Source of the DNA: Macrostomum lignano | Lineage: Eukaryota | Direction of reading: 5' to 3' | DNA length: 64,000 bases | NCBI GenBank assembly: GCA_002269645.1 | Contig: NIVC01002271.1 | Span: 124,103 to 188,102 of the forward strand | In this document: positions 1 through 64,000 of the stretch, in pieces | Numbering within the stretch: the first letter of the stretch is position 1 | How the letters are laid out: each line of letters begins with the position of its first letter | Notes under the pieces: model-generated | The model's database searches: none | Told to the model about the DNA's origin: nothing | Seen by the model: the letters and a program-made list of their open reading frames with translations, nothing else | Program-made: the position numbers and the translations under genes

Positions 1-480
1 TCTCTTCCTCTCTCACTCTCTTCCTCTTCCTCTCACTCTCTATCACTCTCTCTCTCTCTTTCACTCCCTCCCTCTCTCACTCTCTTCCTCTTCCTCTCAC
101 TCTCTCACTCTCTCACCTCTGGCTCTCCCTCTCCCTCTCTCACTCCCTCCCTCTCTCACTCTCTCACTCTTTCCCTCTCTCTCTCTCTCTCTCACTCTCT
201 CACTCTCTCACTCTCTCACTCTCTCACCTCTCCCTCTCAGTCTTTCACTCCCTCCCTCTCTCGCTCTCTCACTCTCTCTCTCTCACTCTCTCCCTCTCTC
301 TCTCTCTCTCTCTCCCTCTCACTCTTTCACTCTCTCACTCCCTCCCTCTCTCACTCTCTCACTCTTTCCCCCTCTCTCTCTCTCTCTCACTCTCTCACTC
401 TCTCACCTCTCCCTCTCAGTCTTTCACTCCCTCCCTCTCTCGCTCTCTCACTTTCTCCTTCTCCCTCTCCCTCTCCCTCT
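1..480. repeat. CT-rich simple repeat
   Basis: Degenerate (CT)n/CTCA/CTCC runs from the window start. Confidence 0.95.
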
Positions 481-794
481 CAGAAGAGAGGAGAGACGAA
501 AGAAGAGAGCTGAGAAGAGACTCAAGCTTTTTTAGCTGTTGTGAAGTTTTTATGGACCCCAGGGCCGGTTAGAGCGGCTTCTGCCAGCCTCTGGTCCAAA
601 ATCAATCCGGCTGTTTACTCCTATCTCTGTCTCCCTTCGCTGCCTTCTGATTGGTTCTTCAGTCTCGCCTCGTCTTCTTATCAGCATCCAGCTGGCCCCA
701 CCCAGTTGATGCTAAAAATAGAATACGAGCTCAGTGTTACTTGTCCTGTTCTTCTGTACATGACTCAATACTTGTAGCAATTTTTGGCGGTCAC

Positions 795-2048
795 CTGAGC
801 TCCAAGGCGTAGGACATTGACACGAGACCGTAACTGGACAAAAACCCTCTCATCTGACAATTGCCTCGAATCTCGGGGAAGTTATGAACGCACAAGTACG
901 AGTCGACCATGGCCAAAGAGGAGCCAATATACAGCGCGTACATCACTTGGTGAAAATCGAACTTGGTACTTTTCGTAGATAAGTAACCATTAGATTGGGT
1001 GACGACGTAAGCTGTTAAAGCGTAACGATAAGGTCGTGGAAATAGTCTATGCGATTTCTAGTAAATAAAGCTGAAATTACCCGCAAAGAGGGGCTTTGAG
1101 AGGACTACCTTGTATTTTATATAGCTTTGTGAGCCAGCCATTCACCTGTACGAGTGACCTTGAGCTTTGGGAGCCAGCCTCCTGTGACCTTCAGCTTTGA
1201 AAACTTCTACGTGTGGCCTTGAGCTTCGAGAATCTCTACGTGTGACCTTGAGCTTCGAGAATCTCTACGTGTGGCCTGGAGTTTCGAGAATCTCTACGTG
1301 TGACCTTGAGCTTCGAGAATCTCTACGTGTGACCTTGAGCTTCGAGAATCTCTACGTGTGACCTTGAGCTTCGAGAATCTCTACGTGTGACCTTGAGCTT
1401 CGAGAATCTCTACGTGTGGCCTGGAGTTTCGAGAATCTCTACGTGTGACCTTGAGCTTCGAGAATCTCTACGTGTGACCTTGAGCTTCGAGAATCTCTAC
1501 GTGTGGCCTTGAGCTTCGAGAATCTCTACGTGTGACTTTGAGCTTCGAGAATCTCTACTCGAGATCTTTACCTCATAGTTACATAAGACATGGTTAAAAT
1601 TTACGACAAGTAACGATCAGAGACTTAGTTATGCGAGCAACTCACCTATAACAGATCCAACAATGAGCAAAACGCACAGCGCAGTCTTGAGTATGGCAAA
1701 GGTGATGGTCATTCGCAACTGTTTCCTTGTAGACTGCACGCACAACTTACTGGCCGGGTACATGATGAGAAACGGCAGTATATTGTTGTCGAAATTGTTC
1801 CACGGCAGAAAGAACTGCGCCAAACTCTTCAATGATCGGCTGGTGCCAAAGAGCAGGCCGAAGGTCATTCCAATCAAGGAATTGCAGACTGTCTCGTTAA
1901 AGAAGACGTACAAACGATTGTTGATGATGCTCATGTAGACTATGCCCCATACAAGGAATAGGAATATTACTACTATAGTTGTCTGTATGTCTTCATGATG
2001 TGTGAACATGAACGCATAGGACTTGGAGTGATGCTCAGTCTCACCCAT
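795..2048 (-). CDS. Divergent SLC9/NHE (CPA1) Na+/H+ exchanger-like gene, partial; exons 2048-1646 and 1011-795
   Basis: Exon 1 (FMFTHHEDIQTTIVVIFL...NETVCNSLIGMTFGLLF...TITFAILKT) resembles NHE TM1-3. Donor G|GTGAGT at 1646 and acceptor AACAG| at 1011 join in phase to AYVVTQ...QVMYALYIGSSLAMVDSYLCVHNFPEI, which resembles NHE [22 protein letters not shown]. Downstream exons not identified. Confidence 0.55.
1165..1557. repeat. 29-bp minisatellite (GAGCTTCGAGAATCTCTACGTGTGACCTT)n in the NHE-like intron
   Basis: About 13 near-identical head-to-tail units with no spacers. Confidence 0.95.
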
Positions 2049-3952
2049 GATGATGTCCCAAGGTCTGGTGAGTTTTCAGTCAAAACTGAAATTAATTAAT
2101 TAGACAAAAATCCTAGGCTATGACTTTCACAAGTTTTCAATATTTTAATAGCCATGGCTTTCACGCTTCTAGAAGTTGCTACAGAAATGGCTTACGAGCG
2201 ATTTGTCTATGGTAAACCGGCAGCACCCGGTGCAGATCGGCAGATCCTCTTTGCACTTACTGACCTTTATTACGCCACTGTAAGAAATATAAAAACCATT
2301 TAGTCTTTGAGGAATTAGAAATGAAGTGACTTAAAACAATTCAAATGAAAATAACACTGTAGCTGATAATGAAGTGTCTAGAAGTGACGCTACTAGAGGG
2401 GAACCGTAGCCTAGTGGTCCAGCGATGATGTCCCAGTCTGATGTCCCAGCGGCCCAGGCTCGATTCCAAGTGCAGTCATTAAATATTGGGCCAAATTGGA
2501 ATCTCGGCTTGGCTCTGCTCGTGCAATTAACGGCCTTGAGAGCCAACCACCAAGACACAGTGAAGTGTGATAAATAAGGCAATTAGATAAATAGCATGCA
2601 CGGTAAGCAATTATTTAGGCCCTAGACAAACCTACTTGGAGCGTTTGGAGATTTTAAAGCTATTAATCCTAATCGCCTATCGCCGGTCGGCGAGTTCTAC
2701 CAGTCTTTCTCCAATAGCCGCAGGTACAGTACAGGAAAAGAAAGAACACGAGGGAACACGAACCGAAAGATTTAGAGAGTGATAATCCTATGTGATACAA
2801 ACTGATAATTGGCTAGACGATTTAATTTGATACTTCAAGTTACAAGATTTAAATTCAAAGCGGCGCAGATTACTAGAGTTGACAAAACGACGATAACGGT
2901 TAATAATAATAATTAGATTACGCAACTGGCAAGCGGATCTCAGCTGAAGAAGAGGAAGAAGAAGAACCGAACACGACCACGGAGAAGACTCCTAACCCCT
3001 GGCCTAAACCAGAACCTACACTCAAACGAGAGCCCTGCCGAACCGACCGTTCAACGGAGTACCGACTAAATTCTATCGGCACTGCCCTTCAGTGTGACAC
3101 TGAGGCCCTCGGGGTCGAGGCCGCGTACTTGATCAGATCCGACAGTCTCTATCTAAACCGCGCTTGATAGCGACGACGTCAGACAAGGATGCCGAATCGT
3201 TACGCTACAAGACTGAAGCGGTCGGGCGGGGAACAAAAATATGGACCGGGGGTGACGAAATCAAAACGCCTCAAAGCGCGAACCAAGGGGAAACAGGCCA
3301 CCGGCCGGGAAGCTGGAACACAAACCAAAACCGGGGACGGAGCAGGAAAGAGAAGGGAAAAAAGGGGTGAGATCCGATTGCCAAATACACTTTCATATAT
3401 AGTCAGAGTCACAACCCCTCAAAACCCCCCCTCAAGCCGGGTGGTGGTCGTCTGGCCGGCCGCTTGCTTAAGCCGAATTGCACTGTGCCCGCGGCGCCGG
3501 GTAGAATTGGAACTTGCCGCGTGCCAGGGTCCAGGCCGGTTCTGATTGGCTGGCCGCGCAAAGCTGGGGTTCGCAGAAAACTCAACCCTCCGCTGAGTCA
3601 CAAATGGCGTCTGACTTCTAACCTGTTTACGCAAAATAAACCTTAACTAACAAGAAAAAGTACACCAAAAACGCATGACTAAACTAAAGCAAAATAATAA
3701 TTCAATAACAATAATGCAAAACCTAACTAATAGAATACAAGGCTATCGCAAAAGATGCTCACACTACAGAAGTGTACATGCCTAATGATAATTAAAGTTA
3801 GGGCCGCTGTACACTCCTGTGTGAATGAGTGCCTGTGCGTATGACTGCGGAGGTATCCGCGCGCTTCTGTGCCTGCTCAGGGGAGTCGGCAAAATGGGCA
3901 ACAATGCCTCTTGCCGGTTGTGTGACAATGTCGCTTAAAGTAAAGTAGTACT

Positions 3953-4452
3953 AGAAGCGACTGGAAATAAAGCGACTGGAAATGAAGCGACTGGAAATGA
4001 AGCGACTGGAAATGAAGCGACTGGAAATGAAGCGACTGGAAATGAAGCGACTGGAAATGAAGCGACTGGAAATGAAGCGACTGGAAATGAAGCGACTGGA
4101 AATGAAGCGACTGGAAATGAAGCGACTGGAAATGAAGCGACTGGAAATGAAGCGACTGGAAATGAAGCGACTGGAAATGAAGCGACTGGAAATGAAGCGA
4201 CTGGAAATGAAGCGACTGGAAATGAAGCGACTGGAAATGAAGCGACTGGAAATGAAGCGACTGGAAATGAAGCGACTGGAAATGAAGCGACTGGAAATGA
4301 AGCGACTGGAAATGAAGCGACTGGAAATGAAGCGACTGGAAATGAAGCGACTGGAAATGAAGCGACTGGAAATGAAGCGACTGGAAATGAAGCGAACGGG
4401 AAATGAAGCGACTGGAAATGAAGCGACTGGAAATGAAGCGAACGGGAAATGA
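3953..4452. repeat. 15-bp minisatellite (AAGCGACTGGAAATG)n
   Basis: About 32 nearly perfect units; source of the MKRLE, SLHFQ and FPVAS ORFs. Confidence 0.97.
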
Positions 4453-6882
4453 AGCAACCAACAGAAATAGAAGCAACACAGGAAACTGTCAAGGAATAGA
4501 ATGGTGTGTTTTAGTAATGAAATCACTCATTTTTCCTAATGGTTTGATGGCAAATGTCCATTTGAATAAACATGGCTTGAGGCAGAAGATTCCAGTATTT
4601 TCTAGAATGTCCACGAAGTGGCCGCATGATTCTATGGCTTTTACCATAGACAACAAGTAGTATGAAGACGCACACGTCTTTTTGCCACCAGTGAACGGGC
4701 TTCTTTTTAGACGTGGGTCTTCATACTACTTGATAAACCTAGTTTTGTACCGATGAAAAAGAACTTTGAGAAGCTCAAGAAAAATGTAAATCTCTACTTC
4801 TCCCATTTTCTCTCCTGTCTGTTCTGTTTCCCTCCTCTCTAATCTCTCTCTCTAGTCTCCCCCTCTCCTCTCGCTTCTAGCTCTCGTCTTATCTCTTATC
4901 TCCTCTTAGTCTTATCTCTTCTCTCTCTATTCTCTTTCATTTTCTCTCATCTGATCTGACCCGCAGCCATGAGCTGGAATCGAATATTCTATAATAGGCC
5001 CTCGAACTTCTCGAAGGCCTCGATCTAAAAAAATTGTCTAATGACTCTAAACTAAAGTATCCAGAGCGTAGCAGGGTTATACCACCTCATTAAGCTGGTT
5101 GTTTCGGCGCATGATCCTCTTAGCATCGCAGCTTAAGTGCTTGGAAATGGAAAGTCAGGCCAGTTTTGTGGAACATAAACCTCGTACTCTCAATCAGATA
5201 GTACACTTAAGAATAATAAGATACCCTAAGCCTCTTCTCCATTAACGGAGTTGCAAAGAAAGCATAGCTACTTCAGAAGCCGTATCGCTTGACCTTTTAG
5301 TCAGGGGGAGGATTGTACACGTAGTGACTTGGAGCTTCCCCCCCGCCAAACTTTGTACTGGGCTTGCAATTCAAACGTGCAGTTAAAGAGCTAAATTTAA
5401 CACTAAATTCTAATCACGTGACGCCCGTTTATCGATCTAATTTTCCTTGGTCTGTGCGCGAAGCAAATGAAGCTCTATTGACGCCTCTCCGGTCCAAGCC
5501 CACACGCCACAACCCCAGTTAAAAGGGACGGGAGTGTACATTGTATGTACGATTATTCCTTCCTTCCTTTCCTTTCTAACCAGCCTAACTCAGCCCAACG
5601 CCAAAGCCATGCAAGCAATCGCATGCAAATGCAAATTATGCAAAGCGGTATGCAGCTTAATCTGATGAATTTCGATGCAAAAAAGGCATTTTTTACAAGA
5701 AAAAAATATCGAATGGTTATGAAATTCAAGAAATTTGTTAAATTAACTATATACAACACTGTGCATTGGTTTCAGTGCAAAATTCCTACCATTTCCAGTT
5801 TAAATAGCCCCGGAACTAACATAAAAGTAAAAAGTCAAGTTTTCAGTTTTTTATCAATAATTTTTTACCCAATGAACCGAATCTCTAGAAATTGCACACA
5901 AATATGCCTCGTTTTGTGGGAAATCAGCCGTCATAAAAATAATGCCGTCCTATTGCGTTTTTTTGCCTGATTTCAAGCAAAATATAAAAAAATCACTACT
6001 CTGATCGATTTCCAATCACTTTTGACACATGAGCATTTGGTGCAGACACTCAAAAACTTGGTCAATTTTAGCCAGACATTAGTACAACTCGTTGCAGTAT
6101 CCGCATTTGATCTACCATTCTTTTAAAAATTTAATCACCCATTTTTCTGGCACCCAATCAGCCAAAAATCACAAATTATCGATTTCTGATCGATTTTTCA
6201 ACCCGAAAGCAGCGAAATCAGACGGCGGCAATTTAAACCAATATAGTACAGCAACTATGCTATAGAAATTCGAAATCGGCTTATTCGCACCATGTTCTCA
6301 AAATTATAATGAGCAATAATGCGAAAGTCATGTGATTTTTTGAAAAATCGATTTTTGTCGATTTTCTCAGCACTGCAGAATCGTAGGGAAACAAAACTTT
6401 AGACACTTGTAGATTTTTGCATTGCGCATCCAACTGCACTGCTTTGAAGCCGAAACTAAAAAACCTTTGTAGGAAAAAGTGGCAAAATAATAAAATGAGG
6501 GTGACTTTTTTACCCAAAAAACACACCAAAACTGCATAAAGATGGCGAAATAAATCAAAGCGCCATATACCATTTTGTAGGAAATTTAGTTTTACAACTT
6601 TGATCCTCAGATGTCGAAGCCGTATCTCGTAAGGTGTACCAGAATTTTGAGATCTCCTAGAAGCACTTTTAAAAAAATCGTCTTTCCAGTTAATTTACGG
6701 CTTATTTAAAAAATCTCTGCATTTAAAAGTACATTCATTCGATAGATCTAAAAGTTTTCTATCGATCGACACCTCACTCAACTCAATCGGTGCAGTGGTT
6801 GCAAAACAGGAGCATTTTTTGGCGGAAAAACGTGAAATTTCAAAATGCATTAGAGTCTAACTTATTTACTCGTAAATACTTT

Positions 6883-7023
6883 CTAGCCCATGTCGGCCTT
6901 CGGCCGCCATGGGTAGAAATTATTCACTCGCCCTCGGCCCCTGGCGGGGCCTCGGGTTCTCTCGCTCTCGCCCGACGCCGCCTTCGGCGGCGCCGGGCTC
7001 GGCTCGTTCACTGGTGGAACTAG
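6883..7023 (+). mobile_element. GC-rich hairpin cluster ending in CTAG; possible Helitron/Helentron-type terminus
   Basis: Hairpins at 6883-6916, about 6937-6950 and 6970-6998, then CTAG at 7020-7023. No Rep/helicase seen. Confidence 0.3.
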
Positions 7024-7651
7024 CCTCTTTCCCGACGTGCACTTTACGGAATTTATAGTTGAAACTCTAATACAGATGTCTCGAGAAGGCAAAGTCTTAT
7101 AGTCTTATACCTACAAACTATAAAGTAAGGGCCGAGGCTGCATTGTACTTTTAAGACAAAAAAGCAATAACGCTGCCAAACAGACGGAGTTCAGTCTCTA
7201 AAAATGTTGAGCGCAACAGCCTATGCATGGCTCCTGACTGTTTTTGAGAAGTCGCTGTGTACAAAAAATTGAGCCTAGGAGAGTTTGAAGACTCATAAAG
7301 CATTATAGCGTCGTACTGTGCATTGAATTTCGCTCAAGTTTAAAAAATAAGTCTGCTCTACCCCTGACGAGACAAACAGAAAGACAGAAGAGAGAAGGAA
7401 ATAAGGAGACAGAGAGATACTCGCAGAAATAGGCTGAGCAGCAAATAAGATCACATTAAACCGCATACCATTGTAGTGCATTCGTGACGCCAAAACTGAC
7501 TGCCCAGTGCGCTCACAACTATTTATTTTCATTACTTTTTTCAACAGCATTGAGAGAGCATCAGCGATAAAAAAGAAGGCAGAAAAACTCGTTGACAATT
7601 TTTTGCGAGTCTGCCAGAGCTCACAGCAATAAGCTCCCATTCAACTTGGCA

Positions 7652-10600
7652 ATGCAGCAGCGACCCAATGGGGCCAACCATCTGTCTGTCGCCACTGTGC
7701 CAGAGACGTTCCGCAGGTCGGTCAGATCCAACGCCAGTATCCAGGCCCCGGCGTCAGAGGCTGTAGCGGCTTCCGCTGTCTCGCCAGCGACTGCCAACAA
7801 GCCGAAGTCTTCCAAGGTGGTCCGCATCAACTCTATAGAAAATCCGTTTACTCAGCTGCGCGATCGGCAGGCTCACGATCGAGCGGAGAGCGCGGCAGGT
7901 CGCAGCTCCGAGCATCGGTCGGCATCCTTTGATCAGCTGGCCCTGCTGTACGCCATGGGCCTCACCCTGTTTGGCTTTGTCTTTCCGCTATCAAACTATG
8001 TCAGCTTGGAGCCCTTCTCAGCTTGGTACCTGGCAGGCTTCTACATCATCTTGTACCTGGTTTCTATCGCCTTTCTCGTCTTCTTTCTTGCCTGGGTATT
8101 GAGACGACCGCCGCATATTTTGTTCCTATCGGACTCGGAGAGACGGCGCTACCAGCAAGAGCTTGATCAGAATCAGCAGCATCACAATCATCATCGACCG
8201 GGTCCGGTGACTTTTCACGTCGGGATGAATGGGTCTATGGACTCCGACGAAGAGGTCTGTGATCTGATCTGCTCGTAGATTGGTGTTAGAACTCAAAGTC
8301 GCAGTTCTGTGGTTACTTAGTTTGTGCTAGGAACTCATGGAGTCGTAGCCCTGTGGTTACTTAGTTTGTGCTGGGAACTCATGCATGGAGTCGTAGCCCT
8401 GTGGTTACTTACGCACGTAGTCTACGCTAGCAATTCATAGTCCTAGTGTGCTTCATACGACGTATATAAATTTTAGGTGTCTTAATATGAGCCACGTCTC
8501 CTAAGTATCTAGTGCCCAGATTCTAAATTCAAATTGTAAAATCTAATTTCATTTTCAGGACAGCGGAAACGACAACAAAGCGTTTGAAGCTAACAAGGAG
8601 GTAATGAATTTCATTAAGCACTTTTACTCCGGAGTTTATTCGAATCCGGGTTTAATATTATTAACTGTAATAAGTCATCGCTTCATCACTCCTAATTAAA
8701 ATATCCCCCGATTCTAGACCACAAAGGAGTCGACCGCTGCATCATATCTGCCCCCAGCCCCAGTTTCCGGTGTGGCCTGCATCGAACTGCACGAACCAGG
8801 AGCCAGTGAGAGTCCGGAACTGCCTGACAGGTGAAATAATTAAGGTTCATTTTCACGTATATCAGTGAGCAGAGTTGATTGCCCTCAGAGATTTTAGTTG
8901 GCTTAGTGGTACATTTTTTGTAATTGTTATGTCCTGCTTCTTAAGGATAAATCCTTGATGATAGATGCTCTCATCTGTACTCATCTGATAAGAATCTGTA
9001 CGCTTGACATCCCAGAATCGCATGATTTTCAACTCGGTAATTTGTCAAAGAAGTTTTTATTCCTAAACTCTCTGTTGATAGCTTTCTGTTTTTCTCTTCA
9101 AAGCTAGTTCCAAAGCGTGTAGGACTGTAGATTAGGTACATTTTCCGGTATATTTGATCGAGATTAAAGTCCCTATCTACCAGTCCATCGAAAAAATCCT
9201 ATTTCCTAGAATCGACTCCATCAGCAACGGCTCGTCCAACCGTAGCAGCACTGTCTTTGACCAGCAGACAACGGTGAATTCGGCGTATTCGGACGCAACA
9301 ACCGCATTCTCGGTCGCTACGGCAGCCGCCGCCGCTCGCCGTCGGCGAAACGGCGCTGCCGGCGGCGCTGGCCACGGCGGCGGCAGTAGGCGTCGTATGG
9401 GCGATCGGATCAACTCGACACTGCTGCAGAACGCCCGGGAATTTGGCGTCCAAGAGATCCCAGCTTGTTCAGTGCTGTCGCTGCAGGAGTCGCACTCGCC
9501 CTCGTTCTTCCTCCGGGTTGCCTGCTTCATCTTCGGCGCCTTGAAGATGACACACGAGACGCTGATGATTGTAGACTGCATGGCGGATATCACTGGCCAC
9601 TGCGCCTACAAGAAGGTCAGCGACTCCGTTGCCAAGGTGCTTCAGTACACGCTCAGCATCATTTTCACCGTGTTGCAGACCTTCTTTCTCTTTAAATACA
9701 GCAAAGTTTCAGTAAACATCTACAGAAATGTAAGTTTACTTAGTGCAGTTTACTTAGAACAATCTTTCATCTCTGATTCGTATAAATTTGCTAGAAAAAA
9801 ACGAATTTCAAACTCCGCCACACACAGCTCTCTGTGCTGGGCTTCATGCACCTGTTAGCTACCAACATGTGCGTTTGGTTCCAAGCGATCCTGCTGGAAA
9901 CGAGTCATAGTACAAATAATCACTCGGGTGGCAGCGACCACGGCGACGGAGACCACGGCAGTAGCAGTTACAGCAGCAATGATACATACTCGAATGCCAG
10001 CACAACTGCACACAGTGTTGGAAGCTCTTGCTCAAAAGACGTCTTCTGGAGGATGGCGCCCTACCTGTTTCCATTCACTATCGAGTACGCGCTGATGGCG
10101 GCGTTCACCTGTTTCACTCTGTATCGAAACGTTAGCAAATTTCTGGACGTCATTCAGTCCAAAGGCTTCAACGTGGCCAAGAAGTGTCTGAGAAATCGCA
10201 AACGTTCGCAGACTAGCTTCTCCGCCAGCTGCTACAAAACTGACAAAGGCTTCTTCCTTGGCGCTTTTCTGCTCATTCTGGGCATCGTGTCCGGGATCTA
10301 CTTCACTGTGTACGTCAACGACAAGCCAGACGATGCCGTTACAAGCCAATTAATCTATCAGATCACAGACCTGGTACTGCTGACAGTTAATCTAGTGCTG
10401 TGCGCCATTGCGAATGCCAAAATGCGCAAGTTGACTCTGCTACAACGGGCTGGCACGGGACCAGACTCCTGGCTGCTCGGCATCACCCTCATCGGAGTGC
10501 TGGCCTATCAGATGTTTCAATTGTTTGGCGCGTCCGCTGAGCAAGGCGTTTTTATGGCACTGCGAATCATCGAGGGCCTGCTCTCGATTGGGCAGAGCGT

Positions 10601-11819
10601 TTTCCAGGTGAGAGTCAGATAAAAAATGAATACTATATATGTCAGTTAGTAGCACTATGCTACTTATAGCTATTAGGGCTTCAGGCACTGCCGAAATTCA
10701 ATTGGCGACAGTTGATGCCCTTTTAATTGTGAATCCCTGGGCTGGCACACACTCACACAGGGTGTTACAGCGGCCTTGTTCTCATTGAGCATTTCTCGTT
10801 CGGCAGTGTACTCAGTCTCTTGGTTGGGACACAGTCTCTTGGTTAGAGACGCTGTCTCATGGTTGTGGGCGCTGTATCTTGGTTGGGGACGCTGTATCTT
10901 GGTTGGGGACGCTGTATCTTGGTTGGGGACGCTGTATCTTGGTTGGGGACGCTGTATCTTGGTTGGGGACGCTGTATCTTGGTTGGGGACGCTGTATCTT
11001 GGTTGGGGACGCTGTATCTTGGTTGGGGACGCTGTATCTTGGTTGGGGACGCTGTATCTTGGTTGGGGACGCTGTATCTTGGTTGGGGACGCTGTATCTT
11101 GGTTGGGGACGCTGTATCTTGGTTGGGGACGCTGTATCTTGGTTGGGGACGCTGTATCTTGGTTGGGGACGCTGTATCTTGGTTGGGGACGCTGTATCTT
11201 GGTTGGGGACGCTGTATCTTGGTTGGGGACGCTGTATCTTGGTTGGGGACGCTGTATCTTGGTTGGGGACGCTGTATCTTTTTTTTGGGCGCTGTATCAG
11301 AAATGTCCTGTTGCTGACGCTGTCCCAACATGCCCCATCAATAAAAATCCTGGCTACGCTCCTGCTAGCACCGCGACCGCAAATCTCACTAATAATGCGC
11401 TCACTGCAATCCTTCTACGCTCATAGGTCTACCTGGTTCTCGACGGTGAAAAGCGTCGCTCTAAAAGTGACGAAGTCATCGAGGAGAAGCCCGGCCGAGA
11501 GATGATTGCCGCCTTACTGCTGGGCAACATCGCCCAGTGGATTGTGTACACGTTGGAGATACGCGAGATCAACAATCTGCCAAACTACAGTCACGCCTAC
11601 GTACCAGTCGCGTCGAACATCTTTGCCTACGTGTGCTCGCCGCTGATCATCTTCTTCCGGTTCCATTCGGCCTGCTGTTTCGTGGAAATTTGGCGAACAG
11701 CTTACAAAGGAAGAAAGCGTCGATGTCAGAGTCATCCGGACCTGACCGTGTGCTCAACTGTTCCAGGCAGTGTGAGCGCTCTGCAGGATTCTTCGACTAA
11801 GTCGAACAGTCAGGCTTGA
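7652..11819 (+). CDS. Otop: Otopetrin-family proton channel; six exons: 7652-8254, 8559-8600, 8718-8830, 9210-9729, 9828-10607, 11427-11819
   Basis: All five introns are GT-AG and phase-consistent. Otopetrin motifs present: FYIILYLVSIAFL, SFFLRVACFIFG, LQTFFLF, GFMHLLATN, YLFPFTIEY, KPGRE, LLGNIAQW, PLIIFFRFHS. No internal stops. Confidence 0.92.
10862..11300. repeat. 20-bp minisatellite (GGTTGGGGACGCTGTATCTT)n in the last otopetrin intron
   Basis: About 21 perfect units between donor 10608 and acceptor 11426. Confidence 0.97.
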
Positions 11820-14497
11820 GTACTGTGTACCGAAAGAATCCGTGGGCCTTTAATAAGGCTGCTGTTTTACGTATAAGCAACTTCACAAATGATAAACTCT
11901 GACAAGTGACAAAGGTGTTACTGACAAGTGCGGAAATTTCAAGCAGACGGCATCCTCCACATAGATGCTTGAGAGTGCACAAAATGACAACTGGATTTCG
12001 ATCGCTTCATAGACATCAATTAATTATGCTTCAAATTTAGTCCCCGAAATGAAAAGCGCAAAACGATGATGTAATCAGTGTAGCCATCTCATCAAAAAAC
12101 ATCAAAACACCGGGTCGTTTTTCCTGCTAATTAAAACTCATTGACTGCACGTAGTTATGAATAGTGTTGTTTCTCATACGCATGCAAAGATGTTAAAAAT
12201 TCAGAATGTGTATTTTACTGCAAAGCTCAAACCTATGAAAGTTTTACATTTTACACCAGCCTGATTTTTTAATCGATTTTTTATCCGCCTGCTAATCTTT
12301 TATACATGTATCGGGTTCTCTATTTTTTCAAACTAGTTACTAAGATTATTTTGATATCATTTCCTGCATTCATATACATGTACGTGTGTAAGAGAACAGA
12401 TATTGTGAGCTGCTGCATGTACTCGTAAATTGTAGCCAATTACTTTTTTTGTGGTAAATAAAAAATAATTGACAGCTCAAAAAGTCACTGTCTAAACGCG
12501 CGCACAAACCCTATACTTGGCATAATAATTTAATTTTTTGTTGTTTTGTTGCTAAATTTGACTGACGATGTTTTTTACTACGACACGGACATGTCTGCAA
12601 ATGGTTCTATTTAAACAAAATAAGTTTTTAGAAGTTCTCGAAATTATAAAATCTAATAAACTGAACGATTAGTAAGCAGTAAAATTGTAAGATACGCATG
12701 AGAATTCATAAAATTTGTCGACTTTGATTTACAAGAATAATGTGGTTGACTAAAAATGCATGAATTTTTATGAAAATGATTTTCTTTGATTGGTACGTGC
12801 TCATAACAGTTACTGATCAAGCGTAATTGATATAGTTAAATATATCGGACGATTTTGTAACATAACTACATTTAATTGGTCGCATAGCTACCTTAATTTT
12901 TAGGCTTCGGCACGTGATCTGTGTTAGAGTCTGCGTTAGCAACATGCGTGCAACTACAAGATGTAATAAAAAGGGGAATTTTCATAGAATACTGACTGAT
13001 GTTATGGCTACTGCTTCGGCATGTTCAATAAAAGCACAGCAACATTCAGAAGAAACTTCAGTGGCTATTATTGAACTACAAGCTGTACAACATGCAATCT
13101 TAATACAATAGTAATCAATCTTCATTAGCATGTACATGCAAATATGTGCAGGCCGAAAATTAATATTGACGAACTATCGTCGCGTTTAAAATAATTTTTA
13201 GTTAGAAACTGTAAAAAGTTCAAGAAGTACATGTACATGTATCTACTCAGCAACATTGAAAAGTCGCCACCATTTGCCTCAGCATGAGCAGTGTGTCTAT
13301 TACTGACCTTTCGACCAGCGTCTATCACCTAGCCAACCATTTTGATATAAAAAATTATTGAAAAAACACAATGAAAACCGGGCGGAAGCTTCAATCCATC
13401 CAATCTTCGCCCCGCCGCTCTTCCCAATCCCTCCTCACCGAGTTGCGTACCTCACTCAAAAGTCAATTCTGAGCTAGAATTTACTGCGCACTCTTAAAGG
13501 TGGCGAATTTTTAATGTTGTTGAGTATAATAATAAATATTAAGCTTAATTCAAATAATATTGTTATTATTAATTACTTTTATGAGCAAAAAGGCGTATGT
13601 TTTGTTTAAATTAGGAGTACTTTCATAAGAAACTCCGTGCCAAAAAATCTGATACGTTGCATAGCTAAATTTAGTATAAAAAGCAAATTATTTTGTTATT
13701 GTTTACACACGAAAATAACAGCTTTAAAGATTAAATGTAGCTTCTGAATGTATATTGACATATAGAAGTGGTTATAAACAGAAAATAAGTGCACCATGTA
13801 TTTACAGTGCGCAAAAATAATGGTCGATGAATCATTATCTGTCCCGCGAAAAAGGGCCCTGCTGGGAGCTAGGAAAGACGTGAATACTGGCGATTGGCTA
13901 ATGTACATTGGAACGCCTGAGAGGGGGAAAGCTTATCTTTACAAAACAATGTACATTCCCGAATTCCCGAGCTATCAGCAGCAGTCTTGGGGTTAGATAA
14001 AATCTTAAAGCGTACAAACCGGCAATGTACTTTTATGTAGTAATTGCCATTCAAATAGGCTAAAAACCTATTATAGGGTTGAAAACCATAGGCTAGAATG
14101 CTTATCTTCTCGATAACGTTTCAGTAATCTTCTACTAAAATAGATACTCGTACTCCACCGTCAAGCAGACATTAAGCCATTTCCTTCTAGCTGTGTAAGT
14201 AAATTTGTACATTCGAAAGTCTGCTAGTTTAAAAATAGGAAAGTAAAGTAATGCATCAACATATACACTCCAGAAGCCGGGTCCAGGTCACGTGCTTCGT
14301 TTTAGATAAAAAAGAACCAATCACGAAGCAAAAACAATTAGAGCCACCCCTAAAACCGTCAATACAAGTATTCTAGGAGTACATGTAATGTAGAACGTCA
14401 TTCAGCAATCAGCAATCATTTTGCGATTGATTAAAAATAAGTTGAGCATTCTTTTGAAGTCAAACATAATACTCCATCATGCAATGATAAAAGCAGT

Positions 14498-17400
14498 TCA
14501 ATGGCTTGCTAGTTCGGGCTTTGCTTTTTTATTTTCGGCTGTCAATGCCGCAGCAGCTGCGGCAGCTGCCGAATCGGCTTCGATGACGCAATCAGCTAAT
14601 TTCGGATCATTCTGCATCACTGACCTGAGTAGTCTGTTGAACAGCGACTCCCAGCGACTGTCGCTGCTGTGTTCGTCGCTGTCGGAAGTAACACCGGCTT
14701 CAGGATCTGCTGCTGCTGCTGCTGTCCCTGCTTCCGCGCTCGCTGGTTTCCTGTCCAAGCAGAGCATCTGCGGCGCCGCTGTCACGGCCTTATTCAATAG
14801 GCGAGCGCAGTAGGACTCCCACACGATTTTGTCCTCAGCCAGGCGGCGAATAATTTGCAGCAGCTCTTTCTTGCTGCGTGAATCGTCTCCGAAGTCATCA
14901 ACTAGGCGTTGGTGCTCGGCCTAAGTTTTGTTTGAGAGTTATCATTGTTGTTTGACCTGGTAGCACTGCTCATTTTCTTTACGCACATCTGGTAGAACTG
15001 CTCATGCATCTACTCCTTTACTCACATCTGATAGCAGTACTCATCTACTCCTACTCACACCTGGTAGGGACTGCTCATCTACTCCTACTCACACCTGGTA
15101 GGCACTGCTCATCTACTACTACTCACACCTGATAGCACTGCTCATCTACTCCTACTCACACCTGGTAGGCACTGCTCATCTACTACTACTCACACCTGAT
15201 AGCACTGCTCATCTACTCCTACTCACACCTGATAGCACTGCTCATCTACTCCTACTCACACCTGGTAGGCACTGCTCATCTATTCCTACTCACACCTGGT
15301 AGGCACTGCTCATCTATTCCTACTCACACCTGGTAGGCATGCTCATCTATTCCTACTCACACCTGGTAGGCATGCTCATCTACTCCTACTCACACCTGGT
15401 AGTACTGCTCATCTACTCCTACTCACACCTGGTAGTACTGCTCATCTACTCCTACTCACACCTGGTAGTACTGCTCATCTACTCCTACTCACACCTGGTA
15501 GTACTGCTCATCTACTCCTACTCACACCTGGTAGTACTGCTCATCTACTCCTACTCACACCAGGTAACACTGCTCATCTACTCCTTTACTCACATCACAC
15601 CTTGGTAACACTGCCCCTCTACTCCATTACGCTAGTACCCACACCTAGTAACATTGCATGCCCACCTATTTCTCCACTCACTAACACTGCTCAATGTTAC
15701 GTTAGTCTCATTTAGAATGCACAATTCTTGGTTCTCTGAACCGTCGCTCACCTGCAGCTCCTCGAGACTCTCACGCATCGCCAGCGCCTCCCGCTGCGCC
15801 CGTTTCGCCTCTTTTTCAGCGTGCGCCGCCTGCCGTTGCAACTTCAAATTGGCCCTCTTCATTTCCTCCCACTCGCTGAGGCTCTTCTGACCGTCAGCGC
15901 GATTCTTACTGAGCACAACTTTCTCAACGCGAAGCTCGTCAGCTTTGGCGCGGATTTGGGCGATGTCCTGGCGCGATCTGCCCAGCTCTTCTAGCAGTTC
16001 GTCGCAGTAAGCGTTGCACCGGGCCAGTTCGTCTTCCTTCTCGTCCAGCTCGGCGTCTTTCTCCTGCAGATCGTCCAGCAGTTTGCTGGTCTCGGCTTCG
16101 AATAATTCTACCTGCTGTCGAAGTCGGCTGTTCTCGTCTTCGTATCTGTGCAGCTTGTCGGTTAGTTTGAGCATGTACTCAACCTTGATTTGATGGTGGA
16201 GTGCTTATTAAGTTAGTTAATTAGTTTGCACTCTGAGGGCGATGATCAGGACGAAAGCCAAGTCTGCTGTGATGTCAGCATTCTCTGTTCAGTGTGTCAG
16301 TATTTTAGTGTCAGTTGGTGACAGTGTTCTAGTGTCAGTGTTCTAGTGTCAGTTGGTGTCAGTGTTCTAGTATTAGTTGGTGTCAGTGTTCTAGTGTCAG
16401 TTGGTGACAGTGTTCTAGTGTCAGTGTTCTAGTGTCAGTTGGTGTCAGTGTTCTAGTATTAGTTGGTGTCAGTGTTCTAGTGTCAGTTGGTGACAGTGTT
16501 CTAGTGTCAGTTGGTGACAGTGTTCTAATGTCAGTTGGTGACAGTGTTCTAGTGTCAGTTGGTGTTAGTGTTCTAGTGTCAGTGTTCTAGTGTCAGTTGG
16601 TGACAGTGTTCTAGTGTCAGTTGGTGACAGTGTTCTAGTGTCAGTTGGTGTCAGTGTTCTAGTGTCAGTTGGTGTCAGTGTTCTAGTGTCAGTTAGTGTC
16701 AGTGTTCTAGTGTCAGTTGGTGTCAGTGTTCTAGTGTCAGTTGGTGTCAGTGTTCTAGTGTCAGTTGGTGTCAGTGTTCTAGTGTCAGTTGGTGTCAGTG
16801 TTCTAGTGTCAGTTAGTGTCAGTGTTCTAGTGTCAGTTGGTGTCAGTGTTCTAGTGTCAGTGTTCTAGTGTCAGTTGGTGTCAGTGTTCTAGTGTCAGTG
16901 TTCTAGTATTAGTTGGTGTCAGTGTTCTAGTGTCAGTTGGTGTCAGTGTTCTAGTGTCAGTTAGTGTCAGTGTTCTAGTATCAGTTGGTGTCAGTGTTCT
17001 AGTGTCAGTTGGTGTCAGTGTTCTAGTGTCAGTTGGTGTCAGTGTTCTAGTGTCAGTTAGTGTCAGTGTTCTAGTGTCAGTTAGTGTCAGTGTTCTAGTA
17101 TCAGTTGGTGTCAGTGTTCTAGTGTCAGTTGGTGTCAGTGTTCTAGTGTCAGTTGGTGTCAGTGTTATAGTGTCAGTTAGTGTCAGTGTTCTAGTGTCAG
17201 TTGGTGTCAGTGTTCTAGTGTCAGTTGGTGTCAGTGTTCTAGTGTCAGTTGGTGTCAGTGTTCTAGTGTCAGTGTTCTAGTGTCAGTGTTCTAGTGTCAG
17301 TGTTCTAGTGTCAGTGTTCTCTGTTCACTGTGTCAGTAGTGCATTCACACCTCAGCCAGACCTTCAACAAGATCTTCAACCTGAGTCACACGAGCTATCA

Positions 17401-17786
17401 CCTGTTCTGTCGCCTTATTCGTGGCCACTTGCACTTCCCGCTCCCTTCTATCGAGATCTTTCTGCTTGGCCCTGGTTTCGTGTCCCAGCATCGCCAGACT
17501 GTGCGCCAGCATCTGCCTCCTAGTCTGAACCGACACGCCGCGGCCGTAAGTCAGGCTCTGAGTCATGCGTCCGTTCCGCGGAAAATCCGCGGAATTTCCT
17601 TCTTCGTCAACAACTTCGCCGCCGCCATCCTCTCCGTTGGCCTGCTGTCGATGACTAGGCAGACTGTGCGGCTGCGACTGATGAGTCTGCAGCTGGCCGA
17701 AATTTGGCGGTTTCGTTGATGTCGGCGACGGGACCTCGCTGATGGCTGACATCGCCATGGGGTGGTTGTACAGCTCGGCTCCTGTG

Positions 17787-17819
<33 letters not shown>

Positions 17820-17968
17820 AACACCGAATCTCGCTCTGGCTGGCTCATTGAATAGCCTTGATGATGTGCTCGTTTGAGAAAAGTGTTGTGCGACGTTAGC
17901 GACTCGTTTGAGATGCCCGAGTCTTCACCGTCCAATTCGATTGCGTGGAACATTGGCTGGTGCGCCAT
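14498..17968 (-). CDS. Coiled-coil protein with C-terminal FIP-RBD-like (Rab11-FIP/ELKS-type) motifs; exons 17968-17351, 16183-15752, 14920-14498
   Basis: Three phase-0 exons joined by GT-AG introns. Poly-Q N-terminus, long E/K/L-rich coiled coil, then SKKELLQIIRR...WESYCARLLNKAVTAAPQML and RWESLFNRLLRSVMQNDPKL, which resemble the RBD-FIP pattern LEDYIDNLLVRVMEETPNIL. Gene structure is more certain than the family call. Confidence 0.6.
15010..15600. repeat. 33-bp intronic minisatellite (CTGCTCATCTACTCCTACTCACACCTGGTAGTA)n
   Basis: About 17 units between exons at 14920 and 15752. Confidence 0.95.
16285..17320. repeat. 24-bp intronic minisatellite (GTGTCAGTTGGTGTCAGTGTTCTA)n
   Basis: About 40 units with internal GTGTCAGT subrepeats; fills the intron 16184-17350. 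Confidence 0.95.
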
Positions 17969-18056
17969 TCAGCGCTGAAATTGGTTGGAAAGAATGCGAA
18001 AATTGTTAGTCGGAGTAGCTTCACCATAAACTCAGAACGGGTCGTGAGTGAATAAT

Positions 18057-18160
18057 CAAGGTGATCTCAGATGACTTGAGGTGTGTGAGTCAAGGTGATC
18101 TCAGGTGACTTGAGGTGTGTGAGTCAAGGTGATCTCAGGTGACTTGAGGTGTGTGAGCCA
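18057..18160. repeat. Three copies of a 34-bp repeat (TCAAGGTGATCTCAGGTGACTTGAGGTGTGTGAG)
   Basis: Direct tandem copies just 5' of the LINE insertion site. Confidence 0.85.
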
Positions 18161-18186
18161 AAGGATATTCAAGTACCCAAGGTGAA

Positions 18187-18472
18187 GCACGCGAAGGCGT
18201 ATTCAGCATGCCAGTGAAGTATGAGACAGACTAGGCCCATGGGCTAAGGTCTGCGATGCTTCACGCCTGCCCCTATCTTCAGCAGGTCAAGGCTGGTGGG
18301 AGGTCTGCACCCTCTATTTGCCTCTGGCAGCCGCAGACCCCCCCCCACGCTGTCTCGCAAGTCGACCCAGGGTACTCGTCCCCGCGTGTGTTCAAGGCAG
18401 TCCCTAGGGCTGCTGGACAGACTGGGCTCCGGCGCTGGCGACCCTATCCAGTGGCTTCGGCCGAATTTGGGT
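18187..18472 (+). ncRNA. Predicted HDV-like self-cleaving ribozyme at the LINE 5' end
   Basis: P1 GCACGCG (18187-93) with CGCGTGT (18383-89), including the G1-U wobble; P2 ACCCA (18365-69) with TGGGT (18468-72); P3 GGG/CCC around L3 TACTCGT; P1.1 AC (18374-75) with GT (18390-91); J4/2 CGAA at 18462-65. Confidence 0.75.
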
Positions 18473-18704
18473 ATGCGGGTCTGGCTCGCCAACCTGCAGG
18501 CCGTGGTACTGCTCAACGTACTCTCTAATGCCTAAGGTGTTGACCGTGCCGATGGGCTGGAAGGCCGGGGAGTAGTCCGGTCGCAAGCGGTCCCCCTCCT
18601 GGTGTCGGGCCAGCCTTGAGGGTGCTATTGGCCTACTGCCCGGTCAGGTGGAGCGGCCGGGTGGGTACCGCGCCCCTTTGAGGGTAGCCCACCAACCTTT
18701 TATC

Positions 18705-20225
18705 ATGGCCTTCGAGCCGACTATGGATAAACAAGCTATTTCTAGGGACGGGGACCCTTCTAAACCCCAACCTCAGTCCGAAGGACCGGCCGGCCCTGCT
18801 GGCAGATCCCAACCGACTGATTCAACTGTGGCAAAGGAAGGACCGGCTGGCTCTGCTGGCAGATCCGACCAGAGCTACCAAACTCAAAATACCCTAAGAC
18901 CTGCCAGCTCCGCTGGTGGATCTAAGGGAACCGCGAGCTCTGAGCCTAAAGGACCGGCCAAATCTGGCAGATCCGATGAAGCTCAGCGGGCTCGGCTTGA
19001 GCGCAAACGCGCTAAACAACGCGCCAAAAGGCAGGCCAAGAAGGGAGCTGCGGGGGCCAAAGCGGCGGCGTCCACCATGGATGCTGAAGCGACTGGAGTC
19101 CCAAGGCAACCAGGCGGGCCGGCCGGTGGAAGCTCCAGTAGTTCAGCGGCGGCGCTCCCTGGAGCTGCTGCCGCGGCTGCTGAGGCCGAAACCACGGCGC
19201 AACAAATGGCCACTGCCAACAAGGAGGTTCCTTCGGGAGCTACCTTTGCGGCGAAGGCCAAGGCCAAAATCCCGGGAGTGATCATCCAAGGTCGCGACCA
19301 GGACTGGACCACTGATCAGCTTCAAAAAGTGTGGAGTGCTGTTGACTCCTATCTGATTGAGCTGACTGTCGAGGAGGGAATCTCCATCGGCGTTGAGCGG
19401 ATGGTGCTGCGAAGCACATTCGTTCTTATTGCTCCTAGCAGCGAGGAGGACGCTCGGCGGCTGCTCCAGCGGCTACCGACGGTCTCCTTGGATGCTGACC
19501 TTGGTGGAGCTCTTTTTCTTCGCGAGGGCCAGCGTCCAAAGACGATACCCTATGTGGTTTTCGTCCCTGCTAAGAGCACCGCAGCTGGACCAGACGTTAT
19601 TCGCCGGGTCCTACTGCGTCTGAACCCCGACCTCCCTGCTAGTGGACTGGTGTATCACCGCAAAGTCCGCAGGGGGGAGACGGGCAACTCAATTGTCCTC
19701 GGCCTTTCCAGCACTTGGGCGAGTCGGTACCCTAATGGATCCTCTTTCCAGCTGGGTGCCCTCAAGCTCAAGTTGCGCCGAGGAAAGTCTGCCAAAGGGA
19801 AGGCTACTGCCAACCCCGGCATCTCCGGCAAGAGCGGGGCGCAGTCTAAGGCCCAAGGAAAGGCGCAAGCCGATCCCAAAGCCAAAGCTGCATCTCGCCC
19901 CTCTGCTAGCAGCAGTTCGGCGACCGCGGTAACGGCTCCGGCCGAGCCCCGGGAACCAAACCTGCCAGTCGGAGAAGGAGTTGAGGACGAGGCCGGGTCT
20001 TCGGAATCCGAGCTCTCCTCGGCCACCTTGGTGGGGTCTGAAGGTAAAGATGCAGGTGAGGAAGCTTCCTCCATCCTGTCATCGGAGCCTGAGGACTCTG
20101 CTGGGGGGGCCGGTGGGGTGAGGAGGCCATGGACGTCGACCAACTCCCATCTCCCAGTCAAGCCCCAGCGGCCTGGGACGAGGACGATCTGTTGTCCAAG
20201 TCTCCTTGATGGCCCTGGGCTCTAG
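18705..20225 (+). CDS. LINE ORF1 (no CCHC knuckle; central region resembles DUF4780-type LOA ORF1)
   Basis: Open frame from GTG 18648, first ATG 18705. Low-complexity K/A/S ends; core TFAAKAK...YVVFVP...VLLRLNPDLP. Domain name is recalled, not searched. Confidence 0.75.
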   Translation: MAFEPTMDKQAISRDGDPSKPQPQSEGPAGPAGRSQPTDSTVAKEGPAGSAGRSDQSYQTQNTLRPASSAGGSKGTASSEPKGPAKSGRSDEAQRARLERKRAKQRAKRQAKKGAAGAKAAASTMDAEATGVPRQPGGPAGGSSSSSAAALPGAAAAAAEAETTAQQMATANKEVPSGATFAAKAKAKIPGVIIQGRDQDWTTDQLQKVWSAVDSYLIELTVEEGISIGVERMVLRSTFVLIAPSSEEDARRLLQRLPTVSLDADLGGALFLREGQRPKTIPYVVFVPAKSTAAGPDVIRRVLLRLNPDLPASGLVYHRKVRRGETGNSIVLGLSSTWASRYPNGSSFQLGALKLKLRRGKSAKGKATANPGISGKSGAQSKAQGKAQADPKAKAASRPSASSSSATAVTAPAEPREPNLPVGEGVEDEAGSSESELSSATLVGSEGKDAGEEASSILSSEPEDSAGGAGGVRRPWTSTNSHLPVKPQRPGTRTICCPSLLDGPGL

Positions 20226-20248
20226 CCAGATATTGCATTTAATACAGT

Positions 20249-23200
20249 ATGACTAAGCTCCACGCTGCCAAAGGAGCGACATTCTGTCTGCAAATAAATT
20301 TACAGCATTGCGTATCTGCGTCAGTAAATCTGATGAAGATTGCTGAGCTGTACAGGCCAGGCCTCATCCTGATCCAGGAACCCTGGATGCGCAACGGTAA
20401 GTTGCCCAACATTCCCTCTGGCTACTCTGATTTTTATGTGTGTGGCCCGGGGAACAGCCGCCCTAGAGCGGCTATCCTCGCTGCTAGCCATCTCCAGGCT
20501 TGGCTGAGGACTGATCTCTCTGATGGAGACCTTTGCGTCATCCAATCTAATCATTTCTCTCCGCGTACGTGTCTTGTTGCCTCGGTTTATATCCCAGGCG
20601 ACAGAGACCCTGCTCCGAGAGTTTACTGCGCCTTGCGCAGTACTGCGAGTCCCAGAACGCTGAGCTGTGCTTAGGGGGCGACCTCAACGCGCACCACAAG
20701 CACTGGGGCAGCAAAGATACCAACACTAGAGGAGAGGAGCTTCTGGCCCTCATCTCTAACACAAACCTCATGCTCTGCAACCGCGGCAGCACTCCTACCT
20801 TTAATAATGGCAGATGGACCGAGGTCCTCGACGCCACACTCGTTACCCCAAGACTCTTTGACAGAGTCAAGGAGTGGAGAGTCTGGTCTGAGGAGCCCTC
20901 CCTGTCTGACCACTGCTTTATCGCCTTTAATATCGCGGACACTAAAACCCAGTCTCCGATCACTTGGAGACGCAATATCCGCAACACTGATTGGGCGGCC
21001 TACAAGGCTGCCCTTGATCTGCACCTGCAGGAACTCACGGACTTACGTCCGATTGAGACCTGCGAGGATGTGGATCATATGGCTGAGACGCTGACAGGTT
21101 GCATTATTGCAGCCTACGAAGCGGCTTGTCCTGCTCGCGCCTACAGAGGCAAGACCTCGGCGCCGTGGTGGAACCCGGAGCTGGGGAAACTCAGGCGGAA
21201 GGCCAAAAGCCTTCATCGCCGTGCCATGAAGACCGGAAACCCGGAGGACATGGAGCTTTTCCGGCAAGCCTCCCGCAATTTCAAATCTGAAGTGCGCAAG
21301 GCCAAGGAATGTAAGTGGCGCCAATTCTGCAATGAATTGGATCAAGACAGACCTACTTCTAGGCTTGTCAAGGCCCTTACAATGGACAAAATGTCCAAAT
21401 TAGCCATGATAAAAAAGATGATGGCTCTCTTACTAAAGACCCTGAAGAAGTGCTTCAGCATATGCTTAGCACATTCTTCCCGAGGGTACCTACTGCTAGA
21501 CCGGAGCCCAACCATTCGATGGATGGAGCCACCCTAGCGGCGGGCATTGTCACTGAAGACCTAATCGCTCGTGCGGTCAGAACCTTCAAACCCTTCAAAT
21601 CTCCTGGACCTGATGGTATCTACCCTGTTCTCCTTCGTGAAGCAGCCAAGATACCCTCGTTCCTGAGACTCACCCGCAATCTTATGCGGGCCTCTATCCA
21701 GCTGGGATACGTTCCCAAAAGCTGGACTGAAGCTCGAGTAGTCTTTATTCCCAAACCTGGGAAGGGTGACTACCAAAGCGTCAAGGCCTTCCGGCCAATT
21801 AGCTTAACGTCAGCAATGCTTAAGCTCACTGAGAGGCTTATTCTCTGGCGGCTGCTCTCCTGCGAGCTGACAGCGATGCCCCTCAGCAATAATCAGCACG
21901 CCTTCCGTACCGGGAGGTCGACTGACAGCGCCCTGCATGCGATTGTCGAAAAGATTGAACGGGCGGTACTGGGTGACGGTTACGCCCTGGCTCTCTTTCT
22001 TGACATTGTTGGCGCCTTCGACAACGTTATCTTTGAAGCGTTTCAGAGGGCCCTTCAAAATCGCAAAGCTCATGCTACCCTCATACGGTGGATCATGTAC
22101 ATGATCTCCAACCGTACGGTCACTGCCCAACTTCTTGGGCAAACTGCCTCCACCAGAGTCTGTAAGGGTGGACCCCAAGGCGGAGTCCTCACCCCGACGC
22201 TCTGGAACCTGGTCATGGACGCTCTTCTGAGTGACTCCCGACCTGACCCCGTCTTCAAAGTCGGGTATGCTGATGACGTCACGGCCATTGTGGCAGGACC
22301 GTCTCCCAGCACGCTCAGGGATCTGATGCAGAGCTTTATCCGCAAAGCAGAATCCTGGGCCAATGACAATGGTTTGGAACTCTCTGAGCCCAAAACCGTT
22401 GCCATTATGTTTACCAGCAGACTACGCTGGAACATACGTCCTCTGCAGCTCTACGGCAGAGATATTGCCTTCGCGCACCAGACCAGATGTCTCGGGGTCA
22501 CACTTGACCACCGGCTCAACTGGTCCTTCCACGTGAAAGCAAAAGCTAAGCGTGCCTCAGCCATCCTGGCCCAGCTCCGACGAGCACTTGGCACTTCTTG
22601 GGGTCTATCCCCAAAGCGGCTTTGGTGGATCTATACTTCCGTAGTTAGACCTGCCATTACGTACGCCTCTGTTGTCTGGGTTAGCGCTACCCAGGTCAAA
22701 AGCCATGCAGACCTGCTCAACACGATCCAAGGCAGAGCGTGTAGGCTCATCTGCAACGCCACCAGGTCCACGCCCTTTGCTGGCATGGGGGCCTTTCTTA
22801 ATCTTCCGCCTCTTGACCTCTTCATCAGGGGTGAGGCGGCTAGAACGACGCGGCGTCTAATTGATGCCGGCGTCAAATTCATTTACATGAGAGCACCTGC
22901 TAAGCGGAACCTTGTCCCGCATAGCGATCTGTGCCTCAACTTTCTCAACGAGTGTCAGGCCAATCGCGTCTTCACCGATGGCATTGCCTCAACGCTCAAC
23001 CTGAGACAGCGCTACTCCGTAGCTATCGACTCGCGCGATAACATCAATGACCATTGGAACCCTGGTGAGCTTCATTGCTACACCGACGGTTCTAAGCAGT
23101 CAGCCAACACCGGCTTTGGTGTTGGAATCTTTCTGAACGGGAGGGTCATCGCTACCCACGCTCAATACACTGGGGTCAACTCCAGTGTTTTCCAAAATGA

Positions 23201-23987
23201 AGTTCTGGCCATCAGCTCCTGCACTGCAGAGCTTCTCGCCACTGGCGTTACTGGTAAGAACATCATTTTCCATTCGGACAGCCAAGCTGCCTTGCACGCC
23301 ATCAGTGGCTGCAGCACCAACTCTGCTACAGTCCTTGACTGTATCAAACTCCTCAATGTGTTGGGTTCCGCCAACAAAATTACCCTTAAGTGGGTTCCGG
23401 GGCATGTGGGGATCCGAGGAAATGAGTTGGCTGACACCCTTGCAAAAGTTGGTGCCTCCGGCTCCTCTCTCGGCCCCGAACCTCTTGTCCCGATTCCTGG
23501 CTGTGTCATCGACTCGCGCATCAAAGCGTGGATCAGGACTCAGCACCGCTCGACTTGGGCGAACCGCACGAACTGCAGGCAATCCAGAGGCGCTGTCCCT
23601 CAGCCCTCTCACCAGCTCCGGAAGCTCCTCTTGCGCCTCTCGCGCAGAGACATCCGGGCTGCCACCATGACCCTCTCTGGTCACGGCTGCTTCTCCAGGC
23701 ACCAGTACCTGCAGGGCAACGCCACCAACGCCACCTGTAGTTTCTGCAACTCAGGTGACGAAACCGCTGAGCATTTCGTCAGCATCTGTCCCGCCTTCAC
23801 GCGGGCCAGACTCACTTACCTCGGGCCACACACATCTATTACTGAAGCGTGCAAACCCGAAAACTTTAATCAGCTCATGCGCTACCTTCGGGCCACCCGC
23901 AGGGCTGAACTCTCCTTTCCAGAGAGCACCATAGCTGCTGGCGACACTGGGGGACCTCCCTGGGCGGCGCCAACCCTCCGTCCATAG
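20249..23987 (+). CDS. LINE ORF2 (APE endonuclease, reverse transcriptase, RNase H, C-terminal Zn motif) with two 1-nt frameshifts
   Basis: APE: CLQINLQH, LIQEPW, GGDLNAHH, LSDH. RT: KSPGPDGI, FRPISLTS, LDIVGAFD, PQGGVLTP, GYADD. RNase H: YTDGSK, EVLAI, SDSQ, GHVGIRGNELAD. Zn: CSFC...HFVSIC. Frameshifts near 20616 and 21411-21416. Confidence 0.92.
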
Positions 23988-24734
23988 CGACGCGTCGGCC
24001 GTTCAGGGACTAGCGGAATGGGCGCCCGCGCCTTCCCGCTGTGTCCCCTCCGGGACAGCCCTGCAGCTAAGTCAAAGTCAACCCAAGGTGAATGACTCAA
24101 AGGAGATCAAGTGGCAGACAGTAAGAAATTCAACAACACAGCTTTAATACAGGCTTTTATAAACAGATATTTACAGATATCCAACAAAATCTGACTAATT
24201 TACAAGTCCGAACTAAGCGCACACAATGCCTGACAAGTCTGCTTAAATAAGAGTATATGCTTGTACTAGCATTCAGCGTTGGCTAAAAGTACAAAAAAGA
24301 CTTGCGCGCAGTCCGAATCGCCTGTCTTTCATATGCAAACTCTGTGTAAAAAAACCTTTTCAAACCTGTTTCGGCCGCGCCCAAGGCACAAGCAGCACAG
24401 TGTTGGCCTGCGCTTCTCTGTGTGTGCTCGGTGTGTAAGAGTTTAGCATGGAGAGATGAGATAAGCGCAAAGATAACTAATAATGGATGGCTATACTGGG
24501 TCGCTTAAGCAGATTGATGGTCGTAGCAGCCCCCACTCTCTGCTTGCTCTGGCCGAAACACAGAGACAAAAGAACTCAAGAAAAACTGTCTTTTAAGGAT
24601 TTAGCTGCTGCTGCTTTTTCTAGAAAATATTTTATTGTTCATTTTACTCTGCGCTGCGGCAAACGTGTGTTGATGGGGTTGACTCAGAATGGGGGGAGCT
24701 GTTTATACAAAACCACTCATTCTCGTCATGGAAG

Positions 24735-26835
24735 AGTCAGACAGTCCCAGGGGGAGAGGGTCAGATAGTCACTGGGGAGAGGGTCAGACAGTCACAGGGG
24801 AGAGGGTTAGACAGTCACAGGGGAGAGTGTCAGACAGTCACAGGAGAGAGGGTCAGACAGTCACAGGGGAGAGAGTTAGACACTCACAGGGGAGAGGGTT
24901 AGACAGTCACAGTGAGAGAGTTCACAGGGAGAGAGTTTACAGTGAGAGAGTTCACAGGGGAGAGGGTCAGACACTCACTGGGGAGAGGGGGTCAGACGTT
25001 CACAAGGGAGAGGGTCAGACAGTCACAGGGGAGAGGGTCAGACAGTCACAGGGGAGAGGGTCAGACAGTCACAGGGGAGAGGGTCAGACAGTCACAGGGG
25101 AGAGGGTTAGACAGTCACAGGGGAGAGGGTCAGACAGTCACAGGGGAGAGGGTTAGACAGTCACAGGAGAGAGGGTCAGACAGTCACAGGGGAGAGGGTT
25201 AGACAGTCATAGGGGAGAGGGTCAGACAGTCACAGGGGAGAGGGTCAGACAGTCACAGGGAGAGAGTTAGACAGTCACTGGGGAGAGGGTTAGACAGTCA
25301 CAGGGGAGAGGGTCAGACAGTCACAGGGGAGAGGGTTAGACAGTCACAGGAGAGAGGGTCAGACAGTCACAGGAGAGAGGGTTAGACACTCACTGGGGAG
25401 AGAGCCATACAGTCACAGGGGAGAGAGTCAGAAACTCACTGGGGAGAGGGTCCGACAGTCACAAGGGAGAGAGTTAGACAGTCACAGGGAGAGAGTTAGC
25501 AGTCACAGGGAGAGAGTTAGACAGTCACAGGGAGAGAGTTAGCAGTCACAGGGAGAGAGTTAGACAGTCACAGGGAGAGAGTTAGACAGTCACAGGGAGA
25601 GAGTTAGCAGTCACAGGGAGAGAGTTAGACAGTCACAGGGAGAGAGTTAGACAGTCACTGGGAGAGAGTTAGACAGTCACTGGGGAGAGAGTCAGACACT
25701 CACTGGGGAGAGAGTTAGCAGTCACAGGGAGAGAGTTAGACAGTCACAGGGAGAGAGTTAGACAGTCACAGGGAGAGAGTTAGACAGTCACTAGGGAGAG
25801 AATCAGACAGTCACAGGAGAGAGGGTCAGATAGTCACTGGGGAGAGGGTCAGACAGTCACAGGGGAGAGGGTCAGACAGTCACAGGGGGAGAGGGTCAGA
25901 CACTCACTGGGGAGAGGGTTAGACACTCACAGGGGAGAGAGTTAGCAGTCACAGGGAGAGAGTTAGACACTCACAGGGGAGAGAGTTAGCAGTCACAGGG
26001 AGAGAGTTAGACACTCACAAGGAAGAGGGTTAGACAGTCACAGGGAGAGAGTTAGACAGTCACAGGGAGAGAGTCAGACACTCACTGAGGAGAGGGTCAG
26101 ACACTCACTGGGGAGAGGGGGTGAGAAACTCGCTGGGGAGAGGGGTCAGACAGTCACAGGAGAGAGGGTCAGACAGTCATAGGGGAGAGGGTTAGACAGT
26201 CACAGGGGAGAGGGTCAGACAGTCACAGGGGGACAGGGTCAGACAGTCACAGGGGAGAGGGTCAGACAGTCACAGGGGAGAGGGTCAGACAGTCACAGGG
26301 GAGAGGGTCAGACAGTCACAAGGAAGAGGGTTAGACAGTCACAGGGAGAGAGTTAGACAGTCACAGGGAGAGGGTCAGACACTCACTGGGGAGAGGGGGT
26401 GAGAAACTCGCTGGGGAGAGGGTCAGACAGTCACAGGGGAGAGGGTCAGACAGTCACAGGGGAGAGGGTCAGACAGTCACAGGGGAGAGGGTCAGACAGT
26501 CACAGGGGAGAGGGTCAGACAGTCACAGGGGAGAGGGTCAGACAGTCACAGGGGAGAGGGTCAGACAGTCACAGGGGAGAGGGTCAGACAGTCACAAGGA
26601 AGAGGGTTAGACAGTCACAGGGAGAGAGTTAGACAGTCACAGGGAGAGGGTCAGACACTCACTGGGGAGAGGGGGTGAGAAACTCGCTGGGGAGAGGGTC
26701 AGACAGTCACAGGGGAGAGGGTCAGACAGTCACAGGGGAGAGGGTTAGGCAGTCACAGGGGAGAGGGTCAGACAGTCACAGGGGAGAGGGTCAGACAGTC
26801 ACAGGAGAGAGGGTCAGACAGTCACAGGGGGACAG
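24735..26835. repeat. About 23-bp minisatellite (AGACAGTCACAGGGGAGAGGGTC)n
   Basis: About 90 variable units. Confidence 0.95.
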
Positions 26836-27249
26836 GGTCTATCCGTTTAACTGTTTCTAGTGAGTGAAAGGTGAACTAAGTCCAGATATTGTGAACTGCC
26901 ATGTGACCGGGTTCAAGACAAGGACACACAACTTCGGGGCAGAGTCAGATAAATAATTAAAAGGAGCAGCTTATAATTCAATTAATCAACGAATCAGTTA
27001 ACATCGAATCGTGAGCGGCTTTAAATTATTTATTTGCGAATCAATTATTTATTACTTTGGAAGTTCAGAGGGATGTGTGTGACCCATGTAGATTTCTGTG
27101 GAGTGGCTGAAGGCCCAAAACAAGAGTTGCCTGGTTTGGCTGACTTCGTCTCGGTAAAGGAGTTTAGATTGTAGGTCTGTGTAGAGACAGCAGGTGTACT
27201 TGTAATAGCGATTGGGAGTATTAGAGAGGGGGAGTAAGAGAAAATGAGA

Positions 27250-27950
27250 GTTTGAGAGAGAGAGAGAGAGAGAGAGAGTGAGAGTAAGATAGAGAGAATG
27301 AGGGAGTGAGAGTGAGTGAGACAGAGAGTGAGAATGATAGAGAGGGGGTGTGAGAGAGGGAGATAAAGGGAGTGAGTGAGAGTAAGTGAGAGTAGGTGAG
27401 AAAGAGAGTAAGAGTGAGAGAGAGAGTGAATGAGAGTAACTGAGAGTGAGAGAGAGGGAATTAGCTGGAATGAGAGTGAGATGGAGTTACATAGTAAGAG
27501 AGTCAGAGTCAGGGACTAATAAAGCCAGGGAGCCATGGAGTCAGAGACTCAGTGAGTCAGAGACTCAGAGAGTCAGAGACTCAGAGAGTCAGAGACTCAG
27601 AGAGTCAGAGACTCAGAGAGTCAGAGACTCAGAGAGTCAGAGACTCAGAGAGTCAGAGACTCAGAGAGTCAGAGACTCAGAGAGTCAGAGACTCAGAGAG
27701 TCAGAGACTCAGAGAGTCAGAGACTCAGAGAGTCAGAGACTCAGAGAGTCAGAGACTCAGAGAGTCAGAGACTCAGAGAGTCAGAGACTCAGAGAGTCAG
27801 AGACTCAGAGAGTCAGAGACTCAGAGAGTCAGAGACTCAGAGAGTCAGAGACTCAGAGAGTCAGAGACTCAGAGAGTCAGAGACTCAGAGAGTCAGAGAC
27901 TCAGAGAGTCAGAGACTCAGAGAGTCAGAGACTCAGAGACTCAGAAACTC
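27250..27950. repeat. GA-rich tract followed by a 16-bp minisatellite (AGAGAGTCAGAGACTC)n at 27540-27950
   Basis: About 25 perfect 16-bp units; source of the SQRLRESETQRVRDSE ORFs. Confidence 0.95.
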
Positions 27951-28554
27951 AGAGAGGGTCGTGAGCTGTCTCAATGCGCACATGAGCTGAGCTTCATTGA
28001 TTAGTAAAACTCACCTGCAGTATTGTACTCGTACAAGCCAACGGAACTCAAGGCAAAGCTGAGAAAAGCAGTCTAAATTATATAATCGATCCGTAAAAGC
28101 TGTTCAAAATTAAACACCAAAGACGAAGATATTATTTCAATTAACTGGCTACTGTTGTGTCTTAAAACAGGAGTATTCAAACTGCAGCTCAGTCTGTACG
28201 TACCTCTTTAAGTCTCAAGCTCTGACAGCACAGTACAGTGCAATGCACACCTGCAGTTGTTGCATATTTAGCTCATGCTTATATAAAATCGCGAGAGCTA
28301 AACTTCTAGCTATCTAAATAGCCAGTCACCAACCTCACTCCCTCAACCAGTAGGAAAAGACAGGCCTTAAGAGAGAGATTGAGAGACCTGGCGAAAGACG
28401 ATTCTAGAGAAAAATGGTTAGACCATTTCGGTTTATATTAAGCTCTTTTCATACGGAGTTCCAAAAAATTGAGTCACGTTGCAACTGCTTTAAAATCGAT
28501 TTTCCTTAAATATATACATATAAAAGTCTAAGAATCATTGTATTTTATAGGCAT

Positions 28555-29560
28555 GACGGCACACGCAGACCACTCAGTGACACCTGGTGGAGGCACATGC
28601 AGACCACTTAGTGACACCTGGTGATGGCACACGCAGACCACTCAGTGACACCTAGTGGAGGCACATGCAGACCACTTAGTGACACCTGGTGGAGGCACAT
28701 GCAGACCACTCAGTGACACTTAGTGGAGGCACATGCAGACCACTCAGTGACACCTGGTGGAGGCACACGCAGACCACTCAGTGACACCTGGTGGAGGCAC
28801 ACGCAGACCACTCAGTGACACCTGGTGGAGGCACATGCAGACCACTCAGTGACACCTGGTGGAGGCAAACGCAGACCACTCAGTGACACCTGGTGGAGGC
28901 ACATGCAGACCACTCAGTGACACCTGGTGGAGGCACATGCAGACCACTCAGTGACACCTGGTGGAGGCACATGCAGACCACTCAGTGACACCTGGTGGAG
29001 GCACATGCAGACCACTCAGTGACACCTGGTGGAGGCACATGCAGACCACTCAGTGACACCTGGTGAAGGCACATGCAGACCACTCAGTGACACCTGGTGG
29101 AGGCACACGCAGAACACTAAGTGACATCTGGTGGAGGCACACGCAGACTACTCAGTGACACCTGGTGGTGGCACACGCAGACCACTTAGTGACACCTGGT
29201 GGAGGCACACGCAGACCACTCAGTGACATCTGGTTGAGGCACATGCAGACCACTCAGTGACACCTGGTGGAGGCACACGCAGAACACTAAGTGACATCTG
29301 GTGGAGGCACACGCAGACCACTCAGTGACACCTGGTGGTGGCACACGCAGACCACTTAGTGACACCTGGTGGAGGCAAACGCAGACCACTCAGTGACATC
29401 TGGTTGAGGCACATGCAGACCACTCAGTGATACCTGGTGGAGGCACACGCAGACCACTCAGTGACACCTGGTGGAGGCACACGCAGACCACTCAGTGACA
29501 CCTGGTGGAGGCACATATGCAGACCACTCAGTGACACCTGGTGGAGGCACACGCAGAACA
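28555..29560. repeat. 34-bp minisatellite (GCAGACCACTCAGTGACACCTGGTGGAGGCACAT)n
   Basis: About 29 head-to-tail units; each has two small palindromes (CACTCAGTG, CACCTGGTG); no spacers. Confidence 0.95.
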
Positions 29561-30313
29561 CAGTGGCATCCACAGCACAGCGCCTCAGACAGGACGCCTA
29601 AATGCTCCGAGTGCGATCCCTCACTGCACTTTCATGCTGACTCTTCATCGCACCTTAAAGCATGGCTCACATTTGAGAAGCAATACAAGAACAATCTGTG
29701 TGAGAATTAAATATAATTGATTGCTTTGGTTTGCAATATATTTTGAGAGCTGCAGGCTCTAGTGGCCGCTCATTCAAAGACGTTTCTGCTTGAACTGACA
29801 GCATACACACACAGACACACAGGGACACACAGGCGGTGGCGTTGCGCCTGGATGGCCCAAGCCTCCTGGCGATTTTAATGGAATGGTATTGTAATTTTTA
29901 CTATAGGTAGTCAATCTAAAATACTTTTCAAAATGTTACGCAAGATAAATCTGAAAGGTCAGCTTCTTCTAGTCAGTCTCCATGGCAACGCAAACGCTTC
30001 CGTTGCAAGCGGACGTCACAGCGACAGTCGCAGACTTGTAAGCGTTGCGCCAAATTTCTATGAAACAGCAGGCAGAATGAAATCGAAAGAAGATTAGCAG
30101 AGGCGAGCATGAGTAGGCGACTATGTTGGTTGCTATGGGCGAATAGGCCTGATTGTAGCTGGGCAGTGCGGCGATCTCGCGAGTCTCCAGCGTGTACACA
30201 ATCCACAGGGCGGCGTTGCCTAGCAACAGAGCTGCGATGGAGTCGCGACCGGGTTTTAATTTCATCGCTTTCGATGTTAGACAGCGCCTGTGCTCGAGTT
30301 CGAATATTAGAAA

Positions 30314-30476
30314 TGTAAGATGATTTGTTTAGTTGATTGCATGTACGCAAGTTTACTAGCCCGTATGTACATTTGCTCGCTGTACAATCATAATATATAA
30401 GTGAGTGCTTGGCGCCCTGGGCAGCCAAGAGTCGGTCTACGCCTTAAGCCTATTTTCGTCTTGGCTTGTTCTTACA
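30314..30476 (+). repeat. Gypsy 5' LTR (163 bp)
   Basis: 7-bp inverted termini TGTAAGA...TCTTACA; followed after 1 nt by the PBS. Confidence 0.8.
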
Positions 30477-30477
30477 T

Positions 30478-30489
30478 TGGTGGCAGCGG
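30478..30489 (+). promoter_or_regulatory. Primer-binding site TGGTGGCAGCGG (complementary to a tRNA 3' end, likely tRNA-Leu)
   Basis: Begins with TGG right after the LTR end; tRNA identity from memory. Confidence 0.75.
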
Positions 30490-30494
30490 CGGCT

Positions 30495-31400
30495 ATGACT
30501 GAAAATGAAGGCAGTGCAGAGAGCCCTGCAGTGGCGGTGACTCAGCCCCAAGCTAGTTTTGTCAACATGTTTTTGCGGCCGCCTCAATACCAGCATGGAC
30601 AAGACTTTGAACTTTGGCTGGCGCGATTCAACAATTTCGCATCATCTCTTCCTGTGGATCAGCGCAAGAATGCTCTGCTGTCATTCCTCGACGACAAATC
30701 ATATCAAGCGGCCAGCAATTTGGATGCTGCCCTGTCCTACGACGACTTTGAGAAGGCTCTGAAAAATCGATTTCGGCCATCAACATCCTCTGCTGAGCTG
30801 CAGGCGCAGTTCTTCAATCTGACTCAAAAGGACGGTCAGTCGGTTGCAGACTATTCCGATGCCCTGATCGTTGCGGCAAAACGCGCTTTCCCGAGTCTGA
30901 TGGACACGAAAGCAGGTGCCGAGCAGGAGAAGTCGGTGACAGCGAAGGACGAGCTGCTCAAAGGTCGGTTTCTATCCGGATTGAGGGACCCAGCTGTGCG
31001 AATGCAGACGCAGATGCAGCCAAAGGCGACATTCGCTGATACAGTGGAAACAGCGCGATTCGTGGAATCGATCCAGTCGCAAGGAGGCACCGCTACGGCT
31101 CTAGCTGCTGAGATTCCCGAAGCCTTTGCAGTCGGAATTCAACGGTCTCTGAAGGAGCGGTCCAACAAGCTCAGCCGCTGGGAGTCAAAGGAACAGGATC
31201 ATCGTCAGAGCGGCGACAGACGCAGAGTCGTGACATGCTGGAAGTGCGGTAAGCCGGGCCATGTTCAAAGATTTTGCACTCAGAAGTCGGGAAACTTCGA
31301 TGGAGCGGCGACCGCTGGGGTGCCGTTCCGCAAGCGAGAATCCCGGCGCAACCAGTCGTGGAGGTGTCCTGCTCAGCCACTGGTGCCAACATGCTGGTAA
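30495..31400 (+). CDS. gag: Gypsy gag
   Basis: ATG just after the PBS; WLARFNNF capsid-like region, FLSGLRD, zinc knuckle CWKCGKPGHVQRFC. Confidence 0.85.
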   Translation: MTENEGSAESPAVAVTQPQASFVNMFLRPPQYQHGQDFELWLARFNNFASSLPVDQRKNALLSFLDDKSYQAASNLDAALSYDDFEKALKNRFRPSTSSAELQAQFFNLTQKDGQSVADYSDALIVAAKRAFPSLMDTKAGAEQEKSVTAKDELLKGRFLSGLRDPAVRMQTQMQPKATFADTVETARFVESIQSQGGTATALAAEIPEAFAVGIQRSLKERSNKLSRWESKEQDHRQSGDRRRVVTCWKCGKPGHVQRFCTQKSGNFDGAATAGVPFRKRESRRNQSWRCPAQPLVPTCW

Positions 31401-34400
31401 ACTGTCGCATCCTGCCAATGTGTGTCCCTGCCAGCTGTCTAGTTGACACTGGGTGTTCCCAGTCTTTGATGTCAAGCTCCCTATTTCGCAAGCTGAATGA
31501 GAGGCTCCTGCCTTTGACGACTCCGGTGCAGTTAAAGCTGGCAGACGGTAACTATTTGGCTGCCTGTGGTTGGCAGGAAGTGAAGCTAAGTTTCGGTGTG
31601 GCAACGGTTCGACAAAGAGTTTTAGTTGTGGACAATCTGGCCAAGGATTTTTTGCTGGGTGCAGATTTCCTGGCAAACTGTGGCTGCGTCATCGACTGCC
31701 ATCGCCAAACGCTTACTGTGTGCGGTCAGCAAGTAAAAATGGAGTCATCGGCAGCCAGTAGCTGTGTATTCGCCGTTGAGGTAGCAGACAGGACAACCGT
31801 GCCCGCTGGTCACGAAATCGTTTTCCCAGCGAGATTGGTAAGTGGGTCAGATGCAGCTGTTGATGGTGAGTGCGGCATCTTTGAGCCTGACAATTCGAAG
31901 GACATCTCCACGGTCATGTGTGGAGCGCGCAGCCTCTCGTTGTTGCGAGGAGGACTCATCGCCGTTCACTATGTCAATACGGACACCAAGCCGCATACAT
32001 TTTACCCCGGAACAAGACTGGGGACTTTTGAGCCGATGTCAGATGGTGCCGATGCAGAGTTGTCAATGCAAGTTGAGACAATGAAAGGTCAAATCGCTGA
32101 GAATTCACCGAATGTGTACATTGATGAAAAAAATCTGACAGCCAATCAAGTTCAGTGTATCAAAGATCTGCATCAGTACCAGGATGTGTTCTCGAAAAGT
32201 CCAAACGACCTGGGCTGCACTTCACTCCTTGACCACAAAATTGACACCGGGTCGGCGAAACCCATCAGAGTGCCTCCTCGTCGATTGTCGCCGCCGAACC
32301 AGCGAGCTGTGTCAGAGATGGTCGAGCAGATGGTGCGAGGCGACATCGTAGAACCTTCGAATTTTCCGTGGTCGAGCCCTGTTATTCTGGTGAAGAAGAA
32401 GGACGGCAGTTTGCGCTTCGTGAACGACTTCAGACTGCTCAACTCCGTGACCGTCAAAGACAGTCATCCACTGCCTCACACCAGCGATCTGATCGATGCT
32501 CTCGCAGGATCCACAATGTTCTCAACGCTCGACTTCACTAGCGGGTACACCCAGGTGATGCTGGACTCAGAGAGTCGCACAAAAACAGCATTTCCTGCGC
32601 CACAGGGATTATTCCAGTACAAGAGACTACCGCAATGTGTGTGCAATGGTCCTGCCACGTTTTCAAGGCTGATGGAACTCGTTCTGAAGGGCCTCCGATG
32701 GGAAGTGTGCCTGTCATTTTTTGACGACGTTGTCATCTTTTCGACAGGATTCGAAGAGCATCTGCGGCGTCTTGAGCTTGTGTTGCAGAAATTCAGAACC
32801 GCTAACCTGAAGATGAAGCCAACCAAGTGCCACCTGTGCTATCAGGAAATCTCATTTCTAGGCTTTCGAGTCTCAAAAGATGGCGTGACCACTGACCCGG
32901 ACAAGGTGAAAGCAGTGCAGGAGTGGCCAACGCCCGAAGATCGTTCAGAAGTGCGACAATTCCTGGGATTGTGTGGCTACTATCGTCGTTTTGTTAAAAA
33001 AACTACAGTGAGATTGCTGAACCGCTGTACAAGCTAACGCAAAAGGACGTGACCTTCCGCTGGACTCTCGAATGCTCAGCAGCATTTAATCGCCTAAAGC
33101 AGTGCCTTACTTCCAGCCCAGTCCTCATCATGCCGACATTCGCAGAAGACGCTGAGTTTGTGCTGGATACCGATGCCTCTGGCGTGGCCATCTCCGGAGT
33201 TCTTCAAGAGCGCCGTGGTGGCAGGACGCAGGTGGTGGCGTACGGCAGTCGCATTTTGTCCAAAGCAGAGAGAAACTACTGCACAACGAGGCGTGAGCTG
33301 CTGGCAATTGTGCACTTCGTCGGTCACAATCGCAGCTACTTGTTAGGAAAAAGATTCACACTGCGTACTGATCACGCCTCGCTGATCCATCTTCTGCGCT
33401 TTCGAGATCCCGATGGTCAGCTGGCACGGTGGCTGGATAAGCTAAGCGAATTCGACTACCAGACGGAGTACCGCAAGGGCGAGAAACATGGAAATGCAGA
33501 CGCACTTAGTTGGCGACCGTGTCGAAAAGGACCTTGCCTGTGCAGTGGCTCGGCGCTCGCTGTCGAGTTCAATGACGACAACGCGATTCGACGAGCACAG
33601 GCAGAGGATCGGTGCATGCAGCAGCTGCCGAACTGCTTGCGAAATGGTCAACCACCGGACAAGGCAGAGACGGACGGCTGGAGCAATCGGCAGCGGCAAC
33701 TGCTGTCCGAGTTTAAGCGGCTGACACTGGTGAACGGACTGCTGTGCCGCCGATGGGAATCCGAAGACGGCAGCGCCTTTTGTCAGCAGTTGCTGGTGCC
33801 AGAGAGTCTACAGCGCTATGTTTTTGTCGAAGCTCATGCTGGAACGAGCGGCAGCCACTGCGGACCGCAGAAGACCATTGACAGCAGATGTGACTGACTG
33901 ATGTGCTGCATGCCTCGAATGCGCGACACTGAAGGATTCTGGCCAGCACAGACGGGCACCTCTACAGAGCATGGCGGTCGGCAGCGTTGGCCAGCGACTG
34001 GAAATGGACTTCATGGTGGGCCTGCCGAGGACCGAACGTGGAAATTCAGTCATCCTGGTAGTCATCGACACTTCAGCAAGTGGACTGAGGCCTTTCCACT
34101 GCCGTCTCAAGACGCTGAGACCACAGCCCGGACGTTTTTCAACGAGTGGGTGGCTCGCTTTGGAGTCCCGCAGTCGGTGCACACCGACCAGAGTCGGAAC
34201 TGGGAGCCGCAGCTGTTTCAAGAGACGATGCGGCTGCTGAAAATTGACAAGACTCGGACGACAGGCTACCACCCTGAAGGAGATGGCGGTTGCGAACGGA
34301 TGAACCGGACACTGGTGCAGCTGCTGCGAGCATGGGGGAACGACAATCAGCGAGACTGGGATCTTCATCTGCAGATTGCACTGATGGGCTACCGCACTTC

Positions 34401-35085
34401 AGTCCACAAGTCGACTAGTCAGACACCTTCGGCGATGCATTTCGGCCGGGAACTGCGACTACCACTGGACTTGGCGTACGGAGGTCTGGCGCCGGATAGG
34501 CAACGTCCTTGTGAATGGGTGGCCGAGCTGCGGAGCCGGCTGCAGACATCGCACGAGAGGGCGCGACAAAACTTGGAGGCAGCGCAACTGCACCAGAAGG
34601 CAGCGTACGACAGGAGGTGCCACGGGGAGGCATTTAGCGAGGACGATCTGGTCTGGCTGCACAATCCGGCGCTGAAGCGAGGCGAGAGCCGAAAATTTCA
34701 TCGATGGTGGACTGGGCCATGGCGCGTTAAAAAGCAGATCTCAGACGTCACCTACCGCATTCAGCACGAGGCCAATGCACGACGGCGAAGGGTGGTGCAT
34801 TTCAATCGCCTGAAGCCATGCAACACGGCCAGTCCAGCTGCAGCACCTCAATTGCAACCAGCGGCGCAACTGCACAATCCTGACGAGGACGACCTGAGAT
34901 TTGACGGCGTCCCAGCCGGCGCCCCAGCCGGCGCCCCGGTCGGCGCCCCTGCTGATGTTCAAGCGCATCCAGAACAGCCTGTATTGCTTCGTAGTGAGAG
35001 GGCCCGTGCCCCGCCAGAATTTTTTGGTGAAGTGTACCGTATACTCATTGAATGCAGATTTTCTCAGATTTTTTTGAAACATTGA
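31274..35085 (+). pseudogene. pol: Gypsy pol (protease, RT, RNase H, integrase) with frameshifts and a deletion
   Basis: PR: LVDTGCS. RT: SSPVILVKKKDG, LDFTSGY, FFDDVVIF. RH: LDTDAS, RELLAIV, TDHASL, NADALS. IN: FSKWTEAF, VHTDQ, GGCERMN, WTGPWRV. Frame breaks near 33000, 33890 and 34060; HHCC region partly deleted. Confidence 0.9.
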
Positions 35086-35865
35086 AATTGCTTAAGTTAA
35101 TTTTAATTTCCAATTTTATTTCACTCAAATATTTATTCGTTCAAATATTCGATCAGAATTCGTCGAACTCATACTCGAAACCTTTTCAAACATTAACTAA
35201 AAATGTAGAAAGTGAGTGGAAAACTTTTTTTAAAGAAGGAGAGCCCGTGCACCTGCTGGGTCATCTGGCGCATCCTGACGAAGGCAATGATGCACAGAAT
35301 TAAACATGCCGATAGCAGGATCAAATCCGTGATCTGATAGATCAGCTGAATTGTGTCGGGTTTGCTGGACATGTCATTAACATAGATGGTAAAGTAGATC
35401 CCGGATGCAAGGCCAAAGGCGAGCAGAACTCGCAGTCCAGCAGTCCAGCTTTGACGGCTCAATTGTCCGTTGAATCTTGGACAGCCGGCGCCCGCTAGTG
35501 AGGAAGTGGGCCAGGCGACCAATGTTTCGGCGCATTGCATAGGCGCTGGTGGCAGCCATCAGAGCGTACTCGATCGTAAACGGCAGCAGGTACGGCGCCA
35601 TCCTCCAGAAGGCGTCCTTGGAGCAGATGCTGGTCACCGAGCTGGTGACATTGGCTGTCCCCGACGCCGAGTAAGTGAGAGTCGACACTGACGAACCGCG
35701 CTGACCAGAGTCAGCTCGGTGGCGCCGCTCGAAGCCAGCAACTTCTGGGCGGCTTTGGCGGCACTGTGACTGGTTTCCATGAGGGTTGCCTGGAACCAGT
35801 CGCACAGATTCGCGGCCAGGAGATGGGCGAAACCCATTGAGCAACTCTGCGGCATGTTAGAGGGA

Positions 35866-36648
<783 letters not shown>

Positions 36649-37609
36649 CACTCACAGCCATGCAGACATTGATCGAGGCCTTGCTATACTTCAGCACCAG
36701 GCCAGTCTGGAGCAGTGTAAAGCAGATGCTCAGCGAATACTGGCTAATCTGGCCGGCCGACTCGGACACGCTTTCAGAGCACCCGCCGACAATGTCCATG
36801 AGCGTGTCCATGATCATCAACGCCTCGTCGGTGACCTACAGCGCGCCGAAAATACCGCAGGCGATTCGCACGAAAAATGAAATCGATTGAGACTCCTCGG
36901 GAGGCAGCTCGGCGCAGGATGCGACCGGAACTGCCCGACCACTGCGTCTGCGGCGCCACGACTCGCTTCCGGTCGGCTCCGGAACGTCGGCTGAAGCAGC
37001 AGCTGGGTTCTGAAATACATTTGCAAATCTAAGCTCTTCAGTGTCTGACGAGTACAGCAAATTCTGTGTGCCAGCGTCATAAAACTGTCAAGCTTCGTCA
37101 GGGACACCAGTCAATTTCAAGCCATCCGCCAACACCGAGTGCGTGAGATCCCCGTTCCCCAGGTACGCCCGACTTTGCTCCTGGATGGTGGGATCCCAGC
37201 TCCCCAGGTACTCGTACGCCCGACTTTTTGACCGTCTTTTGACGCCTTGATCAGTTCATTTGCACTGCTAGAATTTTTGTTAGCTACTCATTGTTTTTCA
37301 CTTATTTTTCTATTTTTTATTTCGCTTTGGAGGTCTCAGGGCCCATTGCACAGTTTACATTTATGCTCTCTTTAGCCATCCGTCTGCAGCCCTTAAAGCC
37401 TGTGACTCATTTTTAATTTACATTCAGTGCTCACGGCTTTACGCGTACACTGGGTTTCAATATTCTCTGCCTCTCAACATTTCTGCATTTATTAACGTCC
37501 GGCTTTTAATACATGTCAGTTGTTACTAGTACCAGCAAGCTGTACTTTTAATTTTGGCTGTACTTTTTACCGTGTCCGCGCTTCTGTGAAAAAAGGTGCA
37601 CCAAACTCG

Positions 37610-38270
37610 CCCCTCTTTTCCCTCTCCGTCCTCCATTTCTCCCCTCTGTCTCCCCTCCCTCTCCGTCTCTTTCCCCCTCTCTCTCTCTCCTCTCTCTCCC
37701 TCTTTCTCTCCCCTCTGTCTCTCCACTCTCCCTCCTCTCTCTCCGTCTCTCTCTACTCTCTCTCCCCTCTGTCTCCCCTCCCTCTCCTCTCTCCCTCTTT
37801 CTTCCCCCTCTCTCTCCTCTCCACTCTTCTCTCCACTCTCTCTCCTCTCTCCCTCCTCTCTCTCCCGTCTCTCTCCCTCTCTCTTCCCTCTCTCTCCTTC
37901 TCTCTCCCCTCTGTCTCCCCTCCCTCTCCTCTCTCCCTCTTTCTTTCCCCTCTCTCTTCTCTCCACTCTCTCTCCTCTCTCCCTCCTCTCTCTCCCTCTC
38001 TCTTCCCTCTCTCTCCTTCTCTCTCCCCTCTGTCTCCCCTCCCTCTCCTCTCTCCCTCTTTCTTTCCCCTCTCTCTTCTCTCCACTCTCTCTCCTCTCTC
38101 TCTCTCTCCTCTCTCCCTCCTCTCTCTCCCCTCTCTCTCCTTCTCTCTCCCCTCTCTCTCCTTCTCTCCCCTCTCTCTCCCTCTCTCTCCCCCATCTCTT
38201 TCCCTCTCTCTTTCCCCTCTCTCCTTCTCTCTTTCTCCCTCTCGCTCTCCCTCTCGCCCTATCCCTATCT
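37610..38270. repeat. CT-rich low-complexity tract (intronic)
   Basis: Degenerate CTCT/CTCC runs. Confidence 0.95.
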
Positions 38271-38871
38271 CTGGATTAAAGTCACCCCAGTTTGGTCCTG
38301 AGCAGCCTCACAGCAGTGCGGCGTCAACAGCAGAGGTGGCTGTCTTGCAATCCAAACGAAGAACGCAACTAAGAAAACGATGGCAATCCCGTACAATCCG
38401 ATGTAGAAACCTGCCAGGGCCCATCTCGGGAACGGCCTGGAGCTCGACTGTGGCAACATGAAACCAACAACTGTCAGCGATTGAGTATAGCAGAGAAACA
38501 GTTGGAATGAAGCTGTTGCTATGCATCACCGCATTAGTAGTATAATGGTAGACAGAGAAATAAAAGTTAGTTAAGTTACGATAAAGTTTATAAAAGGCTT
38601 AAAAACAGGATCTAATTAAATTAATTTATATCCTTGATACTTTATATCAATATTGTCTACTGTAAGTTTGCCTCGCTCACAGCTTGAATCTTGTAAAGTA
38701 AGGAGTACACAATTGTTGTACATTGTGTTGAATAGAGTATTGCGAGTACTTGCACTGTACTTAGCTGAATGGACAATACGAACCTCTGAGTTTTGGAGTG
38801 AGAAGTGTAAGCCGAAAGATGTTAAACTGATAACTATTTCATTTAAATGATATTGTATCGCAAAATAGTGT

Positions 38872-40420
38872 TGTATTGTGGCGCTAAATTGTGTGCTATT
38901 GTGGCGCTAAATTGTGTGCTTTTGTGGCGCTAAATTGTGTGCTATTGTGGCGCTAAATTGTGTGATATTGTGGCGCTAAATTGTGTGCTATTGTGGCGCT
39001 AAATTGTGTGCTATTGTGGCGCTAAATTGTGTGATATTGTGGCGCTAAATTGTGTGATATTGTGGCGCTAAATTGTGTAATATTGTGGCGCTAAATTTTG
39101 CAATATTGTGGCGCTAAAATTTGTAATATTGTGGCGCTAAATTTTGTAATATTGTGGCGCTAAAATTTGTAATATTGTGGCGCTAAATTGTGTGATATTG
39201 TGGCGCTAAAATGTGTAATATTGTGACGCTAAATAGTCAAATATTGTGGCGCTAAACCGTAAAATATTGTAGCGCTAAATTGTGCAATATTGTGACGCTA
39301 AATCGTGAAATATTGTGGCGCTAAACCGTGAAATATTTTGGCGCTAAATTGTGTGATATTGTGGCGCTAAATTGTGAAATATTGTAGCGCTAAATTGTGT
39401 GCTATTGTGGCACTAAATTGTGAAATATTGTGGGGCTAAATATTGAAATATTGTGACCCTAAATTGTGTAATATTGTAGCGCTAAATTTTGTAATATTGT
39501 AGCGCTAAATTGTGCAATATTGTGACGCTAAATCGTGAAATATTGTGGCGCTAAACCGTGAAATATTTTGGCGCTAAATTGTGTGATATTGTAGCGCTAA
39601 ATTGTGTAATATTGTAGCGCTAAATTGTGCAATATTGTGACGCTAAATCGTGAAATATTGTGGCGCTAAATCGTGAAATATTGTAGCGCTAAATTGTGTG
39701 ATATTGTGGCGCTAAATTGTGTAATATTGTAGCGCTAAATTGTGCAATATTGTGACGCTAAATCGTGAAATATTGTGGCGCTAAACCGTGAAATATTTTG
39801 GCGCTAAATTGTGTGATATTGTAGCGCTTAATTGTGTAATATTGTAGCGCTAAATTGTGCAATATTGTGACGCTAAATCGTGAAATATTGTGGCGCTAAA
39901 TCGTGAAATATTGTAGCGCTAAATTGTGTGATATTGTGGCGCTAAATTGTGCAATATTGTAGCGCTAAATTGTGCAATATTGTGACGCTAAATCGTGAAA
40001 TATTGTGGCGCTAAATCGTGAAATATTGTAGCGCTAAATTGTGTGATATTGTGGCGCTAAATTGTGTAATATTGTAGCGCTAAATTGTGCAATATTGTGA
40101 CGCTAAATCGTGAAATATTGTGGCGCTAAATCGTGAAATATTTTAGCGCTAAATTGTGTGATAGTGTGGCGCTAAATTGTGTAATATTGTAGCGCTAAAT
40201 TGTGCAATATTGTGACGCTAAATCGTAAAATATTGTGGCGCTAAATCGTGAAATATTGTAGCGCTAAATTGTGTGATATTGTGGCGCAAAATTGTGTAAT
40301 ATTGTGGCTCTAAATCGTGAAATATTGGGGCGCTAAATTGTGTGATAATGTGGCGCTAAATTGTGTGACATTGTTGCGCTAAATCGTGTGATATTGTGGC
40401 GCTAAATTGTGTGAAATTGC
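38872..40420. repeat. 23-bp satellite (TTGTGGCGCTAAATTGTGTGATA)n with a 115-bp higher-order repeat
   Basis: About 65 monomers; the same variant recurs at 39613, 39728, 39843, 39958, 40073 and 40188. Confidence 0.95.
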
Positions 40421-40984
40421 GGAGCCAAAATTTTAGTGATAGTGTGCAGCAATAGTTTAAAATGATCCTTTTTGTTTTACAGAAAGAATTTTGTTTTACT
40501 GACGTAACTGGTATTTAAAGTATCTATGGATAAAATCATAAATACCTGGAATGAACAGAATCAAAGAGTTAACACGATAATAAAATACGGATGCAGTTGA
40601 CCGGGTCACCGAAAAATTCGGTTTTATAATTCATAGCTTATTGACTGTGTAACGAAATGTGTAATAGAATGATAGAATGATAAAATAGATCCATAAATAT
40701 TAGAGGACATGTACGTAGAAAATTAAAATACAATTACTAAAATCCTAATTTTATAAACGAAAAAAATTATGAATATCAATAGTCAATAAATCGATTTGGC
40801 AGGCAAGACATATAAAACGATCAACATTGGTTTACCTCCTATCAAAAGCAATAACTATTTTTGTGCTAAAAAAATGAAAATGAAAAAATGAAAAATGAAA
40901 GTGTTTTTTAGTAAAAAAAATTCCTCCTAAAATTTTCCAATACATTCTAAACCTAGTCTACTTAAGTAGTCCTTGTAAGGCAAG

Positions 40985-43900
40985 GAGACTCAGGTGCAGT
41001 GTGGGATGAAGACAGGAGATGCAGGTGCAGTGTGGGATGAAGACAGGAGATGCAGGTGCAGTGTGAGATGAAGACAGGAGATGCAGGTGCAGTGTGGGAT
41101 GAAGACAGGAGATGCAAGTGCAGTGTGGGATGAAGACAGGAGATGCAGGTGCAGTGTGGGATGAAGACAGGAGATGCAGGTGCAGTGTGGGATGAAGACA
41201 GGAGATGCAAGTGCAGTGTGAGATGAAGACAGGAGATGCAGGTGCAGTGTGGGATGAAGACAGGAGATGCAAGTGCAGTGTGGGATGAAGACAGGAGATG
41301 CAAGTGCAGTGTGGGATGAAGACAGGAGATGCAGGTGCAGTGTGGGATGAAGACAGGAGATGCAGGTGCAGTGTGGGATGAAGACAGGAGATGCAGGTGC
41401 AGTGTGAGATAGAGACAGGAGATGCAGGTGCAGTGTGAGATAGAGACAGACAGGAGATGCAAGTGCAGTGTGAGATAGAGACAGGAGATGCAGGTGCAGT
41501 GTGAGATCGAGACAGGAGATGCAAGTGCAGTGTAAGATCGAGACAGGAGATGCAGGTGCAGTGTGAAATGAAGACAGGAGATGCAAGTGCAGTGTGAGAT
41601 AGAGACAGGAGATGCAGGTGCAGTGTGAGATCGAGACAGGAGATGCAAGTGCAGTGTAAGATCGAGACAGGAGATGCAGGTGCAGTGTGAAATGAAGACA
41701 GGAGATGCAAGTGCAGTGTGAGATAGAGACAGGAGATGCAAGTGCAGTGTGAGATAGAGACAGGAGATGCAGGTACAGTGTGAGATAGAGACAGGAGATG
41801 CAGGTGCAGTGTGAGATAGAGACAGGAGATGCAGGTGCAGTGTGGGATGAAGACAGGAGATGCAAGTGCAGTGTGAGATAGAGACAGGAGATGCAAGTGC
41901 AGTGTGAGATAGAGACAGGAGATGCAGGTGCAGTGTGAGATAGAGACAGGAGATGCAAGTGCAGTGTGAGATAGAGACAGGAGATGCAAGTGCAGTGTGA
42001 GATAGAGACAGGAGATGCAAGTGCAGTGTGAGATAGAGACAGGAGATGCAGGTGCAGTGTGGGATGAAGACAGGAGATGCAGGTGCAGTGTGAGATAGAG
42101 ACAGGAGATGCAAGTGCAGTGTGAGATAGAGACAGGAGATGCAGGTACAGTGTGAAATGAAGACAGGAGATGCAGGTGCAGTGTGAGATAGAGACAGGAG
42201 ATGCAAGTGCAGTGTGAGATAGAGACAGGAGATGCAGGTGCAGTGTGAAATGAAGACAGGAGATGCAGGTGCAGTGTGAGATCGAGACAAGAGATGCAGA
42301 TGCAGTGTGAGATCGAGACAGTAGATGCAGGTGCAGTGTGGGATGAAGACAGGAGATGCAAGTGCAGTGTGAGATGAAGACAGGAGATGCAGGTGCAGTG
42401 TGGGATGAAGACAGGAGATGCAGGTGCAGTGTGGGATGAAGACAGGAGACTCAGGTGCAGTGTGAGATAGAGACAGGAGATGCAGGTGCAGTGTGGAATG
42501 AAGACAGGAGATGCAAGTGCAGTGTGAGATGAAGACAGGAGATGCAGGTGCAGTGTGGGATGAAGACAGGAGATGCAGGTGCAGTGTGGGATAGAGACAG
42601 GAGATGCAGGTGCAGTGTGGGATAGAGACAGGAGATGCAGGTGCAGTGTGGGATGAAGACAGGAGATGCAGGTGCAATGTGGGATGAAGACAGGAGACTC
42701 AGGTGCAGTGTGGGATGAAGACAGGAGATGCAAGTGCAGTGTGAGATAGAGACAGGAGACTCAGGTGCAGTGTGAGATAGAGACAGGAGACTCAGGTGCA
42801 ATGTGGGATGAAGACAGGAGACTCAGGTGCAGTGTGGGATGAAGACAGGAGATGCAAGTGCAGTGTGAGATGAAGACAGGAGATGCAGGTGCAGTGTGGG
42901 ATGAAGACAGGAGATGCAAGTGCAGTGTGGGATGAAGACAGGAGATGCAAGTGCAGTGTGGGATGAAGACAGGAGATGCAGGTGCAGTGTGGGATGAAGA
43001 CAGGAGATGCAGGTGCAGTGTGAGATAGAGACAGGAGATGCAGGTGCAGTGTGAGATAGAGACAGACAGGAGATGCAAGTGCAGTGTGAGATAGAGACAG
43101 GAGATGCAGGTGCAGTGTGAGATCGAGACAGGAGATGCAAGTGCAGTGTAAGATAGAGACAGGAGATGCAGGTACAGTGTGAGATAGAGACAGGAGATGC
43201 AAGTGCAGTGTGAGATCGAGACAGGAGATGCAAGTGCAGTGTGAGATAGAGACAGGAGATGCAAGTGCAGTGTGAGATAGAGACAGGAGATGCAAGTGCA
43301 GTGTGAGATAGAGACAGGAGATGCAAGTGCAGTGTGAGATAGAGACAGGAGATGCAGGTGCAGTGTGGGATGAAGACAGGAGATGCAGGTGCAGTGTGAG
43401 ATAGAGACAGGAGATGCAAGTGCAGTGTGAGATAGAGACAGGAGATGCAGGTACAGTGTGAGACAGAGACAGGAGATGCAGGTGCAGTGTGAGACAGAGA
43501 CAGGAGATGCAGGTGCAGTGTGAGATAGAGACAGGAGATGCAAGTGCAGTGTGAGATCGAGACAGGAGATGCAAGTGCAGTGTGAGATAGAGACAGGAGA
43601 TGCAGGTGCAGTGTGAGATCGAGACAGGAGATGCAGGTGCAGTGTGGGATGAAGACAGGAGATGCAGGTGCAGTGTGAGATAGAGACAGAAGATGCAAGT
43701 GCAGTGTGAGATCGAGACAGGAGATGCAAGTGCAGTGTGAGATAGAGACAGGAGATGCAAGTGCAGTGTGAGATAGAGACAGGAGATGCAAGTGCAGTGT
43801 GAGATAGAGACAGGAGATGCAAGTGCAGTGTGAGATAGAGACAGGAGATGCAGGTGCAGTGTGGGATGAAGACAGGAGATGCAGGTGCAGTGTGAGATAG

Positions 43901-44480
43901 AGACAGGAGATGCAAGTGCAGTGTGAGATAGAGACAGGAGATGCAGGTACAGTGTGAGACAGAGACAGGAGATGCAAGTGCAGTGTGAGATAGAGACAGG
44001 AGATGCAAGTGCAGTGTGAGATCGAGACAGGAGATGCAAGTGCAGTGTGAGATAGAGACAGGAGATGCAAGTGCAGTGTGAGATCGAGACAGGAGATGCA
44101 GGTGCAGTGTGAGATAGAGACAGGAGATGCAAGTGCAGTGTGAGATCGAGACAGGAGATGCAGATGCAGTGTGAGATAGAGACAGGAGATGCAAGTGCAG
44201 TGTAAGATAGAGACAGGAGATGCAGATGCAGTGTGAGATCGAGACAAGAGATGCAGGTGCAGTGTGAGATAGAGACAGGAGATGCAGGTACAGTGTGAAA
44301 TGAAGACAGGAGATGCAGGTGCAGTGTGAGATCGAGACAGGAGATGCAGGTGCAGTGTGAAATGAAGACAGGAGATGCAGGTGCAGTGTGAGATCGAGAC
44401 AAGAGATGCAGATGCAGTGTGAGATCGAGACAGTAGATGCAGGTGCAGTGTGAAATGAAGACAGGAGAGATGCAGATGCA
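40985..44480. repeat. 31-bp minisatellite (GACAGGAGATGCAGGTGCAGTGTGGGATGAA)n
   Basis: About 110 units; source of the SHTAPASPV ORFs. Confidence 0.97.
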
Positions 44481-44510
44481 GTGGTGCTGCTGGCGGTCCT
44501 TCAGGCTCCC

Positions 44511-46253
44511 TCAGTCCTGGACAAAGCGCAGCACTAGTGCTCCTTCAGGCTTGCTCTGCACCGTTGTCTGCCTTCGACACTGGCTCAGCTTTCGTCGTGG
44601 CAAGCTGCACAGTCCGGCGAACACTTTGCTGTAGATCGCCAGCATCTGCAGCTGCCGCGCCCGCATCAGGTAGTCGGTGTTGGGCGACACAACCGACAGT
44701 CGGTCAGACAGAAAAGCGATCAACACGTTGAAGAAGAACAGCACGAGAACAACCTGAATGAAGACGAGCGCAAGGCCGAGTCGTCTCAGAGAGTCGGCTG
44801 AGAAGCCCTCTCCGAGGATCACAGCTCGGTAGAATCCCAGCCAGAGACCAGTCGGCATCACATTGAAAGATTGCTGGAAAATTGGCTCGCACGGAATCAT
44901 TGCTGCGAACATCCAGGAGGCGTTGGCAAGCATCAGGCTGACCAGGACGAACAGCCAGCAGAGCATGTCCATCAGGCACCACATTTGGAAGAACATCCGA
45001 TCTAGCAGGCCAAGTTCGAAGAACACTGCAACCAGACCTAGCAGCATGCCAATGAGGAACATGGCATCAAGCACACCCATCAGACTGTTGGGCAGTTGAT
45101 GAAACTGACCGGTGCAAAACGTATTCGCTTGGATAGAGAGAGTAAAAGCAAAAGAAACTGGCCACAATGGAATTATTAGAGCTGGCGAGAACCATTTGAA
45201 ATCGGACAGGAACGTCTGCAAGAGTCGGACAATCGTACTTTTGTTCGTTGATGCAGCAACTTTCAGGATGTGAAATCTGGCAACAACAATGGCTATTTTA
45301 CGAATTAAGAAAACGGCACACAAAGTATAAACAAATATTTCCGGCACTGCAACTCCGCTGTCATTTTCCGAGTCACCGATGCTGTGTAACAGATCGTTAA
45401 ACTCGCAGCTGGTATTGCATTCCGTCCCGGATTTCACTTTGCGGTAAAATGTTGGCGCAGTGGTAATTCCGATACCGCACAGCAGCGCAATGCAAAACAC
45501 GGCGTTTATCCACAGCAGCTTTTTGTTTCGCGACAGAGTCTCAGCCGACCAGCGCGCGATGACGTCGGAGTCCCAGAAGCGCTTCAGCGAGTCGTCCAGC
45601 GGCTCCGCGTCCCGCGTCATGTCGGCCAGCATCGTCAGCGGACTCGTGTCTCGCCTGTCGCCCCTTGGGAAGCTGTACTCGCTGAGGTCCACACAGCGCA
45701 GTCTCACTGCTCCTGCATCAATCAGGCTGCTGCAGTACCTGCTGCTGCAGTGCAGAATCCAGTGAGCCACTGAGAACTGCCGCCTGTTCACTGCCAGCTC
45801 CAGCGCATTCAGTCCCAGCGCTTCCTTGTCCAACAGCTGGCACAGCTGCTCAGAGACCTGCTCATCGCTGCTGTGCAACTGCTGCAGAAAGCTCACAGCC
45901 TGCTGTTGGAGAGACTCACAATTCACAATCCACAGCTTGACGATGAGGCAGTGGACTGGGCAGCAGTCAGCATCCTTCATCACTTGCTGGCTTGTCGTCT
46001 CGAGCAGGTAGCGGAAGCAGTCGGGAGCCAGGCTGCAGCAGCTCAGCTCGATGAGAGACGTGTGCTGCGACAGGAGCTGGGCGAATGCGGCTCCGTCAGC
46101 GGAGCACGGGATGAAGTCGTGGGCGGCGTGAGGGAAGCTGAGCCGGTCAGATGCAGAGTCCCTGCTGCTCAGCAGCCTCTTCAGCGATGCCAAATCGTCC
46201 TTTTTCAAGATTTTTGAAATCCTGGAGTCACTGGAACCGGACTCTGGCGCCAT
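44511..46253 (-). CDS. Intronless divergent TRPV-like cation channel, 580 aa
   Basis: Ankyrin-like ALELAVNRRQFSVAHWIL; linker RCVDLSEY...SPLTML; six hydrophobic segments; S4-S5 MFFQMWCLMDMLCWLFV; pore region FYRAVILGEG; S6 FFFNVLIAFLSDR resembling LLLNMLIALMGET. Confidence 0.68.
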   Translation of the reverse strand: MAPESGSSDSRISKILKKDDLASLKRLLSSRDSASDRLSFPHAAHDFIPCSADGAAFAQLLSQHTSLIELSCCSLAPDCFRYLLETTSQQVMKDADCCPVHCLIVKLWIVNCESLQQQAVSFLQQLHSSDEQVSEQLCQLLDKEALGLNALELAVNRRQFSVAHWILHCSSRYCSSLIDAGAVRLRCVDLSEYSFPRGDRRDTSPLTMLADMTRDAEPLDDSLKRFWDSDVIARWSAETLSRNKKLLWINAVFCIALLCGIGITTAPTFYRKVKSGTECNTSCEFNDLLHSIGDSENDSGVAVPEIFVYTLCAVFLIRKIAIVVARFHILKVAASTNKSTIVRLLQTFLSDFKWFSPALIIPLWPVSFAFTLSIQANTFCTGQFHQLPNSLMGVLDAMFLIGMLLGLVAVFFELGLLDRMFFQMWCLMDMLCWLFVLVSLMLANASWMFAAMIPCEPIFQQSFNVMPTGLWLGFYRAVILGEGFSADSLRRLGLALVFIQVVLVLFFFNVLIAFLSDRLSVVSPNTDYLMRARQLQMLAIYSKVFAGLCSLPRRKLSQCRRQTTVQSKPEGALVLRFVQD

Positions 46254-46769
46254 TTTCTCTGCTGATGGAGTTCCGTCGGGTCAAATGGGAGTGGAGTATA
46301 GCCGTGGATTGGTGACAGACTAGTGCAGCTTCATCAATAAATAAGATGAGACACTGACTGGCATCCGTAACTGTTAGACCTCAGTATTGATTTTGTCTCC
46401 CAATATAAACGAAAAATTAACGCAGAATTGTTTGACTTATCATTACAGTTTTTAGTAGCCATGCAGGTTTTCTATTTGCTGTGCGAGCACACTGCAATTA
46501 AACAGCTTGATCTGATAATGTAAATTTTAGTATTTCAGTGTGTGATTGACAGTCAATTAAAACCTTATTTACCCAAGGTTTGCGAGCAAACAAATGCAGA
46601 CAGCTCAGGCTGGATGACCATAAAAGCATTAGCAAATTAATTTATCAGTTTGTTACTACATTAATCTGTAATTAATCATTTAATCTGTCTATGGCCAGAA
46701 TGCATCGAAACACTTGCGAACTTACAACCGTGTATAAGAAAGGTATGAGAGAAAGACTACTGCTGGCTA

Positions 46770-47089
46770 ATAATAAAAATAATTGATTACACCTTCCCCT
46801 ATTGGGCCAGATGTGCAACCGACAGCTCAGCCGCAGCTATTGCGTGGTGCATCTGAAGGCTGCGTACGGCTGTTCAGTCCAAGGACTGGGGGGGGGGGTC
46901 ACCACACACCCTCAATTACCCCAGCTAATGCTGGTGCACATTTTACAGCTGGGTGAACTGAAGCAATGCAGAGTTAAGTGTCTTGCTTAAGGACACAAAC
47001 TGTTCCGAGTTGGGATCGAGAAAGGAACCCCCGACCTTCAAGACGTGAGTCCGACGCTCTAGCCACTGGGCTAAAACCCCTGGGTTACA
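46770..47089 (-). mobile_element. tRNA-derived SINE with a CORE/Meta-like central domain
   Basis: On the minus strand: A-box TAGCCCAGTGG, interrupted B-box GGTTC...TCGATCCC, then GTGTCCTTAAGCAAGACACTTAAC...CACCCAGCTGTAAAATG, ATT-rich tail. Flanked by GGCTA (46765-69) and GACTA (47090-94); the paralogous locus near 50857 lacks it. Confidence 0.7.
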
Positions 47090-47923
47090 GACTAGCCGAT
47101 ATTAATAGTCTATGGCCAAAGCTGTTGATCCTGTCTGACTTTAACGACTCGCCAGCAGCCATCGAAACCAGTCCATGGCTTTCACCCAAGAAAATGGACA
47201 TTGCCATTGGAAGTATTGAGCTGGCAGATAGCGGATTTTTACTTAATATTTCTTGTTGCTAAGAAAGCTACACGATCTGACTTCTGATCTGAGTTTCTTT
47301 CACAGATTTGACAAGATTTTGCGAAAAGTATTTCAAGCTGTCGCCTGATATAACTTTTGGCGAACTTTTGGCCTGCCAATTTTTAAAACAAGCACAGGTT
47401 TTGCCTCGCATGCTGAATGGTAAAAATATAATAGCAACGAATAAGCTTGCTTCTGAAAAGTCACTGTGAAAAAGGAATAATGTTTTAAATCATTCTGATA
47501 GTTTAAACTGCTTTATAGATTACCTTGAAAAATCACTATCTGTAAAGTAATCAACTATCCCTGTAACGAAAATTACACTCGAAAATTCATGAAATTTAGA
47601 GTACTTTTTAAGCGACTTCAAATTCAGCAAATGAGTGATTTCATCTCAACTAATTCAAAGCATAATATACTACTAAACTAATTTCAAACTTTATAGTAGT
47701 CAAATTAGCATTTTCGAGTACAATAATGACACGTGTAGACGCAGAAACGCGTACTGCACGGTTCAGAATATTAATTTGATGGGGAATCTGGGTCAGGCCC
47801 AATGACAGCTTTTTCCTCTGTGAAAGCTGCTATAAAAACTGCGGAGAACTGCATGTGCTCACAGCTAGAAATATAAACCTTAACCGCTGACAAGAACTCC
47901 GCCACATCGCCACAGAACATATC

Positions 47924-48211
47924 ATGCCTGTCTACTCACGAAAGACCGCCATTGTATCGCGCGTTGTCATGGTAGCGGCATTCATTGGTTGCCTGTTTGT
48001 CCTAATTGCAACAACACAAACGGCGGAAGCTGCCATTGTCCGAGCAACCGAAGACTCCTATGCCGACCTCTTGGACGCCGGCGCTGGAGGATTCGATTTG
48101 AGAAGCAAACGCGGTCCCGAACTCATGATGCTGCGCTTGATGCAGTGCCGTTGGTACCGCAGTCACAACTGGGTTGCCCCTAAAGAAATGCACTGCTCTA
48201 AGCTTATCTAA
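47924..48211 (+). CDS. Secreted peptide precursor A (95 aa); predicted mature peptide GPELMMLRLMQCRWYRSHNWVAPKEMHCSKLI
   Basis: Hydrophobic signal-like N-terminus ending TAEA, acidic spacer, KR site, 32-aa peptide with C-x15-C. TATAAAA near 47831 and AATAAA downstream. Confidence 0.8.
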   Translation: MPVYSRKTAIVSRVVMVAAFIGCLFVLIATTQTAEAAIVRATEDSYADLLDAGAGGFDLRSKRGPELMMLRLMQCRWYRSHNWVAPKEMHCSKLI

Positions 48212-48384
48212 CTGAATCTAATTGTGGAACTCATGGCTTGTGAAACCGATTCTAAAATAAATCGAGAAAAATAAAAACTAATAAACCCGACATCAAATAG
48301 TTCAGAAAATAGTGAATTATAACTGAGAAATGTTTTTTGTGACTTTGTTTCTTATCATTCATATATTATATCTTAGCGAGTGGG

Positions 48385-50270
48385 TTCATGAGTGATTTAA
48401 TGAATGAGTTCATTAGTGTTTTCATGAGTGAGTTCATGAGTGATTTAATGAATGAGTTCATGAGTGTTTTCATGAAAGAGTTCATAGTGATTTAATGAAT
48501 GAGTTCATGAGAGATTTAATGAATGGGTTCATAAGTGAGTTCATGAGTGAGTTCATAAGTGATTTAATGAATGAGTTCATGAGAGATTTAATGAATGAGT
48601 TCATGAGTGATTTAATGAATGGGTTCATGAGAGATTTAATGAATGAGTTCATTAGTGATTTAATGAATGAGTTCATGAGTGATTTAATGAATGAGTTCAT
48701 GAGTGATTTAATGAATGAGTTCATTAGTGTTTTCATGAGTGAGTTCATGAGTGATTTAATGAATGAGTTCATGAGTGATTTAATGAAAGAGTTCATAGTG
48801 ATTTAATCAATGAGTTCATGAGAGATTTAATGAATGGGTTCATAAGTGAGTTCATGAGTGAGTTCATGAGTGAGTTCATAAGAGATTTAATGAATGAGTT
48901 CATGAGTGTTTTCATGAAAGAGTTCATGAGTGATTTAATGAATGAGTTCATGAGAGATTTAATGAATGAGTTCATGAGAGATTAAATGAATGAGTTCATG
49001 AGTGATTTAATGAATGAGTTCATGAGAGATTTAATGAATGGGTTCATGAGAGATTTAATGAATGAGTTCATTAGTGATTTAATGAATGAGTTCATGAGTG
49101 ATTTAATGAATGAGTTCATGAGTGATTTAATGAATGAGTTCATTAGTGTTTTCATGAGTGAGTTCATTAGTGTTTTCATGAGTGAGTTCATGAGTGATTT
49201 AATGAATGGGTTCATGAGTGATTTAATGAATGGGTTCATGAGTGATTTAATGAATGGGTTCATGAGTGATTTCATGAGTGAGTTCATGAGAGATTTAATG
49301 AATGAGTTCATGAGAGATTTAATGAATGGGTTCATGAGAGATTTAATGAATGGGTTCATAAGTGATTTCATGAGTGAGTTCATGAGTGATTTAATGAATA
49401 AGTTCATCAGTGTTTTCATGAGTGAGTTCATTAGTGTTTTCATGAGTGAGTTCATGAGTGATTTAATGAATGAGTTCATGAGAGATTTAATGAATGGGTT
49501 CATAAGTGATTTCATGAGTGAGTTCATGAGTGATTTAATGAATGAGTTCATGAGAGATTTAATGAATGAGTTCATGAGAGATTAAATGAATGAGTTCATG
49601 AGTGATTTAATGAATGAGTTCATGAGAGATTTAATGAATGGGTTCATGAGAGATTTAATGAATGAGTTCATGAGTGATTTAATGAATGGGTTCATGAGAG
49701 ATTTAATGAATGAGTTCATGAGTGATTTAATGAATGAGTTCATGAGAGATTTAATGAATGAGTTCATGAGTGATTTAATGAATGAGTTCATGAGTGATTT
49801 AATGAATGAGTTCATGAGTGATTTAATGAATGGGTTCATGAGAGATTTAATGAATGAGTTCATGAGAGATTTAATGAATGAGTTCATGAGTGATTTAATG
49901 AATGAGTTCATGAGTGATTTAATGAATGAGTTCATGAGTGATTTAATGAATGAGTTCATGAGAGATGTAATGAATGAGTTCATGAGTGATTTAATGAATG
50001 AGTTCATGAGAGATTTAATAAATGGGTTCATAAGTGATTTCATGAGTGAGTTCATGAGTGAGTTCATGAGTGATTTAATGAGTGAGTTCATGAGTGAGTT
50101 CATGAGTGATTTAATGAATGAGTTCATGAGTGATTTAATGAGTGAGTTCATGAGTGAGTTGATAAGTGATTTAATGAATAAGTTCATGAATTAGTTTATG
50201 AGTGAGTTGATTAGTGAGTGAGTTGATGAGTGATTTCATGAATGAGTGAGTGAGTGAGTGAGTCCATGAA
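48385..50270. repeat. 24-bp minisatellite (GAGTTCATGAGTGATTTAATGAAT)n between the two peptide genes
   Basis: About 75 units built from two 12-mers; source of the MNEFMSDL ORFs. Confidence 0.97.
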
Positions 50271-51073
50271 TGCGTTGGTGACAGAGTTCATGCGATGGAT
50301 ATATGCGATAGAACATGACACTAAAGCTGAGTGACTGCATGACTGGGCGAGATCGCGTGGGCGAGCACATGGTATTTAGGATGATTGCTAAAATGGAGAA
50401 TTAATTTTTCTTAGTCCTTTGAACGAGAATGGACTGACACAAGTGCATATGCGAGCCTACAAGTGCATAGAAACTGAAGCTTGGCGATGAGCAATGAAGC
50501 AAATATAACACGTGACAATTTTTCTGACACTTGAATAAAAGGTCAGGCATATGCGATTGCTGTCTCATCCAATTTTTTTTCTGTAGCTGTCGTCAAACAG
50601 TTTGATCTTCAGTCAATCAATCATGAACTGCTCTGAAAATAGACCCTCGATCCTACAGTTTTATGATTATTAACAATTGATAACTTGTCAAAGCTGCGCT
50701 AGCAAAGTCTCTAGAATGACAGAAATGGACTTTTATAATGATGAAATGAAACCTCAGTTTAGCAGCGAAGCCTAAAGAATCGAAAAAGTACATTAAGTTT
50801 TTAATTCAATCGCATACAAATGAGAGAGAGATAGAAGGACTAAACGACTGCTGCTGACTAGCCGATATGAATAGTCTATGGCCAAAGCTATTGATTCTGT
50901 CTGACTTTACCGACTAGTCCATGGCTTTCACCCCAGAGCGGTACAGTGCCGCTCGATGGCTCCACTATTTAAGCGAGCATCCAAGAGCGCTAAAAAGACA
51001 AAACCAACCAGTTAACTCCAAACACCTTTCATTATTCAACAAACAGACCGAGTATTACAGCATAGCAAGCATT

Positions 51074-51577
51074 ATGAAGTTCCAACTCGCATTGCCAATT
51101 GTCGCTCTGGTGCTAATCTCCACTGCTCTAATCTGCTCGGCTGCTTGGATACGGCCGCGCTCGGCTGCTGCATACGGGCCGCGCTCGGCTGCTCCGTTAA
51201 GGGGGCCGCGCTCGGCTGCTCCGTTAAGGGGGCCGCGCTCGGCTGCTGCATACGGGCCGCGCTCGGCTGCTCCGTTAAGGGGGCCGCGCTCGGCTGCTCC
51301 GTTAAGGGGGCCGCGCTCGGCTGCTCCGTTAAGGGGGCCGCGCTCGGCTGATATGGACGACGATTCTGAGCCTGATAACAACGTACTCTGCTGCGGTGCG
51401 ATCCCCAACCAAGGGCCAAGTGAGGACAGCTACTCAAACTACGTAGAAGAGTCTGTGGATTTTCAGGCGCCGGCTAAACGCGGACCGGAGAACATGTTAA
51501 TGCGCAAGTTTATCTGCGATTACTACAGGCATCACAACTGGAAACCGCCTGCCTATCTGAAGTGTCACCAAATGTGA
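51074..51577 (+). CDS. Secreted peptide precursor B (167 aa) with repeated SAAPLRGPR/SAAAYGPR units; predicted mature peptide GPENMLMRKFICDYYRHHNWKPPAYLKCHQM
   Basis: Signal-like MKFQLALPIVALVLISTALICSA; seven in-frame repeats; acidic spacer; KR site; C-x15-C peptide aligned without gaps to precursor A; AATAAA near 51659. Confidence 0.85.
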   Translation: MKFQLALPIVALVLISTALICSAAWIRPRSAAAYGPRSAAPLRGPRSAAPLRGPRSAAAYGPRSAAPLRGPRSAAPLRGPRSAAPLRGPRSADMDDDSEPDNNVLCCGAIPNQGPSEDSYSNYVEESVDFQAPAKRGPENMLMRKFICDYYRHHNWKPPAYLKCHQM

Positions 51578-52514
51578 GGTGGCGGCGATGACTGCCGCGA
51601 TAAAAGCCCGTTAAACACTGTAGTTATTGGGCGATAATGAGCACAACACTGCTACATAAATAAATTCAAACCAGAAATTTCGATCTAACAAGTCTCAAAA
51701 TATTTTCGATCTGCTTCCGTTCTTGCTTTTTTTATAGCCTGAGAGTGGCGAAAACTGAAACTGAATGACCTAATTCATCACAATATCGAAGGTACACGCG
51801 CTTGACTTCTGTTGAACATTTGTATACGCCCTGATCTTCAGTCTATGATGCTATATTATACATGCCGAAAGAAAATATTGTATCTGAGACAAAATTGGCT
51901 TTAATTTGTCAACACAAGCGAACATTTTTTTAACGCGCGTATATCGATGCTGATTGATTTGCTTGCTTTCGCTATAAAGTTGAATGCACGCTTTAACCAA
52001 TTTGGAAGGCCTAATTACGTTGTTTAAAGTTGAAATCTCCTCTGGAGAAAATGCAGAAACGACCGCGTCTTCTCAAAACCAGTTTCCGTAGTGATGCCTC
52101 TACCAGATCCACTACGTCAACCAGATTGTTTACTACGAGTATTAAGGACTACTAGCTGTCTTGAGTTTTACTTTAATTTACTTTGCGCCCCTTCATGAAG
52201 CCTATGCAATGGACAGATCCATTACATGACGTTTGGACGGTCCCAAATCAGCACATTTGAACAGATTTTACCTCGATGCCAAGATTGAGTGCATAGACTA
52301 GCAATGCATTGGTTAATTTGCATAGCCATAGCCATATCTATGTTTATATGATAAAATATATTATTGTCCATGGTCCAATTACGCTTGCACAACTGTGGAA
52401 AGAATTAATTAATTGTGCACCCGATTTCTTAACTTAGGACCACATTTGGACCATAGACAATGAGAAGCAAATCTTCTTTTAAAAAGAATCACCATACAAA
52501 ACATAACAGTTGCG

Positions 52515-52885
52515 TCATGTCAACCATAAAAGAATCGCCATGCCAACCATAAAAGAATCGCTATGTCAACTATAAAAGAATCGCTATGTCAACTATAAAA
52601 GAATCGCCATGCCAACCATAAAATAATCGCCATGCCAACTATAAAAGAATCGCCATGCCAACTATAAAAGAATCGCTATGTCAACCATAAAAGAATCGCT
52701 ATGTCAACCATAAAAGAATCGCCATGCCAACCATAAAAGAATCGCCATGCCAACCATAAAAGAATCGCCATGTCAACCATAAAAGAATCGCCATGTCAAC
52801 CATAAAAGACTCGCTATGTCAACTATAAAAGAATCGCCATGTCAACCATAAAAGAATCGCTATGTCAACTATAAAAAAATCGCCG
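52515..52885. repeat. 23-bp minisatellite (AAAAGAATCGCCATGCCAACCAT)n
   Basis: About 16 units. Confidence 0.93.
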
Positions 52886-53721
52886 TATTAAATAGGTAGC
52901 TGAACGGCTCATTTGGCTTGGAAACTGCCAAATTTAGTATTACAATAATGATCAGAAATCGATTAGAAATTTCCACTGTTATAACATAAGCAGAAAATGT
53001 ATATGAAAATGAGAAATTAAGAAATTTATGCAAAAACCAGAATTAAAGTAAAAGACATCGTTTGATTTATACAAAACGGATATAATTCTTTTTTAAAAAG
53101 CTCAACCTAGCATTACTCATCTTAATCAATATATACTACTGCTGCAAATGCCAATGATCTGAAACCAAGCTTCACTTATATTTAGTTTAAAAAATCACTC
53201 ACACGACACATATTGAATAAAAAACTACAAATTTACTAATTCTACTAACTATAGTAATGGTGAAATAATTATGTATAATAAAAACAACGTTGCTTGCAAT
53301 GAAAGCGCTACGTTCAACAAAAAATATATAGTATTGAGACTTTATTATCTGTTGTGTATTTTAATGCTAAATAAACTGCTTGAATTATTTTAGCATTCTA
53401 CGAGTAGAATTACAAATCTGACATAAATATTATGTACATAACAAATAGAAACTATTTACAGAGCAATACTGTCTGCAGATGTATGTTTGATATAAATGAA
53501 TAAATATTATAAATATTTATATTGGTGTAAATAAAGAACAGATTTTAACTGTGTAAAAAACATTTTCTGAACTCGTTCTTTTGTCAAAGCAAACCCACGG
53601 GACCGACTACACACAAATTAATGTGAGAAAATTTACTTGTGATGCGGTTGTGTGTGTGGTTTAGATGATTTGCTTATTGTTATGCGATCTTTATTGGAAT
53701 CAAGCGACTGAGTGGGGTCAC

Positions 53722-54145
53722 AACTGAAGGATCAGGGAGGGTAACTGAAGGATCAGGGAGGGTAACTAAAGGATCAGGGAGGGTAACTGAAGGATCAGGG
53801 AGGGTAACTGAAGGATCAGGGAGGGTAACTGAAGGATCAGGGAGGGTAACTAAAGGATCAGGGAGGGTAACTGAAGGATCAGGGAGGGTAACTGAAGGAT
53901 CAGGGAGGGTAACTGAAGGATCAGGGAGGGTAACTGAAGGATCAGGGAGGGTAACTGAAGGATCAGGAACGGGTAAAAGGGGGGCATAACTGAAGGATCA
54001 GGCAGGGTAGCAGGTGTCATAACTGAAGGATCAGGGAGGGTAGCAGGTGTCATAACTGAAGGATCAGGGAGGGTAGCAGGTGTCATAACTGAAGGATCAG
54101 GGAGGGTAGCAGGTGTCATAACTGAAGGATCAGGGAGGGTAGCAG
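53722..54145. repeat. 21-bp minisatellite (AACTGAAGGATCAGGGAGGGT)n switching to a 33-bp variant
   Basis: About 11 short units, then about 5 units extended by AGCAGGTGTCAT. Confidence 0.93.
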
Positions 54146-54684
54146 GATTTAGAGTACATCAAATATAAAAGCGGCCTGACTTTCACAAATATTAGACTTT
54201 ATTCAGCAGGTACAGAAAAAGCAGAACTGGATAAGAAAAAAGCAACAGCTATCAAATGAAAAAAGTTAATTACAGAAGAAAATGATTTCATATCTGAAAA
54301 GCTACATGCTTCTAAATAAATTTACAACATCAACTCAACCAACATGTTGAAGTTGGCATCCCGAAACCACTGGTCAAGAAGTGGCGGCAATAATCCAAAT
54401 CTAGCCATTGTTCTCTAGTCTAAAGCCAGGTGTCTCATGACGCAAATTGCATCACCTAAGATAAAAACCGAATTGCGTCACCTAGGGCTGAGGTCTGAGA
54501 AGAGTTACTTGACCACTGATTTCGGGGTTGGGAACTTTAACCTGTTGCTGAGTGCAGATATGAAGAAGAATTGCTGAATTCCCAACCGACGTACTGTACA
54601 ATATTAGACAACAGTTTAACAAAAACTCGTATGAGACAGAAATAGATATTATGTACATTTCCTCTTTAAAGTGGCGGACACAAT

Positions 54685-55192
54685 CTGAGACACACAGAGG
54701 TCAGTGGCGGGCACAAACTCAAACACACGGAGGTCAGTGGCGGACACAAACTCAAACACACGAAGGTCAGTGGCGGACACAAACTCAAACACACGGAGGT
54801 CAGTGGCGGACACAAACTCAAACACACGGAGGTCAGTGGCGGACACAAACTCAAACACACGAAGGTCAGTGGCGGACACAAACTCAAACACACGGAGGTC
54901 AGTGGCGGACACAAACTCAAACACACGAAGGTCAGTGGCGGACACAAACTCAGACACACGGAGGTCAGTGGCGGACACAAACTCAAACACACGAAGGTCA
55001 GTGGCGGACACAAACTCAAACACACGAAGGTCAGTGGCGGACACAAACTCAAACACACGGAGGTCAGTGGCGGACACAAACTCAAACACACGGAGGTCAG
55101 TGGTGGACACAAACTCAGACACACGGAGGTCAGTGGCGGACACAAACTCAAACACACGGAGGTCAGTGGCGGACACAAACTCAAACACACGG
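54685..55192. repeat. 33-bp minisatellite (GGTCAGTGGCGGACACAAACTCAAACACACGGA)n
   Basis: About 15 units; open in several frames on both strands. Confidence 0.95.
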
Positions 55193-55268
55193 GGATCAAA
55201 AGTTTAAGACAGCTATAAAAAATGAATCAAAATGATACCAGATCATGTCAATCATCTGTCAGTGTGAA

Positions 55269-58200
55269 TCAAAGGAAGGCAACGGCCTCTTCGCCTTCAG
55301 TGTCAACTTTGGAATTATAAGACTTTCTCCGTGGTCGCTTTCGTGCACCTTGTTGTCGAGGGCATCGACTACCGGAGCTTGCCGCACCAGAGGCAGCGGC
55401 GCCGTCATCCGTGTCGGCTTGTCGACGATTGACAGTTGAGGTTGTCGGCGGCTCGGTCGTGGACGCCGAGGCAGCAAGGGCCGCATGACGGCAGAGAAGT
55501 GGATCCAGCTGCGCGGTAGATAAATAGATAGAGAAGCTATTCTTAGTATATATGGTTTGTAGGCTAATGATTGCTCTAAACTGTAGGCTAATGATTGCTC
55601 TAAACTGTAGGCTAATGATTGCTCTAAACTGTAGGCTAATGATTGCTCTAAATTGTAGGCTAATGATTGCAATAAACTGTAGGCTGATGATTGCTCTAAA
55701 CTGTAGGCTAATGATTGCTCTAAACTGTAGGCTAATGATTGCTCTAAACTGTAGGCTAATGATTGCTCTAAACTGTAGGCTAATGATTGCTCTAAACTGT
55801 AGGCTAATGATTGCTCTAAACTGTAGGCTAATGATTGCTCTAAATTGTAGGCTAATGATTGCAATAAACTGTAGGCTAATTCTAGCAGTTTCCCACCTTA
55901 GTCAGCTGTTTATTAAATTTAACGCAGGCCGGTTGGCGTTGACAGAATCTCCTGATGCCAATGTAAACAAAAACGGTAAGAACCGGCGCGCCAGACAGCA
56001 GACAGCCGACAGCAATTAACAGAGCGCCTTCACTGCTGCTACTACTGGCAGTAACATGAGTGTTAGACCAAGAGGAATGAGAATACGCCAGACACGATGA
56101 CGCAATCGCCGCAGCGGCTAAAACAGCCAACATAGTTGATAACAAAACGCTATAAATGATTACAGCGGACTTTTGATGCCGGCTAATAGTTTTTCGCTTT
56201 TTGATCGGCTGTAGCAGAGCTCGGACGGACAATCCCAGACCGGCCAAACCAACCAGCGCAACCAGTCCGCGCAACGAGGCCAGCAAAGCAAAATTGAAAC
56301 TAGACGTGGTTGCTAAGCTAAAGCAGAAGACCAGCGCAAGCACTGCAACACCTGCTAAGGTTAACAGGCAGCCAAGTAGCAGGGACAGAAAGCACGAAGG
56401 TTGAGGCGGTTGTTTCTGAGCAACTAAATTAGCTGCTAAGGTGAACTCGGCCACCGAGCCAATTAGCGGCCAGCCAATCAATCCGCATAGCAACGGCATA
56501 GCAACGCCAGTTAGCGACAAAGCCAGGTGCAAACCGCCAATTCTGACGCTGGTCGATTCCGAATCAGCCGAGAGTCGGCGAAGCCAGCAGACGGCGGATT
56601 CGACTAGCAGCAGGACGGCGGCGCCGGCCCCGGCAAACACGGCGCCAGCGTGACCGGCAATTCCGGCGTGGCTAACCGCTCCGCTGCCGGTTAGCAACGG
56701 TTGCCATGGTAGCCAGACGAGACTACTACTACGATTGCTAGTAGTATGAGAAGACGAATAATTTCCTGTGTCATTATTAACTGCGACAATAGCATCTGTT
56801 TCTGGCATGCCGACAATGGTTGCTATGATGAGCACGGTTACCATAGCAACCGTCCAGGCAACAAGTTTGCCGAGAAGTTTTCGAACAGACGCATCAATCA
56901 AATCAAACTGACGGCACGAGTGGCGCAATTGAGTTGCCAAGGCGACCACTGCGAAGCAGACCAGAGAAACGGCGGGAGAATCCAAAGACCCAATGGTCCA
57001 CGATAGCAACAGCATTCCAGTGAATCCCCTAGCAACGCGCTGGGAACAGCTGTAATGCTGTACAAGCAATTCGACGGCGCCAAAAGCAGACAGCCTGCAG
57101 ACCAGATAGCGCAATAAAAGCAGCACAATGGCCGGAATGTGGTCCAGTTTTGGCCCAGCCCAACCGCTAGTGATGCAATTGCAGCTTCAATTGTTAGCGC
57201 CGCAGATGACGGTCCCAGTACAATAGCTAGCCTGTTGCCATAGCAACCGGGCGGGAACAGGACGGAGACTAGCAACTGGGCTAGTCCGGCAGTAAGCACC
57301 GCCAACCCAGCCCCAATGCCTCGCCGATAACCGGCCAATGGAGCAAAAACTGAAGCCCCCGCTGCTGACCAAACCAATAAGCAAATTGAGAATAGACTCA
57401 ACAATTTTACAAGTTGCCATTTTCCAAGCTGACGGATACTTCTATCGGCAGTAGTGCTGTCAGTAGTAGATTTCCTACAGATGCGTTGAATATCGGTTAG
57501 CAGTCCAACAGGTTTAGTCTGGCTAGCTTTATCCATTGATGAAGAACAATCCAACAGTTCAACAGCAGTTGGCATCTGTTCCACTGCAATCAGCTCCGCT
57601 ACCGCTTCGCTAGGCCACACAGCCGGAGGCGAAGGCATCAGCACGGCCGAGTCTAAGAAAGCGTGCAAACTTTGCACCAGTTCGCGCCTCGGCCGCCTTC
57701 TGCCAGCCAGTCTGGCCAACTGTGGCTGCTGCATTTGTTGATCAATGTCGCGCAGCTGACGCCGGAATTCCGCATCGCCGCATAGGCAGGCAAACAGGCG
57801 ACCGACTTGGCGACAGCTGGTTAGAAACAGGCAGCGGACTGGTAGACTGCCGGTCAGTGTGGGCCACGGCATTGGCGAACGGAGATGGCAGAGCAGCAGC
57901 ACAGATTGCTGGCTAGTCAGATCCGGCAGGTTCTCTGCCACTAGCACTAGAATGGCTTCACTAGCAGTTATTGGTGTTGCCGGGCCCCGCCTGACAAAAC
58001 TTCCATTGCCAAGCAGTTTCAAAGCTTCGGCAACAGTGCCTGGACTATCCAAGGTGGCCTGCGCCGATGACAGAAGCGGCTCCAGACGGCATACGTTAAC
58101 TAGATAATTGACAAATCTAGATTCGGCGTTATCTTCCACGTCCGCATCGACATCGGTGGTTAAAACTGGTGGTATATCGACGCCTAACCGTAGCGAGCCA

Positions 58201-61200
58201 ACCTCCAAGTGCTGACGGAATTGTACAATAGCGTGAAATTGCAGCACGGCAGACATTGGCTTGGACCAGTGGCTGTCCTGCCCACATCCATCATCTTCAT
58301 CGCTGTCGTTGTCAGTTGAGTCGTCTGTAGCATCTGAGTCTTTGTTCAATATAATTCTTCTCTCGTATTGACCAGACCAACGAGAGGTTTCTAGCCAATA
58401 GAAATCAGTCAGCTGAGTTGCCTGCTCCTGGCTTGGGGTGAGCTCGTAAGTGAGCACCTGGGTCTGGAGAGACACGGGTTCAGGATTCTTTAGCAAACTC
58501 TTCTGATAATCTGCCTGTCCGCTCCTTCCTCAGTCCCTGAATCTGCCTCTCCGCTCCTTCCTCAGTCCCTGAATCTGCCTCTCCGACACCTTCCTCAGCC
58601 CCTGAATCTGCCTCTCCGCCCTTCCTCAGCCCCTAAATCTGCCTCTCCGCCCCTTCCTCAGTCCCCGAATCTGCCTCTCCGCCCTTCCTCAGCCCCTAAA
58701 TCTGCCTCTCCGCCCTTTCCTCAGTCCCCGAATCTGCCTCTCCGCCCCTTCCTCAGTCCCTGAAACTGCCTCTCCGCCCCTTCCTCAGCCCTTGAATCTG
58801 CCTCTCCGCTCCTTCCTCAGTCCCTGAATCTGCCTCTCCGCTCCTTCCTCAGTCCCTGAATCTGCCTCTCCGCCCCTTCCTCAGTCCCTGAATCTGCCTC
58901 TCCGCCCGTTCCTCAGCCCCAGAATCTGCCTCTCCGCCCTTCCTCAGCCCCTAAATCTGCCTCTCCGCCCCTTCCTCAGCCCCTGAATCTGCCTCTCCGC
59001 CCCTTCCTCAGCCCCTGAATCTGCCTCTCCGCCCCTTCCTCAGCCCCTAAATCTGCCTCTCCGCCCCTTCCTCAGTCCCCGAATCCGCCTCTCCGCCCCT
59101 TCCTCAGTCCCCGAATCCGCCTCTCCGCTATCTCTCAGTCCCTGAATCTGCCTCCAGCACAGATATAATCGAGCACAAACAAACCTCAGGTAGCGCAGGA
59201 GCAGGCGACCCAGGCTCATCAAAATCTTCATCCTCAACCGATAGCTGCTGGCGCAGGTCTCCAGTGTCCTGCACGCTGTCAACAGTGGCCGAAGATGCAG
59301 ACGCTGGCGTCAGCAGAGCCGGCTCCGATCTGCACCCAAATCCGTGAGCATCAGCTGGCCTACTGGTGCCGCCAGCAGACGAGAAGCAGCGCTGCACGGA
59401 GGCCGAGCAAGCCAATGCCGGGCTGATCTTATGCCGGCGCATTGCGTGCAGATCGTCAAATCTGTGACTTTTCACATTGTCCTGGTCCAGCTCGCCCAGC
59501 TGCGAAGCCTCCTCAGGGTCTAAGAAAAACTCCTCCATTAGAATCTCGTTGCCGGAGAATGTGCGCCTGGCGAGGTCCAGCGGTGTGTAGCAATCTGACC
59601 GCTGCTGGTGCTGCTGGGATGAAGCTCTTCGACGGTGATGATGCTGCTGATGCTGGACTTCGGAAGCTGATTCAGCATCTGAGGATTGGGGTAAATATAA
59701 ATCTATAGGAATCCTGTAGATTTGGGACTGGAAATCCTGTAGATTTGGGATTGGGAATCTTGCAGATTTGGGATTGGGAATCCTGTAGATTTGGGGATCA
59801 GGAATCCTGTAGATTTGGGAGTGGGAATCCTGTAGATTTGGGACTGGAAATCCTGTAGATTTGGGATTGGAAATCCTGTAGATCTGAGGAATCGGGAATC
59901 CTGTAGATTTGGGACTGGAAATCCTGTAGATTTGGGATTGGAAATCCTGTAGATTTGAGGAATCGGGAATCCTGTAGATTTGGGATTGGAAATCCTGTAG
60001 ATTTGGGATTGGGAATCCTGTAGATTTGGGAGTGGGAATCCTGTAGATTTGGGATTGGAAATCCTGTAGATTTGGGACTGGAAATCCTGTAGATTTGGGA
60101 TTGGAAATCCTGTAGATTTGGGACTGGAAATCCTGTAGATTTGGGATTGGGAATCTTGCAGATTTGGGATTGGGAATCCTGTAGATTTGGGACTGGAAAT
60201 CCTGTAGATTTGGGATTGGAAATCCTGTAGATTTGAGGAATCGGGAATCCTGTAGATTTGGGGATCAGGAATCCTGTAGATTTGGGGATCAGGAATCCTG
60301 TAGATTTGGGGATCAGGAATCCTGTAGATTTGGGAGTGGAAATCCTGTAGATTTGGGATTGGGAATCTTGTAGATTTGGGGAACGGGAATCCTGTAGATT
60401 TGGGGATCAGGAATCCTGTAGATTTGGGATTGGGAATCCTGTAGATTTGGGATTGGGAATCCTGTAGATTTGGGGATCGGGAATCCTGTAGATTTGGGAT
60501 TGGGAATCCTGTAGATTTGGGATTGGAAATCCTGTAGATTTGGGATTGGGAATCCTGTAGATTTGGGATTGGGAATCCTGTAGACTCGGGATTGGAAATC
60601 CTGTAGATTTGAGGAATCGGGAATCCTGTAGATTTGGGATTGGAAATTCTGTAGATTTGGGATTGGGAATCCTGTAGATTTGGGATTGGAAATTCTGTAG
60701 ATTTGGGATTGGGAATCCTGTAGATTTGGGATTGGGAATCCTGTAGATTTGGGATTGGGAATCCTGTAGACTCGGGATTGGAAATCCTGTAGATTTGAGG
60801 AATCGGGAATCCTGTAGATTTGGGATTGGAAATTCTGTAGATTTGGGATTGGGAATCCTGTAGATTTGGGGATCGGGAATCCTGTAGATTTGGGACTGGG
60901 AATCCTGTAGATTTGGGATTGGGAATCCTGTAGATTTGGAATCATGAATCATGAATTATGGACTTGGGATGTGGGATCAGGGAATCCTCATAGGCTTGAG
61001 ATGTGGGATCAGGGAATCCCTATAGGCTTGGGATGTGGGATCAGGGAATCCCCATAGGCTTGGGATGTGGGATCAGGGAATCCTCATAGGCTTGAGATGT
61101 GGGATCAGGGAATCCCTATAGGCTTGGGATGTGGGATCAGGGAATCCCCATAGGCTTGAGATGTGGGATCAGGGAATCCCCATAGGCTTGGGATGTGGGA

Positions 61201-62544
61201 TCAGGGAATCCTCATAGGCTTGGGATGTGGGATCATAGGGCTTAGCTCATCAAAACATCAGTAAGCAAGCTCACATACCCGAACTGAATCCATCTCCGCC
61301 AACAAAGAATTTCACAACGCTTGCTGATGCGGTTGGTTCCATTGTCTCCGGCCCCGTCTCCCAATCAGAGTCCATGACGGCGGCTTTGCTCTGCTGCTGT
61401 TCCGGTCCATCGGATGCCAAGGACTCGTCCTGCAGTTGCGGCACGGCCGTTGAAGAGGACTTGCGACTCAGGGTAGCGCTGGACCCGTTTTTAGTAGCCT
61501 TAGGAAGCCCTGATAAGTCAGCCAATCCCAGATCCTCGCTGGCAACGGAGTCGCGATGCAGCATCGGCGAGCTGAAATGTCATCGTTAAGTTTTGTTTGG
61601 AGAGTTTTTATAATTAGGCTGGAAATTTCACCTAGACTTTAATAAACTGCGGTCCTTATTCCCAGAGGGATAAATAAGGACTGGGATCTGTAGTAAAAAA
61701 GAAAATAGTGAGAAATTCAGGAATCCCAAAAAATATTGAGATCAGAAATCCCTAAAGGGTTGGAATCAGTAATCCCTAAATTTTTGAAATCAGGAATCTC
61801 TAAAGGGTTTGGCCCAGGAGTCCCTACAATTGTTGGGATCAGGAATACCTAAAGGGATGGGATCAGGAATACCTAAAGGGATGGGATCAGGAATACCTAA
61901 AGGGATGGGATCAGGAATCCCCAAAATTGTTGGGACCAGGAACCCTTAAAATATAGGGATCAGGAAGCCCAAAAAGGTTGGGATCAGGAATCCTTAAAAT
62001 ATAGGGATCAAGAAGCCCAAAAAGGTTGGGATCAGGAAACCCAAAAGGGATGGGATCAGGAATCCATAAAGGGATGGGATCAGGAATCCATAAAATTGTT
62101 GGGATCAAGAACCCCTAAAGATTAGGATCAGAGATCCCAAATCCCTCACCAAGAAGCTGCACCGGAGTCGCCAGAAGCAACCGACCCAGTTCGATCATCG
62201 CAGTCTCCAGCGTCGCCTTCCAATCGCTCAACAGGCTGCCGTTTCTCTTCGTCGACAGCCTCCTCTGCTGCCGCCTCCTCCAGCTGGCAGCACTCGTTTA
62301 AATTGTCCAGCGTCGGTTGAAACGGCTCCAACACGTGCACTTTCCCTCGCTTGCTGCCGCCGCCGGAGCCACTGCCGCCTCCGCCGTCGCCGCTGCTGCC
62401 TCGACTTCGTCTACGCCGATTCCGACGTGACACGGCCATTTCAACGACGTCGTCGAAATCTAACGGGCCAGCGTTTTCATTTGTCACGGGCTTAGTATTA
62501 GTAGTATGAGTCGCAGTTGGCGAGACCGGCTGCGATCGAATCAC
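55269..62544 (-). CDS. SLC4-like: Divergent SLC4 (Band 3/anion exchanger family) transporter; exons about 62544-62150, 61571-61279, 59678-59185, 58502-55897, 55508-55269; one 1-nt frameshift at 57082-57085; start uncertain
   Basis: All four introns are GT-AG and phase-consistent. Motifs: KSHRFDDLHAMRRH (AE2/3 KSHRFEDVPGVRRH), WLETSRW, HWSKPMSAVLQFHAIVQFR, PVRCLFL, RQVGRLFACL, AFLDSAVLMP, GLLTDIQR, LLVESAV, GGLHLAL, LTK|LDPLL. One extra T in the T4 run joins the two large ORFs. Confidence 0.82.
55555..55880. repeat. 24-bp intronic minisatellite (CTGTAGGCTAATGATTGCTCTAAA)n
   Basis: About 13 units in the last SLC4-like intron. Confidence 0.95.
58515..59150. repeat. About 32-bp intronic minisatellite (CTCAGTCCCTGAATCTGCCTCTCCGCTCCTTC)n
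   Basis: About 19 units between acceptor 58503 and donor 59184. Confidence 0.95.
59710..61235. repeat. Two adjacent intronic arrays: 23-24 bp (GGGAATCCTGTAGATTTGGGATT)n at 59710-60945 and about 32 bp (GGGATGTGGGATCAGGGAATCCCCATAGGCTT)n at 60960-61235
   Basis: Both lie within intron 59679-61278. Confidence 0.95.
61740..62140. repeat. Degenerate GGGATCAGGAAT-core intronic repeat
   Basis: Variable 22-24 bp units in intron 61572-62149. Confidence 0.85.
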
Positions 62545-63164
62545 CTGACTGACCCTGGCACCCGTACCGGCGTGTTTCGCTAATCGGCGCGCTTCGTCGG
62601 CGCGCTCTATACGGCGCCGAATTTTGCGCAGAGCGCGCGGTTCAATCGGTCGAAGTGGCTGAGGCGTGTGCGGATACTCGCGCTGGCGATGATCTGCGCG
62701 AGTTTATAAATGCGTGCCGTTTTATTTATTAACTACCGATATGTTGCGCTGACTAATTAAATTTATACAGCTTAATGGTGAACATAAGCTGTATAAGAGT
62801 CTGCGACTCTGAAACGACTCTGGGGCCGCAGAGTCAGATCTGGGACGCACCTAAGTCGCAGCAGAATCACTGAGTTGCGTCTGAAGCGCATCTGCGTCAC
62901 TTCATGAATTTGAATCGCAAATTGCATTTATAACAACTCTATTTAGTCTACTTGAGTTAGTAGAAAGTGAAGCGCCAGCACAACTACTCTTGGATGACAT
63001 TTTTCATGACTATTTTATAATTCTGCAGCTCACGTGATGCGCCCATGACTCAACAGTCGCCTCTGTCGCATTGCAGTCGTTTGAGTAGAGTCGCTAGAGT
63101 CACTAGTGAGCAGTTTGCAATGACTCTTTAGCGATTCTTGTCAGGGTAACGTTTTCAAATGGGA

Positions 63165-64000
63165 GGGTACACAATAACCTACTGCAATATCACGTGACAG
63201 GGTACACAATAACCTACTACAACACCAGAGGATAAAGTACACAATAACCTACTACAACACCAGAGGATAAAGTACACAATAACCTACTACAACACCAGGG
63301 GATAAAGTACACAATAACCTACTACAACACCAGAGGATAAAGTACACAATAACCTACTACAACACCAGAGGATAAAGTACACAATAACCTACTACAACAC
63401 CAGAGGATAAAGTACACAATAACCTACTACAACACCAGGGGATAAAGTACACAATAACCTACTACAACACCAGGGGATAAAGTACACAATAACCTACTAC
63501 AACACCAGGGATAAAGTACACAATAACCTACCACAACACCAGGGAATAAAGTACACAATAACCTACTACAACACCAGGGGATAAAGTACACAATAACCTA
63601 CTACAACACCAGGGGATAAAGTACACAATAACCTACACAACACCAGGGGATAAAGACACAATAACCTACACAACATCAGGGATAAAGCACACAATAACCT
63701 ACCACAACATCAGGGGATAAAGCACACAATAACTACCACAACATCAGGGATAAAGTACACAATAACCTACTACAACATCAGGGGATAAAGCACACAATAA
63801 CCTACTACACACACCAGGGGATAAAGTACACAATAACCTACCACAACATCAGGGGATAAAGTACACAATAACCTACCAACAACACCAGGGATAAAGTACA
63901 CAATAACCTACCACAACACCAGGGGATAAAGTACACAATAACCTACCACAACATCAGGGGATAAAGCACACAATAAACCTACCACAACATAAGGGATAAA
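63165..64000. repeat. 35-bp minisatellite (GATAAAGTACACAATAACCTACTACAACACCAGAG)n, runs off the window end
   Basis: About 23 units, more degenerate toward the end. Confidence 0.95.

What the first reader, a model, noticed from the sequence alone, without database searches (positions are those of the whole stretch)
18187..18472. HDV-like ribozyme fold whose cleavage site is the first base of the LINE
Seen: the base right after the 5' TSD starts GCACGCG, which pairs with CGCGTGT (18383-89) about 190 nt away, with a G-U wobble at position 1. Between and after them the HDV topology appears in order: P2 ACCCA, P3 GGG, L3 TACTCGT, P3' CCC, P1', GT, a structured P4 region, CGAA, and P2' TGGGT. L3 has A where U/C is usual, and it is matched by T in P1.1. 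The long J1/2 (about 171 nt) has its own helix (GGTCTGC with GCAGACC). The TSD boundary and the fold were found independently and coincide. Established: HDV-like ribozymes process 5' ends of R2, RTE, L1Tc and some other non-LTR elements, and cut 5' of the G that opens P1. Inference: this element frees its exact 5' end from read-through transcripts. Caveat: two extra U lie between CGAA and P2', and P4 was not fully resolved.
Basis: partly seen in the sequence, partly recalled or inferred. Interest (0 to 1): 0.88.

Follow-up and report, generated by a model that had tools for sequence, protein, structure and literature searches.

The report
Self-cleaving ribozyme fold opening a flatworm LINE
The first ~240 bases of a jumping gene (LINE) in a Macrostomum flatworm genome fold like the hepatitis-delta-type self-cutting RNA, and the predicted cut falls exactly on the element's first base. 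This is a new example of a known trick, not a new kind of system.

Summary
A 5,894-bp LINE (18187-24080) sits between perfect 12-bp target-site duplications. Its first 7 bases pair with 18383-18389, directly after a GGG/UACUCGU/CCC hairpin, as in HDV-like ribozymes. With the 5' end fixed, 5 of 20,000 shuffles reach the level that adds the L3 U..CG signature, and none meets the full descriptor. This is the only full match to my core descriptor in the 64-kb window, either strand.

One related element could be fetched (L001, ORF2 59% identical). It has the same fold starting at its first base. Both sides changed in 2 P1 pairs, both P1.1 pairs, 2-3 P2 pairs and 1 P4 pair.

The conserved, covarying version is compact:
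- P4 hairpin 18392-18417
- J4/2 CAGAC 18418-18422
- P2' UGGG 18423-18426

That makes C18418, not C18462, the likely catalytic base. The 171-nt J1/2 is a structured domain with the same architecture in both elements.

Rfam models do not detect the fold, and seven relatives with 33-37% ORF2 identity show no such core. Self-cleavage itself is untested, and the covariation rests on two sequences.

Verdict: a new member of a known kind, since HDV-like ribozymes already process R2, R4, Dong, RTE, Baggins and L1Tc. Interest is moderate.

The parts
18175..18186 (+). 5' target-site duplication ACCCAAGGTGAA
   Evidence: It is identical to 24081-24092, and the bases outside it differ on both sides.
18187..18193 (+). 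P1 5' strand GCACGCG. The predicted cleavage is between A18186 and G18187.
   Evidence: It forms 7 bp with 18383-18389, starting with a G-U wobble. In L001, GCCUGC at bases 1-6 pairs with GCAGGC at 189-194. Two pairs changed on both sides.
18194..18365 (+). J1/2: linker AAG, a structured P1.2-like domain (18197-18358), then linker AAGUCGA
   Evidence: The MFE is -68.2 kcal/mol with z -2.2. L001 folds on its own to the same multi-hairpin architecture. RNAalifold finds 7 pairs changed on both sides. The apical block 18219-18264 is 39/46 identical to L001.
18366..18369 (+). P2 5' strand CCCA (compact model).
   Evidence: It pairs with UGGG 18423-26. L001 has CUCAGA/UCUGAG at the same relative place, and 2-3 pairs changed on both sides.
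18370..18382 (+). P3 GGG, L3 UACUCGU, P3' CCC
   Evidence: L3 carries the U..CG signature of HDV-like ribozymes (descriptor in PMC6326823). L001 has GGG UCUCCGU CCC.
18383..18389 (+). P1' CGCGUGU
   Evidence: It is the complement of 18187-93 and lies directly after P3'.
18390..18391 (+). P1.1 3' strand GU, pairing with C18375 and A18374 of L3
   Evidence: The pairs are C-G and A-U in the window and U-A and C-G in L001, so both changed on both sides.
18392..18417 (+). P4 hairpin (compact model)
   Evidence: The MFE is -11.6 kcal/mol. L001 197-228 has the same layout: a 2-bp base, an AA(U) internal loop, then an 8-10-bp stem. Its sequence is different, and its MFE is -24.5 kcal/mol with z -5.1.
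18418..18422 (+). J4/2 CAGAC. C18418 is the preferred candidate for the catalytic cytosine.
   Evidence: CAGA fits the CRRA descriptor (PMC6326823). L001 has UGC or CUGC here, which is non-canonical.
18423..18426 (+). P2' UGGG (compact model), the 3' end of the proposed ribozyme
   Evidence: The MFE of 18365-18426 contains P2, P3 and P4 together. P2 covaries with L001.
18435..18472 (+). Probably not part of the catalytic core.
   Evidence: The homologous sequence in L001 is GGCUAAACCGGGUAC, with no P2 partner there. Both elements have an ACCC in an upstream hairpin loop that could pair with GGGU.
18705..20225 (+). ORF1 (506 aa from the first ATG)
   Evidence: It has no Pfam hit. It is 87-98% identical to parts of Macrostomum lignano UniRef entries. 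Its central domain is 39% identical to L001 ORF1.
20285..23987 (+). ORF2 (APE endonuclease, reverse transcriptase, RNase H), broken into three frames
   Evidence: Pfam hits are. tblastn with the intact L001 ORF2 shows frame changes near 20640 and 21440.
23988..24080 (+). 3' UTR ending in (AAGTCA)2
   Evidence: The blocks TAGCGGAATGGGCG and CCCTGCAGCTAAGTCAAAGT are identical in L001.
24081..24092 (+). 3' target-site duplication ACCCAAGGTGAA

Best explanation
Bases 18187-18426 encode an HDV-like (nested double-pseudoknot) self-cleaving ribozyme that forms the 5' end of a Macrostomum LINE of the APE/RT/RNase H type.

Proposed layout:
- P1 18187-93 / 18383-89
- a large structured J1/2 (P1.2-like) domain, 18197-18358
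- P2 18366-69 / 18423-26
- P3 18370-72 / 18380-82
- L3 UACUCGU
- P1.1 18374-75 / 18390-91
- P4 18392-18417
- J4/2 CAGAC 18418-22

Inferred mechanism: when the element is transcribed from upstream, the RNA cuts itself 5' of G18187, with C18418 as the likely general acid. The transcript then begins on the element's first base and still carries the whole ribozyme. Reverse transcription to that end reproduces a complete element, which is why the integrated copy starts at G18187 directly after the TSD.

Shown here: the sequence elements, their improbability by chance, the coincidence with the TSD, and covariation with one relative.

Inferred only: catalysis, which cytosine is catalytic, and the dependence on read-through transcription. 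This particular copy has a frameshifted ORF2 and is not autonomous.
For: - All elements are present at the stated positions.
- In 20,000 shuffles with the first 7 nt fixed, 5 reach the L3-signature level, 3 also have P2, and 0 also have CNRA.
- This is the only full-strength core hit in 128 kb of window sequence.
- L001 is a related element with ORF2 59% identical and ORF1 domain 39% identical. It has GGG-UCUCCGU-CCC-GCAGGC, and P1 GCCUGC is the first 6 bases of its contig.
- In the pair table, P1 has 2 pairs changed on both sides and 1 on one side. P1.1 has 2 of 2 changed on both sides. Compact P2 has 2-3 and the P4 base has 1. P3 is invariant.
- Folding 18365-18426 and L001 170-237 alone gives P2, P3 and P4 together, with z -3.45 for L001.
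- The J1/2 domain folds to the same architecture in both elements.
- Literature fit: natural R2 ribozymes have 23 to over 700 nt between the P1 and P1' strands, J1/2 loops of 216-498 nt in silkmoths, variable P4 and 6-7-bp P1 (PMC3774820). Structured P1.2 domains in J1/2 activate large HDV-like ribozymes (PMC4908430). The descriptor is G1-Y, P1.1, U..CG in L3 and CRRA (PMC6326823). Cleavage at the element's 5' end is reported for R4, Dong, Baggins, L1Tc and RTE (PMC3774820).
Against: - No Rfam HDV-family model matches, either at gathering score or at E<=10. This is expected with a 171-nt insert and unmodelled pseudoknots, but it is still a negative result.
- Only one relative with a 5' UTR could be obtained, so covariation rests on two sequences.
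- In that relative J4/2 is UGC/CUGC rather than CRRA, P1 is 6 bp, and G1 pairs with C, not U.
- Compact P2 in the window is only 4 contiguous bp, followed by an A-C mismatch and a G-U.
- P3 never varies, so nothing tests it.
- Seven relatives with 33-37% ORF2 identity show no such core upstream of ORF1.
- No cleavage data exist.
Confidence: 0.75

Rival explanations
1. A real HDV-like ribozyme with the reader's 3' half: a long multi-hairpin P4 region 18392-18461, catalytic C18462 in CGAA, and P2' UGGGU 18468-72.
For: ACCCA/UGGGU is 5 contiguous bp, against 4 in the compact model, and CGAA is a canonical J4/2. The block GGC-YRAA-NNN-GGGUA is conserved in sequence in L001.
Against: L001 has no ACCC-type strand next to P3 to pair with its GGGU, while its proximal UCUGAG pairs perfectly with CUCAGA. 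C18462 lies inside a GGC-UUCG-GCC hairpin. The 70-nt region is not closed by one helix, so C18462 would not follow a P4 that stacks on P1.1. Folding 18365-18472 gives z -0.46.
Confidence: 0.1
2. A conserved structured 5' UTR that does not cleave. The long-range pairings would serve another role, such as an internal promoter, a site bound by the element's own proteins, or translation initiation. The 5' end would be set by transcription initiation.
For: The best-conserved part of the UTR is not the catalytic core but an apical hairpin in J1/2, 39/46 identical. L001's J4/2 is non-canonical. No Rfam match was found. In L1Tc, the same 77 nt are both promoter and ribozyme (PMC3383444).
Against: The features that covary or are kept are exactly the diagnostic HDV ones. 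Both P1.1 pairs changed on both sides. L3 keeps U..CG. P1 starts with G on the element's first base. No other known function requires this pseudoknot.
Confidence: 0.12
3. A chance resemblance, found because a loose HDV descriptor with free J1/2 and P4 lengths matches many sequences.
For: A loose descriptor gave dozens of hits in a few kb.
Against: With the sequence signatures and the 5' end fixed, 0-5 of 20,000 shuffles match. There is one site in 128 kb. It recurs independently, with compensatory changes, in L001.
Confidence: 0.03

Closest known systems
R2 retrotransposon HDV-like ribozymes (Drosophila type, cleaving at the element's 5' junction)
   Same: An HDV-like double pseudoknot encoded in the 5' UTR of a non-LTR element. 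In Drosophila the cut is at the exact 5' end. The separation between the P1 and P1' strands is long and variable (23 to over 700 nt), P1 is 6-7 bp, and P4 is variable (PMC3774820).
   Different: R2 is a site-specific element with a restriction-like endonuclease, co-transcribed with 28S rRNA. This element is an APE/RT/RNase H LINE with two ORFs inserted in ordinary DNA with a 12-bp TSD. Most R2 lineages cut inside the 28S sequence, not at the element's end.
Large HDV-like ribozymes with a P1.2 peripheral domain (drz-Agam-2 type)
   Same: A structured helix or domain inside J1/2 that brings P1 and P2 together (PMC4908430). Here a 162-nt domain is closed by a helix 3 nt after P1 and 7 nt before P2.
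   Different: The domain here is a multi-branched structure of about 160 nt with a strongly conserved apical hairpin, much larger than a single P1.2 helix. Whether it activates cleavage is untested.
Ribozymes at the 5' ends of Baggins, RTE, R4/Dong and L1Tc elements
   Same: HDV-like ribozymes whose cleavage site coincides with the 5' end of a non-LTR element, taken to release it from co-transcripts (PMC3774820, PMC6765202, PMC3185411).
   Different: The host phylum is different (Platyhelminthes, Macrostomum). The LINE clade was not determined here, and there is no sequence similarity detectable with Rfam models. In the flatworm Schistosoma mansoni, the ribozymes linked to non-LTR elements are twister variants (PMC8501958).
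Mammalian CPEB3 ribozyme
   Same: From my own knowledge, not tested here: a 7-nt L3 of the form UNCNCGU, GU after P1' giving a weak P1.1, and a CGAA J4/2.
   Different: CPEB3 is compact, intronic and not part of a mobile element.

Membership tests
HDV-like self-cleaving ribozymes | Strand order P1, J1/2, P2, P3, L3, P3', P1', P1.1, P4, J4/2, P2', giving a nested double pseudoknot | tested here: met
   All strands are present in that order in the window and in L001.
HDV-like self-cleaving ribozymes | P1 of 6-7 bp directly after P3', whose first base is G paired with a pyrimidine (descriptor in PMC6326823) | tested here: met
   The window has 7 bp with G18187-U18389. L001 has 6 bp with G1-C194. 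Two pairs changed on both sides.
HDV-like self-cleaving ribozymes | P1.1: L3 positions 2 and 3 pair with the two bases after P1' | tested here: met
   The window has A18374-U18391 and C18375-G18390. L001 has C180-G196 and U181-A195. Both pairs changed on both sides. The usual pairs are two C-G; here each element has one non-G-C pair.
HDV-like self-cleaving ribozymes | L3 with conserved U at position 1 and CG at positions 5-6 | tested here: met
   UACUCGU in the window and UCUCCGU in L001.
HDV-like self-cleaving ribozymes | 3-bp P3 | tested here: inconclusive
   GGG/CCC is present in both elements but never varies, so covariation cannot test it.
HDV-like self-cleaving ribozymes | P2 of about 5 bp or more, closing the fold at the 3' end | tested here: inconclusive
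Compact P2 is 4 bp, then a mismatch, then a G-U in the window, and 6 bp in L001, with 2-3 pairs changed on both sides.
HDV-like self-cleaving ribozymes | Catalytic C at the start of J4/2 (CRRA or CNRA) | tested here: inconclusive
   The window has CAGA(C) at 18418-22, and also CGAA at 18462-65. L001 has UGC or CUGC.
HDV-like self-cleaving ribozymes | Mg2+-dependent self-cleavage 5' of G+1, giving a 5'-OH and a 2',3'-cyclic phosphate | not testable with these tools
   This needs in vitro transcription and cleavage assays.
HDV-like self-cleaving ribozymes | Match to a curated Rfam HDV-family covariance model. This is not a defining feature, but it is the usual way such ribozymes are detected. 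| tested here: not met
   No HDV-family hit at gathering score or at E<=10 in the window, and none at E<=5 in L001.
5'-end-processing ribozymes of non-LTR retrotransposons | The cleavage site coincides with the first base of the element | tested here: met
   P1 starts at G18187, the base after the 12-bp TSD. In L001, P1 starts at contig base 1, which is homologous to 18187.
5'-end-processing ribozymes of non-LTR retrotransposons | The element is transcribed as part of a longer co-transcript | not tested
   No expression data were available.

The most novel reading that the evidence does not exclude
The 162-nt J1/2 domain is more than a passive spacer. Its apical hairpin is better conserved than the catalytic core (39/46 identical between elements whose ORF2 proteins are 59% identical). 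It could be a functional module coupled to the ribozyme, such as a binding site for the element's own proteins or a switch that controls folding of P1 and so when the RNA is cut. In addition, the relative's UGC/CUGC J4/2 may mean that this lineage uses a non-canonical catalytic strand. Either reading would make this a distinct regulated variant of HDV-like ribozymes.
Probability: 0.2. Interest if true: 0.55.

Novelty: new member of a known kind. Interest (0 to 1): 0.4.

Why it matters
If the fold is active, it extends HDV-like 5'-end processing to an APE/RT/RNase H LINE in a free-living flatworm, Macrostomum, which is a laboratory model. In the papers I read, flatworm examples were an R2 element in a planarian and twister variants in Schistosoma. 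It also shows that curated covariance models miss ribozymes with very long structured J1/2 inserts. Combining TSD-defined 5' ends with a simple core descriptor could therefore recover more of them. The conserved J1/2 domain gives a natural system for testing how peripheral domains affect HDV-like catalysis. It does not change the general picture of how such elements work.

Tried and rejected
- **Rfam.** I ran cmscan at gathering score on the whole window, at E<=10 on 17900-19000, and at E<=5 on six related loci. No HDV-family hit appeared, only weak unrelated matches.
- **Loose descriptor.** A first, loose descriptor gave dozens of chance hits, so I dropped it for one that includes the sequence signatures.
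- **Other copies in the window.** There are none.
- **More relatives with a 5' UTR.**
  - The ORF1 protein search found only three M. lignano UniRef chimeras without contigs.
  - The ORF1-domain alignment search found nothing.
  - Exact look-ups of the window's ORF1 found nothing.
  - P0004 had no DNA available, and P0009 (L002) lacks the UTR.
  - A pattern scan of the conserved J1/2 block in metagenome contigs gave 32 hits, all chance.
  - Viral and genome collections gave nothing.
- **Distant relatives.** Seven elements with 33-37% ORF2 identity (L003, L036-L041) have no HDV-like core upstream of ORF1 by my descriptor.
- **Alignment for a covariance model.** MAFFT misaligned the core by one base, so I built no covariance model and made the pair table by hand in a script.
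- **Is the TSD an artefact of the nearby 34-bp tandem repeat?** I rejected this. Removing the LINE without a TSD would leave two adjacent 12-mers, which does not fit the repeat period.
- **LINE clade.** It was not determined. Ruminski et al. 2011 (PMC3308841) is not held in the library.

Full report
**What is at the site**

The window is flatworm DNA. ORF1 of the element is 87-98% identical to parts of Macrostomum lignano UniRef entries.

A non-LTR retrotransposon occupies 18187-24080 on the + strand. It carries:
- ORF1 at 18705-20225 (506 aa, no Pfam family)
- ORF2 with APE endonuclease, reverse transcriptase and RNase H domains

ORF2 is split over three frames, with shifts near 20640 and 21440, so this copy is not autonomous.

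The element ends in (AAGTCA)2 and is flanked by a perfect 12-bp duplication, ACCCAAGGTGAA, at 18175-86 and 24081-92. The bases just outside the two 12-mers differ, so the first base of the element is G18187. A 34-bp tandem repeat lies just upstream, but it cannot explain the duplication.

**Check of the observation**

- GCACGCG (18187-93) forms 7 pairs with CGCGTGT (18383-89), opening with a G-U wobble.
- The partner strand follows directly after GGG (18370-72), UACUCGU (18373-79), CCC (18380-82).
- The next two bases, GU (18390-91), pair with C18375 and A18374 of the loop, which is the P1.1 arrangement.
- ACCCA (18365-69), CGAA (18462-65) and TGGGT (18468-72) are also present.

A loose HDV descriptor matches many places by chance, so I tested a stricter one taken from the published descriptor (PMC6326823): G1 paired to a pyrimidine, P1.1, U..CG in L3, and CRRA/CNRA in J4/2.

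With the first 7 bases fixed, 20,000 dinucleotide shuffles of the 519-nt UTR gave these counts:

| Requirement added | Shuffles passing |
|---|---|
| P1' partner present | 11,906 |
| adjacent 3-bp hairpin | 1,643 |
| P1.1 | 270 |
| L3 signature | 5 |
| P2 | 3 |
| CNRA before P2' | 0 |

Over both strands of the whole window, the core descriptor finds only this site plus one weaker 6-bp hit.

**Comparative evidence**

ORF2 has many relatives in public assemblies, but only one close relative came with its 5' UTR. This is L001, a 6,492-nt Logan contig with intact ORF1 and ORF2. Its ORF2 is 59% identical and its ORF1 domain 39% identical to the window's.

L001's first bases, GCCTGCAATGG, are homologous to the window's GCACGCGAAGG. 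At 176-196 it has GGG UCUCCGU CCC GCAGGC AG. This is the same core, with a P1' complementary to the contig's first six bases.

Pair by pair:

| Helix | Result in window vs L001 |
|---|---|
| P1 | 2 pairs changed on both sides, 1 on one side |
| P1.1 | both pairs changed on both sides (C-G/A-U vs U-A/C-G) |
| P3 | invariant |
| L3 | keeps U..CG in both |

P1.1 is the hallmark of the HDV double pseudoknot, so its full compensation is the strongest single argument.

L001 continues about 525 nt past the element's 3' end into unrelated sequence, yet it starts exactly at P1 base 1. This fits either an assembly break at the repeat boundary or an RNA that was cut there. I could not tell which.

That region is not closed by one helix, and C18462 sits in a GGC-UUCG-GCC hairpin.

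L001 keeps a homologous block (GGCUAAACCGGGUAC), but it has no ACCC-type strand next to P3 to pair with it.

Both elements instead share a compact layout right after P1.1:

| Part | Window | L001 |
|---|---|---|
| P4 hairpin (2-bp base, AA(U) internal loop, 8-10-bp stem) | 18392-18417 | 197-228 |
| J4/2 | CAGAC, 18418-22 | UGC |
| P2' | UGGG, 18423-26, pairing with CCCA 18366-69 | UCUGAG, pairing with CUCAGA |

P2 has 2-3 pairs changed on both sides. Folding 18365-18426 or L001 170-237 alone returns P2, P3 and P4 together, with z -3.45 for L001.

CAGA fits CRRA, so C18418 is my preferred catalytic base. L001's UGC/CUGC does not fit, and this remains unexplained. In silkmoth R2 ribozymes only the catalytic C and one A are conserved in this region (PMC3774820).

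**J1/2**

The 171-nt J1/2 is a closed domain, not a floppy linker. It consists of a 3-nt linker, a closing helix, three hairpins, and a 7-nt linker before P2.

The window and L001 fold independently to the same architecture, with z about -2.2 each. RNAalifold finds 7 pairs changed on both sides. Its apical hairpin block is 39/46 identical, which is better conserved than the core.

Long inserts between P1 and P1' (23 to over 700 nt) are normal in R2 ribozymes (PMC3774820). A structured P1.2 helix in J1/2 is known to speed up large HDV-like ribozymes (PMC4908430).

**Negative results**

No Rfam HDV-family model matches the window or L001. The long insert and the unmodelled pseudoknots make that unsurprising.

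Seven elements with 33-37% ORF2 identity show no such core upstream of ORF1. The ribozyme is so far seen only in the window/L001 lineage.

No further close relatives could be retrieved.

**Mechanism, and how sure**

Most likely (about 0.75), this is a genuine HDV-like ribozyme kept by selection. It would cut a longer transcript 5' of G18187, so that the RNA starts on the element's first base and carries the whole ribozyme into each new copy.

The sequence, the statistics and the covariation are shown here. Catalysis, the identity of the catalytic C and the source of transcription are inferred.

**Comparison and novelty**

[quoted passage not shown] This would be a new member of that kind, in a new host group and an undetermined LINE clade.

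I found no paper linking Macrostomum to ribozymes. In Schistosoma, twister variants play the corresponding role (PMC8501958).

Interest is moderate.

Noticed in passing
window 18435-18472; L001 238-281: Downstream of the compact ribozyme, both elements keep a block GGC-YRAA-NNN-GGGUA. Both also have an upstream hairpin whose loop contains ACCC (window loop CGACCCUAU, 18439-47). ACCC could pair with GGGU to form a small pseudoknot. Its function is unknown. It could be a protein-binding or translation element.
   Followed up: partly
window 18219-18264; L001 33-78: The apical hairpin of the J1/2 domain is 39/46 identical between the two elements. This is more conserved than the catalytic core and much more than the rest of the UTR.
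   Followed up: partly
window 23988-24080; L001 5850-5966: The 3' UTRs share two identical blocks, TAGCGGAATGGGCG and CCCTGCAGCTAAGTCAAAGT, and the same AAGTCA-type tail. This is probably the site the reverse transcriptase recognises.
   Followed up: no
window 17000-17301, 18056-18161, 24739-26000 and beyond: There are tandem repeat arrays with periods of 24, 34 and 23 bp around the LINE. The LINE inserted at the degenerate edge of the 34-bp array.
   Followed up: partly
window 31274-35085: A Ty3/gypsy-type LTR retrotransposon pol region (protease, RT, RNase H, integrase), split over three ORFs.
   Followed up: no
window 9834-10622: An ORF with a strong otopetrin match (Pfam E 7e-40), probably an exon of a host gene about 7.5 kb upstream of the LINE on the same strand.
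   Followed up: no
protein hits P0001, P0002, P0007: Macrostomum lignano UniRef entries named UBC9, GPCR and ABC transporter contain stretches 87-98% identical to this LINE's ORF1 or ORF2. They look like gene models fused to LINE fragments.
   Followed up: no
protein hits P0027, P0037, P0055: Proteins annotated as coming from Gammaproteobacteria or Cyanobacteria MAGs are full-length LINE ORF2 proteins (APE, RT, RNase H). This suggests animal DNA binned into bacterial genomes.
   Followed up: no
L001 1-6492: The contig begins exactly at the first base of P1 but runs about 525 nt past the element's 3' end. If the run is RNA-seq, this pattern would itself indicate 5' processing together with 3' read-through.
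   Followed up: no

Follow-up and report, generated by a model that had tools for sequence, protein, structure and literature searches.

A predicted family of single-disulfide secreted peptides in the flatworm Macrostomum lignano, one precursor of which is encoded by a putative fusion gene

Two intronless genes in the window, a 64,000-nucleotide stretch of Macrostomum lignano contig NIVC01002271.1, encode precursors (A and B) that, together with a third paralog (C), form a family of predicted cyclic peptides. [quoted passage not shown] The precursor would enter the secretory pathway, where, following signal-peptide cleavage, its two Cys residues, with 15 residues between them, would close a 17-residue disulfide ring. 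A furin/PC-type convertase would then cleave behind KR/RR, freeing a non-amidated peptide in which an N-terminal Gly-Pro-Glu and a Met/Leu-rich helix lead into the ring (C-x2-Y-R ... P ... C). The freed cyclic peptide would be the active product, most likely carrying signals between cells, as a neuropeptide or peptide hormone, via a putative receptor. From these sequence features we infer, with about even confidence, that A, B, and C are furin/PC-processed secreted cyclic peptides and most likely signalling peptides.

Gene 1 (47924–48211; features are on the + strand unless stated otherwise) encodes precursor A, of 95 aa, in a single exon. The signal peptide (47924–48031, cleavage predicted after AEA) is followed by an acidic propeptide (48032–48106), an RSKR furin-type site (KR at 48107–48112), the predicted mature peptide A, GPELMMLRLMQCRWYRSHNWVAPKEMHCSKLI (48113–48208), and the stop codon (48209–48211). 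As read from the sequence, a TATAAAA box (47831–47837) lies 87 nt 5' of the ATG; the first AATAAA polyadenylation signal is at 48256–48261, and further ones start at 48270 and 48280. The hydrophobic core of precursor A has a KD value of 3.0, its propeptide a pI of 4.05, and its peptide a pI of 9.39. An AlphaFold model of precursor A places a helix at residues 65–80, covering PELMMLRLMQCRWYRS; block-mean pLDDT is 77–83 from mid-helix through the ring and lower at the helix start, in a model whose overall confidence is low (mean pLDDT 65). Gene 1 matches the transcript-derived model BOX15_Mlig033203g1/g2 ("hypothetical protein") at 99% identity and a copy on contig NIVC01001453.1 at 100%. The annotated copies of gene 1 (P0001) sit on NIVC01001454.1, with 99% identity to gene 1 of the window, and the window contig's own gene 1 is without GenBank annotation.

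The first-pass annotation had described two intronless secreted precursors, each with KR followed by a one-disulfide peptide. Both open reading frames are present on the + strand and have transcript-derived models, and the peptides read exactly as it had quoted them: they align without gaps, both with C-x15-C and neither with a Gly ahead of the stop for amidation. Fifteen of the 36 alignment columns, which include KR and the two residues before it, are invariant between A and B. When either peptide region was compared with the whole window by tblastn, the other peptide was found at E = 3e-9 to 3e-10, and local alignments among the family peptides score 10–16 SD above shuffles. Further, when 1.84 billion proteins were searched with a profile built from the A and B peptides, a third and independent M. 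lignano precursor, paralog C, emerged at E = 6.7e-4. Paralog C (model BOX15_Mlig013743) lies at another M. lignano locus and ends in RKRR-GPENVLMRAYQCNLYRKQGKKPPPSLKC-stop, with GGCTATAAAT ∼36–43 nt 5' of the annotated transcript start; it shares its architecture and ring size with A and B. Because paralog C was recovered by the profile search, we take the family to be real. The transcript-derived models are BOX15_Mlig033203 (g1/g2) for A, 026277 (g1) and 018005 (g1/g2) for B, and 013743 (g1/g3) for C. The M. lignano annotation comes from RNA-seq transcript assemblies, from which novel genome-guided transcripts were dropped if their RPKM was < 0.5 and they had no overlap with the older de novo assembly (PMC5730564).

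The three paralogs share the core [KR]R-GPE-x3-R-x3-C-x2-YR-x6-P-x4-C, in which the x3 after GPE is mostly Met/Leu. Their ring sequences are RWYRSHNWVAPKEMH, DYYRHHNWKPPAYLK, and NLYRKQGKKPPPSLK; Cys1 is followed by R, D, or N, and M, L, or L stands two positions before Cys2. HNW is not kept in paralog C, and YRxHNW, proposed earlier as the mark of the family, is a subfamily feature only. The proposal that conservation is centred on the peptide after KR holds in that the invariant columns cluster between the basic site and Cys2, but a weak conserved motif, [ST]E[DT][ST]Y, is also found in the pro-region. The furin consensus is R-X-K/R-R, and two of the three cleavage sites (RSKR and RKRR, but not AKR) fit it in full. 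The hydrophobic N-terminal cores have KD values of 2.9–3.0; the propeptide pI is ∼4 (acidic) for A and B and 6.2 (near neutral) for C. The predicted mature peptides have a pI of 9.2–9.8 and a net charge of +3 to +5; their GRAVY values of −0.4 to −1.0 mark them as hydrophilic, and their helical hydrophobic moment is low (0.27–0.45). The calculated average masses of the predicted disulfide forms are ∼3943.8 Da (A), 3906.6 Da (B), and 3217.8 Da (C), 2 Da below those of the reduced peptides. The precursors thus combine the operational features of prohormones, namely a signal peptide with a hydrophobic core, a basic site, and conservation centred on the predicted peptide.

Comparison of recent copies revealed 4 synonymous and 0 non-synonymous changes in C, where the flanks are 92–96.5% identical; 2 synonymous changes within the mature peptide and 1 non-synonymous change in the signal peptide in A; and 1 synonymous change in B. 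The total of 7 synonymous versus 1 non-synonymous changes therefore indicates recent purifying selection. Between paralogs, divergence is fast, and the dN/dS of 0.3–0.7 over the peptide is uninformative because dS is saturated.

The open reading frame of gene 2 spans 50921–51577, with the likely start at the Met of MKFQ at 51074; the part before 51074 is an in-frame 5' leader. The coding sequence (51074–51577) specifies a chimeric protein of 167 aa. Its signal peptide (51074–51145) and its GPRSAAPLRG/GPRSAAAY repeats (51153–51350), after which an acidic stretch runs to 51384, derive from a second gene, which we call gene X. The part derived from precursor B starts at 51385 (LCCGAIPNQGPSEDSY...) and contains a KR site (51476–51481), the predicted mature peptide B, GPENMLMRKFICDYYRHHNWKPPAYLKCHQM (51482–51574), and the stop codon (51575–51577); an AATAAA polyadenylation signal follows at 51659–51664. 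A TATA-like TATTTAA lies 5' of gene 2 (50966–50972), but its role is uncertain because the annotated transcript model already contains it: the model (P0002, BOX15_Mlig026277g1) begins at HYLSEHP, that is, at 50963. This transcript-derived model, annotated on the same contig, crosses the fusion junction.

Judged by genomic alignments, gene 2 is a chimera, in which a deletion of 3.2–5.2 kb appears to have joined the unrelated secreted repeat gene X in frame to precursor B. Positions 41045–51384 of the window are collinear with 56–10422 of L005 (96.6% identity), and positions 51379–52792 match 15621–17034 of L005 (98.7%); the junction flanks also match L002, at 12652 and 15807. The junction, AACAACGT (51379–51384) directly followed by ACTCTGC, has a 3-bp CGT microhomology and leaves gene X in frame with precursor B. 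On two other contigs, unfused precursor B is a separate gene of 86 aa, and gene X and precursor B are both complete there, with separate starts, signal peptides, TATA-like elements, stop codons, and polyadenylation signals. Further, the part of precursor A before KR resembles the unfused B precursor (z = 3.0), versus z = 0.8 for the fused N terminus. A transposon insertion splitting gene 2 on the other contigs was considered and rejected; a deletion in the window is preferred because the parental genes are complete on two contigs and because the unfused N terminus resembles that of gene 1. On this evidence, gene 2 of the window is a derived allele or homeolog. The first-pass annotation had noted that the two precursors have dissimilar pro-regions; they are indeed dissimilar, but the N-terminal two-thirds of gene 2 come from another gene, so that A and gene 2 are more than a pair of paralogs whose pro-regions diverged, and the dissimilarity is mostly explained by the fusion of gene X onto precursor B. 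The signal peptide preceding peptide B would now be a foreign one, with a repeat-rich pro-region between the two.

Several other features of the locus were recorded. The pro-region of gene 2 holds two extra Cys residues (LCCGA), a relic of the former signal peptide. An internally deleted remnant of gene X, in which the 5' flank is joined to the 3' end of the coding sequence, lies 5' of gene 1 (47090–47229); in blastn comparisons, 47090–47191 matches 50856–50937 at 93–95%, and 47193–47229 matches 12764–12800 of L002 at 86%. Between the two genes, a 24-bp satellite of ∼76 copies occupies 48384–50247 (no strand assigned), and the long open reading frames on both strands of this interval are repeat artefacts because of it. 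An 8.5-kb tandem duplication is also among the copy and structure variants of the locus.

We searched widely for relatives and known families. An HMMER profile search of 1.84 billion representative proteins returned matches in M. lignano only, apart from a spurious match to a repeat protein (P0006), and a word-indexed search of 5.8 billion proteins added nothing beyond M. lignano copies. Nothing relevant was found in Pfam at E ≤ 10 with the window precursors, P0005, P0007, or the three mature peptides, and no PDB sequence matched the three-peptide profile at E ≤ 10. In JGI metagenome contigs, a degenerate pattern matched 100 times, and none of these matches was confirmed. In exact-sequence Logan look-ups, the window proteins were absent, and relatives were found on NCBI genome contigs only. 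A literature search for the peptide strings, locus tags, and accessions gave no match, and the gene IDs are absent from those portions of the supplements of PMC5816591, PMC7336406, and PMC12896417 that were covered. These searches, together with the panel of cyclic peptides described below, agree with the earlier statement that the peptides match no described family. The suggestion that they are lineage-specific fits the finding that every relative is from M. lignano but is not proven by it, as the libraries searched did not include other Macrostomum transcriptomes. Overall, the family appears to be undescribed and so far known from M. lignano alone, and to be an ordinary kind of gene.

A possible, although tentative, alternative to a signalling role is that the peptides are exocrine or effector products, either gland secretions (seminal/prostate, adhesive, rhabdite, or pharyngeal) or cationic defence or antimicrobial peptides, which would be shed from the body or passed to a mate. 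A family so far confined to one lineage, with fast paralog divergence, a net charge of +3 to +5, a variable copy number and structure (e.g. the 8.5-kb tandem duplication and the gene fusion), and an adjoining secreted, repeat-rich gene X would fit this explanation, and one-disulfide loop peptides are known from seminal (sex peptide) and antimicrobial (arenicin, thanatin) contexts. Tandem duplication, gene fusion, and an adjoining secreted repeat gene are equally typical of gland, reproductive, or defence secretions and of neuropeptides. In keeping with the signalling reading, M. lignano has an essential pc2 homolog (RNA815_2403.2) with expression in the nervous system (PMC4490696). Furin-type sites need no neuroendocrine PC2 and do not point to neurons because they are used in the constitutive pathway of any cell. 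Further, no orthologs were found outside M. lignano, and therefore no deep conservation argues for a core signalling role. Against an exocrine origin, hydrophilic peptides of low hydrophobic moment are atypical of membrane-active antimicrobials, the precursors have no BRICHOS or antimicrobial-precursor domain, and selection on recent copies is purifying rather than diversifying. The family IDs are also absent from ∼190 in-situ-annotated reproduction transcripts (antrum, gonads, and prostate; PMC7336406), a weak point because ID versions may differ.

We consider it improbable that the KR/RR sites are unused and the products are intact small secreted proteins, or that the window copies, chimeric gene 2 especially, are decaying without function. 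Such an outcome would be compatible with the fusion and the two extra pro-region Cys residues of gene 2 and with the unannotated gene 1 of the window contig, and cleavage is predicted from sequence. However, conservation among the three paralogs is concentrated precisely in the segment that the basic site and the second Cys bound, two of three sites carry the full furin consensus, and the copies differ by 7 synonymous versus 1 non-synonymous changes; moreover, gene 1 is preserved on NIVC01001453.1 (100%) and NIVC01001454.1 (99%), and a transcript model crosses the fusion. Very unlikely, in our estimate, is a far-diverged flatworm member of a known family (MCH-type, somatostatin/allatostatin-C-type, or natriuretic-like). 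The C-x15-C ring size equals that of ANP/BNP/CNP, and peptide A has a short local likeness to human MCH (MLRLMQCRWYR/MLRCMLGRVYR). The precursor plan also equals the MCH/somatostatin type (PMC4772807). However, neither precursors nor mature peptides matched Pfam even at E ≤ 10, the lowest shuffle p across 51 pairings with known cyclic peptides was 0.03, MCH gave p = 0.06 with the Cys residues unaligned, and both the MCH ring features and the natriuretic CFG...DRI...SGLGC are absent. Slimmer still is the chance that the peptides are ligands of an orphan flatworm receptor and the protostome counterpart of the supposedly deuterostome-only MCH-type or natriuretic hormones, their sequence having diverged beyond detection with precursor plan and ring geometry kept. 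Processed cyclic signalling peptides remain our preferred reading.

If processed and active, the peptides would be a previously undescribed cyclic family among the signalling or secretory products of M. lignano, a model in which transgenesis, RNAi, and live imaging make a study from ligand to function practical. The signature GPE-helix-C-x2-YR-...-P-...-C, with its 17-residue ring, could be used to mine ∼100 Macrostomum transcriptomes and to guide peptide synthesis for receptor de-orphanisation. The fusion of precursor B would be a small natural case of a prohormone gaining a new signal peptide and pro-region by microhomology-mediated deletion; the host genome is recently polyploidised. Current views are not overturned; flatworms commonly have orphan prohormone-like genes that are restricted to one lineage.

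Among known systems, MCH-type peptides are cyclic and C-terminal in a small precursor, behind a dibasic site, their Cys residues being separated by 8 residues in vertebrates and 10 in ambulacrarians, and CxxxFxxxxxxC is the somatostatin-type motif (PMC4772807). The starfish precursor ArMCHP, for example, has 88 aa and a 28-residue C-terminal peptide (PMC4772807). Like these, the M. lignano genes encode small precursors with a predicted non-amidated, single-disulfide peptide at the extreme C terminus after a dibasic site, and the peptide length of 28–32 is comparable with that of ambulacrarian MCH-type peptides (PMC4772807). Unlike them, A, B, and C each have a 15-residue interval between the Cys residues, with neither a Met/Ile directly following Cys1 nor a basic residue at the second position before Cys2. 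A relationship with MCH was rejected, there being no Pfam Pro-MCH match and a human MCH shuffle p = 0.06 with the Cys residues out of register. A somatostatin/allatostatin-C type was likewise rejected, given a 15-residue ring compared with 10 (CxxxFxxxxxxC) or 6 (C-YFNPIS-C) and alignments at chance.

The ring of ANP, BNP, and CNP is a 17-membered C-x15-C, and CNP-22 ends at the second Cys. The M. lignano peptides have the same predicted ring in a C-terminal, non-amidated peptide, and paralog C stops exactly at its second Cys, like CNP-22. Unlike natriuretic peptides, they lack CFGxxxDRIxxxSGLGC and have instead an N-terminal GPE, YR at ring positions 3–4, and Pro at ring position 11. With no Pfam match, and with ANP/BNP/CNP alignments no better than shuffles, a natriuretic relationship was rejected; ring size alone agrees. 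Drosophila sex peptide, the annelid peptide arenicin, and thanatin are short cationic peptides with one C-terminal disulfide loop that are cut from precursors. The M. lignano peptides are likewise short and cationic with one predicted C-terminal loop but differ in that their sequence similarity to these does not exceed chance, Pfam scans of the precursors found neither BRICHOS nor any other antimicrobial-precursor domain, and the peptides are hydrophilic and weakly amphipathic.

The planarian Schmidtea mediterranea has 19 orphan spp prohormone genes (PMC2953531). In a string test, KRGPE, RRGPE, RGPEN, HNW, and KRGP were absent from the 8 supplementary files of that study, and no planarian protein was among the profile-search matches from 1.84 billion proteins. 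The spp genes, which include the tandemly expanded Planarin family, are flatworm-restricted; their products are cut at basic sites, their expression extends from neurons to other cell types, and their peptides have been confirmed by mass spectrometry and in situ hybridisation (PMC2953531). The family described here, predicted from its genes, resembles them in consisting of locally duplicated, prohormone-like flatworm genes without relatives outside the phylum.

Gene 1, which encodes precursor A, occupies positions 47924-48211 of the forward strand and specifies 95 residues in the order MPVYSRKTAIVSRVVMVAAFIGCLFVLIATTQTAEA, AIVRATEDSYADLLDAGAGGFDLRS, KR, and GPELMMLRLMQCRWYRSHNWVAPKEMHCSKLI. 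On the same strand, gene 2 is open from 50921, with its secretory start at the Met of MKFQ at 51074, and specifies 167 residues ending in VDFQAPA, KR, and GPENMLMRKFICDYYRHHNWKPPAYLKCHQM, the precursor B peptide. In an ungapped alignment that includes the KR site and the two preceding residues, 15 of 36 columns are invariant between the A and B peptides; both contain C-x15-C, and neither has a C-terminal Gly. The match is not due to chance because tblastn with one peptide region against the whole window recovered the other at an E value of about 3e-10 and the alignment scores lay 10-16 S.D. above shuffled sequences. Hence, the ORF list, sequence, alignment, tblastn, and shuffles confirmed the gap-free KR-peptide pair reported in the first-pass annotation. 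Gene 1 has a TATAAAA box 87 nt ahead of its ATG, and AATAAA signals are found downstream of both stop codons. A 24-bp satellite (48384-50247) occupies the interval between the two genes, and the long ORFs seen there on either strand are due to it.

Using full HMMER, we searched 1.84 billion representative proteins with a profile of the A and B peptides. Apart from one spurious repeat protein, all matches were from M. lignano, and they included a new family member, paralog C (BOX15_Mlig013743g1/g3; proteins P0007/P0008), located on contigs other than that of the window. Paralog C reads MQRLNGSLLIALVFTMALCIATLDA, ...AASETYLMRQRPDSESPAAALLS, RKRR, and GPENVLMRAYQCNLYRKQGKKPPPSLKC-stop, and GGCTATAAAT precedes the start of its annotated transcript by about 36-43 nt. 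Its plan is that of A and B (a signal peptide, a basic site, a peptide beginning with GPE, and two Cys residues separated by exactly 15 others), and the family signature is therefore [KR]R-GPE-x3-R-x3-C-x2-YR-x6-P-x4-C, in which the x3 after GPE is mostly Met/Leu. The YRxHNW signature proposed initially does not hold for the family, as HNW is common to A and B but not C. A weak propeptide motif, [ST]E[DT][ST]Y, is also common to the family (TEDSY, SEDSY, and SETY). The proposal of a lineage-specific family agrees with the finding of relatives in M. lignano only, but this restriction is provisional because the libraries searched did not include other macrostomid transcriptomes.

The same locus is present on two other contigs, NIVC01001454.1 (loci L001, L002, and L007) and NIVC01001453.1 (L005 and L006), where the position of gene 2 is occupied by two separate genes, gene X and precursor B. 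Gene X (window 51074-51384; L002 12285-12812; L005 10001-10582) encodes a separate secreted protein of 175-193 residues (P0003/P0004) with the MKFQ signal peptide, 4-7 tandem GPRSAAPLRG/GPRSAAAY units of variable copy number, and an acidic stretch, after which it continues ...DNNV-DFIGGINAALDAAG...DSD-stop (C-terminal tail DFIGGINAALDAAG...ATMDIATGNIEPADDSD) and has its own AATAAA signals; it matched no Pfam family. The unfused precursor B gene (P0005, BOX15_Mlig018005g1/g2), 2.9-5 kb downstream of gene X, encodes 86 residues in the order MATIMAKSNAIDSKFLLLASAIVLCCGA and IPNQGPSEDSY...KR-GPENML..., and a TATA-like CTATATACA precedes its ATG by ~65 nt. In the window, the 3' end of gene X is deleted: positions 41045-51384 are collinear with L005 (96.6%), and collinearity resumes at window 51379, corresponding to L005 15621 (98.7%), so that 5.2 kb of L005 and 3.15 kb of L002 are absent from the window. 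At the junction, AACAACGT|ACTCTGC, a microhomology of 3 bp (CGT) is common to the window and both parental sequences, and the two genes remain in frame.

The economical reading is that gene 2 of the window is a deletion-made fusion of gene X and precursor B. Deletion is preferred because the alternative, an insertion that split gene 2 on the other contigs, would have had to supply gene X with a stop and poly(A) signal and precursor B with a promoter, an ATG, and a signal peptide. Consistent with a fusion, the part of gene 1 preceding KR shows a weak but measurable similarity, which includes EDSY, to unfused precursor B (z = 3.0) and none to the fused N terminus (z = 0.8). The pro-regions of the two window genes are thus dissimilar, as originally described, but most of that of gene 2 is foreign gene X sequence.

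A short, internally deleted gene X remnant also lies upstream of gene 1 (47090-47229), and on NIVC01001454.1, gene 1, the satellite, and gene X form a block present as a tandem duplication (period, 8,488 bp; L001/L002); the locus therefore varies in copy number among assembled homeologs or haplotypes. In the gene 1 3' UTR, just ahead of the first AATAAA, an indel of ~30 bp separates the window and L005 copies from those on NIVC01001454.1 (window 48258; L001 about 10335). Four further satellites downstream of gene 2 (52516-52884, 23 bp; 53722-54146, 21/33 bp; 54670-55192, 33 bp; and 55558-55880, 24 bp) place the peptide genes in a very repeat-rich stretch. A strongly G-over-C-skewed tandem array with a 31-bp repeat unit and a length of roughly 3.5 kb (about 40930-44483; also on the homeologous contig, L005 1-3497) contains long minus-strand ORFs that are artefacts. 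An uninterrupted 580-residue ORF with an ATG start (44511-46253, minus strand) looks like a putative membrane or channel protein, as its C-terminal half contains several long stretches of hydrophobic residues; it matched no Pfam family at E <= 1e-3. Two plus-strand retroelements lie at 18648-23987 (reverse transcriptase and RNase H ORF at 21450-23987) and 30405-35085 (Ty3/gypsy-like, with gag/zinc knuckle, aspartyl protease, reverse transcriptase, RNase H, and integrase). On all three contigs, the conserved downstream neighbor is a large minus-strand gene (exons 56898-58496 and beyond; annotated product of at least 964 residues) with a weak match to the Band 3/anion-exchanger cytoplasmic domain.

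The nearest proteins are M. lignano "hypothetical proteins" of GCA_002269645.1, BOX15_Mlig033203g1/g2 for gene 1 (99%) and, annotated on the window's own contig NIVC01002271.1, BOX15_Mlig026277g1 (P0002) for gene 2. This annotation is not ab initio: it was made from transcripts assembled out of RNA-seq data, with ends that have experimental support, and a novel genome-guided transcript was discarded if its RPKM was below 0.5 and it did not overlap the earlier de novo assembly (PMC5730564); transcripts therefore exist for both gene types. The P0002 model covers the fusion junction. Compared with the genome, it is one 78-nt repeat block short (178 residues in a 615-nt span), as would be expected if repeats had collapsed in a de novo transcript that was then mapped back.

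Between paralogs, dS is 0.8-1.5 (saturated) and dN/dS is 0.3-0.7 over 30 peptide codons, which is uninformative beyond fast divergence. Between recently separated genomic copies, paralog C has 4 differences in 294 nt, all synonymous, with flanks only 92-96.5% identical; gene 1 has three, two of them synonymous and within the mature peptide and the third a non-synonymous signal-peptide change (G22S); and the peptide part of gene 2 has a single, synonymous difference. The sum of 7 synonymous to 1 non-synonymous would be very unlikely without purifying selection (p about 4e-4 by our own calculation, assuming that about one in four random coding changes is synonymous).

Judged from sequence, all three precursors have the predicted chemistry of a classical prepropeptide. 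Their N-terminal cores are hydrophobic (KD 2.9-3.0), and their predicted cleavage motifs have small residues at -3/-1 (AEA, SAA, and LDA); the propeptides are acidic in A and B (pI about 4) and near neutral in C (6.2), and the C-terminal peptides are basic (pI 9.2-9.8, net +3 to +5). Proprotein convertases of the furin type recognize R-X-K/R-R, which RSKR in A and RKRR in C fit; B has a plain KR. M. lignano has an essential pc2 homolog with expression in the nervous system (PMC4490696). A low-confidence AlphaFold model from a shallow four-sequence alignment (mean pLDDT 65) placed a helix over PELMMLRLMQCRWYRS and then a loop that returns to Cys2; block-mean pLDDT was 77-83 across the ring and the latter half of the helix and lower where the helix begins. 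Taking chemistry, cleavage sites, pc2 homolog, and model together, we infer that the precursor would enter secretion, a disulfide would close a 17-residue ring, and a convertase would cut the precursor, setting free a non-amidated peptide of 28-32 residues with a Gly-Pro N terminus. A second-position Pro is a common safeguard of bioactive peptides against aminopeptidases.

Overall, the A/B/C family is real, expressed according to the transcript-based annotation, under selection, and undescribed; the gene IDs and peptide strings did not occur in the literature or supplementary files searched. To the initial description, our analysis adds the third paralog, the corrected signature, the evidence of purifying selection, and the recognition of gene 2 as a deletion-generated fusion. 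As to the activity of the peptides, a neuropeptide or hormone is the reading we prefer, if tentatively, at a little short of an even chance. A gland, seminal, or defence secretion is a somewhat less likely reading, and some other role is a further alternative. The family IDs are missing from the complete list of ~190 in-situ-annotated reproductive M. lignano transcripts (PMC7336406), which speaks weakly against a product of the prostate or antrum.

Consistent with the initial failure to assign a family, no match was found in Pfam, in PDB sequences, or in a panel of 17 known one-disulfide/cyclic peptides (best of 51 comparisons, p = 0.03). MCH-type identity was rejected: the comparison gave p = 0.06 with the cysteines out of register, and of the four published features (C-terminal location, an 8-10-residue ring, Met/Ile as the residue following Cys1, and a basic residue two positions ahead of Cys2; PMC4772807), the family shares only the C-terminal location. 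Natriuretic peptides have an equal ring size, but their ring consensus is missing from the family. A string test detected no motif common to the family and the planarian orphan "spp" prohormones. The family is new, but its predicted kind, a small prepropeptide yielding a C-terminal disulfide-cyclised peptide, is familiar, and its nearest analogues in kind are these "spp" prohormones, which include families that were expanded in tandem and are expressed in neurons and other tissues (PMC2953531).
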